Shown here piece after piece: positions 1 through 64,000 of a DNA stretch of 64,000 nt (the stretch's first letter is position 1; every line of letters starts with the position of its first letter). Under the pieces are notes generated by a model. That model was not told where the DNA came from and did not search any database. It worked only from the letters and a program-made list of their open reading frames with translations. Made by a program: the position numbers and the translations under genes. The stretch comes from an uncultured Eubacteriales bacterium (GTDB taxonomy: Bacteria; Bacillota_I; Bacilli_A; RF39; UBA660), in NCBI GenBank assembly GCA_963545265.1, contig CAUUHY010000001.1:21918-85917 (forward strand). Reading direction: 5' to 3'.

Positions 1-363
1 AAGAAAAAAATTCAACCTAAAGTATTAAAAGCTTTAGAAGTAGTAGGATTAAAAAATAAAACTAGATCTTTTCCTACACAGTTATCCGGAGGAGAACAAC
101 AAAGGGTTGCAATAGCAAGAGCTATAGTTAACAGTCCTAAATTGCTTATTTGTGATGAACCAACAGGAAATCTTGATCCAGAAAAAAGTATGGAAATAAT
201 GGATATTTTAAATAATATTAATAAGACATTAGGAACTACTATTATTATGGCTACTCACGATAAAGCAATAGTAAATAGTATGAAAAAAAGAGTTTTAGTA
301 ATCAAAAATGGTAAATTATCAAAAGACTCTGAGAAAGGAGTGTATAACGATGCAGATCTTTAG
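1..363 (+). CDS. ftsE: Cell division ABC ATP-binding protein FtsE, 5'-truncated by the window edge
   Basis: ABC signature LSGGEQQRVAIARA, Walker B LLICDEPTGNLD and H-loop MATHD are visible; stop at 361-363; followed directly by ftsX. Confidence 0.85.
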   Translation, partial: KKKIQPKVLKALEVVGLKNKTRSFPTQLSGGEQQRVAIARAIVNSPKLLICDEPTGNLDPEKSMEIMDILNNINKTLGTTIIMATHDKAIVNSMKKRVLVIKNGKLSKDSEKGVYNDADL

Positions 364-1240
364 AATGTTACAAAGAGGAATAAGAGATGCTTTTAAAAGT
401 GTTGTAAGAAACTTTTCTTTATCAATAGCGTCTATAGTTTGTGTTAGTATTACTCTTTTTATAGTATCTGTTGCTATTATACTTAGTGCTAACGTAAATA
501 ATTTTTCTACAAATATTAAAAAAGATGTTACTATTATAGCTTTTTTAGAAAAAAAATCAGATAAAAATGCTATACAAAAAGAATTAAATGAATTAAAAAA
601 TATAGCAAAAGTAGAGTTTGTATCAAAAGTAGATGCTAAAAAAGAACTATCTGATTCATCGTCTCAATTTAAAGAATGGTTAAAAGATTGGAGTGATGAT
701 GATTTACCACTTAAAGATAGTTTTAAAATAAAAGTAAGTGATTTAAAACAAATAAATGATACAGTTAGTAAAATAGAAGTAATTAAAGGAATAAGTAGTG
801 TTAATTATGGTAAAACAACCATTGAAAAAATGTTAACAACTTTTGAAGTTGTTAATAAACTTATGTATACTACGGTAATAATATTGATAGTAGTTACTAT
901 TTTCTTAATTATAAATACTATTAAATTAACAATTTATTCAAGAAAAAGAGAAATTGAAATAATGAGAGTTGTTGGAGCAAGTAACTTTGCAATTAAATTT
1001 CCATTTGTTGTAGAAGGAATGGTTCTTGGATTTATTGGTAGTGTAATACCTATATTACTTACAATTTATTTATATACTTATCTATATAATAGATTTCAAG
1101 GAAATATATATTCTAATATAATTAAATTAATGTCACCAAGTAGTTTAGTGTACACTGTATCATTAATTTTAGTTATAATTGGAGTAATAGTTGGTATGCT
1201 TGGTAGTAGTGGAGCAGTAAGGAAATATTTAAAATTATGA
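350..1240 (+). CDS. ftsX: Cell division permease FtsX
   Basis: N-terminal MQIFRMLQRGIRDAFKS is typical of FtsX; 4 TM helices with a large extracellular loop; RBS GAGAAAGGAG lies 9 nt before the ATG at 350 (the ORF track's upstream TTG/ATG at 308 is less likely); overlaps the ftsE end. Confidence 0.8.
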   Translation: MQIFRMLQRGIRDAFKSVVRNFSLSIASIVCVSITLFIVSVAIILSANVNNFSTNIKKDVTIIAFLEKKSDKNAIQKELNELKNIAKVEFVSKVDAKKELSDSSSQFKEWLKDWSDDDLPLKDSFKIKVSDLKQINDTVSKIEVIKGISSVNYGKTTIEKMLTTFEVVNKLMYTTVIILIVVTIFLIINTIKLTIYSRKREIEIMRVVGASNFAIKFPFVVEGMVLGFIGSVIPILLTIYLYTYLYNRFQGNIYSNIIKLMSPSSLVYTVSLILVIIGVIVGMLGSSGAVRKYLKL

Positions 1241-2421
1241 AAAAGTTATTTAAATTCTCAATACTTTTATTTATAGTTTTTATCTCAAATAGTATTCATG
1301 CTATAACACTTGGCGAATATGAAGCAAAACTTAATCAATATAAAGCTGAATTAAATAGTAATAATGCTAAAATAAATTCTACAAATAATGCTATAGTATC
1401 AGCTAATAATAAAATAATAACTATTAATAATGAAGTTAATTCTTTGTTAAAAGAAAAAGAAGTGATTATTAAAGAGATGGAAGATAATAAAGTTGAAATA
1501 GAAAAATTAAAAAAGAAAACAAAAAAATTAATCGAATATTATCAGATGTCTCAAAGTGGAAATTTTTATTTAGATTATATTTTTGATTCAAAAGATATTT
1601 CTACTTTTATATATAGATATTCGGTAGTAGATCAATTTTTGGAATATACAAAAAACACTACAGAAAGTTTAACTTCAACTATAAAAAAACAAGAACACAG
1701 ACAAAAAGATATTATTGCTATTCAAGGAAAACTTGCTAATAAAAAGAACGAATTAGATAGTCAAATAGTAAAACTTGGAACTGATAAAGCTCATTTATTA
1801 GAAGGTGGAGTTAGTATTAAAAAACAAGTTGAACAATATGATGAAATAGTTAATTATTATAAGAAAAAAGGTTGTAAATCAAATCACGTTATTGGAGTTG
1901 ATTGTGCAAGAGACTATGATGCAGGAATATTTAGAAGACCTATGAGACAAGGTTATGTTACTGGTTATCAAGGAGATTTAGCTACATATGGTTATTTTCA
2001 TCAAGGTGTAGATATCAGTAGTAGTAATAAAAGAGAACCAATATATGCAGTAGCTAATGGTAAAGTAGTAGCAGTGTATACTGATGGTTATGGTGGAAAA
2101 ACTGTTATTATGACACACTATAAAGATGGTAAGTACTACACTTCTGTTTATATACACATGGATTCTTATGGACCAAAAATTAGAGTTGGAAATGATATAA
2201 CGAGTGATGATTTGATCGGATATATGGGATCTAGCGGTTGGGCAACAGGACCACATTTACACTTAGAAATAGTGCCATGTAGATATTATTTTGATAATGT
2301 ATGTCGTAATTGGTGGGCAAAAGATAAGTATATAAGAGATTTATCAGCTAGTGGATATAGAGGAGCTTATAATTATATATCTTTACCAAATCGAAAATAC
2401 GAATGGTTTAGAGGTAGATAA
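1237..2421 (+). CDS. Secreted coiled-coil + M23 (LytM) peptidoglycan endopeptidase, EnvC/PcsB-like FtsEX partner candidate
   Basis: Signal peptide, ~200 aa coiled coil, C-terminal M23 motifs HQGVDI...GYMGSSGWATGPHLHLEI; ATGA overlap with the ftsX stop. Confidence 0.8.
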   Translation: MKKLFKFSILLFIVFISNSIHAITLGEYEAKLNQYKAELNSNNAKINSTNNAIVSANNKIITINNEVNSLLKEKEVIIKEMEDNKVEIEKLKKKTKKLIEYYQMSQSGNFYLDYIFDSKDISTFIYRYSVVDQFLEYTKNTTESLTSTIKKQEHRQKDIIAIQGKLANKKNELDSQIVKLGTDKAHLLEGGVSIKKQVEQYDEIVNYYKKKGCKSNHVIGVDCARDYDAGIFRRPMRQGYVTGYQGDLATYGYFHQGVDISSSNKREPIYAVANGKVVAVYTDGYGGKTVIMTHYKDGKYYTSVYIHMDSYGPKIRVGNDITSDDLIGYMGSSGWATGPHLHLEIVPCRYYFDNVCRNWWAKDKYIRDLSASGYRGAYNYISLPNRKYEWFRGR

Positions 2422-2444
2422 TTTTACATATTTATATAAAAAAT

Positions 2445-2478
2445 AGAGTTATTAATTATAAAAGTAACTCTTTTTTTA
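2445..2478 (+). terminator. Rho-independent terminator after the ftsEX-M23 operon
   Basis: agagtta...taactct hairpin followed by a T7 run. Confidence 0.5.
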
Positions 2479-2499
2479 TATAATAATTTTAGTGATATT

Positions 2500-2802
2500 A
2501 TGAAGAATAAGAAAAAATTTTTAATAGTAATTATAGGTTTATTTTTAATAATTTTAAGTTTTATCATAGAAAAAATAGATAATTATGATAAAAATTATAC
2601 TTATTTAAATTTATCTGAATATATAGTTAACAATAATGTTAATTTCTTAAATGATGAAAAATTTTTTGTTGATAATAATTTAAAAGAATTAACAAGTGAA
2701 AATTTAGATGTATTAAAAAAAATATATAAAGAAGAATGTGATAACTTAGAAAAAAACAATCTAAAAAATATTAATTGCATTCAGAGAGGAAACTATGAAT
2801 AA
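2500..2802 (+). CDS. Hypothetical small membrane-anchored protein
   Basis: ORF with one N-terminal TM helix; no recognisable domain. Confidence 0.4.
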   Translation: MKNKKKFLIVIIGLFLIILSFIIEKIDNYDKNYTYLNLSEYIVNNNVNFLNDEKFFVDNNLKELTSENLDVLKKIYKEECDNLEKNNLKNINCIQRGNYE

Positions 2803-3211
2803 TAATATTGAAATATTAGATATATATGAACAAGAAAAATTAGAATTAAAAAAATTTTATGATAAATTATTATTTAATATTACTTATGTAGTTGGAATTT
2901 TATTACCAATATTTTTCTTTGTTTTTATAGTTTCTTTAAATAGTAATGTTTTAATAAGAAAAAAAATAGGTATATTAAGTGGTGTTATTAGTTCTTTTAT
3001 TTTTATCTTTTTGTTATATATACTAATTACAAAGTATAAAAAAATAAAAATTAATAATACTTTTATAAAATTTTCACTTTATTATCTAGTAGTATTATCA
3101 ACACTGTTTTTCTTGTATCAAAAAAATTCTTGGTTAAAAAAGTACATATTAGAAGAAACTAGATATACTCCTAAATATCAAATTATAGCAAAATGGTTAT
3201 ACAATAACTAA
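2795..3211 (+). CDS. Hypothetical membrane protein (3 TM)
   Basis: ORF overlapping the previous one by 8 nt; hydrophobic segments; no domain recognised. Confidence 0.4.
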   Translation: MNNNIEILDIYEQEKLELKKFYDKLLFNITYVVGILLPIFFFVFIVSLNSNVLIRKKIGILSGVISSFIFIFLLYILITKYKKIKINNTFIKFSLYYLVVLSTLFFLYQKNSWLKKYILEETRYTPKYQIIAKWLYNN

Positions 3212-3269
3212 ATATTGCAATTATTAAAAAAAACTATATAATACAACCTTATAAGAAAGAGGTGTGTAT

Positions 3270-4154
3270 ATGATAGATAAAGACGCTTATAGTTATATGA
3301 TAGAGAGATTTTTAGCATATAAATATAGAAAAGATCATAATATTTTATATAGTGATGATTTAACTATACCAGAACAATTAGTTAAAGATTATTTTGATGT
3401 TAAAAGATCTTATAATTTAAATGATAAAGAATTTATTAAAAATTATGTTATGAATGAATTAAAATTTGAAGATGCTGATCATAGTAGTACTCAAAAAGAA
3501 GGTATGAAAAATTTATATAGTTTTCTTGTTAATGAAGAAATAGAAAATTTAAATTTTTATACATTAAAATTATTTCACAAAAAATTATTTGAATTTGAAA
3601 AATTTTCTGAATATGGAGGAGATTTTAGAAAAGCTCCAGCTTATTTAAAAGCTGATCCTACTAATCTATGTGCATGGGAAAATATATATCAAGAAGCTCT
3701 TTATTTAAATAAAGTTATAGCTTCTATGCAAGAAAGAGCTGTAAAATTAAAAGAAAATGAATCGGAGGAAGATATATTATCTTTTATTTACGACACTGTT
3801 AAATTAAGTGCTGATATGCTTTTAGTTCATCCTTTTGTAGATGGGAATGGAAGAACTATAAGAGCCTTGACTAATAAGTTATTTATAGATTCTGGTATAC
3901 CACCAGTTTATGTAACTCCAACAGAAAAAACGGAATATATTAAAGCTTTAACTAAAGGTAGAGAAACAAATGATTATTCTGAATTATATGGTTTTTATTT
4001 ATATAAAATATGTGATTCTATAGTGGTTTTAGATATAAATAAAGAAATTGAAAAAGAACATGTTAATCATGATGAAGTAAGAAGAGAAGAAAGTGGAAAA
4101 AAATTAATTAAAATTTTAAAAGATAGAATGGATTCTTTGAAAGAATCTAATTAA
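3270..4154 (+). CDS. Fic family protein (putative AMP-transferase)
   Basis: Canonical Fic motif HPFVDGNGRTIRAL; RBS AGAGG 8 nt upstream of ATG 3270; internal SSTQKEG matches the inhibitory [ST]xxxE[GN] motif. Confidence 0.75.
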   Translation: MIDKDAYSYMIERFLAYKYRKDHNILYSDDLTIPEQLVKDYFDVKRSYNLNDKEFIKNYVMNELKFEDADHSSTQKEGMKNLYSFLVNEEIENLNFYTLKLFHKKLFEFEKFSEYGGDFRKAPAYLKADPTNLCAWENIYQEALYLNKVIASMQERAVKLKENESEEDILSFIYDTVKLSADMLLVHPFVDGNGRTIRALTNKLFIDSGIPPVYVTPTEKTEYIKALTKGRETNDYSELYGFYLYKICDSIVVLDINKEIEKEHVNHDEVRREESGKKLIKILKDRMDSLKESN

Positions 4155-4206
4155 ATTTGTCATTTTAAATATATTTTAATTTTAATATATTAATTGATGA
4201 ATTTTA

Positions 4207-5409
4207 ATGTTATATAATAATAATATGAAAAAGATATTTATAATGATAAGTTTATTTATAATAATAGGGTTTTCAGCATATTTACTAATAGATAATATGC
4301 TTCTTTTAGATAATTCTGTTGTAAAGGATAAAAAATTTGTTTTAGAAGTACATAAAAAAGAAAAGTTATCTAATGTTTTAAAGTTAGAAGAAAAAATATT
4401 AGATGATAGAGAATTGTTTTATGAAGAAATAGGTGAAAAGAAAATATCATTCATATATTTAAATAAAAATAAAAAGAAAAGAAAAGCTGAAATTAAATTA
4501 AATATAGTTGATACTATAAAACCACTTGTTTTTGGAGCTAACTATTTTAAATCATATCAAGGAGTAAAAAAAGATTTTGCTAAAAATTTTCTTATTTTGG
4601 ATAATTATGATAGGGAAGTTAAAAAAGTAGTAGAAAATGATATAGATTTTGATAAGTTAGGTAAATATAAACTGATTTTAAAAGCAACTGATAATTCTAA
4701 TAACATAACTATTAAAGAATTTACTGTAGAGATAGTAGAAAAACCAAAAGATAATAAAGAAACTAGTAAAACAGTTAAAAGAGTTGGTGTTAAATATGAA
4801 GATATTTATACTGAATATAAAAATAATAAGACAAAAATAGGTATAGATATATCTAAGTGGCAAGGTAATGTTGATTTTCAAAAACTAAAAGAAGCAAATG
4901 TTGAATTTGTTATGATAAGACTTGGTTATCAAACTGGTTTTGGTAAAGAGTTAGTATTAGATAAGTATTATGAACAAAATATTAAATTAGCAAATAAATA
5001 TGGTATTAAAGCAGGAGTATATTTTTATTCTTATGCTAAAAATACTAATGATGCTAAAAAACAAGCTGAATTTATAAAAAAACATATAAAAAATTATAAA
5101 ATAGATATGCCTATAGCATTTGACTTTGAAGATTGGAAAAATGTAGAAAAAGCAAAATTAAGTATTTATGATATTAATAAAAATGCTAAGACATTTTTAG
5201 ACGAAATAAAAAAAGATGGTTATCAAGTTTTAAATTATGGATCTAAATATTATTTAGAAAATATATGGAATATAGATTATCCTACTTGGCTTGCTCATTA
5301 TACTAACAAGACAAATTACTCTAAAGATTATAAAATGTGGCAACTTACAGAAAATGGTTTAATTTCCGGTATTCAAGGTTTTGTAGATGTAAATGTGCTT
5401 TACGAATAA
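4207..5409 (+). CDS. Membrane-anchored GH25 family lysozyme (muramidase) with a ~180-aa N-terminal extracellular domain
   Basis: N-terminal TM; C-terminal GH25-like GIDISKWQGNVDF...FVMIRLGY...AGVYFYSYA pattern. Confidence 0.65.
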   Translation: MLYNNNMKKIFIMISLFIIIGFSAYLLIDNMLLLDNSVVKDKKFVLEVHKKEKLSNVLKLEEKILDDRELFYEEIGEKKISFIYLNKNKKKRKAEIKLNIVDTIKPLVFGANYFKSYQGVKKDFAKNFLILDNYDREVKKVVENDIDFDKLGKYKLILKATDNSNNITIKEFTVEIVEKPKDNKETSKTVKRVGVKYEDIYTEYKNNKTKIGIDISKWQGNVDFQKLKEANVEFVMIRLGYQTGFGKELVLDKYYEQNIKLANKYGIKAGVYFYSYAKNTNDAKKQAEFIKKHIKNYKIDMPIAFDFEDWKNVEKAKLSIYDINKNAKTFLDEIKKDGYQVLNYGSKYYLENIWNIDYPTWLAHYTNKTNYSKDYKMWQLTENGLISGIQGFVDVNVLYE

Positions 5410-5418
5410 GGAGAAATT

Positions 5419-7146
5419 ATGAAAAATTTTATAAAATCTTTAAGATTTGTATGGAAATATTCCAATGGAATAAAATCAAAAATTTTATTCCTTCTTATTG
5501 TTAATATAATAAATATTTCTTTAAGAATAGCTCTTCCTATGGTTTCAGCTCAAGTAATTATAAAATTAACAATTGGAGCTTATAACGAATTAATATATTG
5601 GGGGGTTATAGCATCACTAATATCATTTGTAGAAAATGTTACATATTACTTTTCGAGAACAAGAATGAGTTTTGTGTATCAAAATTTATATAAGAAAATA
5701 ACGAGAGATATAGCAGAAAATATACTTAAAATTACTAACGATGGATTAGATAAAGCAGGAAGTGGTAAGTTTTTACAAAGAATAAGTAGTGATACTGACA
5801 AATTATCAGATATTTTTTATATAGTATTTGATGTTTTTGGTGATGTTTTTATTCATATTGGTAATTTTGTAGCTATTTTTATTCTTAATTATATAGCTGG
5901 TATATTTGTTGTTTTTATGCAAATAGCTTTAATTATCGTAGAAAATATTAGAGCTTCGAAAAAAGAAAAATTAGATAAAATTTCTAGAAAATCTAGAGAT
6001 AAACTTTTTACTACAGTTTCTGAACTAGTAAGAGGTGCAAGAGATATAAAAATGCTTAATAGTGAAAAAGATTTTCTGTCAAAATTTGATACGAATGTTG
6101 ATGATTATTCTAAAAAATATTTAAATTTAAGAATTGTTCAATATAATTGGAGATTGCTAAGTTGGTGTTTAAATAACTTTTTATTTTTAATATTTACTAT
6201 AATTTTAGCTATTATAATTAAAGAAAAATATGTTGTTGCAGCAACGGCTGTAGTTTTATATAGTTTACTACGTAATACAAATGGTTTTTATTATTTAGTA
6301 GGAGATTTAGTGAGCTATTTTAAAGATTTTGATGTTTCTAGAAATAGACTGGAAGAAATTCTTACAAGTAATGTTTATCCAAAAGAAAAATTTGGTAATG
6401 TTCATTTAGATAAAATAAATGGTGATTTTGAGTTTAGAAATGTAAGTTTTTCGTATGGTAAAAATCAAGTCTTAAAAGATTTAAGTTTTAAAATAGATGC
6501 AAATACTACAGTTGCATTTGTAGGGAAAAGCGGAACTGGAAAAACTACAATATTTAATTTGTTAGTTAAAATGTATGATGTAGATTCTGGCAAAATTTTA
6601 ATTGATGATCAAGATATAACTAAACTTGATAAAGATACTATAAGAGGAAATATTACTATAATTGGTCAAAGTCCATATATATTTAATATGACTATAAAAG
6701 AAAATTTACAATTAGTGAAAAATGATTTAACTGATGAAGAAATGAAAGAAGCTTGTAGACTTGCTTGTTTAGATAGGTTTATCGATAGTTTAGAAAATAA
6801 ATACGATACTATTATCGGAGAAGGTGGGGTTAATTTATCAGGTGGTCAAAGACAAAGACTTGCTATAGCAAGAGCTCTTATTCAAAAGACTGAAATAATT
6901 TTATTTGATGAAGCTACTAGTGCTCTTGATAATGAAACTCAATATGAAATACAGAAAGCTATTGAAAATATGGAAGGTGAATATACTATTTTAATAATAG
7001 CGCATAGATTATCTACTATAAAAAAAGCTAATAAAATATTTTATTTAGAAAAAGGTAAAATAATAGATAGTGGAAGTCATGAATATTTAATAGAAAATTG
7101 TAGTTCATATAAACATTTATATGAAACTGAAATAGAAAAAGATTAG
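5419..7146 (+). CDS. ABC transporter permease/ATP-binding fusion (type I exporter, MsbA-like)
   Basis: 6 TM N-terminal domain; Walker [10 protein letters not shown]; signature [15 protein letters not shown]; Walker [12 protein letters not shown]; RBS AGGAGA. Confidence 0.85.
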
Positions 7147-7153
7147 AGGATGT

Positions 7154-9100
7154 ATGTTTAATTTAGTATCAAAATATTCTCCTTCCGGAGATCAACCAGA
7201 AGCTATAAAAAAATTGGTGGAAGGTGTTAAAAATAATGAAAAAAATCAAGTTTTACTTGGAGCAACAGGTACAGGTAAAACTTTTACTATTGCTAATGTT
7301 ATTAAAGAAACAGGCAAAAAAACATTAGTTCTTGCACACAATAAAACTTTAGCAGGTCAATTATATAGTGAATTAAAAGAACTTTTTCCAAATAATCATG
7401 TTGAATATTTTGTAAGTTACTATGATTATTATCAACCAGAAGCATATGTAGCATCTACTGATACTTATATAGAAAAAGATTCATCAATTAATGAAGAAAT
7501 AGATGAGTTAAGACATTCTGCTACTTCATCTTTGTTAAGTTATGATGATGTTATTGTCGTAGCTAGTGTATCTTGTATTTATGGAATAGGTGAAGTTGAA
7601 GAATATAAAAATCATATGTTGACTTTAAGTCAAGGGATGAAAATATCAAGAGATGATGTGTTAAAAAAACTCGTAGATATGCTTTTTGAAAGAAATGATT
7701 TTGATTTTAAAAGAGCTACTTTTAGAGTTAGAGGAGATACTGTTGATATTATCCCTGCTAGTGAATTTCAAACTGCTATTAGAGTTGAATTTTTTGGAGA
7801 TGAAATAGATAGAATATCAGAAATTGATGTAGTAACAGGAGTTATAAAAAATGATAAAAAAAATGTTTCTATATTTCCAGCAAGTCACTTTGTAACAAGC
7901 CATGAAAAAATTTTAAAAGCAGAAAAAGAAATAAAAAAAGATTTAGCAATTAGTTTAGAAAATTTTAAAAATAAAAATAAGTTTTTAGAAGAACAAAGAT
8001 TAAGAGAAAGAACTAATTACGATCTTGAAATGTTAAAAGAAACAGGAATGTGTAGTGGTATAGAAAACTATTCTAGATATTTTGATGGAAGAAAACCAGG
8101 AGCTGCTCCGACTACATTACTTGATTTCTTTGGAGATGATTTTTTATTAGTGGTAGATGAATCACATGTTACACTTCCACAAGTTAGAGGGATGTATAAC
8201 GGAGATAGAGCTAGAAAAGAAATACTAGTAGAATATGGTTTTAGATTACCTTCAGCACTTGATAATAGACCTTTAAGATTTGAAGAATTTACAAGTAAAA
8301 TAAAACAAGCTATTTATGTATCTGCAACACCAGGGGATTATGAATTAGAACTTGTTGATAATAAAGTTATAGAGCAAATTATTAGACCAACTGGACTTCT
8401 AGATCCTATAATTGAAGTTAGAAAGACTGAAAATCAAATATTTGATCTTGTAAATGAAATAAGAGATAGAATAGCAAAAAACGAAAAAGTTTTAATTACA
8501 ACTTTAACTATAAAGATGTCTGAAGAATTAACTGAATATTTAAGATCTTTAGATATTAAAGTAGCATATCTACATTCTGAAGTAAAAACATTAGAAAGAT
8601 TACAAATAATACATGATTTAAGAAGTGGTAAATATGACTGTATAGTAGGTATCAATTTATTAAGAGAAGGTATAGATATTCCTGAAGTTAGTTTAATTGC
8701 AATACTTGATGCTGATAAAGAAGGATTCTTAAGAAGTAATAGAAGTCTTATTCAAATTATTGGTCGTTGTGCAAGAAATGCAAATGGTAAATGTATAATG
8801 TATGCAGATAAGATTACTAATTCTATGGAATATGCTATTAATGAAACTAAAAGAAGAAGAACTATTCAAGAAGAATATAATAAAGTTCATGGTATAATTC
8901 CAAAAACAATAGAAAAATCTATAAAAGAAGTTATTAGCAATGTTAGTACCAATACTAGTAAAAATAAGAAAAAATCAATTAATGATGAAAATTTAAATAT
9001 AGAAGAATTAGAAAAAGAAATGAAGAAAGCAGCAAAAGAATTAGATTTTGAAAGAGCAATGCAACTTAGAGATATAATTTTTGAGTTAAAATTACGTTAA
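7154..9100 (+). CDS. uvrB: Excinuclease ABC subunit B
   Basis: GATGTGKT Walker A, helicase motifs, UvrB interaction domain, C-terminal UVR motif [12 protein letters not shown]; 648 aa. Confidence 0.95.
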
Positions 9101-9235
9101 TAATTATATGAATAGGAAAAGAATATATTTCTTTTTTCTCTTCTAATATTTATATTTTTTTTAATTTTTCTTATATCACTTTCAAACAGACATTATAAAT
9201 ATGTAGTTAAAACTTCTCAAATTACTAAAAATGTA

Positions 9236-9547
9236 TTGCTAATTGTAAAAGGAGATAAAGTTTTAAAATATATAATTTATACAGAATCAAAATGTTCAAA
9301 ACTTAACTTAGAATCTTTAAAATTAATCTATAAAAATAATTATTCTAATATTAAAGGTATAAAATATGTTATAGAGTATGATGATTTAAAACAAATTTTA
9401 AAAATATATTTAGATATAGATTTTACAAAGGTTGATTTGGATGAATTAACAAGTAAAAGAATATTATTAACTAAGGAGGTAGAATATCTATCTTTATCTT
9501 ATGTTGAAAATTTATTGTTAAAAGAAGGTTATAAAAAAGAAAGATAA
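9236..9547 (+). pseudogene. N-terminally truncated paralog of the downstream DUF1307/YehR-like lipoprotein (no signal peptide, no ATG start)
   Basis: Aligns over its whole length with residues ~45-155 of the 9614-10063 product (GIKYVIEYDD vs GIKYSFEYTD; DIDFTKVDLDEL vs DIDYTKANYREL; GYKKER vs GYKKAK); only a TTG start and an AAAGGAG that lies inside the frame. Confidence 0.45.
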
Positions 9548-9613
9548 TTTTTATCTTAATTTTAGTGTTTACATCACCATGTTTAAATTGTTATAATGAT
9601 GATAGGAGGAATT

Positions 9614-10063
9614 ATGAAAAAATTATATTTAGGATTAGTTTTATTAATTGCATTTTCATTAACAGCATGTTTAGGAGCAAAATCTTATACTTATAAATTA
9701 AAAAATTCTAAAACAGAATCTACAGTAGTTTTAACAGCTAAAGGTAATAAATTAGTTAAATATACAACAAATACAACTGTAGATTATTCAAAAGACATAA
9801 CAGCAGCTAAATATACAATAGAACAAGCAAGAGCAGCATTAAAAAAATCTTTTGATAGTTTATATAATGTAAATGGTATAAAATATTCTTTTGAATATAC
9901 TGATAGTAAAATATTAAAATTAAAAGTAGATATTGATTATACAAAAGCTAACTATAGAGAACTAGCTAAAAGAGGATTAATCGATAGAGCAGATGCTAAA
10001 TACATTGATTTTAAAGCAACTGAAAAGAATTTATTATCAAGTGGATATAAAAAAGCGAAATAA
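9614..10063 (+). CDS. DUF1307 (YehR-like) family lipoprotein
   Basis: RBS AGGAGG; lipoprotein signal MKKLYLGLVLLIAFSLTAC; family resemblance (TAKGNKLVKYT, DIDYTK). Confidence 0.65.
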   Translation: MKKLYLGLVLLIAFSLTACLGAKSYTYKLKNSKTESTVVLTAKGNKLVKYTTNTTVDYSKDITAAKYTIEQARAALKKSFDSLYNVNGIKYSFEYTDSKILKLKVDIDYTKANYRELAKRGLIDRADAKYIDFKATEKNLLSSGYKKAK

Positions 10064-10088
10064 AAATATCTCTATTTTAGAGATATTT

Positions 10089-10997
10089 TTATTTTTCTTT
10101 AATTCCTTGATATGTGTTTCTTCTTTTTAATTCTTTATCTATTTCGTTTAATACGATAAATTTTTTGTGTGTCCAACTAGGTTCTATTGTAAGTTCTTTG
10201 TTTGGATCTCCAGTCAATCTATAAAGAACAATATCTTTGTTTAAAAGTTCTATTTGATCACAAACGATATCTACAAATTCATTTAAAGTTAAAATATGAA
10301 ATGGATTTTCTAAATATTCTTTACTAAGTTTTGTACCTTTTTCGATAAACAACATGTGTATTTTAATACCATCAACTTCAAGTTTATTTACAAATTTTAT
10401 TGTTTCTAGCATATCTTCTTTTGTTTCATTTCTGAAACCATTAATAATATGAACAACTGTGTTTATATTTCTTTTTTTTAGTTCATTACAAACTTTAATT
10501 ATTTCGTCTAATTCTTCAAATCTGTTTAAATCTTTTCTAGTTCTTTCGTGAATTGTTTGAAGACCAAGCTCAACAGTTAAAAAAGTTTTTTTATTTAACT
10601 CTTCTAGATAATTTAAAATATCATTATCTATTGCATCAGCTCTAGTAGAAATATCTATTCCAACAACATCTTTCATATTTAAAAATATTTCAAATCTTTT
10701 TTTTAGGTTAATAACACTATCATATGTGTTAGTATTCGCTTGAAAATATGCGATATATTTAGCATCTTTCCATTTTGTTTTAACTTTTTTAACTCCTTCA
10801 TTAAATTGTTCTAATAAATTTTTTTGTTTATCTCCACCAAACATAGAAGAACCAGCTAGACAAAAAGTACAACCACCATATCCTTTTTTACCATCTATAT
10901 TAGGACAAGTAAAATTAGCATTAAGGGATATTTTAGCTATTTTAGTACCAAATTTATTTTTGTAAAATTCATCTAAACTATTATATCTTTTGTTCAT
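10089..10997 (-). CDS. TIGR01212-family radical SAM protein (YhcC/YtqA-like)
   Basis: N-terminal CPNIDGKKGYGGCTFC cysteine cluster typical of this radical SAM subfamily; 302 aa. Confidence 0.75.
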   Translation of the reverse strand: MNKRYNSLDEFYKNKFGTKIAKISLNANFTCPNIDGKKGYGGCTFCLAGSSMFGGDKQKNLLEQFNEGVKKVKTKWKDAKYIAYFQANTNTYDSVINLKKRFEIFLNMKDVVGIDISTRADAIDNDILNYLEELNKKTFLTVELGLQTIHERTRKDLNRFEELDEIIKVCNELKKRNINTVVHIINGFRNETKEDMLETIKFVNKLEVDGIKIHMLFIEKGTKLSKEYLENPFHILTLNEFVDIVCDQIELLNKDIVLYRLTGDPNKELTIEPSWTHKKFIVLNEIDKELKRRNTYQGIKEK

Positions 10998-11944
10998 TAA
11001 ATTAACTCCAAATATAATGCAGATAAGAAATGAACGGGATATTTTTTTATTATATTAATTATTTTTTCTATATTCATATTTAGACATTTACATATAATTG
11101 TAATAATTTCTTCGTCTGTAAAAGAATTAACTGAATTTAATTTGTTATATGTTAAATGTTTTTTTTGACTTAATCTATATACAGTATTTTTTAGATTTTC
11201 GTTAAATTTATTAATAGTATATAATTTTGAATTATTCAATTTGAATATATTTGCAGTATTTTCTATTAAATTAAAAAAATAATCTTTATTATCATCTTTT
11301 AAAATGTTAGAAATATATGGTATTTTATCAACTAAAATTTCTAAACTATCATCAGATCTTATGTATTTTAACAAATCATCAATATATTTTTTATTAATTG
11401 AATTATAAAATTTATCAAGTTCTTTATTATGAAAATAATATGTGTTACCTTCAATCTTTTTAAAATACTTTAATGTTTCGTAGTAAGCTTTATCAATTAA
11501 ATATTCTTTATCATACTTTTGTATATCTCTTGCTAATCTTAATATATGTTTTTCGCCATCTAAATTTAAATCTGCTAAAAAATAATCTTCTTCTTTTTGG
11601 CCATATTTCTTTTTAAAATTATGATTTAAAAATCTATTAAAATCTTTTGGAGTTATTTGAGATTGATATATTAAATTTCCTTGTAATTCAACTTCTAAAT
11701 AATAATCATTAAAAATATAATCTTTAAAATTCAAATTTTTTATTAAAAATTTCTTTTTATCAAGTACTATTCCTTCGTAATATTTTTTTAATAATTTATA
11801 ATTAGTATATAAAAAAATATTAATAAAAGATGCTTCATCACTTATTAAATGTTTTGGTTCAATTTTTAGTTTTTTTAATGCTTTTAATACTCCGTATTGA
11901 TAAGCTAATAGTCTTGTGTTAGTAAAAACTTTTATTTCTTGCAT
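10997..11944 (-). CDS. Hypothetical protein co-transcribed with the radical SAM gene
   Basis: 315-aa ORF; TAATG stop/start overlap with the downstream radical SAM gene; no domain recognised. Confidence 0.5.
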   Translation of the reverse strand: MQEIKVFTNTRLLAYQYGVLKALKKLKIEPKHLISDEASFINIFLYTNYKLLKKYYEGIVLDKKKFLIKNLNFKDYIFNDYYLEVELQGNLIYQSQITPKDFNRFLNHNFKKKYGQKEEDYFLADLNLDGEKHILRLARDIQKYDKEYLIDKAYYETLKYFKKIEGNTYYFHNKELDKFYNSINKKYIDDLLKYIRSDDSLEILVDKIPYISNILKDDNKDYFFNLIENTANIFKLNNSKLYTINKFNENLKNTVYRLSQKKHLTYNKLNSVNSFTDEEIITIICKCLNMNIEKIINIIKKYPVHFLSALYLELI

Positions 11945-12014
11945 ATTATCACCTATTCAATTATATCATAACTATAATTCTTGTGGTATAATCTTATAAG
12001 AGAATAGAGGGATT

Positions 12015-14372
12015 ATGGATAAGGTTAAAGATAGTTTTATTTTAGATCAAAGCAAAAAAACATCTAATATAGATTCGATAATTCAAGGTGAAAGATATAG
12101 ATTTACAGTTTTAACTGAAAGGCTTATTAGACTTGAATATAATGCAAATTCAAAGTTTACTGATAATTTAACCGCATCTATTAGAAATAGAAATTTTGTT
12201 AAACCTGAATTTAATATAATTGATAGTTCTACGACACTTGAAATAAAAACTAAATATTTTCATATAGTTTATGAAAAAGAAGCGCCTTTAGTTGGACCAA
12301 AAAGTAATCCTTCAATGTACTTTTATGCAAAAATTAACAACACTGATGAAGTTTGGTACCCGAATAAAAGAGATACTGAAAATATAAAAGGAAATTATAG
12401 AAGTTTAAATGATAATCAAAATGGTGAAACTTTATTTTCAAGAAGTAAATATGCTGTTGTAGATGAAAGTCTATCACCAATTATAACGGAAAACGGATAT
12501 TTTACTTTTACAGATAATAAGACAGATATTTATTTGTTTGTTTATAATAATGATTTTTCATTAGCTTTACAAGATTATTTAGCATTAACTGGTAAAGCAA
12601 GTTTAATACCTAAATATGCTTTTGGAAATATTTTGCTTGATAATAGGAAAGTTAATTCTGATTCAGTTATTAAAACAATAGAAGAATTTAAAAATAAAGA
12701 TATTTATTTATCTAGTTATATACTTGGTGATTTTGCAACGGATAATACAGTGTTTTTATTTGATAAAGAAAGATTTGAAGCACCTAAAGATTTAACTAGT
12801 AAAATTCATAAAATGGGAATATTTATCGGTTTAAAAGTTAATCCTTCAAAAGGTTTTAATGAAAAAGAATTAAACTATGTAGAACTTAGAAAATATTTGT
12901 CTCCTGATCTTAATAATATAATCCCATGTGAAGGAAATGATGCTAAATTTGTAGATACATATATTAAATCTCTTATAAGACCTATAAAAGAAAATGGTAT
13001 AGATTTTATAATGAACGATTATGAAGGTGATGTTTATAATATGTGGGGACTTAATCACTATACATATTTAAATGAAGCTAGAAAAGAATCGACAAGAGCT
13101 TTTATAATTTCTAAAAATTCTACAATATCACCACATTTATATCCGATTACTTATACAGGAGATTTTATATCAAGTTTTGAAAATTTAGAAAAAATAGTTG
13201 AAAGACAAAATGCTTACTATGCTAATTTATCTATAATGCAAGCAAACTTATTAAATGGTAGTAAAAACTATATAAATAATCCAAATTTATATATAAGATC
13301 TCTTCAATATAATGTTTTTTCTCCAGCTAATATTATTCAATTTAGTGATTTAAAATATAATATTTCTAAACCATGGGAATATGGTGGAGAATATTTAAAT
13401 TTATCTAAAGAACTTTTTAATTTAAGACAAAGGTTAGTGCCATTTTTATATTCTGAATATTATAATTACACTAATAAGGGATTCTTGATGTTTCAACCTT
13501 TATATTTTTCTATGCCAGATGCTTTAAAATATAAAGATTATAAAAGAGAATATTATTTAGCTAACACATTCTTAATAGCTCCAATTGTAAAAGATTTTGT
13601 TAAATCGACAAGATATAGTAAAGTAGATTATTTTTTACCAAAGGGTAATTGGTATAATTACTTTTCTTCAGAATTTTATGAAGGTGCAAAAAAGTATAGT
13701 AGTTATTTTAGAATAGATGAATATCCAGTGTTTGTAAGACCTGGATCTGTCATAGTTAAAAATAATGATTTATATCCATATAGTTACACTAATCCTAAAA
13801 ATTTACTTATTGAATTTTTCCCAGGAGCAGGTAAAAGTTATGTTCTTTATGAAGATGATGGAATAAGTCAAAAATATTTAGAAGGTAACTATATGAAAAC
13901 TCAAATATCATATAGAAATGAATTAAAAGAATATACTATAGATATAAAACCAATCGATGGAAAAAGTGGAATTATTCCAGAATTTAGAAATTATACTTTA
14001 GTATTTAAAAATATTAAAAATCCATCTTTAGTAATTGTAAAAACAATGGAAAATACTTTGCCATTTAATATAAAAAGAGTTGGTAAAGATATAATAATCG
14101 ATATTAAAAATATAAATACATTAGAATTAGTAACTATAAAATTAAAAAGCGATGAAGTTTTAGAAAATTTATATATTCATGAAGATAATATATCTATAGA
14201 TAATTTTATTAATGATTTAGAAGTACCTAATGAATTAAAAGATAAGGTAAAAGAAATATTGTTATCAAACGATAACTTTACTGGATTATTTAAAAAATTA
14301 GAACTTAAAAAATTAGGTTTAACTAACCTTATGATAGATAAAATATTAGAACTTAAAAATGATTTGAAATAA
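12015..14372 (+). CDS. Glycoside hydrolase family 31 protein (alpha-glucosidase/alpha-xylosidase-like), cytoplasmic
   Basis: 785 aa; GIDFIMNDYEGD resembles the GH31 nucleophile region (DxFKxDFGE in YicI); N-terminal RYRFTVLTERLIRLEY beta-sandwich; no signal peptide. Confidence 0.55.
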   Translation: MDKVKDSFILDQSKKTSNIDSIIQGERYRFTVLTERLIRLEYNANSKFTDNLTASIRNRNFVKPEFNIIDSSTTLEIKTKYFHIVYEKEAPLVGPKSNPSMYFYAKINNTDEVWYPNKRDTENIKGNYRSLNDNQNGETLFSRSKYAVVDESLSPIITENGYFTFTDNKTDIYLFVYNNDFSLALQDYLALTGKASLIPKYAFGNILLDNRKVNSDSVIKTIEEFKNKDIYLSSYILGDFATDNTVFLFDKERFEAPKDLTSKIHKMGIFIGLKVNPSKGFNEKELNYVELRKYLSPDLNNIIPCEGNDAKFVDTYIKSLIRPIKENGIDFIMNDYEGDVYNMWGLNHYTYLNEARKESTRAFIISKNSTISPHLYPITYTGDFISSFENLEKIVERQNAYYANLSIMQANLLNGSKNYINNPNLYIRSLQYNVFSPANIIQFSDLKYNISKPWEYGGEYLNLSKELFNLRQRLVPFLYSEYYNYTNKGFLMFQPLYFSMPDALKYKDYKREYYLANTFLIAPIVKDFVKSTRYSKVDYFLPKGNWYNYFSSEFYEGAKKYSSYFRIDEYPVFVRPGSVIVKNNDLYPYSYTNPKNLLIEFFPGAGKSYVLYEDDGISQKYLEGNYMKTQISYRNELKEYTIDIKPIDGKSGIIPEFRNYTLVFKNIKNPSLVIVKTMENTLPFNIKRVGKDIIIDIKNINTLELVTIKLKSDEVLENLYIHEDNISIDNFINDLEVPNELKDKVKEILLSNDNFTGLFKKLELKKLGLTNLMIDKILELKNDLK

Positions 14373-14404
14373 TTGATATAAAAGTTTAAATGTTTTATAA
14401 TAAA

Positions 14405-14600
14405 ATTAATTCATTTAAGAAGTAGTAATAATACTTTATTTTTAAGAAAGTTAGTGGTTGATGTGAACTAATAAATAAGTATTATGAACTTGTCTTAATA
14501 AAAACTTGAAGATAGGGTAATTGCTATATAAATTAAATAAGAACAAAGTAAGGTGGTACCGCGGCATTTCGCCCTTATAGGTAACATCTTTTTTTTATGA
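14405..14600 (+). promoter_or_regulatory. T-box riboswitch leader (Leu-tRNA responsive, by context) with terminator
   Basis: Conserved T-box core GGTGGTACCGCGG at 14552-14564, followed by a T8 tract at ~14589-14598; candidate promoter TTGATA-17-TATAAT at ~14375-14400; lies upstream of leuS. Confidence 0.65.
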
Positions 14601-14607
14601 GGTAAAT

Positions 14608-14982
14608 ATGACGGTGACATTGATATTATCAATATTATTTATATTAACAGCTTATTTTATATTTTATGTATTATATATTAGTAAGTTTGATGTAAAAGGA
14701 AGGGCTCTTGATGAAAAGACTAGAGAACCTAACGATATAGAAGTTTATATAAAAATACTAAATATAGATAGAAAAAGAGTTAATTATAGACATCTTCTGC
14801 ATGTTATTTATTTAACTTTATCTATAGATTTAGGGTTAACATATTTTATATTTTATGAAGTAGCTATAAAAAATATAGTATTAAAATTTTTATTTGGTTT
14901 TATTGTTATTTTGTTAATTTTATGGATTTCCATATTGATATTAAGATTATATTTTGAAAGAAGAGGAGAAAGAAATGATTAA
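14608..14982 (+). CDS. Hypothetical small membrane protein (3-4 TM) between the T-box leader and leuS
   Basis: RBS GAGG 5 nt before the ATG; ends 8 nt inside the leuS start; hydrophobic composition could also be an AT-bias artefact. Confidence 0.35.
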   Translation: MTVTLILSILFILTAYFIFYVLYISKFDVKGRALDEKTREPNDIEVYIKILNIDRKRVNYRHLLHVIYLTLSIDLGLTYFIFYEVAIKNIVLKFLFGFIVILLILWISILILRLYFERRGERND

Positions 14983-17371
14983 TAAAGAATACGATTTTGG
15001 AAAAAATCAAGATAAATGGAATAAATATTGGGAAGAAAATGAAACTTTTAAAACAGATGTATGGGATTTTTCTAAACCAAAATATTATTGTTTAGATATG
15101 TTTCCATATCCATCTGGATCTGCACTTCATGTAGGTCATCCACTAGGTTATATTGCAACTGATATAATGGCTAGATATAAAAGAATGAAAGGATTTAATG
15201 TTTTACATCCGATGGGATGGGATTCTTTTGGTCTTCCTAGTGAACAATATGCAATTGATACTGGTAATAATCCAGCTGACTTTAATAAGAAAAATATTGA
15301 AATATTTAAAAATCAATTAAAAAATATAGGTTTATCTTTTGATTGGAGTAAGGAAATATCTACTAGTGATCCTAAATATTATAAATGGACACAATGGATA
15401 TTTAAAAGATTATTTGAAGCTAATTTAGCTAAGAAAACTGATATGTTAGTTAATTGGAGTGAGGACTTAGGTACTGTATTATCAAATGATGAAATAGTAG
15501 ATGGAAAAACTGAAAGAGGTGGTTATCCAGTTACTAGAAAAAATATGCCTCAATGGGTTATAGAAATTCCTAAATATGCAGAAAAATTATTAGAAGGATT
15601 AGATAGAGTTGATTTTCCTGAATCTACTAAAGAAATTCAAAGAAATTGGATAGGTAAATCAGTTGGTGCAGAAGTTGAATTTAAAGTAGATAATACTAAT
15701 CTTTCATTTACTGTATTTACTACTAGATGTGATACTCTTTTTGGTGTTACATATTGTGTTTTATCTCCAGATCATAGTTTAGTAGATTCTATAACAACTA
15801 AAGAACAAGAAGAGGAAGTAAAAAAATATAAAGAAGAAACAGCTAAGAAGAGCGATTTAGAAAGAACAGATCTTAATCACGATAAGACAGGTGTATTTAC
15901 TGGTAGTTATGCAATTAATCCAGTTAATGGTAAAAAAATACCTATTTATATAGCAGATTATGTTTTATCAACATATGCAACTGGTGCAATAATGGCAGTT
16001 CCAGCACATGATAAAAGAGATTATGAATTTGCTAAAAAATTTAATTTAGATATTATTAAAGTATTAGATGTAGATGAACAAGATATGGAAAAAGATGGAA
16101 TACATATTTCATCAGGTTTCTTAGATGGACTTAATAAAAAAGATGCAATTGATAAAATGTTAGAATATCTTGAAAAAAATAATTTAGGTAAAAAGAAAGT
16201 TAATTATAAGATGAGAGATTGGATATTCTCTCGTCAAAGATACTGGGGAGAACCAATTCCTATAGTTGAATTTGAAGATGGAAGACAAATGGCACTTCCA
16301 GATAAAGATTTACCACTAGAACTTCCTGTTTTAGAAGATTATAAACCATTTAGAGATGGAAGATCAGCACTTGCAAGAGCAACAGATTTTATAAATGTAG
16401 AAATAGATGGTCAAAAAGCAAAAAGAGAACTTTCTACAATGCCTGGAAGTGCTGGATCAAGTTGGTATTTTTTAAGATATATAGACCCACATAATGAAGA
16501 AAAATTAGCAGAAAAAGAACTACTTGATCACTGGATGCCAGTAGATTTATATGTAGGTGGACCAGAACATGCGGTAGGACACTTACTATATTCTAGAATG
16601 TGGACAAAATTTTTACACGAACAAGGTATCTTAAATGTAGATGAACCATATAAAAAATTATTTCATCAAGGTATGATGCTTGGAGCTAATGGAATAAAAA
16701 TGGGAAAAAGATATAAAGAATTTGTAGTAGATCCTAACGACATAGTTAACGAGTATGGAGCAGATGCTTTAAGACTTTATCAAATGTTTATGGGACCTTT
16801 AGAAGCATCAAAACCATGGAGTGATTCTGGAATAAATGGAGCTAAGAAATTTTTAGATAAAGTTGTAAGACTTCTTACTAGCGAAAAAATACAAGATAAA
16901 GAAAATAAAACTTTAGATAAAGTGTATAATTATACAATAAAAAAATGCGAAGAAGATTATGAAAAATTATCATTTAATACAGCAGTAGCACAAATGATGA
17001 TATTTGTTAATGAAGCAAGTAAAGAAGAAATAGTTCCACTTGAATATATAAGAGGATTTTTAAAACTATTAAATCCAATATGTCCTTATTTAACAGAAGA
17101 ATTTTATCAACGTTTATTTGGAAGTAATACAATAGCTTATGAAAATTTTCCAACATATGATGAAACTAAGTTAGAAGATGATAAAAAAACTATAGCAGTG
17201 CAAGTAAATGGAAAATTAAGATCAACAGTAGAAATTACAAGTGAAGAAACAGAAGAAGATATTTTAAAAAAAGTACTAGAAGATACAAAAATAAAAACTT
17301 ATACAGATGATAAAACCATTGTTAAAAAGATATATATTAAAGATAAAATAGTTAATATAGTTGTAAAATAA
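14975..17371 (+). CDS. leuS: Leucyl-tRNA synthetase
   Basis: HIGH-like HVGHPLGY and KMSKS-equivalent KMGKR motifs; ~800 aa; RBS GAGGAG before ATG 14975 (the ORF track's upstream start at 14954 is less likely). Confidence 0.95.
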   Translation: MINKEYDFGKNQDKWNKYWEENETFKTDVWDFSKPKYYCLDMFPYPSGSALHVGHPLGYIATDIMARYKRMKGFNVLHPMGWDSFGLPSEQYAIDTGNNPADFNKKNIEIFKNQLKNIGLSFDWSKEISTSDPKYYKWTQWIFKRLFEANLAKKTDMLVNWSEDLGTVLSNDEIVDGKTERGGYPVTRKNMPQWVIEIPKYAEKLLEGLDRVDFPESTKEIQRNWIGKSVGAEVEFKVDNTNLSFTVFTTRCDTLFGVTYCVLSPDHSLVDSITTKEQEEEVKKYKEETAKKSDLERTDLNHDKTGVFTGSYAINPVNGKKIPIYIADYVLSTYATGAIMAVPAHDKRDYEFAKKFNLDIIKVLDVDEQDMEKDGIHISSGFLDGLNKKDAIDKMLEYLEKNNLGKKKVNYKMRDWIFSRQRYWGEPIPIVEFEDGRQMALPDKDLPLELPVLEDYKPFRDGRSALARATDFINVEIDGQKAKRELSTMPGSAGSSWYFLRYIDPHNEEKLAEKELLDHWMPVDLYVGGPEHAVGHLLYSRMWTKFLHEQGILNVDEPYKKLFHQGMMLGANGIKMGKRYKEFVVDPNDIVNEYGADALRLYQMFMGPLEASKPWSDSGINGAKKFLDKVVRLLTSEKIQDKENKTLDKVYNYTIKKCEEDYEKLSFNTAVAQMMIFVNEASKEEIVPLEYIRGFLKLLNPICPYLTEEFYQRLFGSNTIAYENFPTYDETKLEDDKKTIAVQVNGKLRSTVEITSEETEEDILKKVLEDTKIKTYTDDKTIVKKIYIKDKIVNIVVK

Positions 17372-17408
17372 TAATAAAATTATTATTATATTAGTAGAGG
17401 TATGTATA

Positions 17409-18101
17409 ATGGAAGAAGAAAAGAAAAAGAAAACAACAAATAATAAGAAACAAGATGTGAAGAAAAATGCTAAATCAACTTCTAAAAAAGTTGATTCAAA
17501 AAAGAAAGTTTCTAAAAAATCAAATATTAGAAATAATAATGTAAAAACTGAAAAGAAAATTACAGAAGTTAAAAAAGAAGTTAAACCTAAGGTTGAAGAA
17601 AAAGTTGAAGTTAAAAAAGATTCAATAAAAGAAAAAGCTTTAGAAGATACAACAATTTTAGCTGTAGCAAAACCAGTTAAAAATAAAGAAATATCAGCAA
17701 GTAATGAATCAACTAGATCTAAAATTTTAATTGCTTCACTTTCTATATTAGTATTTATTATGATAATTTTACTTATTTATAAGTTTAATGATAGGTTAAA
17801 AGAAGATCCTAGATATAAAGATAGTATTAGTGAATATTGTGAACAATTAGCTAAAAAAGAAGAAAAACAACAAAGAGAAAATGTTGCTAAAGAAGTAAGT
17901 TCTAATGATTTGGATAAAATTAAATTTAAAAAAGTAACATGTGAATACAATGAACCAAGTAAATTATCAAAAGAAGAATTAAAAAATAATGATGCAGGTT
18001 ATAGTTATGTTATATCTATAAAGAAAGATGCTAAAGTAGCATATACTAAAGAAGTATTAGTAATAAAGTCAAATGATAAGTGGACAGTAGAAGAAAAATA
18101 A
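17409..18101 (+). CDS. Hypothetical bitopic membrane protein with a lysine-rich N-terminal cytoplasmic tail
   Basis: K-rich 120-aa N-terminus, one TM (ILIASLSILVFIMIILLIY), ~100-aa extracytoplasmic domain. Confidence 0.5.
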   Translation: MEEEKKKKTTNNKKQDVKKNAKSTSKKVDSKKKVSKKSNIRNNNVKTEKKITEVKKEVKPKVEEKVEVKKDSIKEKALEDTTILAVAKPVKNKEISASNESTRSKILIASLSILVFIMIILLIYKFNDRLKEDPRYKDSISEYCEQLAKKEEKQQRENVAKEVSSNDLDKIKFKKVTCEYNEPSKLSKEELKNNDAGYSYVISIKKDAKVAYTKEVLVIKSNDKWTVEEK

Positions 18102-18124
18102 TCACAAAAGTGATTATTTTTTTA
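18100..18124 (+). terminator. Rho-independent terminator
   Basis: aatcacaaaagtgatt hairpin plus a T-run. Confidence 0.55.
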
Positions 18125-18125
18125 T

Positions 18126-18153
18126 TTGACAAATACTCTCAAAAGTTTATAAT
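18126..18153 (+). promoter_or_regulatory. Sigma-A promoter of the 18195-23763 operon
   Basis: TTGACA(18126-31)-16 nt-TATAAT(18148-53), a near-perfect consensus. Confidence 0.6.
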
Positions 18154-18166
18154 ATAAACGTATTAA

Positions 18167-18181
18167 TGCAAATAATTAGCA
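18167..18181 (+). promoter_or_regulatory. Candidate Fur-family 7-1-7 operator (TGCAAAT-A-ATTAGCA)
   Basis: Imperfect inverted repeat matching the TnnTAAT-n-ATTAnnA architecture of Fur/PerR/Zur boxes; sits between the -10 and the RBS of an operon that ends in a Fur-family gene. Confidence 0.35.
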
Positions 18182-18194
18182 TTTAGGAGGAGCT

Positions 18195-18623
18195 ATGAAA
18201 AAATTTTTAAACGCAAAAGAAATAACTTTAAAATCTTATAAAGATACTAATGATGAAAAAGGAACAGATTTACCAATCGCTGAAGGAGAAGAAGAACTAA
18301 ATTTTCATTTAGATATGAGAGGTAATCATGTTATTGATCTTGAATTAACTTTTGATGAAGAAGAAAAAAGAGAAGAAACATTAGAATTTGAAATGAATGA
18401 TGATATGTTTTTACTTTATATAGAATCATATAAATATGATAAAGACTCAGATCAATTAATTAGATATAAATCATATCAAGTAGTTGGTGATGATGAAGTT
18501 ACTATAGATATAGATGAAAATACAAGAACTATTAATTTAACATCAATAGGATATATAAATAAAGATAAAGTAGGGAACATAAAAATAAAAAGACAAAAAG
18601 AAAAAGTAAAAAGGAAAAATTAA
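18195..18623 (+). CDS. Hypothetical acidic protein (first gene of the operon)
   Basis: RBS AGGAGG; 142 aa, D/E-rich; 3-nt gap to the next gene. Confidence 0.5.
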   Translation: MKKFLNAKEITLKSYKDTNDEKGTDLPIAEGEEELNFHLDMRGNHVIDLELTFDEEEKREETLEFEMNDDMFLLYIESYKYDKDSDQLIRYKSYQVVGDDEVTIDIDENTRTINLTSIGYINKDKVGNIKIKRQKEKVKRKN

Positions 18624-18626
18624 TAT

Positions 18627-19550
18627 ATGAGAGTGTCATTTTTTGGAAAAGGTGGAAGTGGAAAAACAACGATATCTTCATCTTTTATTAGTTATTTATT
18701 AAAGAAGAAAGAAAATGTTTTAGCAATAGATGCTGATATGAATGTTCATTTGGGAAAAGTTTTTGATATGCCAATAAATATAATAAGTAAAGAAAACGAT
18801 GAAATAGCAAAAACTTTAGAACCAAATAGAAATATTCCTATAATAGGGACAACACCACCTGTTAAAAATTCTAGGTTTATAAAAGTATCTAAAGAAGATC
18901 GTTTTTTAAAAAAATATGCAACAATTAAAAATAATTTAATGTTATTAACAGTTGGTACTTATAATTTAGAAAGCGTAGGATCAGATTGTTATCATAGTAA
19001 ACTTAATACACTAGAACTTATATATCATCGTTTACTTGATACAAATAAAGATTATGTTGTTACTGATTCAACAGCAGGAATAGATAGTTTAGGTACATCT
19101 TTATTCTTTGTATCGGATATTAACGTTTTTGTTGTAGAACCAACTATGAAAGGTATATCTGTATATAAAGATTTTAATGATATAGCTAGTAAATTAGGTA
19201 TTAAGACTTATGTAATAGGAAATAAAATTACAGATAAAGAAGATGAAGAATTTTTAATTAAAAAAATAGGTAAAGAAAACATTTTAGGTTTCATTAAAAA
19301 TTCAAAAAATTTAAGAAAATATGAACAAGGTGAAAAAGAATACTTTGATGAATTTGTAAATGAAAATAAAGATGTTTATGAAAATTTAATATCTGTTATG
19401 AAAAATACACCAAGAGATTGGAAAATTTATTATGAGAGATTAAAGAATGTTTATGTAGCAGCTTGTTTAGATTGGTATTCAGAGTATTATAAAGAAGATT
19501 TAACTAAATATATAGATCAAGATTTTTCTTATGAAGAAGTAGAGGTATAA
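18627..19550 (+). CDS. CooC-like MinD/ParA-superfamily P-loop ATPase
   Basis: Deviant Walker A FFGKGGSGKTT, A' LAIDADMN, and DYVVTDSTAGIDSLG resembling the CooC D-VV-D-EAG-EHL motif; 307 aa. Confidence 0.65.
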   Translation: MRVSFFGKGGSGKTTISSSFISYLLKKKENVLAIDADMNVHLGKVFDMPINIISKENDEIAKTLEPNRNIPIIGTTPPVKNSRFIKVSKEDRFLKKYATIKNNLMLLTVGTYNLESVGSDCYHSKLNTLELIYHRLLDTNKDYVVTDSTAGIDSLGTSLFFVSDINVFVVEPTMKGISVYKDFNDIASKLGIKTYVIGNKITDKEDEEFLIKKIGKENILGFIKNSKNLRKYEQGEKEYFDEFVNENKDVYENLISVMKNTPRDWKIYYERLKNVYVAACLDWYSEYYKEDLTKYIDQDFSYEEVEV

Positions 19551-20969
19551 ATGATAAGCTTTACAGCAAAAAAAGATGATAAAACAAAAAGATTTATAGA
19601 ACAAATAAAAAATTTAAAAACTATGATAAATAGTTTTTCTTCACCATGTAATATAATTTTCCCTGATAGTTTAGATAACAATGTTAAAACTATAGAAAAT
19701 GTATTAAAAAAGCACAATTTACTATATAAAATCTTTTATGCACATAAATGTAACAAATCTATGTCTATAGTAAAAGAAGCTGCTTTATTAAATCTTAACT
19801 GTGATGTAGCAAATGTTTATGAATTAAGAAGAGCTTTAATATCAGGGTTTTCTGGAGATAGAATAGAAGCAACTGGTCCAAAAAATAAAGAATTTTTAAT
19901 TTTAGCAATAGAACAAAATGTTACGATAAATGTTGATAACTTAGATGAATTAAAAGCTATTTTAGATTTAAATAAAAAGATAAATAAGAAAAAAGTAAAT
20001 ATATTATTAAGAATATCTTCATTTTTTAAAAATTATGCAATTGAAAAATTAACTAGATTTGGAATGGGATATGAAGATATATTAGAAGCTTTGAGTATAA
20101 TTAAAAAAAATTCATCGTTAAATTTATTAGGTTTTTCTTTTCATGTAGATACAGTAAAAAATAGTGAAAAAGTAATAGCTTTTACAAATGCTTTAAAATT
20201 AACAACTAAAGCTTTAGAAATGGGACTTAGTCCTAAAGTAATAGATATAGGTGGAGGATTTAAAGTAAATTATATTGAAAGTGAAGATGAATGGAATAGT
20301 TCTATAACGGAGTTAAAAGAATCGTTTTTAACTTTTGATTCATTAACATGGAATAATGAAACTTTTGGTATGAGTATAAAAAATAACACTTTAACAGGTA
20401 CTTTAAATGTTTATAATTTTTATAGTAAAGAAACATTAGCTGAAGATTTGGACTTATTTTTGACTACTAAAATAGAAGAGTATCAAAATCAAACAGTAGC
20501 AGATATTTTACTTGAAAATATGATTACTTTATATATAGAACCAGGTAAATCTTTACTTGATAATTTAGGTATATCTGTAGCTAAAGTTAACTTTGTAAAA
20601 ACTATTAAAAATGATACTGTTATCGGATTAGATATGAGAAGAAACGATTTAGTGATGGTTGATAGCGAAGTATTTTTAGATCCTTTAGTTGTAAGTGAAG
20701 AAAAAGAATTAGATGAAAAAAAGGGAGTATATTTTGTAGGTAACCTTTGTTTAGAAGGTGACTTAATTTATAAAAGAAAAATATTTATAAAACAGATACC
20801 TAAAGAAGGAGATTTAGTTATTTTCTTTAATACAGCGGGATACTTTATGGACTTTAACTATTTAGATCAAGATTTTTCTGTTACTAATAAAGTAGCAGCT
20901 ATAGAAAAAGATAATACTTTTGTTTTTTATAAAGATGAATTATATAATCCAATAATTAGTAAGGAGTAA
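19551..20969 (+). CDS. Fold-type III PLP-dependent decarboxylase (Orn/DAP/Arg decarboxylase family)
   Basis: PLP-lysine motif YAHKCN (cf. FAVKCN), glycine loop DIGGGFK, C-terminal active-site GNLCLEGD (cf. GPxCDSxD); 472 aa; start abuts the previous stop. Confidence 0.7.
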   Translation: MISFTAKKDDKTKRFIEQIKNLKTMINSFSSPCNIIFPDSLDNNVKTIENVLKKHNLLYKIFYAHKCNKSMSIVKEAALLNLNCDVANVYELRRALISGFSGDRIEATGPKNKEFLILAIEQNVTINVDNLDELKAILDLNKKINKKKVNILLRISSFFKNYAIEKLTRFGMGYEDILEALSIIKKNSSLNLLGFSFHVDTVKNSEKVIAFTNALKLTTKALEMGLSPKVIDIGGGFKVNYIESEDEWNSSITELKESFLTFDSLTWNNETFGMSIKNNTLTGTLNVYNFYSKETLAEDLDLFLTTKIEEYQNQTVADILLENMITLYIEPGKSLLDNLGISVAKVNFVKTIKNDTVIGLDMRRNDLVMVDSEVFLDPLVVSEEKELDEKKGVYFVGNLCLEGDLIYKRKIFIKQIPKEGDLVIFFNTAGYFMDFNYLDQDFSVTNKVAAIEKDNTFVFYKDELYNPIISKE

Positions 20970-20971
20970 AA

Positions 20972-22291
20972 ATGGTATATAAAAGTATAATAGATTTAAT
21001 TGGTAATACACCACTTGTAGAAATATCAAAAGATATTCATAAAATTAAAAATGTTAATTTGTATGCTAAATTAGAAATTTATAATCCGTTTGGATCGGTA
21101 AAAGATAGAACAGCTTACGGTATGTTAAAAGACCATTTAGAAGAAATAAAAGAGAAAAATTTAACAGTAATAGAATCTTCTAGTGGTAATACAGCAAAAG
21201 CTTTAAGTGTTTTATGTAATATTAATGATATAGATTTTAAAACTGTAACAAATAGAATAAAAATACCAGAAGTTAAAGATATACTTAAAACTTTTGGAGC
21301 TAATATATTAGAACTTCCTGGTTTATCAGAATGTCCTGATCCAAGTGATCCAAATGATTCATTAAAAGTAATATCTAAAATAATGGCAGCAAGTCCAGGT
21401 AAATATTTTTATCCAGACCAATATAGTAATCCAAATAATCCTTTGATGCACTACCATACTACTGGAAAAGAAATATGGGATGATTTAGGAAAAGTTGATT
21501 ATTTCTTTGGAACTTTAGGTACGGCAGGAAGTAGTGGAGGAATAGTAAAATATATTAAAGAAAAAAATTCTAATCTAAAAGCTTATGGTATAGTAGGTGA
21601 AAAAGGAGATTTAATTCCTGGAATTAGAAATAAAGATGAAATGCTTGAAGTAGGAAACTTTGATTTGAGTGTATACGATGGAATAGTTCAAGTTAGTACT
21701 AGTGAAGCGTTAGATTCTATGTTTACTTTAGTTAAAAAATGTGGAATATTAGGCGGACCTACTAGTGGAGCATGTTTGGCTGGAACACTTAAATATTTAA
21801 GTAAAATAGAAGATTCCTTAACAGAAGAAATAAATGTAGTGATAGTAGTTTGTGATAGAATTGAACACTATATGTCTTATATTAAGAAAAGAAGACCAGA
21901 ACTTTTCTACGAAGAGAAAAAAGAAAATATTTATAATTTAACAGAAGAAGATAAACAATATTTAAAACAAGTTAAAGTAGAAGATCTTGATGAATTTATT
22001 AATAAAGAAAAACCTTTAATCATAGATTTAAGAGGTAATTTAGCATATAGAAATTCTCATGTAAAAGGATCTATGAACATTTTAGAATCAATATTTTTAG
22101 ATGTTATAGATAATGCTATAGTTTTTGATAAAGATAAGGTAGTTTTACTTATATGTCCTACTGGTAATAAGTCTGATAAACTTTCAATGTTATTAAATAA
22201 AAAATTAATGAATGTATATAGTTTAGAGGGTGGTATGGTAGAACTTGTAAATAATGAATATCCATTAGAAAGAATTTCAAATCATGAATAG
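20972..22291 (+). CDS. CysK/CysM-like PLP beta-replacement enzyme fused to a C-terminal rhodanese domain
   Basis: KLEIYNPFGSVKDRTAYGM and SSGNTAKAL are hallmark CysK/CBS motifs; the last ~110 aa (LIIDLRGNLAYRNSHVKGSMNI...LICPTGNKSDK) form a rhodanese fold with a Cys in the active-site loop. Confidence 0.75.
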   Translation: MVYKSIIDLIGNTPLVEISKDIHKIKNVNLYAKLEIYNPFGSVKDRTAYGMLKDHLEEIKEKNLTVIESSSGNTAKALSVLCNINDIDFKTVTNRIKIPEVKDILKTFGANILELPGLSECPDPSDPNDSLKVISKIMAASPGKYFYPDQYSNPNNPLMHYHTTGKEIWDDLGKVDYFFGTLGTAGSSGGIVKYIKEKNSNLKAYGIVGEKGDLIPGIRNKDEMLEVGNFDLSVYDGIVQVSTSEALDSMFTLVKKCGILGGPTSGACLAGTLKYLSKIEDSLTEEINVVIVVCDRIEHYMSYIKKRRPELFYEEKKENIYNLTEEDKQYLKQVKVEDLDEFINKEKPLIIDLRGNLAYRNSHVKGSMNILESIFLDVIDNAIVFDKDKVVLLICPTGNKSDKLSMLLNKKLMNVYSLEGGMVELVNNEYPLERISNHE

Positions 22292-23393
22292 AGAAGATTT
22301 TTCATACTTTGAAAACAATAGAGAAACTATATATTTTGATAATGCAGCAACAAGTTTAAAACCTAAAGTTGTAGTTAATAAGATTATCGAATATTATAAT
22401 AAAAATTCTTATAATATTAATAGAGGTATATATAAGGGTGCTAATTTAATATCAAAAGAAGTAGAAGAAACTAAAGAAATAGTTAAAAAATTTATAAATG
22501 CAGAAAGTAAAGAAAACATCTTTTTTACAAGTGGTGCAACAGCTTCTTCAAAAATATTAAGTGAAATATTTGATAGTATTTTAACAGAAGAAGATGAAAT
22601 ATTGCTTTCAAAAAATGATCATATATCTACAATAAAACCTTTTATTGATAAGTTTTCTAATATAAAAGAAATATTAATAGATAAAAATATAGATTATGAC
22701 GAAGAAGATTTATATAAAAAATTAAATAAAAATACTAAATTAGTAATTCTTACGTATATTCATAATTTATATGGTTACGATATGGGACTTAGTTATATAA
22801 TTCCTAAGATTAGAGAAAAAACAGATGCTTTTATTATAGTTGATGCATCTCAAGCAGTTGGACATTTAAACGTTGATGTAAAAAAATTAGATGTAGATGC
22901 ATTATATTTTTCAGGGCATAAAATGTTTAGTGAAACAGGTGTAGGCGTTTTATATATGAACGATAGATTAAAGTCTTTATCAAACTATGATTTTTCTTTA
23001 GGTACACCTAATATTAGTGGAATACTTTCATTAAAAGAAGCTATTAAATATATTAATAATCTAGGTATTTTAAATATAGAAAAATATGTTAGAGATTTAA
23101 CTGCATATTTAAAAGATAGATTAGAAGATATAGAAGAAGTAGAAGATGATATGGGAATTATGAGATTAAGTTGTAGACTTGGATATGGAATTATAAGTTT
23201 TAAAATAAAAAACTTAGATGAAAGAGAAGTTGCAAGTGTTTTATCTAATTATAATATCTATGTTAGAAGTGATAACCAGTGTAACTACAACAAAGAAAGT
23301 TATTTAAGAGTAAGCTTACATTTTTATAATACAAAAGAAGAAATAGATAGATTTATTAATATATTAAAAAATATTGTTAAAGAAAGAATATGA
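22284..23393 (+). CDS. Class V aminotransferase, SufS/NifS-like cysteine desulfurase
   Basis: FSGHKMFSETGVGVLY matches SufS SGHKMxGPTGxGxLY; candidate catalytic Cys in VRSDNQCNY; 369 aa; 8-nt overlap with the upstream gene. Confidence 0.7.
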   Translation: MNREDFSYFENNRETIYFDNAATSLKPKVVVNKIIEYYNKNSYNINRGIYKGANLISKEVEETKEIVKKFINAESKENIFFTSGATASSKILSEIFDSILTEEDEILLSKNDHISTIKPFIDKFSNIKEILIDKNIDYDEEDLYKKLNKNTKLVILTYIHNLYGYDMGLSYIIPKIREKTDAFIIVDASQAVGHLNVDVKKLDVDALYFSGHKMFSETGVGVLYMNDRLKSLSNYDFSLGTPNISGILSLKEAIKYINNLGILNIEKYVRDLTAYLKDRLEDIEEVEDDMGIMRLSCRLGYGIISFKIKNLDEREVASVLSNYNIYVRSDNQCNYNKESYLRVSLHFYNTKEEIDRFINILKNIVKERI

Positions 23394-23763
23394 TATGAAA
23401 GATACTAAACAAAGAAATTATATTTTAGATGTATTAAATAATAATAATAAGAGTTTATATGTAGAAGAAATATGTGATTTAGTAAACGAAAAGTCAGATT
23501 CTAAAGTAGCATTATCTACAATTTATAGAAATGTTAATAAACTTTTAGAAAAAGAAATGATTATAAAAACTTTTGATAAGTCTGGAAAAGCTATGTATAT
23601 AAAAAGTCATAAACATAGTCATGAATTTAAGTGTAGTAAGTGTCATAAGATAATAACTTTAGATATTTGTCCTTATACTATAATTGAAGAAAATTTGAAA
23701 AATAATGGATTAACTGTAGAAGAAACTAAAATAAAAGTAAGATGTAGTTCTTGTAAAGAATAG
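23374..23763 (+). CDS. Fur-family metalloregulator (Fur/Zur/PerR/Nur-like)
   Basis: 129 aa; winged-helix N-terminus, HxH plus two CxxC pairs (CSKCHK...CSSCKE); overlaps the desulfurase gene end. Confidence 0.7.
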   Translation: MLKKEYDMKDTKQRNYILDVLNNNNKSLYVEEICDLVNEKSDSKVALSTIYRNVNKLLEKEMIIKTFDKSGKAMYIKSHKHSHEFKCSKCHKIITLDICPYTIIEENLKNNGLTVEETKIKVRCSSCKE

Positions 23764-23816
23764 CATTACTTTTATTTTTATTATATAATCTATATGTTTA
23801 AAGAAAGAGTGTTAAT

Positions 23817-25436
23817 ATGGAAAAAAGAGATATTTTTATAGGTGGAGCTTGGCCTTATGCAAATTATTATTTACATGTAGGACATCTAGCAGCTCTACTT
23901 CCAGGAGATATAATTGCTAAGTATTATAGAGAATGTAAAGATAATGTTATTTATGTATCGGGATCTGATTGTCATGGTACTCCAATAACTGAAAGAGCTA
24001 GAAAAGAAAATACTACTCCTTTAAAAATAGCTACATTATATCATAATGAATTTGTAAAAACTTTTAAAAATTTAGGATTTGAATATGATTTATATACTGC
24101 TACTATGTCAGAAGATCATAAAAAATATGTAGAGGAATTTTTTAAAAAAATAAAAGAAAATGGATATCTTTTTGAAAAAGAAGAGGATGAAGATTATTGT
24201 ATTCATTGTCAAAAATTCTTATCGGATAGAGAAATACTAGGAACTTGTCCACATTGTGGTGGAACAAGTACAGGAGATCAATGTGAAGTATGTGGTACAT
24301 CTTTAGATAGTAAAGATTTACTTGATAAACATTGTAAAATTTGTTCTAATCCTACAACTCTTAGAAAAAATAAACATTTATATTTTAAACTTCCTGAATT
24401 TAAAGAAGAATTACAAAATTTAATAAATAAAAATAAAGATAAATGGAGAAAAAACGCTATTGGTGAAGCTCAAAAATATATAGATATGGGGCTTGTTAAT
24501 AGAGCAGCTACAAGACAACTTGATTGGGGAGTAAATGTACCAGTAGAAGGATATATAGATAAAAGAATATATGTATGGCTTGAAGCAGTATTAGGATATT
24601 TATCAGCAGGAGAAAAGGTAGCAAAAGAAAAAAATATAGATTTTGATTTATTTATGGATGATAATAATAAAAATTTAATTACTTATTATGTACATGGTAA
24701 AGATAATATTCCTTTTCATACAACAATATATCCACCTTTAATATTAGCTAGTAAAAAGAATTATAGATTACCAGATTATATAGTTTCATCAGCATATGTT
24801 AATTTAAATAATGATAAGATGAGTAAGTCAAAGGGTAATTTAATAACTGCTAATGAATTATTAGAAAAATTTGATAGTGATACACTTAGATTTTATTTTT
24901 CTTATAAAGGTCCTGAAACTAACGATATGAATTGTTCAATTGAAGATATAATTCAAACACATAATAAGTTTTTAGTAGGTATGTTAGGTAATTTTATCAA
25001 TAGAAATTTATCTTTTATAAATAAAAAATTTGATGGAGTTATAAAAGAAAGTACTGTAGATGAAGAAACAGTAAATATTACAAAAGAAGTTTATAAATCT
25101 GTAGCAGAAAGCTTTGAAAAAGCAGAAATAAGAAATGCAGTACAAAAAATCGTAGACTATATATCATATGCTAATAAATATTATGATAGTAATGAACCTT
25201 GGTTAAGAGTAAAAGATAATATAGATGAATTTAATAAGATAACATATACATGTATATATATTATGGCTAATCTGGCTAATTTAATTTATCCTATATTACC
25301 AAAAGCATCAAAGAAGATAAAAGAAATGTTAAGTTTTGAAGATTTAAAATGGGAAGAAGAAAAACTATCTGGTGATTATCATATAAAAAATTTAGATATT
25401 TTATATAATAGAATAGAAGAAAAAATACTTAAATAA
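23817..25436 (+). CDS. metG: Methionyl-tRNA synthetase (short form)
   Basis: HVGHLAALLPGD (HIGH-like), zinc knuckles CPHCGG/CEVCG, KMSKS motif KMSKSKGN; 539 aa. Confidence 0.9.
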   Translation: MEKRDIFIGGAWPYANYYLHVGHLAALLPGDIIAKYYRECKDNVIYVSGSDCHGTPITERARKENTTPLKIATLYHNEFVKTFKNLGFEYDLYTATMSEDHKKYVEEFFKKIKENGYLFEKEEDEDYCIHCQKFLSDREILGTCPHCGGTSTGDQCEVCGTSLDSKDLLDKHCKICSNPTTLRKNKHLYFKLPEFKEELQNLINKNKDKWRKNAIGEAQKYIDMGLVNRAATRQLDWGVNVPVEGYIDKRIYVWLEAVLGYLSAGEKVAKEKNIDFDLFMDDNNKNLITYYVHGKDNIPFHTTIYPPLILASKKNYRLPDYIVSSAYVNLNNDKMSKSKGNLITANELLEKFDSDTLRFYFSYKGPETNDMNCSIEDIIQTHNKFLVGMLGNFINRNLSFINKKFDGVIKESTVDEETVNITKEVYKSVAESFEKAEIRNAVQKIVDYISYANKYYDSNEPWLRVKDNIDEFNKITYTCIYIMANLANLIYPILPKASKKIKEMLSFEDLKWEEEKLSGDYHIKNLDILYNRIEEKILK

Positions 25437-25464
25437 GTATTTTTTTTAATGTTATAATACATAT

Positions 25465-26040
25465 ATGGAATATTATTTAAAAGATAAAAAAGTAAATTTA
25501 ATAATAAATAAAAAGTTTAGTAAAAATGGTTTAACTTTAAAAATAGATAAAGATTTAAATATAGTAGTAAATTGTAATTTTTTTATGAATCAAAAATATA
25601 TTTATGAATTTATTGATAAAAACCAAGATAAAATATTAAGAATGTTAAATCAAAAAGAAGAAGAAAATGAATATTATTTTTTAGGTAAAAAATATGAAAA
25701 AATAGATAACTATGATTTATTTTTAAAAAAGAATACTAAAAAATATACCGAAGAAATGATAGGTGATATAGTTAATAATTTTACTTATAAATTACCAAAA
25801 TTTAGCATTAGATATCGTAAGATGACTACTAGATGGGGAGTATGTAACAATAAACTTAAAGTTATTACATTAAATACTTTGCTTATAAAAAAAGATTTAA
25901 AATATTTAAATTATGTAATAGTTCATGAATTGAGTCATTTTATTCATCAAAATCATTCAAAAGAATTTTGGAAAGTGGTAGAAGAAAATTGTAAAGATTA
26001 CAAAAAAATAAGAAAGGAATTAAAAGATGGAAATTATTAA
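25465..26040 (+). CDS. YgjP-like (DUF45/M48-like) metal-dependent hydrolase
   Basis: HELSHFIHQNHSKEFW matches the HEXXH...NHS signature of the YgjP/UTP pyrophosphatase family. Confidence 0.65.
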   Translation: MEYYLKDKKVNLIINKKFSKNGLTLKIDKDLNIVVNCNFFMNQKYIYEFIDKNQDKILRMLNQKEEENEYYFLGKKYEKIDNYDLFLKKNTKKYTEEMIGDIVNNFTYKLPKFSIRYRKMTTRWGVCNNKLKVITLNTLLIKKDLKYLNYVIVHELSHFIHQNHSKEFWKVVEENCKDYKKIRKELKDGNY

Positions 26041-26737
26041 AAGTAGTGATAATAAGAAATTTAAATCTTTAAAAAAGTTATTAACTAAAAAAGAAAGAGA
26101 AAAAACAAAAACTTTTTTAATAGAAGGTAAAAATATTATAGAAGAAGCTAAAAAACATAATAAAATATTAACTTATATAACTGATGATATAAATAAAGTC
26201 GAACATAATATATTTTATGTAGATAAAAAATTAAAAGAAAGTTTATCTAGCTTAAAAAATTCAAATGAAGATATAGCTTTAGTAAAATATTTAGATAATA
26301 AAGATATTAGTACTGGTACTATTCTTTTAGTAGATAATGTAAGAGATCCATCTAATCTTGGAACAATATTAAGAACTTGTTTAGCTTTTGGAATTAAAGA
26401 CGTTGTTCTTAGTTTAAATACAGTTGACTTATACAATCCTAAAGTTTTAAGGGCAAGTGAAGGAGCAATATTTTCTTTAAATATATTAAGAGAAGATTTA
26501 ATTAGTTTTATATCTAAAAATAAAGATTACAAGGTTTTATCTACATCTTTAAAAGCTAATGATTTAAAATCTTTAAAAACAAACAAAAAAATGATAGTTA
26601 TTGGAAATGAAGGAAAAGGTGTTAGTGAAGGAATATTAGAAATAAGTGATGATTATTTAAAGATTCCTATTAAAAATATCGATTCTTTAAATGTAGCAAT
26701 AGCTACTTCGATAATTTTATATGAAAATAGTAAGTAA
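26027..26737 (+). CDS. TrmH/SpoU-family RNA 2'-O-methyltransferase
   Basis: SPOUT motifs LLVDNVRDPSNLGTILRTCLAFG and GNEGKGVSEG; 236 aa. Confidence 0.75.
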   Translation: MEIIKSSDNKKFKSLKKLLTKKEREKTKTFLIEGKNIIEEAKKHNKILTYITDDINKVEHNIFYVDKKLKESLSSLKNSNEDIALVKYLDNKDISTGTILLVDNVRDPSNLGTILRTCLAFGIKDVVLSLNTVDLYNPKVLRASEGAIFSLNILREDLISFISKNKDYKVLSTSLKANDLKSLKTNKKMIVIGNEGKGVSEGILEISDDYLKIPIKNIDSLNVAIATSIILYENSK

Positions 26738-26771
26738 TATTTTTTTATGATAAAATTAAAATAGGTGAATT

Positions 26772-28409
26772 ATGAAAAAAGATAATTTTTTACAAGGAGC
26801 TTTTATAGCAACTCTTGCTATAGTTATTGCGAAGGTTTTAGGAATAATATATGTTGTTCCTTTTAATAGAGCAGTAGGAACTTTAGGTGGAGCACTTTAT
26901 GGTTATGCATATAGTATTTATACTATATTTTTAAGTTTATCTACAGCAGGTATTCCTTTTGCCGTAAGTAAGATGGTAAGTGAATACTCCGAATTAGGTT
27001 ATGTAAAGTCTAAAGAAAAAGCTTTGAAAATTGCATGTTTAACCCTAGGAATTTTAGGAATAGTGTCTTTTTTGTTCTTAATGATTTTAGCTCCATTTAT
27101 TGCTTCTTTTATAGTTGCTGGCAAAAGTGGTGGTAACTCTATTGAAGATATTACTTTTGTAATTAGAGTTATTTCTTTTTCTATTTTAATAGTACCTATA
27201 ATGAGTGTTTATAGAGGATATTTTCAAGGACATAAATATATTAAAGCTACTTCTTATTCTACTATTATAGAGCAAGTTATTAGAGTTGGTATAATTATAA
27301 TTATAAGTGCTATGGCAATTCTCATACCAAGTATAAAATATAAAGAAACTGTTTCTATTGCTTTAATAGCAGCAAGTCTTGGAGCTCTTATATCGTTATT
27401 ATATTTATATATTAAGAGTATTAAAAATAAAAAAGAATTTAATAAGAAAAATCCTGAAATAATCGAACCTAGAATTAGTAATAAACAAATATTTTATAAA
27501 TTATGGGGATATGCAGTACCATTTATTGTTTTAAATGTATGTAAATCTGTATATACATCAGTAGATGTTTTTTTACTTCCTAGAATGTTACCAGAAATGT
27601 TTAATTATACAAAAGAAAATGCTGAAATAGTATCTTCCGTTTTATCTACTTGGGGATTTAAGCTTAATATGATAGTTGTATCTATTGCAACAGGTATTAT
27701 GACATCTTTAGTTCCTAATATAGCTAGTAGTTTAGCTACTAAAAACTATGAAAATATTAGACGTAAGGTTAATCAATCATTGGAAATATTAGTATTTTTT
27801 TCTATTCCTATGACTTTTGCTTTAGCTTTTTTAGTAACTCCGGTTTGGAATATATTTTATAAAAATAATACTCTAGCGATAAATGTATACTTAATTTATA
27901 TATTTACTATTATATTTAATGTTATATTTACAACGACATCTTTAATAATTCAAACTTTAGGACATAATAAAATTATGTTAAAAGCATTATTAATTGGATT
28001 CTTAAGTAAAATAATACTTCATGTTCCGCTTATGAAAGCATTTCATTCAATATCTCTTCCACCATATATTGGAGCGATATTATCTACTATGATAGGGTTT
28101 GGAATATGTTCATATATTTGTTTAAAATTTTTAAAGAAAGAATATGATATAAGTTATAAAGATACATATATTGTTCTTGTTTGTGTAATTTTTGCAACTC
28201 TTATTATGTTACTTGCTATGTTTATATTAAAAATATTTATACCAGTAGCAGTGACAGCAAAATTAAGTGCAATAATAACAGTTATCATTTATACTGTAGT
28301 AGGAGTATTATCGTTCTTTTTATCGATAAGAAAAACTAAAGCTTTTAGATTAATTCTTGGAAAAGATAAATACTTAGAAATGAAAAAGAAGTTTAAAAAG
28401 ATTTTGTAG
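26772..28409 (+). CDS. MOP-superfamily flippase (MurJ/Wzx/SpoVB-like polysaccharide biosynthesis protein)
   Basis: 545 aa, ~14 TM; the N-terminus resembles the SpoVB/YtgP family. Confidence 0.65.
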   Translation: MKKDNFLQGAFIATLAIVIAKVLGIIYVVPFNRAVGTLGGALYGYAYSIYTIFLSLSTAGIPFAVSKMVSEYSELGYVKSKEKALKIACLTLGILGIVSFLFLMILAPFIASFIVAGKSGGNSIEDITFVIRVISFSILIVPIMSVYRGYFQGHKYIKATSYSTIIEQVIRVGIIIIISAMAILIPSIKYKETVSIALIAASLGALISLLYLYIKSIKNKKEFNKKNPEIIEPRISNKQIFYKLWGYAVPFIVLNVCKSVYTSVDVFLLPRMLPEMFNYTKENAEIVSSVLSTWGFKLNMIVVSIATGIMTSLVPNIASSLATKNYENIRRKVNQSLEILVFFSIPMTFALAFLVTPVWNIFYKNNTLAINVYLIYIFTIIFNVIFTTTSLIIQTLGHNKIMLKALLIGFLSKIILHVPLMKAFHSISLPPYIGAILSTMIGFGICSYICLKFLKKEYDISYKDTYIVLVCVIFATLIMLLAMFILKIFIPVAVTAKLSAIITVIIYTVVGVLSFFLSIRKTKAFRLILGKDKYLEMKKKFKKIL

Positions 28410-28417
28410 GAGAAAAA

Positions 28418-29023
28418 ATGAAAAAAATATTAATTTTGTTTATCTTTGTAGTTTTTTGTACTTCATGTAATATATACGAAACTAAAGATATGAAAATTAC
28501 CCAATTAGAAGAATTATTTTTGGTAAAAGAAAATAGATATAATCAAAGTTTTTCAGGATATAGATATTATTTACCAATAGGTATGAAAAATGTAAAAAAA
28601 GTAGAAAATACTTTTAAATTATCATATAAAAACACTTATATGTATTTATATGTTGATCTAATAAGTTATTTGAATAAAACCGAGATTAAATATAAACCAA
28701 ACTCATCAACATTTTACAGTAAAAAACTTAAAAATGGATTTTTAGAAATAAAAAAATTAGAAAATAATGAATATTCTTATATAATAGTATATAATTATGG
28801 AAGAATAGAAGGTGTAGTTGAAAGTAAAAATCTTAACGATGCACTTAGTAATTCTATGATTATTTTATCTAGTATTAAATATAATGATAAGTTATTAAAT
28901 ACTGTGTACAATAAAGATAATGAAAGAGCAAAAAATTTTGATTTAAATAATAATCGCCAAAGTGTTAGCGATGATATAAAAAAAGAAAAAAGTGAAGATG
29001 ATTTAAATTTAAATTTTAAATAG
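28418..29023 (+). CDS. Hypothetical lipoprotein
   Basis: Signal peptide with lipobox FCTSC; 201 aa. Confidence 0.5.
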   Translation: MKKILILFIFVVFCTSCNIYETKDMKITQLEELFLVKENRYNQSFSGYRYYLPIGMKNVKKVENTFKLSYKNTYMYLYVDLISYLNKTEIKYKPNSSTFYSKKLKNGFLEIKKLENNEYSYIIVYNYGRIEGVVESKNLNDALSNSMIILSSIKYNDKLLNTVYNKDNERAKNFDLNNNRQSVSDDIKKEKSEDDLNLNFK

Positions 29024-29035
29024 TTTGGAGGAAAT

Positions 29036-29923
29036 ATGTCATTTTTTAGTAAAATTAAAAGCACGTTTTTTGAGGAAGTTGATGAACCAGAAAGAGAAGA
29101 AGCTAAAAATATAGAAGAAATTACACCAGTTGAAACATTTAAACCAAGAGAAGAAAAAATAGAAAATGTAGATAATAATAGAAATTTAAAAAGAGCAGAA
29201 TTTACTCTTTATGAAGATGAAACAGAAGATGATTTTGCTGTAGCTAAAACTCAATCATTTAAAGTAGTTCCTATGGAAGAAGAAAAACCAGTTGAAAAGC
29301 CATTAAGAGTAATTGAGCAACCTAAAAAGGAAGAAAAAATAGAATTAAGAATACAAAAAGAAATAGTTCAACCCCCAAAAAAAGAGATAGAAGAATCAGT
29401 AAAAAGAGTTGATGAAACTAGACCTTTTAGACCTAGTTCAATAGTTTCTCCAGTATTTGGAATAATAGATAAGAATCCTTTAAAAAAATATGAAGCACCT
29501 AAAGTTAAAAATGAAAAAGATAAAATTTTAGATGGTATAAGAACTTATGTTACTCCAATGGGAATTAAAACAGTAGCAGTAAAAGATGAAAAAGAAAATA
29601 AAGAAGTTAAAAAAGAAGAAAATATAGTAGATTTAAAAGAAGAAAAAGCAGTACCTAATGTTAAAAATGTTACTATAGAAGATGCTAGTGAATACTATAA
29701 TGATTTAGGTTTAGAATATAATGTTAATTATAAAGATAATAGAGTTTCTTCAGTAGATGAATTTAGTGAAGATGATGAAATCAAAACAACAAGAAAAGTA
29801 GAAAAAGAAAAAACTGCTAAAATGTTACAAGAAGAAAGTGATAAAAATAAAAAAAATCAAGATCCAACAGATGAGGAAGATTTATTCAATTTAATTGAAT
29901 CAATGTATGAAAAAGATAATTAA
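29036..29923 (+). CDS. Hypothetical K/E-rich protein
   Basis: RBS GGAGG; 295 aa, low complexity and highly charged. Confidence 0.5.
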   Translation: MSFFSKIKSTFFEEVDEPEREEAKNIEEITPVETFKPREEKIENVDNNRNLKRAEFTLYEDETEDDFAVAKTQSFKVVPMEEEKPVEKPLRVIEQPKKEEKIELRIQKEIVQPPKKEIEESVKRVDETRPFRPSSIVSPVFGIIDKNPLKKYEAPKVKNEKDKILDGIRTYVTPMGIKTVAVKDEKENKEVKKEENIVDLKEEKAVPNVKNVTIEDASEYYNDLGLEYNVNYKDNRVSSVDEFSEDDEIKTTRKVEKEKTAKMLQEESDKNKKNQDPTDEEDLFNLIESMYEKDN

Positions 29924-29957
29924 TTATATCTATAATATCAATAGATATAATTTTTTT
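29924..29957 (+). terminator. Rho-independent terminator
   Basis: ttatatctat/atagatataa hairpin plus a T7 run. Confidence 0.55.
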
Positions 29958-30014
29958 ATTACTTGCACTAGTTTATAAAAAAGTTTACAATTAAGATATT
30001 AAAAGGAGATTATA

Positions 30015-31553
30015 ATGGAAAAATATATAATAATCTTCTCTTTAATAGTAAGCTTATTATTATTACTAATTTTAGTTATATCAATTGTAAAAAATAATTC
30101 TAAAAAAGCAAAAGAAGAATATGATAAATTAATAAAAGAAGGGGAAAAATTAAAAAGAGAATTAATATTTGAAGCAAAAGAAGAAATACATAATTTAAAA
30201 TTAGAAGCAGAAAAAGAAGTTCAAGAAAAGAAAAAAGAATCAAAAGAGATAGAAGAAAGACTTTTACAAAGAGAAAAAAATATCGATAGAAGGGATGAAC
30301 TTTTACAAAAAAGAGAAGAATTAGTTGAAGAAAAAGATCAAAAGATTGGTGAAAAGCAATTAGCTTTACAAGAAGAATATTTTAAAATAGATGATTTAAA
30401 AGAAGAACAACTTAAAGAGTTATCAAATATTTCAAAACTAACAAAAGAAGAAGCAAGAGAAAAAATACTCGATAGGGTAGAAAAAGAAATAGATAACGAA
30501 ATAGCAGAACTTATAAAAGAAAAAGAAGAAGAAGCAACACTTAATGTAGATAAAAAAGCAAAAGAGATGTTAGTTCAAGCTATGTCTAAATATTCTGCTA
30601 GTGTTACTAATGAAAAAACTATAACTGTAGTTAATTTACCAAATGATGATATGAAAGGTAGATTAATTGGAAGAGAAGGAAGAAATATTAGAACACTTGA
30701 GGCTATTACAGGAGTTGATCTTATAATAGATGATACACCTGAAGTTATCGTTTTATCATCATTTGATATATATAGAAGAGAAATAGCAAGAGAAGTACTA
30801 GATATATTACTTCAAGATGGAAGAATACATCCAGCTAGAATAGAAGAAGTATACGATACTGTATCTAAAGAAATGCAGTTAAAATTAATGGAATATGGTA
30901 ATCAAGCACTATTTGAATTAGGTATTAACAAAATGAGTAAAGAACTAATTGAAAAATTAGGTAAACTTCATTTTAGGACTAGTTTTGGTCAAAATGCTTT
31001 AACACATTCTATTGAAGTTGCTCATTTATCTGGTTTACTTGCAGGAGAACTTGGAGAAAATGTAAATCTAGCTAAAAGAGCAGGTCTTCTTCACGATATA
31101 GGAAAAGCAGTAGATCACGATATGGAAGGAAGTCATGTAGAACTTGGTATAGAACTAGCTAAAAAATATAATGAACCAGAGGTAGTAATAAATGCTATAG
31201 CATCTCACCACGGTGAAGTAGCAGCAACTAGTGTTATTTCTTCACTTGTTGCAGTAGCAGATTCTATATCAGCATCTCGTCCTGGAGCAAGAAGTGATAC
31301 ATTAGAAAATTATATAAAAAGATTAGAAGACTTAGAAAATATAGCTAAGAATATGGATGGTGTAGAAAAAGCATATGCTGTTCAAGCAGGAAGAGAAATT
31401 AGAGTTATGGTTAAACCAGAGAAAATTAATGACTCTAAACTACCAAAACTTGCAAGAGATATAAAGAAAGATATTGAAGCTAATCTACAATATCCAGGCA
31501 CTATAAAAATAACAGTTATAAGAGAAACAAGAATACAGGAAGAAGCTAAATAA
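30015..31553 (+). CDS. rny: Ribonuclease Y
   Basis: N-terminal TM, coiled coil, KH domain ([15 protein letters not shown]), HD domain (HDIGK); 512 aa. Confidence 0.9.
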
Positions 31554-32170
31554 TGAGACTTAGAAATGTAAAAAATAAGGAGATTTTAGATAAATCTCCT
31601 TATATAATTAGTGAACCATTTTTATTAAAAGGAAAATGGAATAAAGAATTTAATAATGATAATCCAATACATTTAGAAATTGGTATGGGAAAAGGTCAAT
31701 TTTTAATAAATATGGCGATAAATAATCCTAATATTAATTTTATAGGTATTGAAAAATTTGATAGTGTTATGGTTAGAACATTAGAAAAAATGGCTAATTA
31801 TAAACTTAATAATATAAAAGTAATAAAAATAGATGCAAGTGATATATTAGATGTGTTTGATAATGAAATATCTAAGATATATTTAAATTTCTCTGATCCA
31901 TGGCCAAAGAGAAGACACGCTAAAAAAAGATTAACAAGTGAAGTGTTTTTAAAAAAGTATGAACAACTTGGGTCTTTAGATATTGAACAAAAAACAGATA
32001 ATAGAAAGTTATTTGAATATTCACTACAAAGTTTTGTGAATAATGGTTATAAAATATTAGATTTATCTTTAGATTTACATAGTGATAAAGAAAATATAGT
32101 AACTACTGAATATGAAGATAAGTTTATTAAAAGAAACCAAGTTATATATTATGTTAATGTAAAAAAATAA
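31553..32170 (+). CDS. trmB: tRNA (guanine46-N7)-methyltransferase
   Basis: SAM-binding EIGMGKGQF; 205 aa; ATGA overlap with the rny stop. Confidence 0.85.
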   Translation: MRLRNVKNKEILDKSPYIISEPFLLKGKWNKEFNNDNPIHLEIGMGKGQFLINMAINNPNINFIGIEKFDSVMVRTLEKMANYKLNNIKVIKIDASDILDVFDNEISKIYLNFSDPWPKRRHAKKRLTSEVFLKKYEQLGSLDIEQKTDNRKLFEYSLQSFVNNGYKILDLSLDLHSDKENIVTTEYEDKFIKRNQVIYYVNVKK

Positions 32171-32278
32171 ATCATGGTTTTAATGATTAAAATTAATGGT
32201 TTGTTTTTTCTTAATATATTTAATTTTAACTATGTTTTTAAACTTGTTTAATATATCTGTTAAAATAATCTATGAGAG

Positions 32279-32650
32279 GTGTATATGATAGATTCTAATA
32301 TTTCAGTTCCAGTAGGTATAATAGATGTTTTATGGGATTATGATGATTTTAATAATTTATGTAAAGTTTTTTTTGAATTTAATATAAAAATAGAAAATAA
32401 TGGAAAATTTGAGTTTGTAAATAAATTTTATTTTTTAGATCATGATTTATGTGTAAAAGAAGAAGAGGTTTTTTCTGATAAATTATCTGTTTTGCTACTA
32501 GATTATAATGAGAAAATTAAAATGCAACTTTCTGGAGATATATTATTCTTAAATAAAAAACAATATGAAAAATTAAATGATTTTATATTGAAAAATTCCG
32601 AAAGATATAAATTTAAAGTAAAATATGAAAATCAATCTCAGATAAAATAA
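32279..32650 (+). CDS. Hypothetical protein
   Basis: 123-aa ORF with RBS GAGAGG; no domain recognised. Confidence 0.4.
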   Translation: MYMIDSNISVPVGIIDVLWDYDDFNNLCKVFFEFNIKIENNGKFEFVNKFYFLDHDLCVKEEEVFSDKLSVLLLDYNEKIKMQLSGDILFLNKKQYEKLNDFILKNSERYKFKVKYENQSQIK

Positions 32651-32680
32651 AAATACCAAATAATATTATTTGGTATTTTT
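32651..32680. terminator. Bidirectional rho-independent terminator between convergent genes
   Basis: Perfect aaataccaaataat/attatttggtattt hairpin flanked by an A-run and a T-run. Confidence 0.6.
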
Positions 32681-34363
32681 TTATTTATTTATATCTATAA
32701 TAACTGGTACGATAATAGGTCTTCTATCAGTTTTATTACTTATATATGGATATAAATCTGATACTAGTTTATTTTTAATATCTGAAATATTAGCGCTTTC
32801 ATTTAAGGTAGTTAATATTGAATCTTTTGCAATTTTTTCTATTTCTTTTAGTAGTAATTCACTTTCATTAATCATTACAAATCCTCTTGTTGTAATATTA
32901 GGATTAGTTAATAATTGTTTATTCTTAGTAGAAATATTAGCTATAACTATTAATATTCCATCACTTGACATAACATTTCTATCTTTTAAAACAACTCCAT
33001 TAACTTCTTGTAATTTAGAATTATCTACATATATTGGATTAACATTTATTTTAGGTCCATAACTTACATTTCCTTTATCTAAAATTAAAGTTTTACCATT
33101 TTCTAAGATAAATGTATTTTCAACTGGTACTCCACAAGCGTGAGCAAGCTTAGTGTGTTGTTTTAACATTCTATATTCTCCATGAAGTGGTGCAAAGAAT
33201 TTAGGACTTATTAAAGTTAACATAAGTTTTAATTCTTCTTGACTAGCATGACCTGATGTATGGATTTTAAAATCATCTTTAGTTATTACTTTAACACCTT
33301 GTAAACATAGTTTGTTAATTGTACTATTAATTGCTCTAGCATTTCCTGGTATAGCAGAAGATGAGAAGATGATTATATCATCTGGAAGTAGTTTTATTTG
33401 TTTATGAGTTCCTTTTGCAATTCTAGAAAGAGCAGCTAAAGGTTCTCCTTGAGTTCCTGTACAAAGAATTACTAAATCTTTTTGATTAATTGTACTAACT
33501 TCTTCTTTCTTAACAAATATTTCTGGGTGATTAATATAATGACCCTTTAAAGAAATATTTATATTATTTTCCATACTTCTTCCAAAAAGAACTACTTTTT
33601 TATTAAATTTATAACATGTTTCTACAATATGTTTTAAACGATATATATTACTTGCAAATGTTGCAATAATTAATCTTCTATTTTTGTATTTAGAAAATAT
33701 TTCATTTAATGTGTTATCAACAACTGCTTCACTAAGAGAAAATCCTGGTACTAAGGCATTTGTAGAATCACTTACTAGTAAAGTAACTCCTCTTTTAGAT
33801 AGTTCTATCATTTTATCAAAATCAGCTTTAGGTCCAATTGGAGTTAAGTCAAATTTAAAGTCTCCAGTAGTTACAATTATACCGTTAGATGTAGTTACTG
33901 CTATACCAAAAGAGTCTGGTACAGAGTGATTAACTGTAAAAAATTCTATAGTAAAGTTTTTTGTTTTAAATTTAGAATCTTTATCAAATACAACTATATT
34001 ATCGTATTTAATGTTATGGTCTTTTAATTTTAATTCTATTAATTCTTTTGCTTGATTAGGTGCATATATTACCGGTATATTAACATAATTTACTAAAAAT
34101 GGTACTGCACCAATATGATCTTCATGACCATGTGTTATTACTAATGCTTTTATTTTCTTTTCGTTTTCTTTTAGATAGTTTATATCTCCGATTATATAAT
34201 CTATTCCTAAAGATGATTCTTCTGGAAATATACTACCTGAATCTAAAATAATTAATTCGTCGTTTTCTTCTACGACATACATGTTTTTTCCTACTTCACC
34301 AAGTCCACCTAAGGCAAAGTATTTTGTTACGTTTTTATTCATTTTTCCTCCTTTTATTATCAC
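32681..34363 (-). CDS. rnj: Ribonuclease J (beta-CASP metallo-beta-lactamase)
   Basis: HGHEDHIGAVPFL MBL motif, beta-CASP region; 560 aa. Confidence 0.9.
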   Translation of the reverse strand: MIIKGGKMNKNVTKYFALGGLGEVGKNMYVVEENDELIILDSGSIFPEESSLGIDYIIGDINYLKENEKKIKALVITHGHEDHIGAVPFLVNYVNIPVIYAPNQAKELIELKLKDHNIKYDNIVVFDKDSKFKTKNFTIEFFTVNHSVPDSFGIAVTTSNGIIVTTGDFKFDLTPIGPKADFDKMIELSKRGVTLLVSDSTNALVPGFSLSEAVVDNTLNEIFSKYKNRRLIIATFASNIYRLKHIVETCYKFNKKVVLFGRSMENNINISLKGHYINHPEIFVKKEEVSTINQKDLVILCTGTQGEPLAALSRIAKGTHKQIKLLPDDIIIFSSSAIPGNARAINSTINKLCLQGVKVITKDDFKIHTSGHASQEELKLMLTLISPKFFAPLHGEYRMLKQHTKLAHACGVPVENTFILENGKTLILDKGNVSYGPKINVNPIYVDNSKLQEVNGVVLKDRNVMSSDGILIVIANISTKNKQLLTNPNITTRGFVMINESELLLKEIEKIAKDSILTTLNESANISDIKNKLVSDLYPYISNKTDRRPIIVPVIIDINK

Positions 34364-34483
34364 ATAAAAAAGAATGTTCTTCTTTTTTGATTTTTAAACT
34401 AAATTATAAAGTTAAAAGACTAACTAATTATAACATAATGAGAAAAAAATTCAAATATTAAAAAAGATTAAACTTTTTAAAGT

Positions 34484-35764
34484 TTAATCTTCTTTTTTAA
34501 ATAATTCTTTTAATAAAGATATTCCTTTTATTCTTGTTCCATAGTTCATTATTACTTTTTTATATAATACTGATGAGAAGTAAGCAACTATTATAGTTGA
34601 TATCAACAATACTAACATAGGAAGTAAAGTATCTATTAAAGATAACTTTCTAGATAGTAAATTCATCGTATTAATAAATGGTGAAGATATAGGTAAATAA
34701 GTTGCTACAGTATTTAATAAACCTTTAGAGTTACTAGAAAATATAGATAGATAAAATCCAATCATCAACAAGAATGAAAATGGAGTTTGTGCTTGTTGTA
34801 TTTCTTCTTGTTTTGTAACAGTTGCACCTACACATGCTATTAAAAATGCATATATTAAGAATCCAAATATGAAATAATATAAGAATCCTAATATAATAAT
34901 AGGTGATAAGTTGATATTAAGAAGTAACATGTTCATATATTCTTTAGGTAAAAATACTTGTGAAGATATAATAGCAGTTACTATTAATATAGACATTTGT
35001 AATATTCCAGTAAGACCAACACCTATAACTTTACCAACTATAATATTAAGTGGTGAAGTAGAAGTAAGTAGTGTTTCTACAACTTTATTAGTTTTTTCAG
35101 TAGTAATACTTGAACCTACTGCTATAGAATAAAATAATACTATATAAAAGATAAATACCATACCAAACATTGCAATATTAGTGTTTTTGTTTATATCACC
35201 AGCTTCTTTTACTGTTTCTTCACTTATAAAGGAAATATCTTTTGATAATATCTCTTTTTCGTTATCATTTATATTAAGTTTATTAATAAGATATCTTTTA
35301 TAAGAACTGTTTATATATTGATTTATATTACTGTTTTCAAAAGATAATCTATTATTATTACTTTTTAAATTAGCAATAGTTAGATTCTTTAAATCAGCAT
35401 TTTTTACGATATAAACAATACTATTTTTATCATTAACATCTTTACTTAATTTATTTATATCAGCTTTTTCATTTAATATTACAAATTTATAATATTGATG
35501 TTTATTAAGGTCTTCTTTTATAATGTTTAAAACTTTATTTTCATCATATATGTATATAGTTTCTTTTTCTGTTGTTTTAGGTTTATTACCTTCATTTTTA
35601 TTAAAATAACGACTTATATTTGGAATATTAAAAAATATTACTATAAGTGCTACTAAGAATAAAGTAGTTAGTTTATAAGCTTTATTTTTAGTTAATTCTT
35701 TAAAAGTAAATTTAATAACATTAATCATTTTCTTTACCTCCAACTGTAGATATAAATATATCAT
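34484..35764 (-). CDS. ABC-2 type transporter permease
   Basis: N-terminal TM plus a ~170-aa extracytoplasmic loop, then a 5-TM C-terminal block; overlaps the ATPase gene. Confidence 0.6.
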   Translation of the reverse strand: MIYLYLQLEVKKMINVIKFTFKELTKNKAYKLTTLFLVALIVIFFNIPNISRYFNKNEGNKPKTTEKETIYIYDENKVLNIIKEDLNKHQYYKFVILNEKADINKLSKDVNDKNSIVYIVKNADLKNLTIANLKSNNNRLSFENSNINQYINSSYKRYLINKLNINDNEKEILSKDISFISEETVKEAGDINKNTNIAMFGMVFIFYIVLFYSIAVGSSITTEKTNKVVETLLTSTSPLNIIVGKVIGVGLTGILQMSILIVTAIISSQVFLPKEYMNMLLLNINLSPIIILGFLYYFIFGFLIYAFLIACVGATVTKQEEIQQAQTPFSFLLMIGFYLSIFSSNSKGLLNTVATYLPISSPFINTMNLLSRKLSLIDTLLPMLVLLISTIIVAYFSSVLYKKVIMNYGTRIKGISLLKELFKKED

Positions 35765-36629
35765 TTAAATTAGGTTTTAATATTTCAAATTTAATCACTT
35801 GATCATTATCATCTAATAGTTTTAAAAGTTTATATGCATCATCTTTATTTTTAATACTTAGTGTATAACTACTACCAACTTTATTTATTATATCTAGTTT
35901 AGCTTTTTTAATTTTTTCATCAATATCTTTAATTGTTACAACTTCTAGTTTAGAATCAGAATATTCGTTCTTAATATTTATTAAATTACCTTTAAGTTTA
36001 GTTATACCTCTATCAAGTATTAAAATATCAGTACAAAATTCTTCAACTATAGACATTTGATGTGAAGATAACACGATTATTTTATCTTTCTTTTTCTTCT
36101 TTATAAGATCTGCTACTAATAAAGAGTTAACAGGATCTAGTCCAGAAAATGGTTCATCTAAAATAATAAGTTCAGGATCATTTTGAAATGCTATTAAGAT
36201 TTGAACTTTTTGTTGATTACCTTTTGATAGTTTTTCAGCTTCCATATTTAAATATTCTTCAATTTTTAATATTTTAGCAAGTTCGTTTATTTCTTTTAAT
36301 GCTTTATCTTTTGGCATATTTTTTAATGCTGCAAAATATAATAATTGATCTATTACTTTAGTTTTTGGATAAAGTCCCCTTTCTTCAGGTAAATATCCAA
36401 AATTAACTGACTTTCTTGATACTTCTTGATCATTATATGTAACTTTACCATCACTTTTATTTAAAATTCCTAAGATAATTCTAATAGTAGTAGATTTACC
36501 AGCACCGTTAGATCCTAGTAAACCAAAACAGTCTCCTTTTTTTAAATTAAAACTTATTTTGTTAAGAACTGTTTTATTACCATATTTTTTAGAAACTTGT
36601 TCTACTTTTAACATAAAAAATTCCTCCAA
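35721..36629 (-). CDS. ABC transporter ATP-binding protein (ABC-2 family)
   Basis: Walker A GSNGAGKST, signature LSKGNQQKVQILIAF, Walker B ILDEPFSGLD. Confidence 0.85.
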   Translation of the reverse strand: MEEFFMLKVEQVSKKYGNKTVLNKISFNLKKGDCFGLLGSNGAGKSTTIRIILGILNKSDGKVTYNDQEVSRKSVNFGYLPEERGLYPKTKVIDQLLYFAALKNMPKDKALKEINELAKILKIEEYLNMEAEKLSKGNQQKVQILIAFQNDPELIILDEPFSGLDPVNSLLVADLIKKKKKDKIIVLSSHQMSIVEEFCTDILILDRGITKLKGNLINIKNEYSDSKLEVVTIKDIDEKIKKAKLDIINKVGSSYTLSIKNKDDAYKLLKLLDDNDQVIKFEILKPNLNDIFISTVGGKEND

Positions 36630-36691
36630 TTTAATTGTATACTTTTATATCTTCATTGTATATAATTTTAATTGGAAGATAAGGAGATAAA

Positions 36692-37570
36692 ATGATAGAT
36701 GTATTAGTAATAGGGGGAGGACCAGCTGGAGTATCAGCTGCAGTTTATTTAAAAAGATACGGATTTAATGTAAAAGTAATAGAAAAATCTTTAATAGGTG
36801 GTAATGTTGTTTTTACCAATAGAGTAGATAATTATTTAGGAATATTTGATGAAACTGGTTTAAATTTATCAAATAAGTTTAAAGAACATCTTAAATTTTT
36901 AGATATAGAAATTATAAATGATGAAGTTATCAATGTAGAAAAAAATGAAAACTTTAAACTAGAGCTAAAAAATGGGACTTTAGAAAGTAAGTATTTAGTG
37001 ATTGCTAGTGGAAGAACTTTTAGAAGATTAGGTCTTTTAAATGAAGAAAAATATGTTGGAAGAGGAATTTCATTTTGTGCAACATGTGATGGACCAATGG
37101 CTAAAAATAGAAGTGTCGTAGTAGTAGGTGGAGGTAACTCTGCATTTGAAGAAACTCTTCACTTAGCAAAATATGCAAAAGATATAACAATTTTAGTAAG
37201 AGATGAAATAAGAGCAGATAAAATATTAGTAGATAAAGTTAAAGAATTAGATAATGTAACAATTTCTTTACAAGAAGAAATATTAGAATATAAGGGCGAT
37301 AATTATTTAACATCTATAGTTACAAACAAAAGAGAATTAAATGTAGATATAGTATTTTTATATGTAGGATTAATACCTAAGATAGAATATTTAAAAAATT
37401 TAGATTTAAATATTAAGAATAATTATATAGTTGTAGATAAAGATTATAAGACAAATATTGATAAATGTTATGCAGTAGGAGATGTTATAGAAAAGAGAAT
37501 GTATCAAATTATTAATTCTGCCGCAGAAGGTGCAGAAGCAGCTTTTTCAATAAATAAAGATAATATTTAA
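36692..37570 (+). CDS. Thioredoxin reductase-like FAD/NAD(P) oxidoreductase
   Basis: VIGGGPAG FAD motif, redox-active CATCDG, second dinucleotide motif VVGGGNSA; 292 aa. Confidence 0.7.
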   Translation: MIDVLVIGGGPAGVSAAVYLKRYGFNVKVIEKSLIGGNVVFTNRVDNYLGIFDETGLNLSNKFKEHLKFLDIEIINDEVINVEKNENFKLELKNGTLESKYLVIASGRTFRRLGLLNEEKYVGRGISFCATCDGPMAKNRSVVVVGGGNSAFEETLHLAKYAKDITILVRDEIRADKILVDKVKELDNVTISLQEEILEYKGDNYLTSIVTNKRELNVDIVFLYVGLIPKIEYLKNLDLNIKNNYIVVDKDYKTNIDKCYAVGDVIEKRMYQIINSAAEGAEAAFSINKDNI

Positions 37571-37644
37571 TTTAAGCAACATATAGGGTACATATCAAGA
37601 TATGAAATAAATAAATTAGATAGTGAGATATTTATAATGAATTA

Positions 37645-37681
37645 AAAAGATTTTATCAAATTGATAAAATCTTTTGTTTTT
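37645..37681 (+). terminator. Rho-independent terminator
   Basis: aaaagattttatcaa/ttgataaaatctttt hairpin plus a T-run. Confidence 0.55.
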
Positions 37682-37755
37682 CTAATATAGCAATTGAATA
37701 TTCATCAACAAGCTCAATTAAAAATTATTTTATCATAAAATTTATATAATAAAAA

Positions 37756-37775
37756 TTTTAGTTTATGATATAATT
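37756..37775 (+). promoter_or_regulatory. Extended -10 promoter (TGaTATAAT) carrying a 19-nt motif shared with the promoter at 44314-44337
   Basis: tttagtttatgatataatt; TG at 37766-67, TATAAT at 37769-74; ~30 nt upstream of the RBS of the 37805 ORF. Confidence 0.45.
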
Positions 37776-37804
37776 ATTTTAGGGTAGATAAAAGGGGTAA
37801 AAAT

Positions 37805-39646
37805 ATGAGTGGTGATTTTAAACTAAAGATGAGTTTAAAAAATCCTAGTCAAAAGATTAGGATAAGTAACTCTAATAAAGTAACAGTTTATCAAAATAAT
37901 GTATGTGTAGAAGATTTCTATATTTCAAAAGAAAAATTTAGTTCTATTGATTTGATAATGTCTTATGTATTAGAAGAAAATTCCAGTAGTGAAGAATATG
38001 TAATGTACAATAATAAGAAAGAAACTAATAAAGAAAAAATAGAAGTAATTTCTAGTATTCTAAAAGAGGTTAAACTTAAAGAATTTTTAGATATTAGTAG
38101 AAATTTAACAGTATCTGAAGATGAAAACACGGATATTATACCAATTGAAATATTAAAGATGGTTGAATATTCTGATTTTGGTTTTTGTTTAACTACGCGT
38201 AATAAAACATATAGATTTTTAGGTAAAAACAAAATTCTTTTAAAAATAGAAGAATTGTTTTCTAAATCTTTGTTACCACTTTTTTCTTGTAATAGAAAAA
38301 TATTTGTAGATTATAATTATAATAAAAATATATATCAAGTAATTAAAGATAATGAAATAATATATGAAAATACCGATATTAAAAATGTATTTGATTATTT
38401 AGATGAGTATAAAATAGAGAATAAAAAAATAACAGAATATGAGGATTTAATCTGTATAGATTGTGAAAGTAGGGGTATGTTGAACGAATTATCAAAAGAA
38501 TGCAATTTTCCTTTGAATTTATATGAAGGATTTAATGATACATTATTTAATTTTAATAAAGATTTAAATAATACTAGTAAAGTATATATAAGTCATGTTC
38601 CATATGTATCAAATAATAATAATGCTTTATTAGTTATTCCAAAAATAGAAGAATATACTATAGATTTAATTAATGATATAGAATTTAAAATATCTAACTT
38701 AACTTTAAAGGTAAAATCTTTAAATAGTAAAGAGATATCTTTGAAAGCTATAACAAAATCAAATGTTTTAATAGATAAAAAAGTTATAAATAAAAATGAT
38801 GTTTTAACTTTTAAAATGAATGAAGAACATGTATTTAATTTGGATTCTAAAGATGGAATAGAAACATGGAACTTTGTGTTTAAAAGGGGAACTTTTAAAA
38901 AAGAATATAGAAGAATACACTTTGAAAAGATAAAACAAATATTAGAAAAGAAAGATAATTTTAAAGATCTTACAATAGTTGAAAAATATGAAACTTATAA
39001 ATCGATTTTACTATTTTTATATTTTATTAATCAAAAACAAGATGAAGTAAAATTAGATGAATTATACAGTTTGCTAGACGGTAATTTATATGAAGAATTT
39101 TTAACGGATTATAATATTAAAGAAGTAGAAAAAAATACGACATTTAAAAGCTTTAATGATAAAAAAATATTTGTAGAAAAAGTTAGTTTTGTAGATACTT
39201 TAGTTAAATATAATTGGTTATCTTATCCAAGATATATATTTTCAACTATTTCGTATTTTAATAAAGATAAAATAATGAGAGACTTCGATATAATGTTTAA
39301 TCAAATGATAAGTAAAACTTCATTTAAAGATTACTTAATAAAACTATTTGAACAAAATAGTTTATATCAAAATGTGTCTAAAAATTTTGAATATATGTTA
39401 AATTTGTTATCAAATATGTATTATGTTGATATAAAAAATGGAGAAGATAAAAAATATTATATTGAAAAGCTAGTTATCAATAATACAAAAGAAGATGATT
39501 TAAGTTATAGCATTTCGGTTCTTGTAAGTGCTTATATTAGAGATGAAAAAGTAAGAGAAAAATATTTAGATGAATTACAAGAAAAATATAGAAAAGGAGA
39601 CCTGAAAGAACCACTTTATATAGAAAAATTGGAGGTGAATGATTAG
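37805..39646 (+). CDS. Large hypothetical cytoplasmic protein (613 aa), no recognisable domain
   Basis: RBS AAAAGGGG; long ORF; no TM or signal peptide; 8-nt overlap with the next ORF. Confidence 0.55.
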   Translation: MSGDFKLKMSLKNPSQKIRISNSNKVTVYQNNVCVEDFYISKEKFSSIDLIMSYVLEENSSSEEYVMYNNKKETNKEKIEVISSILKEVKLKEFLDISRNLTVSEDENTDIIPIEILKMVEYSDFGFCLTTRNKTYRFLGKNKILLKIEELFSKSLLPLFSCNRKIFVDYNYNKNIYQVIKDNEIIYENTDIKNVFDYLDEYKIENKKITEYEDLICIDCESRGMLNELSKECNFPLNLYEGFNDTLFNFNKDLNNTSKVYISHVPYVSNNNNALLVIPKIEEYTIDLINDIEFKISNLTLKVKSLNSKEISLKAITKSNVLIDKKVINKNDVLTFKMNEEHVFNLDSKDGIETWNFVFKRGTFKKEYRRIHFEKIKQILEKKDNFKDLTIVEKYETYKSILLFLYFINQKQDEVKLDELYSLLDGNLYEEFLTDYNIKEVEKNTTFKSFNDKKIFVEKVSFVDTLVKYNWLSYPRYIFSTISYFNKDKIMRDFDIMFNQMISKTSFKDYLIKLFEQNSLYQNVSKNFEYMLNLLSNMYYVDIKNGEDKKYYIEKLVINNTKEDDLSYSISVLVSAYIRDEKVREKYLDELQEKYRKGDLKEPLYIEKLEVND

Positions 39647-41945
39647 TATGAAAAACAATTATAAAAATGAAATATTCGATGTTAAAATTACTAATTTAGA
39701 ATACGGTTTTTCTTTTGAAGTTCCATCTAACTTTTTAGAAGTAGGAGAAGACTCTTTTAAGAAATTAGAATTAAAAGATAATACATTATATTCTTTTTCT
39801 ATAGATGATTATACTAATTTTCATGTAATGCTAATGTCTTTAAAAGAAGATAATGTAGAAAATTATATAAATTTTACAAAAAGAAAATTAGAAGAAAATA
39901 AATTTGAAGTATTGAATATCAATAAAAATAAACTTACACTAAGAAAAAATAAAATAACTTTTATTAATAATTTAGTAGAAATAAATGGTTTAATTATAAA
40001 TTTTGCTATAAGTAGTTCACAAAATATTCAAGATAAAACGAAAATTTTAGATAAAATTACTGATAGTATAAAAGTTTTACCTAAGGAAAATATTCCATTA
40101 TTAAAAGAAGCACTTATAAAAAAAGAAGTTAAAAGTAAAACAAAAGATTTTGCTAAATTAAAAGAAGAAATTGTAAAAAAAGAAATTAAATATAGAAATA
40201 TAAAACAACCAAAATTTTTCTTAAAATATTCTAATTTTTTAGATAATAAACTTATAACTTTAACTGTTATAGATGATGAAATAGCATATAACAATAATAA
40301 AGTCTTATTCAAAAAAGATAAGATTGTTAGTGAAAAATTCCAAAAATTAGTAGATGAAAATAAAGATTTACTTTCAACTTTTGAATATACAAAACTTGAT
40401 AATTCATATATTTCAATAAAATATCAAGATAAATATTATTTAGTAGATAAAACTGATTATGATAAAATAATAGAATTTTTAACTAAATTAGAAGAAATAT
40501 TAAATGAAACATTTAATTTGTATGTGTTAAAAGAAAAAGAAGAAATAAGTTTAGAACCAAAAGAAATAGTTATAGAAGAATATAGTTTTACTAAAGCAGA
40601 TGATCCTATTGTTATGGAAAATGATTTAACAAACGATTTATTTGTTGATTTAGATTTACCTAAAGTAGATGATTTAGAAAAAATAACTGAAGATGAAAAT
40701 CAAGTTATTTTAGATATAGATTTAAAGACTTTAGATTTACCAAGAAATGACTTTAATTTATATGAAGAAACATATAATAATATGTTAGATACAACATTAT
40801 TTAATTCTAGGTTAGAAGAAAAAGTTAATAATTTTTTAGAACAAAATGAAAAAGAAGATATATTATTAAACCAAGAAGAATTAGAACAAGTTACATATAC
40901 AGATGGTGAATATAAAGATGTATTTCATAAATTAGAAGATACTTTATTATTAAAGGCATCAGTTCCAAAAGATTTTATAGAAAAAGTAGATAGAAGTAGA
41001 AATATATTTGATATATTTAATAATAATATCTATTTGAGATTCTTTACGTTTAAATGTGATACTTTAGAAGCTTATGAAACTAAATTAAAAGATTGGATGG
41101 AAAAAAACTACGAAAGTATCGGTGGAAGTTATAAGAGTGAACAAATAGAAGTAAATAATTACCGAATTGATGTAAATGAATTTGATAATAGAATTTATTA
41201 CACAACTTATATAAATAATTATTTAGTTTCTGTTTCGTGTAATGATTATAGCTATAAAGAAACTTTATTTGATATTTTAGATAGTGTTGAAATATTAGAA
41301 GGATCTGAAAGAGAAGTTGAAAATATAGCAAGAGAAAATAAAAATAATCGTAAATTACTTGCTAATAACTTACCAGAATTAGATATTAGAAGTTTAGTTA
41401 ATAGTTTTGATGCTACAATTATTAGAAAGAGTGATATTTTGAAAAGAGCGATAGCAATTATATTGCTTGCTAATGAAATAATAACTGATAATAATGAATC
41501 TTCTTTCTTAAATATATTTAATAAAAATAAGAACATAAAAAGTGAACTTAAAAAATATGATGTTTATAATTATTTAACAGCAAAAGAAAAAGAATATTTA
41601 AAAACTAGAAATGAAGATTTATCTATAGAACTTTCATGGAGAATTGAAGGAGCATATGTGCTTTTATATGTTTTAGGACTAATAGATAAAGAACTTAATA
41701 ATGTAACTAAGACAAATATAGCTGAATTAAAAGAATTTATAAGTTCTAGAACTTATGGTGATTTAATAATAGATGCTAAGTTGAAAGATGAAGATGAAAT
41801 ATTAGATTTAGCAGATTATTCAAATAGACTTTTAATAATTACTGAAAACTATACAGATTATAATAATTTAGATAAGGAAATAGTTATTGAAAGAGATAAG
41901 GCATATAAATATATTCTTAGTGGAATGTCATGGGATGTATTATAG
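39639..41945 (+). CDS. Large hypothetical cytoplasmic protein (768 aa), no recognisable domain
   Basis: Translationally coupled to the upstream ORF; terminator immediately downstream. Confidence 0.55.
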   Translation: MISMKNNYKNEIFDVKITNLEYGFSFEVPSNFLEVGEDSFKKLELKDNTLYSFSIDDYTNFHVMLMSLKEDNVENYINFTKRKLEENKFEVLNINKNKLTLRKNKITFINNLVEINGLIINFAISSSQNIQDKTKILDKITDSIKVLPKENIPLLKEALIKKEVKSKTKDFAKLKEEIVKKEIKYRNIKQPKFFLKYSNFLDNKLITLTVIDDEIAYNNNKVLFKKDKIVSEKFQKLVDENKDLLSTFEYTKLDNSYISIKYQDKYYLVDKTDYDKIIEFLTKLEEILNETFNLYVLKEKEEISLEPKEIVIEEYSFTKADDPIVMENDLTNDLFVDLDLPKVDDLEKITEDENQVILDIDLKTLDLPRNDFNLYEETYNNMLDTTLFNSRLEEKVNNFLEQNEKEDILLNQEELEQVTYTDGEYKDVFHKLEDTLLLKASVPKDFIEKVDRSRNIFDIFNNNIYLRFFTFKCDTLEAYETKLKDWMEKNYESIGGSYKSEQIEVNNYRIDVNEFDNRIYYTTYINNYLVSVSCNDYSYKETLFDILDSVEILEGSEREVENIARENKNNRKLLANNLPELDIRSLVNSFDATIIRKSDILKRAIAIILLANEIITDNNESSFLNIFNKNKNIKSELKKYDVYNYLTAKEKEYLKTRNEDLSIELSWRIEGAYVLLYVLGLIDKELNNVTKTNIAELKEFISSRTYGDLIIDAKLKDEDEILDLADYSNRLLIITENYTDYNNLDKEIVIERDKAYKYILSGMSWDVL

Positions 41946-41951
41946 TTAATT

Positions 41952-41983
41952 AAAGACAAGAGTAATATTACTCTTGTCTTTTA
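41952..41983 (+). terminator. Strong rho-independent terminator
   Basis: aaagacaagagta/tactcttgtcttt perfect 13-bp stem plus a T-run. Confidence 0.65.
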
Positions 41984-42012
41984 TACTAGAATATTAAAAG
42001 AAGAAAAAATAA

Positions 42013-42201
42013 AATTACAAATTAAAGTCCAAGAAGTTATGTATTCTAAAAACTGAATTTATAATTATAGAATATGTATTTTTTCTAGAATTAGATAGAG
42101 ATATAAATATTACATTATCCGAAGAATATGATGATTATAAATGGTGTAAATTTAATGAAGCATATAATTTATTGGAAAAAGAAAATAATAAGAAACATTA
42201 A
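42013..42201 (+). pseudogene. Start-less C-terminal fragment of a NUDIX hydrolase
   Basis: 62-codon frame with no in-frame start, ending ...INITLSEEYDDYKWCKFNEAYNLLEKEN; resembles the characteristic NUDIX C-terminus (SEEHxEYRWxxxxEAxxLL). Confidence 0.4.
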
Positions 42202-42246
42202 AATTAATAAATAATTAATTAAAAAGTTTTAAATAAGGAAATAAAT

Positions 42247-42747
42247 ATGTTTGAAATATATGACTCAAATAATAAAATACCGGAAAATAGATATTTAGAA
42301 ATGAATGATATTTTATTGAAAGATTATATTTTAAGAAAAGGATTAGAAGAATATAAAAAAAGAGAAAAAGTTTTTAAAGGAGAAGGATTTGAATATTGGA
42401 AATCTATGATTTTAAATGATCCTAATTATAATATAATACTTTATATACTTGATAAAAAAATAGTTGCTTTTATTTGCTATATATTAATGAAAGACAGTGT
42501 ATGTTTAGCAGAAATTCAAATAATAAAAGAATATCAAGGTAAAAACGATATATTTAGAAAGATATTAAATAAATTTTTAGAAGAAATTAAAAATAAAAAA
42601 TATAAAATTATATCTGCAACAATAGATAAAGATAATCAAAAATCAAGAGCAGTATTTTCACATATTGGTATGATTAATACAAAAGACAATTGGTTTGAAA
42701 CATCTATTGAAACTTTAGAAAAATGGTTAAATAAATCCGGTTCTTGA
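42247..42747 (+). CDS. GNAT family N-acetyltransferase
   Basis: 166 aa; motif-A-like IQIIKEYQGKNDIFRKIL and ...RAVFSHIGM. Confidence 0.55.
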   Translation: MFEIYDSNNKIPENRYLEMNDILLKDYILRKGLEEYKKREKVFKGEGFEYWKSMILNDPNYNIILYILDKKIVAFICYILMKDSVCLAEIQIIKEYQGKNDIFRKILNKFLEEIKNKKYKIISATIDKDNQKSRAVFSHIGMINTKDNWFETSIETLEKWLNKSGS

Positions 42748-42764
42748 CAAATAGTATAATAGAA

Positions 42765-42915
42765 ATTAAAATATATGTAATTTAAATTTATTAAAGCTGT
42801 GAAGGTGTGGAATACTGGAGCTTTTGGTTATAAAGGGATTCTTAGAATAAGTAAGGTGGAACCGCGGGTAATACTCGTCCTTACATTTAAGAATCTCTTT
42901 TTGTTTCATAAAGGA
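42765..42915 (+). promoter_or_regulatory. T-box riboswitch leader of glyQS (short, glyQS-type)
   Basis: T-box core GGTGGAACCGCGG at 42855-42867; flanking inverted repeat gattcttagaataagtaagg/ccttacatttaagaatc followed by tctttttg; RBS AGGAGG at 42912. Confidence 0.65.
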
Positions 42916-42923
42916 GGTATAAG

Positions 42924-44279
42924 ATGAGTCAAATAACTATGAAAGATTTAGTAAATTATGCAAAAACATATGGGTTTATTTATCAAGGAAGTGAAATATA
43001 TGGAGGTTTAGCTAATACTTGGGATTATGGTATTTTAGGTGCAAGACTTAAAAATAATCTTAAAGATATGTGGAGAAAGTTTTTTATTCAATTAAGAGAT
43101 AATGCTTATGAAATAGATGCTAGTATCTTAATGCATCCTAAAGTATGGGAAGCATCAGGTCATATTAAAAACTTTTCAGATCCACTTCTTGATTGTAAAG
43201 AATGTAAGATGAGAGTTAGAGCGGATAAACTTATTGAAGAATTCGATAGCAATATAATCGCAGATAAAATGACAGATAAAGAAATGGAAGAATTTATAAA
43301 AGATAACAAGATTCCATGTCCAAATTGTGGTGCTAGTGATTTTACATCTATTAGAGAATTTAATCTTATGTTCGAAACAACAAGAGGAGTTACAAAAGAT
43401 TCTAAGAGCACTATATATTTAAGACCAGAAAATGCTCAAGGTGAATATGTAAACTTTTTAAATGTATTAAGAACTGCTAGAACTAAGTTACCATTTTCTA
43501 TAGGACAAATAGGTAAAGCGTTTAGAAATGAAATTACACCAGGTAACTTTACATTTAGAACTATAGAATTTGAACAAATGGAATATCAAACATTTTGTAA
43601 GAAAGATACTGATGAAAAACAATATGAATTTTTTAAAGATTATGGTATGAAGTTCATGGAATATATTGGTCTTGATAGAGAAAAACTTCGTTATAAAGAT
43701 CATGAAAAATTAGCTCATTATGCTAAAAATGCTTGTGATATAGAATATTTATTCCCATTTGGTTGGGGAGAAATAAATGGTACTCATAATAGAACAGATT
43801 TTGATTTAAAAAATCATCAAGAATTATCTAATGTATCAATGGAGTATTTAGATGAAGAAACAGGTGAAAAATATATTCCATATATAGTTGAATCAACATA
43901 TGGAGTTGATAGAATCTTACTTGCACTTTTATTTGATGCATATAACGAAGAAGAAGATAGAGTTGTATTAAAATTAAATGAAAAAATAGCACCTATTAAA
44001 GCATCTGTTTTACCACTTATGAAAAAGTATCATGGAGACAAGGCTGAAGAAATTTATAATATCTTTAAACAACATTTTATGACAAGTATTGAAGACTCTG
44101 GAAGTATTGGTAAAAGATATAAGAGAAATGATGCTATAGGTATTCCTTATTCAATAACAATAGATGATGAAACATTAAAAAATAATACAGTTACTGTAAG
44201 ATTTAGAGATGATGCAAGTCAAAAGACTATGACTATAGAAGAAGCAATTAAACATATAGAAGAAAAAACAAGAATTTAA
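42924..44279 (+). CDS. glyQS: Glycyl-tRNA synthetase, alpha2 homodimeric type
   Basis: 451 aa; class II motifs; insertion with a CxxC...CxxC zinc knuckle. Confidence 0.9.
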   Translation: MSQITMKDLVNYAKTYGFIYQGSEIYGGLANTWDYGILGARLKNNLKDMWRKFFIQLRDNAYEIDASILMHPKVWEASGHIKNFSDPLLDCKECKMRVRADKLIEEFDSNIIADKMTDKEMEEFIKDNKIPCPNCGASDFTSIREFNLMFETTRGVTKDSKSTIYLRPENAQGEYVNFLNVLRTARTKLPFSIGQIGKAFRNEITPGNFTFRTIEFEQMEYQTFCKKDTDEKQYEFFKDYGMKFMEYIGLDREKLRYKDHEKLAHYAKNACDIEYLFPFGWGEINGTHNRTDFDLKNHQELSNVSMEYLDEETGEKYIPYIVESTYGVDRILLALLFDAYNEEEDRVVLKLNEKIAPIKASVLPLMKKYHGDKAEEIYNIFKQHFMTSIEDSGSIGKRYKRNDAIGIPYSITIDDETLKNNTVTVRFRDDASQKTMTIEEAIKHIEEKTRI

Positions 44280-44282
44280 AGA

Positions 44283-44320
44283 TAAAACTTTTATTTACTT
44301 TTGTAGATAAAAGTTTTTAG
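44283..44320 (+). terminator. Rho-independent terminator after glyQS
   Basis: aaaactttt...aaaagtttt hairpin plus a T-run; overlaps the next promoter. Confidence 0.45.
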
Positions 44321-44337
44321 TTTATGATATAATTTTA
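44314..44337 (+). promoter_or_regulatory. Extended -10 promoter (TGaTATAAT) sharing a 19-nt motif with 37756-37775
   Basis: tttagtttatgatataatt; TATAAT at 44328-33. Confidence 0.45.
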
Positions 44338-44369
44338 CTAGTAATAATAAATAAAAAGAGGGTGAAGAA

Positions 44370-45266
44370 ATGAAAGTAATGTGTATAGGACAAGCTGCAT
44401 ATGATATAACTATTCCAGTTAATGAATATCCAGTTGAAAATAAAAAAATAAGATTTGATGAAAGGATAGAATGTGGTGGAGGATCATCTTCTAATGCAGC
44501 ATTTTTACTTGCTAAATGGGGACTTCAAAGTTCTTTTGCTGGGGTAGTAGGAGATGACTTTTATGGTTCTAAAATAGAAGAAGAATTAAAAAATATTAAA
44601 GTTGATACTAAATATTTAGAAAAAATTAATAAAAAAACAACTACATCATATATAATTGCTAATTTATCTAAAGGTACTAGAACTATTCTTACTAATAGAG
44701 AAAAAGATATTAAATTATCTTTAAAACCAGAATTAAAAGAAATTGACTATATATTTTTAGATGGATATGAATATGAATTTGCAAAAAAAGTAATAGAAGA
44801 TAACCCTAAAGCTATAAAAGTAATAGATGCTGGTAGTTTAAAAGAAAAAACTATTGAACTTGCTAAGTTAAGTGATTATATTGTTTGTTCTAAAGATTTT
44901 GCAGAAGAATTTACTTCTAAAAAAATAGATTTTAGCAATCTAAAAACACTTATTGATATATATGATGAAATTGAAAATAAATTAAATGGTAAGTTAATAA
45001 TAACTTTAGAAGAAAAAGGAAGTTTTGTAAAAGATGATAGTTATATGATAGTTCCATCGATTAAAGTAGAAACTTTAGATTCAACAGCAGCAGGAGATAT
45101 ATTTCATGCAGCATTTTTATATTTTTTATCAAAAGGTATGAGTTTAAAAGATGTTTTAAGATTATCTAATATAGCAGGAGCGCTATCTGTTACAAAAATT
45201 GGTGGAAGATATTCTATTCCAAGTTTAGAAGAAGTTAAAAGAGTAAGTGATGACAATCCTCTATAG
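44370..45266 (+). CDS. PfkB-family carbohydrate kinase (ribokinase-like)
   Basis: 298 aa; N-terminal GG motif, C-terminal DSTAAGDIFHAAFLY (the catalytic-base GAGD region). Confidence 0.75.
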   Translation: MKVMCIGQAAYDITIPVNEYPVENKKIRFDERIECGGGSSSNAAFLLAKWGLQSSFAGVVGDDFYGSKIEEELKNIKVDTKYLEKINKKTTTSYIIANLSKGTRTILTNREKDIKLSLKPELKEIDYIFLDGYEYEFAKKVIEDNPKAIKVIDAGSLKEKTIELAKLSDYIVCSKDFAEEFTSKKIDFSNLKTLIDIYDEIENKLNGKLIITLEEKGSFVKDDSYMIVPSIKVETLDSTAAGDIFHAAFLYFLSKGMSLKDVLRLSNIAGALSVTKIGGRYSIPSLEEVKRVSDDNPL

Positions 45267-45507
45267 TAATATTATATTTAAAACACTAGATTTACATGGT
45301 GAAACATTAGATGTCGCCATGTATTTAGTTAAAAACTTCATAAACGATAATATAAAGATGAAAAATGAGTATATTGCTATCATTCATGGTAATGGAGAAG
45401 TTTTGAAAAACAACTTGTTAAAATATTTAAAAAAAGCAAAAAAAATTAAAGAATACAACATAGATATTTACAATAGTGGCCAAACTTTAATAAAACTTGA
45501 CATTTAA
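45250..45507 (+). CDS. Small Smr-domain protein
   Basis: LDLHGETLDVA and IIHGNGEVLKN match the Smr (MutS2 C-terminal) LDLHG...HGxG signature; overlaps the kinase gene end. Confidence 0.55.
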   Translation: MTILYSNIIFKTLDLHGETLDVAMYLVKNFINDNIKMKNEYIAIIHGNGEVLKNNLLKYLKKAKKIKEYNIDIYNSGQTLIKLDI

Positions 45508-45553
45508 TCAAAATAGTGTATAATACATCTCATAACGGAGGGGGAGTTTTAAA

Positions 45554-48070
45554 ATGGAAGAAAAATACTCGATTAGAAATTTTTTAATTAAAGCTGTAAT
45601 AGCAGTAGTTTTTATAGTTATATTAATTTATCTTTTACCAATCAGTAAAATAGGTGGATTTAATAATAACAACAATAATGGCAATAATGGCAATAACTAT
45701 AATTCGCAAGAATTAAATAGTTTAACTGCTCAAATATTCGCTGCGAATATCAATACAATGAAAGAAGCAGCAATGAAGTATTACACTACAGAAAGATTAC
45801 CACAAAATATAGGTGATAAGAAAAAATTAACATTACAAGAAATGTTAAATATGAAACTTTTATTACCTTTAATAGATAAAGAAGGTAAAACTTGTGATGC
45901 TAATAGTTCATATGTAGAAATTGAAAAGAAAGATAACGAATATATCTTTAAAGTAAATTTAAAATGTGGAAGTCAAGAAGACTATATAGTAGTACCTGTT
46001 GGATGTTATGATTACTGTCCAAATAAAGGTGTATGTCAAAAAGAAATAGAAATAAATGGTAAATACCAAAAAGTTCCAGGTTTACCACCAAGAACTGTAC
46101 CAGAATTAATCGTAACTGGACCAAGTTGTGAATTGTATGTTTCAGGTGGAGTAGAAGGTGCAAATGGATGGTTTACAAGAGATGTTACAGTTGGATTTAA
46201 ATATAAAACAACAACTAATAATAGTGCTTATATAACAGAATATGGTTTAAGTGAAAATAATACACCAACATATAACATGTTAAAACAATATCAAGTTACT
46301 AAAGAAGGTGTAACTAACGTATATGGATATGTAAAAGATTCAAACGGAAAAACTGCAATATGTCATGTAACAGTTAAAAGAGATTCAGTAAAACCTAATT
46401 GTGAACTACAAGTAGTAGATGGAATTAAAAACAATGGAGTTTATGTAGGTAACGTAAAAGTTGCACTTACTAATTCGTTAGATGAAACTTCAGGAGTTGA
46501 TTCTTATGGAGTAAGTAGATCAAGTCAATTAGATTTAAATAATAGAGATAATATAGTTATTAATAGCAACGGAAACAACACAGTATATGGATATGTAAAA
46601 GATAAAGCTGGAAATATAAATGTATGTAGTCTTAATTTTGAACATAAAGAAACACCAAATACTAAAGTTTCAAAACCAAGTTGTGAACTAGAAATAACTT
46701 CAGGAGTTATGGGAGAAAATAACTGGTATACATCAAATGTAAAAGTTGCATTTAAATCTAAGACTTCAACTAATGGAGCATGGATTACTCAATATGGAAT
46801 TACTAATTCTAATGTTGAATATAACCAAAGAGATTTTGTAACTGGAGCAAAAGATGGTCATTATACAGTAAGAGGATTTGTTAAAGATTCTAATGGTAAT
46901 GAAGCAATTTGTTCATTGAAATTTAAAAAAGATTCAACTAAACCACAATGTGATATAAGTGTATTTAGTGGAATATATGAAAACGGTTCATATAAGAGCG
47001 ATGTATTAATAGGATGGGCAAGAAGATCTGACAATATGTCTGGTGTTCAAAAATATGGAATCGGAAGATTATTTAACTACAATAATAATACACATTACAA
47101 AGTAACACTTGATGGAACTGTAACAGTAAATGGATATATTAAAGATAATGCTGGTAATACTAATATCTGTAGTATTAATATTACAAAACAAAAAACTGGA
47201 TTTGAATATCAATATAAAAAAGTAATTAACAAAGAATATTCTAATTGGTCAGAATGGCAATATAGAACATATAACCCTAATTCAAAACCTAATTTTGGAT
47301 TAAGAGAAAATGAAGAAATAGTGGATTTAGGGTATAGAGAAGTAACTAAATATAACTATGTTCAAACAAAACCAATATATAATTATATAAATAAGGAATT
47401 TAAGACAGTTAAAGAAAAAAGTTGTGATGGATTTAGATATTTTAGAAATGAAACTACTAAAACAACATCGACAACAAAAACAGTTCACGAAACTGCAACA
47501 GAAATTACAAGAGTTGAAACAAGAGTAACTGATTCATATGTTACTAAGAAGGGAACAGAAGGATCTGAAAAATATGTTGGAATGGTAAGTTTAAGCAATC
47601 CACCAACTAACACATTAGCAGTAAGATACGAATTTGTAGGAATGGACTTTGCTAGATGTGGAAATTGTACTACAACTCCATATACAATTTGGAAGAAGTA
47701 CGTAAGAACTGTAGGAAAGAGTCAAAAAGTTGAAAATATAACTAGAACATACTATAAAGATGAAAGAGGAAATCCAACAGAGAGAATTAAATCTCAACAA
47801 ACAACTACACATGCAGATGTTACATATTCAGGTCTTAAAGTAAGTTGTAATTTAGTGGAAGATGAAACAACATTATTTGTTAAAGTTAAAGAATTAGCTG
47901 GATTTGAAAAACAAAGAACATCTTATGTAACAAAAGATTATAGTTATAAATATAGAAATAGAACTGTAGTAAAAGAAGGTTATATAGATTATAAATGGAG
48001 TCATTATAACGATACTACTTTAATAAACAGTGGATATACAATGACAGGGAATAAAAGAGTTAAAAGTTAA
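45554..48070 (+). CDS. Signal-anchored surface protein with four Cys-bracketed ~92-aa tandem modules and a C-terminal domain of unknown function
   Basis: Promoter TGTATAAT, RBS GGAGGGGG; N-terminal TM; repeats beginning CEL(Y/Q/E)..., each ending GYVKDxxGNxxxC. Confidence 0.6.
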   Translation: MEEKYSIRNFLIKAVIAVVFIVILIYLLPISKIGGFNNNNNNGNNGNNYNSQELNSLTAQIFAANINTMKEAAMKYYTTERLPQNIGDKKKLTLQEMLNMKLLLPLIDKEGKTCDANSSYVEIEKKDNEYIFKVNLKCGSQEDYIVVPVGCYDYCPNKGVCQKEIEINGKYQKVPGLPPRTVPELIVTGPSCELYVSGGVEGANGWFTRDVTVGFKYKTTTNNSAYITEYGLSENNTPTYNMLKQYQVTKEGVTNVYGYVKDSNGKTAICHVTVKRDSVKPNCELQVVDGIKNNGVYVGNVKVALTNSLDETSGVDSYGVSRSSQLDLNNRDNIVINSNGNNTVYGYVKDKAGNINVCSLNFEHKETPNTKVSKPSCELEITSGVMGENNWYTSNVKVAFKSKTSTNGAWITQYGITNSNVEYNQRDFVTGAKDGHYTVRGFVKDSNGNEAICSLKFKKDSTKPQCDISVFSGIYENGSYKSDVLIGWARRSDNMSGVQKYGIGRLFNYNNNTHYKVTLDGTVTVNGYIKDNAGNTNICSINITKQKTGFEYQYKKVINKEYSNWSEWQYRTYNPNSKPNFGLRENEEIVDLGYREVTKYNYVQTKPIYNYINKEFKTVKEKSCDGFRYFRNETTKTTSTTKTVHETATEITRVETRVTDSYVTKKGTEGSEKYVGMVSLSNPPTNTLAVRYEFVGMDFARCGNCTTTPYTIWKKYVRTVGKSQKVENITRTYYKDERGNPTERIKSQQTTTHADVTYSGLKVSCNLVEDETTLFVKVKELAGFEKQRTSYVTKDYSYKYRNRTVVKEGYIDYKWSHYNDTTLINSGYTMTGNKRVKS
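46127..47200 (+). repeat. Four tandem ~275-bp coding repeats (Ig-like, Cys-bracketed modules)
   Basis: Modules start at ~46127, 46400, 46681 and 46949; conserved PxC[ED]L...NGW[FY]T...VxGYVKDxAGNxxIC. Confidence 0.55.
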
Positions 48071-48089
48071 TAAAAAGGGGGAATAATTT

Positions 48090-51000
48090 ATGGAAAATTT
48101 AAACAATATAACAATATTCGGTAAATTTAGAAAAGATAAAACTTTAGATTATACTAGTGATAAAGTATTGGTAAATTACGAAGATGGTAAAAATTTGCAT
48201 ATAGTTGATGGTATTAATGAAGTTTTAAAAAATTTACTTATAAACCGTAATTTAATCAAAGAAAATGATGTAATTACTCAAGAAAAATTAAATGAAGCTA
48301 TAGAACTAGGATATATAAAAGTTGTTGATATAGAAGAATTAGATCACAATTTTTATAAAAATATCGTTGAAAGAGAAGGTCGTGATGAATTAACTCTTGA
48401 AGAAACAGAAGAAATTAAGAGAAATGTTAGATCTTTAGAATTAAAACAAAACGAAAGGGAAAGCAGCAGATTGGATGATGATTTTGAAGAAATAGATTTA
48501 TCTAGAGATAATCAAACAGATAATGAAGAATCAAATGCTAACAGAGAACAAATAAGAAGAATATTACGTGAAGAAGGATATTTTGATGAAGAAAAAGAAG
48601 ATGTTGTAGAAAAAGATTCTGAAAAAGATTCTGAAAAAGCTGCTGAAGAAGACGTAGAAGAAATGAAAGATGAAGAACAAGAAAATTCAAGTAAAATAAT
48701 TCCAATTGATGATTATTATGACGATGACGAAGAAGAATATGAAGAAGAAGCTGATGAGGAAAAAAGACTTATAGCAGCAGGAAGAATTGGAGTAGGAGCA
48801 GGTTTATTAGCAGCAGGGGCAGCATTAGGACTTGGTGCAAAACATTTAATTGATGCTAATGCTAAACCAAATACTCAAAATGCTAAAAATGTACAAGATG
48901 AAATAACAACTGTATCTGAAAACGAACAAAAAGCAATGGATGAAAGTATATCTTCTGTAAATCAAGAATATGAAAATAATAATAACAACACTAATAACAA
49001 CGCTAATAACAATCCTGTAACTAATACTGTAGAAGAAGATTTTTCTAGTGATGTTGTAATAAACGATTCAGTAAAAAAAGAAATTAAAAGTAATTTTGAA
49101 ATATTAAATTTTGATTTAGCTAATGCAACTGAAGTACAAAAGGACTTCTTAAATTCAACAGCAGGTTTAATTACTAAATTTCATGAACAAACACATAAAT
49201 CTAATAATTTTAGATTAGAAAATGATAATGAACATTATTTAGACTTAACACTTGATGAAGCTATGAGTTTAAATTTATTATTAAATGATTATACTCAAGA
49301 TGAAATAAATCAAATATTTGGTTCACATCAATTTAATTCAGAAAAAATCCAAAATTCTGCTAAGAGTGCATATACTAAGTTAGCTACATATTACATGAAT
49401 GCTACAGAAAAATCTGGACTATCCGATATTATTAAAGATGAAAAGAAAAAAGAATTATTCGATAAAATGGAAGATAGTGTTTTAAGATTTAATCAAAACG
49501 CTACAGTAGAAAATGCAACTGAAGTACATAGGCAAGCATATTATAACTATATAACTTCAGGAGCAAGTAACGAATATGCAAATGATGATTTAACAGCATT
49601 CTTTGCTACAAGTCCATTAATGGGATTTGTAATGACTAATTCGACAACTTCATATCAAGTTGAAAACTTTCTTATATCTAGATTAAACGATAGTGAAGAG
49701 TTGAATAAATATGGAGAAGCTTACTTAAGAAGTGGAACACATTTTGTAGCCTTAGCTAAAGAAGGAAATAGTTATGTAGTCCAAGAATTAGATGCTTTTG
49801 GAAACTGTATAAATAGAGCAGAATCAGAAACAACAATAATGTCTTTAATTAATGATAAAGCATTACTTAAGAGTATGATTAGAAAATCAGATAATTTAGG
49901 ACAAATGGTTGCTAATGCTAATGAAAAATACTTAGCAGATGAACTTGCAAAAGATCAAAAGATAATTGAAAGTAGAAAATTTGTTGAATACATTTTAAGT
50001 GGAAATAACGATTATAGATATGCATTATTTAATGCATTAGGAGCTAACTTTGATAATTATAATGAATTCTTAAAAGAATGTTTTGCAACAGATAATGTAA
50101 GAGAAGCAGAATTATTATTATCAAGTTTATCAATGAATGTTTCAATAGATGGTCTAAATTCTCATTTAGGTAAATTAGGTGAAGTTGAAATTAGCGAAAT
50201 ATCACAAACTGAAAAAGGTAAAAATATAATAGCTATTTACAATAAGCTTATATCTAGAATTGAAACAAAAACTTTAACTTTAAATCAAGTAGCAAATAAG
50301 ATAGATTTTAGTAAATTAGGTGGAATTTATGGAATTAACGATAACCAAGCAGTTGGATATCTAGTTAATGTTAGAAGAGATATTTTAACAAAACAATTCT
50401 TAAATTTAAAAACTTCATCAAATTCAGAATGTTCTAGCAATTCAAGTTCAGAAAAAAGAAGTTCTTCAAGTAGTTCATCAAATAGTTCATCAACTAAGAC
50501 TACTAGTTCATCGAATTCGAATTCACAAGATAACAGCAATCAAAAAGTAGTTGAAAGAAGAGTTGAAACTACAGAAAGAGAAGAAGTATCAACAAAAGAA
50601 GAAACACATACTGAAAGAAAAGAAGTTACAAAAGAAGAATTAACTGAAAAAGAAAGAAAACAAGCAGAAAGAAAAGAAAAGAGATTAGAAGCATCAAACT
50701 TTGTTTACAACATTGCTGCAAGAGCAAGCCAAGATGTTAATGAATACATGAATTCAAATGAATATAAATCAGATTCAACAACTACAACTTATGTAAATAA
50801 ATATAATGATCAAGATTTAAATAATGAATCTTTAATAAATCAAGCTAGACTTATTAGAGCGTGGAATGATGGTTCTTTATCTGAAATATCAACTTCAAAT
50901 TCTCAAATAATAGCTAAGAAAAATGAAGATGCGCAAAACTTTATTGATAGTTTATCTGATGATGAAATAGATTTATTAAAATCTAGATATGGAAATGATT

Positions 51001-51701
51001 GGAAGAGTGAAACTAAAGCACTTTACAAGAAGACATGGAGTAATGATTTAAAAGAAGCTTTCTCTAAATATGTTAATACTATTGGAAAAGGTGAATACCT
51101 TAGAAAATATAAAGTTGAAGAAGATAAATTGAGAAAAGAAAATCAAAGTAGTCAATCAGGAGAAAATCAAGTAGTAGTTCCAGAAGAACAAAATAACAAT
51201 AACAATCAAAATAATAATCAAAGCAGTTCACAAACACAAACAGGAGAAAATTCAGTGGTAACTGATGAAACTCAAGATTTAGGTCAAGGTTCTAAAGTAA
51301 TAACTGATGTTGAAGAATTGCAAGGTCAAACAAATAATACAGAAATAAATCAAAATGTAACTCCTTCAGAACAAAATAACAACAACAATCAATCTAATGA
51401 AGAAGTAGTTAATGAAATTTTACCAGATGAAAGTTTAAATTTAGGTCAAGGTGAACAACCAGTACAACCAAATACTACTGTTGAAAATGAAGTAGCACCA
51501 ATAGTAGAAGAAAACAATCAATCTGTTGAAAGACAAAACACTAATCAAAATGAAGGAAGTGAAATAACAAGAATAGATAATCGTGCTATTCAACCAGAAG
51601 AAATACCAGAAATAGATGAAACAACTGATGCTAATGAAATAGAACCAGTTAGTTTAGAAAATAAAGAAGCAAAAGGAAAGGTTTTAACAAGACGTATATA
51701 G
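48090..51701 (+). CDS. Bitopic membrane protein (1203 aa): acidic cytoplasmic N-domain, one TM, large extracytoplasmic region with Ser-rich and Q/N-rich low-complexity tracts
   Basis: RBS AGGGGG; TM LIAAGRIGVGAGLLAAGAALGLGA at aa ~230; region aa ~330-470 is paralogous to the next ORF. Confidence 0.6.
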   Translation: MENLNNITIFGKFRKDKTLDYTSDKVLVNYEDGKNLHIVDGINEVLKNLLINRNLIKENDVITQEKLNEAIELGYIKVVDIEELDHNFYKNIVEREGRDELTLEETEEIKRNVRSLELKQNERESSRLDDDFEEIDLSRDNQTDNEESNANREQIRRILREEGYFDEEKEDVVEKDSEKDSEKAAEEDVEEMKDEEQENSSKIIPIDDYYDDDEEEYEEEADEEKRLIAAGRIGVGAGLLAAGAALGLGAKHLIDANAKPNTQNAKNVQDEITTVSENEQKAMDESISSVNQEYENNNNNTNNNANNNPVTNTVEEDFSSDVVINDSVKKEIKSNFEILNFDLANATEVQKDFLNSTAGLITKFHEQTHKSNNFRLENDNEHYLDLTLDEAMSLNLLLNDYTQDEINQIFGSHQFNSEKIQNSAKSAYTKLATYYMNATEKSGLSDIIKDEKKKELFDKMEDSVLRFNQNATVENATEVHRQAYYNYITSGASNEYANDDLTAFFATSPLMGFVMTNSTTSYQVENFLISRLNDSEELNKYGEAYLRSGTHFVALAKEGNSYVVQELDAFGNCINRAESETTIMSLINDKALLKSMIRKSDNLGQMVANANEKYLADELAKDQKIIESRKFVEYILSGNNDYRYALFNALGANFDNYNEFLKECFATDNVREAELLLSSLSMNVSIDGLNSHLGKLGEVEISEISQTEKGKNIIAIYNKLISRIETKTLTLNQVANKIDFSKLGGIYGINDNQAVGYLVNVRRDILTKQFLNLKTSSNSECSSNSSSEKRSSSSSSSNSSSTKTTSSSNSNSQDNSNQKVVERRVETTEREEVSTKEETHTERKEVTKEELTEKERKQAERKEKRLEASNFVYNIAARASQDVNEYMNSNEYKSDSTTTTYVNKYNDQDLNNESLINQARLIRAWNDGSLSEISTSNSQIIAKKNEDAQNFIDSLSDDEIDLLKSRYGNDWKSETKALYKKTWSNDLKEAFSKYVNTIGKGEYLRKYKVEEDKLRKENQSSQSGENQVVVPEEQNNNNNQNNNQSSSQTQTGENSVVTDETQDLGQGSKVITDVEELQGQTNNTEINQNVTPSEQNNNNNQSNEEVVNEILPDESLNLGQGEQPVQPNTTVENEVAPIVEENNQSVERQNTNQNEGSEITRIDNRAIQPEEIPEIDETTDANEIEPVSLENKEAKGKVLTRRI

Positions 51702-51721
51702 TCTTATAGGGGGGCAAAAAT

Positions 51722-61277: not shown

Positions 61278-62285
61278 ATGCAAAATAATAATATTAATAA
61301 AATAATAACAAATTCTTTACAAGTTAATAAAGATAATTTAAGTAAAAATATTAAAGCTATAATTATTCAAATTAAAAATGCTTTAGAAATTAATAAAGAA
61401 GCAATTAAAGCAGCAAATAGTATTGATAAAAAGAATAACAATGGTTTTATATTAGATTTTAATATTATTAAAAACATCTTTTCTAATTTAGAAAAAGAAA
61501 ACTTATTTTATGGTGATGTGACTCTTTCACAAAAAGATGAAGAAAAAAATATATTATATGGAACTCAAATAATGGATATAGGAAATGTCGTTGTTATTAC
61601 TGATGGTAATCCATATACTATCATTGAAATGATTATTAGAAATATAATGGCTGGAAATACAACAATATTTTCAAATAATGGTTTTATGTTTGGAACTAAT
61701 CAATTATTAATACAAATAATACAAAGTGTTTTAGAGCAATTTAATATATCTAAGTATTTAGTTCAAATATATGTGTCTGAAAATTTTGATGAAGTTTTAT
61801 CGAATTTTGCTAATATTGATTTAGTTGTCTGTATAGGTAATCATAGTTTTCAAAATATGATTTTAAATAAATCTAAAAATAGAACTATTGTTAGTGGATA
61901 TGAAAATTTTGATTTATATATAGAGGATGTTTCTCATATCGAATTTTTAAATAAAATAGTAAATACTGGTTTAAATATTCAATTATATATAAATAGTGAT
62001 ACTAACTTAGATCATTCTAGTGCTATAATGGTAAATGACATTGATGAAGCTATTGCTCAAATTAATTATAATGGTAGCAATTATAGTTCATCTATATTTA
62101 CCACATCAAAAGAAAATGCTTCTAAATTTATAAAAGAAGTAAAATCAAAAATAGTAACTATTAATACTAGTCCTACAATTGAAAGAATAATCGATATAAA
62201 ACAAAATGATTTGATTAATAAAAAAATTATAATTTATCCATTTAATTTTAAATTAGATGATAATATAGTAAAAGTTGAATTATAA
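61278..62285 (+). CDS. Divergent ProA-like (gamma-glutamyl phosphate reductase/ALDH superfamily) protein, possibly non-catalytic
   Basis: RBS AAGAGG; Rossmann region GNVVVITDGNPYTIIEMIIRNIMAGNTTIF and C-terminal AIAQINYNGSNYSSSIFTTSKENASKFIKEV...TINTSP parallel ProA (AIxHINxYGSxHSxAIxT...NAST), but no obvious catalytic Cys motif and shorter (336 aa). Confidence 0.35.
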   Translation: MQNNNINKIITNSLQVNKDNLSKNIKAIIIQIKNALEINKEAIKAANSIDKKNNNGFILDFNIIKNIFSNLEKENLFYGDVTLSQKDEEKNILYGTQIMDIGNVVVITDGNPYTIIEMIIRNIMAGNTTIFSNNGFMFGTNQLLIQIIQSVLEQFNISKYLVQIYVSENFDEVLSNFANIDLVVCIGNHSFQNMILNKSKNRTIVSGYENFDLYIEDVSHIEFLNKIVNTGLNIQLYINSDTNLDHSSAIMVNDIDEAIAQINYNGSNYSSSIFTTSKENASKFIKEVKSKIVTINTSPTIERIIDIKQNDLINKKIIIYPFNFKLDDNIVKVEL

Positions 62286-62322
62286 AAAGCGATGGCTTAA
62301 ATTACTAAGCCATCGCTTTTAT
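62286..62322. terminator. Bidirectional terminator between convergent genes
   Basis: aaaagcgatggctta/taagccatcgctttt perfect 15-bp stem. Confidence 0.65.
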
Positions 62323-62347
62323 ATATTATGATTATTATCCATTCTTT

Positions 62348-62548
62348 TTATTGATGTATAACATTTATATTTCTAGCTATTTTTATATTTGGGAATTTTA
62401 TTTCTAATCTAAATTCAACTATGTCGTTTATATTAATATTTTGATTAAAAGATATATCTTTATATTCAAAGTCTATTTCTTCATTATTTGCTAATTTAAT
62501 AGTACCAAATTTACCATTGTATTTAGTTATTTTTCCTAATAATTTCAT
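62348..62548 (-). CDS. Hypothetical small protein (66 aa), possibly an OB-fold
   Basis: Overlaps the stop of the upstream gene (ATGA); GKITKYNGKFGTI is vaguely cold-shock-like; weak. Confidence 0.35.
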   Translation of the reverse strand: MKLLGKITKYNGKFGTIKLANNEEIDFEYKDISFNQNININDIVEFRLEIKFPNIKIARNINVIHQ

Positions 62549-63945
62549 TTTATCACCTTATTATCTTTTGATTCTTTAATTTTTATAGTTATATTATCTT
62601 TTTGCATAACATCTTCAATTTCTTTTAATTTTGAAGGTATTCCCAATTCTTTTTTAATTGTTTCAATTTCAAAAAGTGTTTGAATATTATTTGTTGGTAA
62701 AATAACTTCTTCAATATTACCGTTATTTTTAATTGCTATATACCAATCTTCTCCACAAATAGCTCTAGAATATTCTTGAAAATAGAAAGGTTCAAAGTTC
62801 CTAGACATCTCTTCTTTTTTATTAGGGTCATTTTCTAAAGCAATTCTTAAAGTTCTTAATTTTGTAATTTCTTCTTCGGTTGGATTATAATTTATTTTCT
62901 TTCTAGATGGTTTATATTTAATTTTTTCTTTAGCATCAAAATTTAAATGTAATTCTTCTTCTTTTTCTTTTTTACTTCTTAATAAAAATCCAGAACTTGA
63001 AAGATCAGCATGAGGGAAGTAACCAACAAATTTGCTATCTTTAATTAAATTATATTCACTACAGTTTTCATCATATGAACTAGAAGAGTAATTAACAAAA
63101 ATATAATCGATATTATCATTTTTACTAATAGCTTTTTCCATGATTTGATCTGCTATTTTTTTATATAAATCGATAGATAAATTTTCTCCTGCCTTTGATA
63201 CCATTTGAATCACATTTCCACGTCTAAATATAAAAATTCTAGAAATAAGTTTATCGTTTTTATTTCTTATTAAAATAACATCTGCAGTATCTTTTATTAA
63301 AACTTCTTTATATGTTTCTACGCCAGCAGAATTTAATAAATCTATACAACTTTCATAACTTGGTCTTTTACCTATAAGTAACCTATTAGGATCTGAATAT
63401 CTCCCTGATTCTAAATTGTATTTTTCTGTTTTTAAAGAAATAGGGGGAATATAACCACTTTGTCTATTCATCATTAATTTATAAAATTCAAAGTATTTAG
63501 AACTATTTATCTCACCAAGTTCATTTATGACCTCTTCACCAAGAGATGCTAAAATTAAATCATCAACAGAATTATAAGCATTAGCTAAGAAAATAACATC
63601 ATCTATTTTTTTTAAAAGAGTAGTTTTAGAATCTTCAGTTTCATTATCTGTGTTTCCAATACTGACTTTATCTTTGATTCTATCGTAATTAGCTAGTATA
63701 TTGGTAAAAGTGTTAGTATTTAGTTCATCAATTAAATTTATAAATGGTAGTAAATAAGATATTTCACTAATTAACATTTTATTATTTAATATTTTTGTTA
63801 TTGTTTCATCATCTAATTTTATTAATAAATCTGAGAGATTTTTAATAGCTTTATCTTGATCTCCAATAACATAATTTTGTTTATGGTATCCGATTTTTGC
63901 TTTTTCACTATCATCTATTTCTAGTTCATCTTTATTTAAACTCAC
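62545..63945 (-). CDS. Hypothetical protein (466 aa)
   Basis: Long ORF with a downstream coupled small ORF; no recognisable motif. Confidence 0.5.
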   Translation of the reverse strand: MSLNKDELEIDDSEKAKIGYHKQNYVIGDQDKAIKNLSDLLIKLDDETITKILNNKMLISEISYLLPFINLIDELNTNTFTNILANYDRIKDKVSIGNTDNETEDSKTTLLKKIDDVIFLANAYNSVDDLILASLGEEVINELGEINSSKYFEFYKLMMNRQSGYIPPISLKTEKYNLESGRYSDPNRLLIGKRPSYESCIDLLNSAGVETYKEVLIKDTADVILIRNKNDKLISRIFIFRRGNVIQMVSKAGENLSIDLYKKIADQIMEKAISKNDNIDYIFVNYSSSSYDENCSEYNLIKDSKFVGYFPHADLSSSGFLLRSKKEKEEELHLNFDAKEKIKYKPSRKKINYNPTEEEITKLRTLRIALENDPNKKEEMSRNFEPFYFQEYSRAICGEDWYIAIKNNGNIEEVILPTNNIQTLFEIETIKKELGIPSKLKEIEDVMQKDNITIKIKESKDNKVIK

Positions 63946-64000
63946 ATTGTTTATATATTTTAATTTGATTTTTTCAAATTTTTTTCTTATGAAATTTCTA

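Follow-up and report, generated by a model that had tools for sequence, protein, structure and literature searches.

The window (the whole 64,000-nucleotide stretch of DNA from an uncultured Eubacteriales bacterium that was analysed) carries, between the housekeeping genes leuS and metG, six tightly packed open reading frames that run in the same direction (18195-23763, forward strand). They raise the question of what product or process would require a CooC-like ATPase, three PLP enzymes, a rhodanese domain and a Fur-family regulator at the same time. The answer put forward here, with a confidence that falls somewhat short of even, is that the operon directs a metal-starvation-induced biosynthesis of a small sulfur-containing amine for metal acquisition, buffering or delivery. 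Such a pathway is probably undescribed so far: no description of it was found in the literature searched, in agreement with an earlier note on this DNA, which knew of no characterised pathway of this composition.

Operon layout and control region

The first gene (18195..18623) encodes an acidic protein of 142 residues (pI 4.79, 34 Asp plus Glu, no Cys), for which a beta-sandwich is predicted and a Pfam search gave no match; it occurs in only two clades among the module-bearing lineages and is a lineage-restricted accessory. It is followed by genes for a CooC-like ATPase of the MinD/ParA class (307 residues, 18627..19550), a fold-type III PLP decarboxylase (472 residues, 19551..20969), a CysM-like::rhodanese fusion (439 residues, 20972..22291), a SufS-like (type II) cysteine desulfurase (369 residues, 22284..23393) and a Fur-family metalloregulator (122 residues, 23395..23763). 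The coordinates are exactly those given in the earlier note, the sequence motifs that it quoted are all present, and the domains that it predicted are those returned by Pfam, i.e., CbiA/MinD-type, Orn_Arg_deC_N and C, PALP plus Rhodanese, Aminotran_5 and FUR; none of these five proteins scores high enough to pass a curated cut-off for any named enzyme family. The spacings are, in order, 3, 0 and 2 nt, an 8-nt overlap and a 1-nt gap before the Fur-family gene, as expected from the claim that all gaps are at most 4 nt or overlaps. With an alternative TTG start at 23374 the last gap would become a 20-nt overlap; ATG 23395 is the more likely start, since gene callers choose it in identical contigs. 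From the spacing follows the prediction that the six genes are co-transcribed as a single operon. No terminator was found between the Fur-family gene and metG, 53 nt downstream.

Ahead of the first gene, where a terminator had been proposed, there is a hairpin with a perfect 14-bp stem (18092..18123), followed by a T-run, which likely is the intrinsic terminator of the upstream gene and likely insulates the operon. Its dG is -13 kcal/mol (z = -6.2, with none of 200 shuffles equally stable), and it was missed by a terminator scan for no other reason than its few G-C pairs. Next comes a sigma-70/sigma-A-type promoter, TTGACA-16-TATAAT (18126..18153), which had been called near-consensus and in fact matches the consensus at 12 of 12 positions; it is the sole such match in an 8-kb scan (17000-25000), and it is conserved in lineages L003 and L008. 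Just downstream of its -10 box lies the operator AATGCAAAT-A-ATTAGCATT (18165..18183, core TGCAA-N5-TAGCA), which occurs once in the window and is conserved in relatives. Described before as a 7-1-7 box of Fur type, it is here a 9-1-9 palindrome with one mismatch, and it is presumed to be the binding site of the Fur-family protein from the last gene, which is presumed to autoregulate the operon. Nine lineages have the motif TGCAA-N5-T(T/A)GCA ahead of the module, with 23 matches against about 1.9 expected and all except one of them at a module promoter; it also stands upstream of cobW genes in L101, L026 has a second copy at a DsrE-like gene, and the L010 clade has a different palindrome. The operator is common to several phyla.

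The Fur-family protein (PF01475 at 1.3e-15) has two CxxC pairs and an HxHxH stretch, scores below the cut-off of every subfamily model, and has H. pylori and C. jejuni Fur as its nearest solved structures (E ~6e-7). Its presumed operator resembles the box of Nur, the nickel-responsive Fur homologue of Streptomyces coelicolor, which reads tTGCaa-N5-ttGCAA (PMC2691836). The core TGCAA-N5-TTGCA is the same, both regulators belong to the Fur family and Nur governs metal-acquisition genes, but the module operator, unlike the Nur box, has palindromic central bases too (n-1-n type). Despite the Nur-like operator, the protein is by sequence no orthologue of Nur, which is absent from its 13 PDB matches. 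The balance tips slightly towards zinc as the metal that the module would handle, while nickel, the main alternative, is rather improbable.

Conservation of the module and properties of its proteins

About 20 divergent lineages share the conserved block of ATPase, decarboxylase and fusion, with or without the desulfurase; among them are Alkaliphilus metalliredigens, Natranaerovirga, Patescibacteria, TGA-recoded lineages, Melainabacteria and Nanohaloarchaea-like contigs. The full order ATPase-decarboxylase-fusion-SufS recurs in A. metalliredigens, N. pectinivora, Patescibacteria and in Bacilli and Melainabacteria MAGs, so the four-gene core ranges from gut Clostridia to ultra-small bacteria and nano-archaea, in genomic surroundings that are unrelated between lineages. 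Conserved co-occurrence across genomes, on which the earlier note had let its proposal depend, is thereby found. Consider now the possibility that ordinary housekeeping genes (ParA/MinD, LysA, CysK, SufS and Fur) are adjacent by chance and have no common function. That the superfamily of each protein is very large and ubiquitous, and that the flanks are housekeeping genes, would fit this case, but all five proteins lie far under the curated cut-offs of housekeeping families, the ATPase and the fusion each show invariant motifs specific to their family, a shared operator precedes the block, and the block is kept across phyla in differing surroundings. Chance adjacency is therefore extremely improbable, and a chance set of LysA, CysK, SufS and ParA is effectively refuted by the conservation data.

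Fur-family genes adjoin the module in the window and in L010, L026/28, L033, L100 and L102, a NikR gene accompanies it in L020, COG0523/CobW genes do so in L020, L032, L033, L039, L099 and L101, and a ZIP transporter gene in L026/28; the Alkaliphilus module is flanked by MntR/MntABC-like and CbiMQO-like genes. Transporters near the module in other lineages are heterogeneous (ZIP, YibE/F, ArsP-type permease, BCCT, ABC), and a dedicated exporter or importer was not found in the window. Methyltransferase genes occur at the module in L021, L096, L098 and L102, amine oxidase genes in L096 and L102 and an acetyltransferase gene in L102. A module-associated sulfur carrier of the DsrE/SaoD family exceeds its model cut-off.

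The ATPase has CooC1 (3kje; E 8.4e-15, residues 1-228) as its best PDB match. CooC, the Ni-insertion ATPase for CO dehydrogenase, is its sole significant full-length solved relative, so that the kinship proposed earlier stands in a refined form. Both proteins have the deviant Walker A motif GKGGxGKTT and place a Cys at the metal position of the dimer interface, but GSQCYC in CooC aligns to GSDCYH in the ATPase, i.e., Cys-x-Cys is replaced by Cys-x-His. The ATPase differs further by a C-terminal extension of about 80 residues, which ends in IDxEFSY, and no cooS or acsA (CO dehydrogenase) was found near it in any locus examined. Cys121-Tyr-His123 and GKGGxGK[ST]T are invariant in seven orthologues of this putative metallochaperone. 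In L095 it occurs without the module enzymes, beside two COG0523 genes and a ribosomal S18 paralogue.

The decarboxylase (PF02784 at 3.3e-27) belongs to the Orn/DAP/Arg family and has lysA as its best family match, at 126.6 bits against a cut-off of 297.9, which rules out LysA itself. In a 10-sequence alignment K66, H198xD200, GGG, E330-P-G and C400xExD404 are invariant and Y431 (GAY-type motif) is conserved, while the residues for the distal carboxylate of DAP (Arg of EPGR, RPxLY) are not. Its gene lies directly upstream of the fusion in every locus that has upstream DNA. The fusion (PALP 2.3e-51, Rhodanese 1.5e-13) has CysM as its nearest solved structures and scores 159 bits with the SbnA model, below the equivalog cut-off; among 31 family members the PLP Lys44, SSGNT, the IPGIR loop and the rhodanese Cys395 (CPTGNKS) are conserved, and Cys121 in a 'SECPDP' insert is nearly invariant. 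The desulfurase (Aminotran_5 1.5e-78) scores 261.5 with the sufS model (cut-off 475.1) and is about 30 residues shorter after the PLP lysine, its alignment to S. aureus SufS being interrupted at 228/236 versus 248/279. Its PLP Lys and catalytic Cys are conserved in 11 orthologues, and it is missing in L020, L039 and L101 and thus optional. All three PLP enzymes and the rhodanese have kept their catalytic residues, in agreement with the chemistry proposed earlier.

A proposed sulfur-amine pathway and its precedents

Under shortage of its metal co-repressor, the Fur-family protein would, following the precedent of its family, leave the operator, and the strong promoter would fire. The SufS-like enzyme, which has the catalytic residues, would transfer cysteine sulfur via its active-site persulfide to rhodanese Cys395. 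In the CysM-like domain, O-phosphoserine would form a PLP-aminoacrylate, which with the rhodanese-borne sulfur would give a cysteine-type beta-substituted alanine. This step is suggested by analogy to M. tuberculosis CysM and SbnA, and O-phosphoserine as the substrate by SerK/SbnI-like serine kinases that accompany the module in three lineages (E 1e-16 to 1e-18) and by the conserved IPGIR arginine. The product may remain disulfide-tethered and be resolved by Cys121 of the fusion. By analogy to SbnH and AcsE, the fold-III decarboxylase would then strip the alpha-carboxylate and leave a 2-aminoethyl sulfur compound, either cysteamine or a thialysine-type S-aminoethyl thioether, which some lineages may further N- or S-methylate, acetylate or oxidise; the methyltransferases, amine oxidases and acetyltransferase are appropriate for such tailoring and count for the sulfur-amine reading. 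So do the conserved block, its metal-related neighbours, the shared operator, the conserved catalytic residues, the SerK/SbnI-like proteins, the DsrE/SaoD-family carrier and the kinship with CooC together with the invariant C-Y-H. The ATPase would bind metal through the Cys-x-His motif at its dimer interface and shuttle it between ligand and clients, together with COG0523 GTPases in the lineages that have them.

In the staphyloferrin B pathway of S. aureus, the ParB-fold serine kinase SbnI makes O-phosphoserine, the CysK-fold SbnA carries out a beta-replacement and SbnH, a fold-III Orn/DAP-type decarboxylase, turns a 2-amino-2-carboxyethyl into an aminoethyl unit, with the set under a Fur-family repressor. 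The module matches this logic in kinase, CysK-fold enzyme, fold-III decarboxylase and Fur-family control. The SbnA/SbnH analogy of the earlier note is even stronger than first stated, because of the kinases beside the module in three lineages; the SbnI model matches a module-associated kinase-like protein at E 1e-6, below the equivalog cut-off. The module differs in that SbnB and NIS synthetase (SbnC/E/F) are absent from every locus examined, in that its nucleophile is probably sulfur from the fused rhodanese and the desulfurase, whereas the Sbn nucleophile is glutamate, and in the CooC-like and COG0523 NTPases, which the Sbn set lacks. The EDDS (aes) cluster reportedly includes CysK/SbnA-like and DAP-decarboxylase-like enzymes; EDDS is sulfur-free and, to our knowledge, the cluster has no desulfurase, rhodanese or NTPases and is confined to actinomycetes. 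The [S,S]-EDDS operon of Amycolatopsis japonicum is a zinc-repressed zincophore pathway (PMC7586795). It is, like the pathway proposed for the module, a metal-repressed route to a small-molecule chelator. In the CysM-CysO-MoeZ system of M. tuberculosis, O-phosphoserine reacts with a protein-bound sulfur donor that is loaded by a rhodanese domain, and in the Thermococcus SerK-CysK route a serine kinase provides the substrate. The IPGIR arginine loop is common to M. tuberculosis CysM and the fusion, but the module has no ThiS/MoaD-like carrier, E1-like adenylase or JAMM protease, and, unlike in both routes, its rhodanese and its synthase are parts of one protein, and linkage to a decarboxylase is obligatory.

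One objection to the sulfur-amine reading is that sulfur taken from cysteine would end up in another cysteine skeleton, a seemingly futile cycle unless it serves to avoid decarboxylating free cysteine directly or the acceptor does not come from serine. Further points against it are the window without exporter or importer and the mixed transporter associations elsewhere, NTPases without a biosynthetic step of their own, the three lineages that lack the desulfurase, the different palindrome of the L010 clade, and a Nur-like operator combined with a non-Nur regulator. Presence of the module in CPR and DPANN with minimal metabolism could mean that it fills an essential housekeeping role and does not make a secreted ligand.

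Alternative roles of the module

The module could instead be a machine for metallocentre or metal-sulfur trafficking, with no free small molecule as end product. Desulfurase, rhodanese and a DsrE-like relay would then bring sulfur, the CooC-like and COG0523 NTPases would bring metal, a metal-thiolate or metal-sulfide site would be built or repaired on a client protein encoded elsewhere, and the PLP enzymes would regenerate or consume an amino-acid carrier. This agrees with CooC as sole full-length structural relative and a metal position kept as invariant C-Y-H, with co-occurring COG0523 proteins that have His-rich stretches, with the enzyme-free ATPase in the Zur-regulon-like cluster of L095, and with the persistence of the module in minimal CPR and DPANN genomes. 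However, no conserved client enzyme was found near the module in the roughly 20 lineages, a scaffold protein of SufB, IscU or NifU type is not present, the methyltransferases, amine oxidases and acetyltransferase of individual lineages are the kind of enzymes that typically tailor small molecules, and the decarboxylase would be without precedent, since we know of no metallocentre assembly system that gives such an enzyme a role. Trafficking is considered improbable.

Still less probable is that the module serves as a reserve route to cysteine which, like that of M. tuberculosis CysM, needs no sulfide but draws on O-phosphoserine and protein-bound sulfur; this route would be induced by metal or oxidative stress, while the decarboxylase would meet an unrelated need for polyamine or lysine. 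The closeness of the fusion to CysM with its IPGIR arginine, the SerK-like kinases, as in the Thermococcus route, and the desulfoferrodoxin, glutathione peroxidase and thioredoxin-reductase-like genes next to the module in L010 all fit, but the sulfur-donor enzyme consumes cysteine, so that there is no net synthesis, the decarboxylase, which lacks the DAP-binding residues, is linked to the fusion more tightly than any other partner, being its neighbour in each locus that allowed a test, and the NTPases and metal regulators are left unexplained. Slightly less probable again is that the CysM-like domain makes a lanthionine-like diamino acid, which the DAPDC-like enzyme converts to S-(2-aminoethyl)cysteine or bis(2-aminoethyl)sulfide, so that the product would be a lanthionine or thialysine-type analogue of DAP or lysine, which would stand in for lysine or for a cell-wall constituent, act as an antimetabolite or serve as an N,S,N chelator. 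A thioether from cysteine requires neither desulfurase nor rhodanese, and the DAPDC distal-carboxylate residues are not conserved; in favour are lysA as the best family match of the decarboxylase, the closest rhodanese-less relatives of the CysM-like domain, which are fused to DAP-epimerase domains (45-46% identity), and a class-I LysRS-like fragment after the fusion in L020, a weak match seen in this single case.

The operon and its control region

The six open reading frames of the operon follow each other on the + strand with hardly any space between them, and an ORF scan places them exactly where the earlier note had put them: the acidic protein at 18195-18623, the CooC-like ATPase at 18627-19550, the decarboxylase at 19551-20969, the fusion of a CysM-like synthase with a rhodanese at 20972-22291, the desulfurase at 22284-23393, and the Fur-family regulator at 23374-23763, or at 23395-23763 with the ATG start given by gene callers on identical metagenome contigs. 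The junctions are, in order, 3, 0 and 2 nt, an 8-nt overlap and, with the ATG start of the regulator, a 1-nt gap. Ribosome binding sites are strong for genes 1, 3 and 4 and weak for the remaining genes, a pattern that fits translational coupling. Ahead of the first gene stand a 14-bp hairpin with a T-run (18092-18123; dG -13 kcal/mol, z -6.2, no shuffle as stable) and the promoter TTGACA-16-TATAAT (18126-18153), which is the sole perfect 12/12 match in the 8-kb region scanned. From the spacing of at most 3 nt or overlaps, the single strong promoter and the upstream hairpin it may be inferred that the six genes form a single transcript. No convincing terminator-like structure is found in the 53 nt between the regulator gene and metG (23764-23816; z -0.88), and metG may be reached by partial read-through from the operon or have its own promoter. 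The same interval contains a TATAAT at about 23783-23788.

Downstream of the promoter lies the palindrome AATGCAAAT-A-ATTAGCATT (18165-18183), unique within the 64-kb window. A second perfect 7-1-7 palindrome, GTTTATA-A-TATAAAC (18145-18159), shares bases with the -10 box and recurs in the related locus L008; it might serve a second regulator or have arisen by chance in AT-rich DNA. The window DNA is 23% G+C, and its lineage of uncultured gut Clostridiales/Eubacteriales is present on many metagenome contigs.

The acidic first protein, which has no Pfam match, is an accessory component. It has 75 homologues, all from one clade and at least 55-57% identical, and a Bacilli metagenome-assembled genome (MAG) carries a 31%-identical, equally acidic homologue (E 4.8e-16), whose gene likewise comes first after the same operator. 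The protein is without Cys. A role as a ThiS/MoaD-type sulfur carrier is rejected, given the lack of Cys and of a C-terminal Gly-Gly and the predicted beta-sandwich; homology with a divergent acidic protein of 144 aa in the L010 clade is not supported by three tests (BLASTP E 0.27; 3/500 shuffles as good; hhalign probability 2.6%).

As for the surroundings, the gene directly upstream of the operon (17409-18101) encodes a lysine-rich protein of 230 aa that has a single hydrophobic segment and matches no family, and the position of the gene is kept in close relatives. The window holds many orphan genes. A surface-type protein of 2377 aa with Rib and bacterial TSP3 repeats is encoded at 53279-60412, and among the regions 53279-60412, 45554-51701 and 37805-39646 there are several large ORFs (838, 1203 and 613 aa) without Pfam match.

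The PLP enzymes, the rhodanese and the ATPase

Pfam recovers the domains that the earlier note had predicted: a CbiA/MinD-type P-loop in the ATPase, Orn_Arg_deC_N and C, PALP plus Rhodanese, Aminotran_5 and FUR. The NCBI curated models, in turn, score far below their cut-offs: 126.6 bits against 297.9 for lysA (TIGR01048) on the decarboxylase; 184.1 against 344.15 for cysKM, 179.6 against 394.2 for cysM and 159 against 349.95 for SbnA on the fusion; 261.5 against 475.1 for sufS on the desulfurase; 37 against 202 for minD on the ATPase; and 42 or less against 200 for the Fur equivalogs on the regulator. Canonical LysA, CysK/CysM, SufS and MinD/ParA are thereby rejected, the scores support no named Fur subfamily, and from this follows that the operon proteins are not these housekeeping enzymes.

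The decarboxylase (PF02784, 95.9 bits) has all motifs of fold-type III (Orn/DAP/Arg) enzymes, i.e., the PLP Lys, the stacking His, the GGG loop, EPG, CxxGD and the GAY-type motif. Invariant in 10 orthologues are K66, H198xD200, GGG (G234-236), E330-P-G332 and C400xExD404, and Y431 is conserved. Its closest relatives are diaminopimelate (DAP) decarboxylases, at an E value of just 3e-15. The window protein has EPGK where these have EPGR, a position that varies across the family, and an equivalent of RPxLY is absent from the decarboxylase in the alignment. In the DAP decarboxylase structures the Arg of EPGR and RPxLY presumably hold the distal L-centre carboxylate of DAP.

The fusion is closest to CysM, with which (Salmonella CysM) it shares the IPGIR loop. 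CysM and CysK are single-domain proteins, while the fusion adds a C-terminal rhodanese domain (PF00581, 51.5 bits) where CPTGNKS conforms to a six-residue CxxGxx[ST]-type active-site loop. When 31 members of the family (34-61% identity) are aligned, neither the PLP Lys44 nor the rhodanese Cys395 (in CPTGNKS) varies; conservation extends to the CysM-like motifs, i.e., the PLP Lys (SVKDR), SSGNT, the GTxGT phosphate loop and the IPGIR loop, and Cys121, within the family-specific insert SECPDPxDP, is nearly invariant. Among relatives of the CysM-like domain that lack a rhodanese, the closest (45-46% identity) are fusions of PALP with DAP_epimerase of 546-555 aa; their genes are isolated, in housekeeping surroundings, on Bacteroidota-like contigs (L034:8001-9641 and L035:6999-8666), and the proteins may combine synthesis with epimerisation of a DAP- or lanthionine-type amino acid.

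The desulfurase keeps the PLP Lys (SxHK) and the catalytic Cys (RxGxHC loop) in 11 orthologues. SufS aligns with the window-clade protein in two blocks, with some 30 residues of the beta-hairpin region after the PLP Lys missing in the latter, and no suf genes, be it for a SufE or SufU partner or for SufBCD, adjoin the operon in the window.

For the ATPase, CooC1 (3kje) is the sole significant full-length solved relative (E 8.4e-15), with an alignment that spans CooC1 residues 1-220. The ATPase, of MinD/ParA-class fold, carries the deviant Walker A motif GKGGSGKTT (class pattern xKGGxGK[ST]), and the metal-binding GSQCYC of CooC aligns with GSDCYH, so that Cys-x-Cys in CooC becomes C121-Y-H123 here. 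All seven orthologues examined keep C121-Y-H123, the deviant Walker A and a TPP-containing motif (TTPP in most), as well as a C-terminal extension ending in IDxEFSY. Neither the neighbourhood of the operon in the window nor any related locus examined contains the CO dehydrogenase genes cooS/acsA, and a true CooC role in maturation of CO dehydrogenase is rejected on this ground and on that of the C-x-H motif. Judged by its sequence, the ATPase represents a CooC-like subfamily of its own, marked by Cys-x-His. Since the catalytic and motif residues are conserved in the orthologues, all four enzymes, i.e., fusion, decarboxylase, desulfurase and ATPase, look active.

Distribution, shared operator and companion genes

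The earlier note had made the coherence of these genes depend on their co-occurrence across genomes, and the module does recur in divergent loci. A single-sequence query of genome contigs with the fusion gave two close relatives, an exhaustive protein search over 1.84 billion representatives gave roughly 35 clusters of full-length PALP::rhodanese proteins, and further loci were reached by a search with an ATPase profile. Wherever a related locus extends upstream of the fusion gene, the decarboxylase gene is found immediately before it; this pair is usually preceded by the ATPase gene, with the desulfurase gene after the fusion. In a clade at 61% identity, the order Fur-ATPase-decarboxylase-fusion-SufS occurs in wholly different surroundings. 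Module loci are found in Alkaliphilus metalliredigens QYMF (L094), Natranaerovirga pectinivora (L097), a Patescibacteria MAG (L098), a Bacilli MAG (L100), Melainabacteria (L102) and further uncultured lineages (L096, L099 and L101). The Alkaliphilus copy is situated at about 1,737,211-1,742,189 of CP000724.1. Members at L029/30/33/38 read through only under genetic code 25, and the L020 group matches Nanohaloarchaea proteins. On L022/24 and L039, contigs of high G+C or presumed Bacteroidota-like origin, the decarboxylase-fusion pair occurs without the CooC-like ATPase.

The regulator (PF01475, 58 bits against a gathering score of 23.1) has the CxxC pairs CSKC and CSSC. Its best PDB matches are the epsilonproteobacterial Fur proteins of H. 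pylori and C. jejuni (E about 6e-7), and none of its 13 PDB hits is Nur. The Fur-like proteins linked to the module are diverse among themselves. The operator is of wider occurrence: the window palindrome belongs to a class TGCAA-N5-T(T/A)GCA, with typical form ATGCAACTAAGTTGCAT, and nine lineages have this motif immediately ahead of the leading gene of the module (the window clade, L100, L026/28, L029/30/38, L032, Alkaliphilus, the Patescibacteria MAG, L099 and L101). A scan of 1.1 Mb of DNA gave 21 matches, where about 1.9 were expected, and all but one are at a module promoter; L100 and L101, outside the 1.1 Mb, give two further matches. The operator is situated between -35 and -10 in several loci and just past -10 in the window and L100, and in L101 it stands ahead of three cobW genes that lead into the module. 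The sole off-module match is within a second TTGACA-operator-TATAAT promoter, which drives a DsrE-like gene. This DsrE/SaoD-family gene is apparently frameshifted in L026:10442-10900 and intact in L028:10500-10883. The L010 clade has a different palindrome, AAACGAT-T-ATCATTT.

The operator core equals the box tTGCaa-N5-ttGCAA of Nur, the nickel sensor of Streptomyces coelicolor (PMC2691836), whereas the nearest solved relatives of the regulator are epsilonproteobacterial Fur proteins and not Nur.

Several companion genes concern metals. Fur-family genes occur with the module in the window, L010, L026/28, L033, L100 and L102, NikR in L020, COG0523/CobW GTPases in L020, L032, L033, L039, L099 and L101, and a ZIP transporter in L026/28; the linked COG0523 proteins tend to be long and to contain His-rich stretches and a CxxC version of the metal motif. 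The Alkaliphilus module is flanked by MntR with a Mn/Zn-type ABC importer and by a CbiMQO-like system, and other transporters near module loci are YibE/F, ArsP-type permeases and a BCCT carrier. Others concern the substrate and a possible tailoring of the product. L020, L028 and L096 encode small proteins of ParB fold that resemble SerK, an ADP-dependent serine kinase, over its N-terminal half (E 1e-16 to 1e-18), and also SbnI; their presence with the module points to O-phosphoserine as the substrate of the fusion. Methyltransferases are present in L021, L096, L098 and L102, FAD amine oxidases in L096 and L102, an acetyltransferase-like gene in L102 and a cystathionine-synthase-like enzyme in L096. 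In L028 a DsrE/SaoD-family sulfur carrier, above the curated cut-off, follows the module; the non-SAO DsrE branch usually adjoins zinc-uptake genes (preprint 10.1101/2022.07.06.499078). A selenium link, which matches to SaoD and a CobW-related selenoprotein model had suggested, was traced into the SAO paper and rejected, and gave only this DsrE/zinc-uptake neighbourhood.

A candidate route and variant loci

With the components, catalytic residues, linkage and shared operator observed as described, a metal-starvation-induced route to a small sulfur-containing amine can be drawn. When metal is scarce, the Fur-family repressor would be released. The desulfurase would then form a persulfide from cysteine and pass it to the rhodanese Cys395, in some lineages perhaps with a DsrE-like carrier, and the CysM-like domain would eliminate phosphate from O-phosphoserine and add the sulfur, with Cys121 as a possible resolving thiol. 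The decarboxylase would convert the resulting beta-substituted alanine into a 2-aminoethyl compound; SbnH and AcsE perform the same type of decarboxylation on their own substrates. The amine could further be methylated, acetylated or oxidised by the lineage-specific enzymes, and the metal would be handled by the Cys-x-His ATPase and COG0523 GTPases. To use the sulfur of cysteine for a cysteine-like unit looks futile, and a rationale may be that a unit which is S-protected and tethered to the enzyme during decarboxylation would spare PLP enzymes their inactivation by free cysteine through thiazolidine formation. As the metal, zinc is somewhat more likely than not; the COG0523 genes, S18 paralogue, ZIP transporter and DsrE-branch association speak for it. 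Nickel, the main alternative, is unlikely; in its favour are CooC ancestry, a Nur-like box, NikR and CbiMQO-like genes. Taken in full, the proposal is tentative and somewhat doubtful: a new small thiol/thioether amine, serving as zincophore/nickelophore or intracellular metal-transfer ligand, would be made by a novel rhodanese-persulfide/O-phosphoserine route on one polypeptide, fed by the desulfurase, with S-protected decarboxylation; it would act together with a CooC-like metallochaperone of a new Cys-x-His class, all under an ancient Fur-family operator common to Firmicutes and uncultured small-genome lineages including Patescibacteria.

Chance adjacency of the genes is effectively excluded, and other common functions have to be weighed. 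Assembly of a metallocentre or metal-sulfur centre for an unlinked client would leave the decarboxylase and the tailoring enzymes unexplained. Stress-type cysteine synthesis would bring no net gain of cysteine and, again, no reason for the linked decarboxylase. A lanthionine- or thialysine-type product would agree with the lysA-like character of the decarboxylase and with the PALP::DAP-epimerase relatives, but the residues that bind DAP are absent. As to siderophore clusters of the staphyloferrin B (NIS) type, the window and the related loci all lack NIS synthetases (IucA/IucC) and SbnB.

Full-text searches of open literature, with reviews or papers on COG0523, metallostasis and Zur regulons, gave no account of the gene combination; within this scope, the earlier note's remark that it knew of no characterised pathway with such a composition holds. 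The parts belong to known families; what appears undescribed is their combination, the fusion of synthase and rhodanese, the CooC-like subfamily with Cys-x-His and the operator shared across phyla. If the metal-starvation route to a sulfur-containing amine is true, it constitutes a widespread, uncharacterised arm of microbial metal homeostasis, in hosts that range from human gut and oral bacteria and cultured anaerobes (Alkaliphilus metalliredigens and Natranaerovirga pectinivora) to ultra-small CPR/DPANN organisms, whose metal economy is, to our knowledge, essentially unknown. A sulfur-based chemotype would then join the known metallophores, CooC-type ATPases would gain a subclass independent of CO dehydrogenase, a cross-phylum Fur-family regulon could be mapped via its operator, and there would be a chemically sensible cysteamine-type synthesis in which PLP enzymes are spared free cysteine. 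The two cultured hosts open each step to testing.

Some loci depart from the common pattern. On an Obscuribacterales contig (L095:10001-15462), the ATPase occurs without PLP enzymes; its neighbours are a pair of COG0523/CobW genes and genes for a Sel1-repeat protein and a ribosomal S18 paralogue, with the imperfect palindrome TTAATGATAACTGATTCTCATTAA upstream; COG0523 genes with an S18 paralogue are a typical zinc-starvation set (cf. Zur-regulon tables, PMC6103462). Some lineages have two paralogous CooC-like ATPases (L096:8934-11689 and L102:18694-19677), and the second one of L096 is fused to a HAD-family phosphatase domain (562 aa). In the Nanohaloarchaea-like locus L020, a gene for a truncated class-I aminoacyl-tRNA-synthetase-like protein of 324 aa, with weak LysRS-I/GluQRS similarity (9523-10497), follows the fusion in the usual place of the desulfurase. 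On a human oral metagenome contig (L019:2980-10648), an insert of about 2 kb with transposase-like ORFs splits the ATPase from the decarboxylase, and decarboxylase and desulfurase are each broken into two ORFs, which looks like a decaying copy. On a 376-kb contig (L040:5784-9080), the homologues of ATPase, decarboxylase and fusion are only short fragments under codes 11 and 25, as in either a pseudogenised module or one read by another genetic code.
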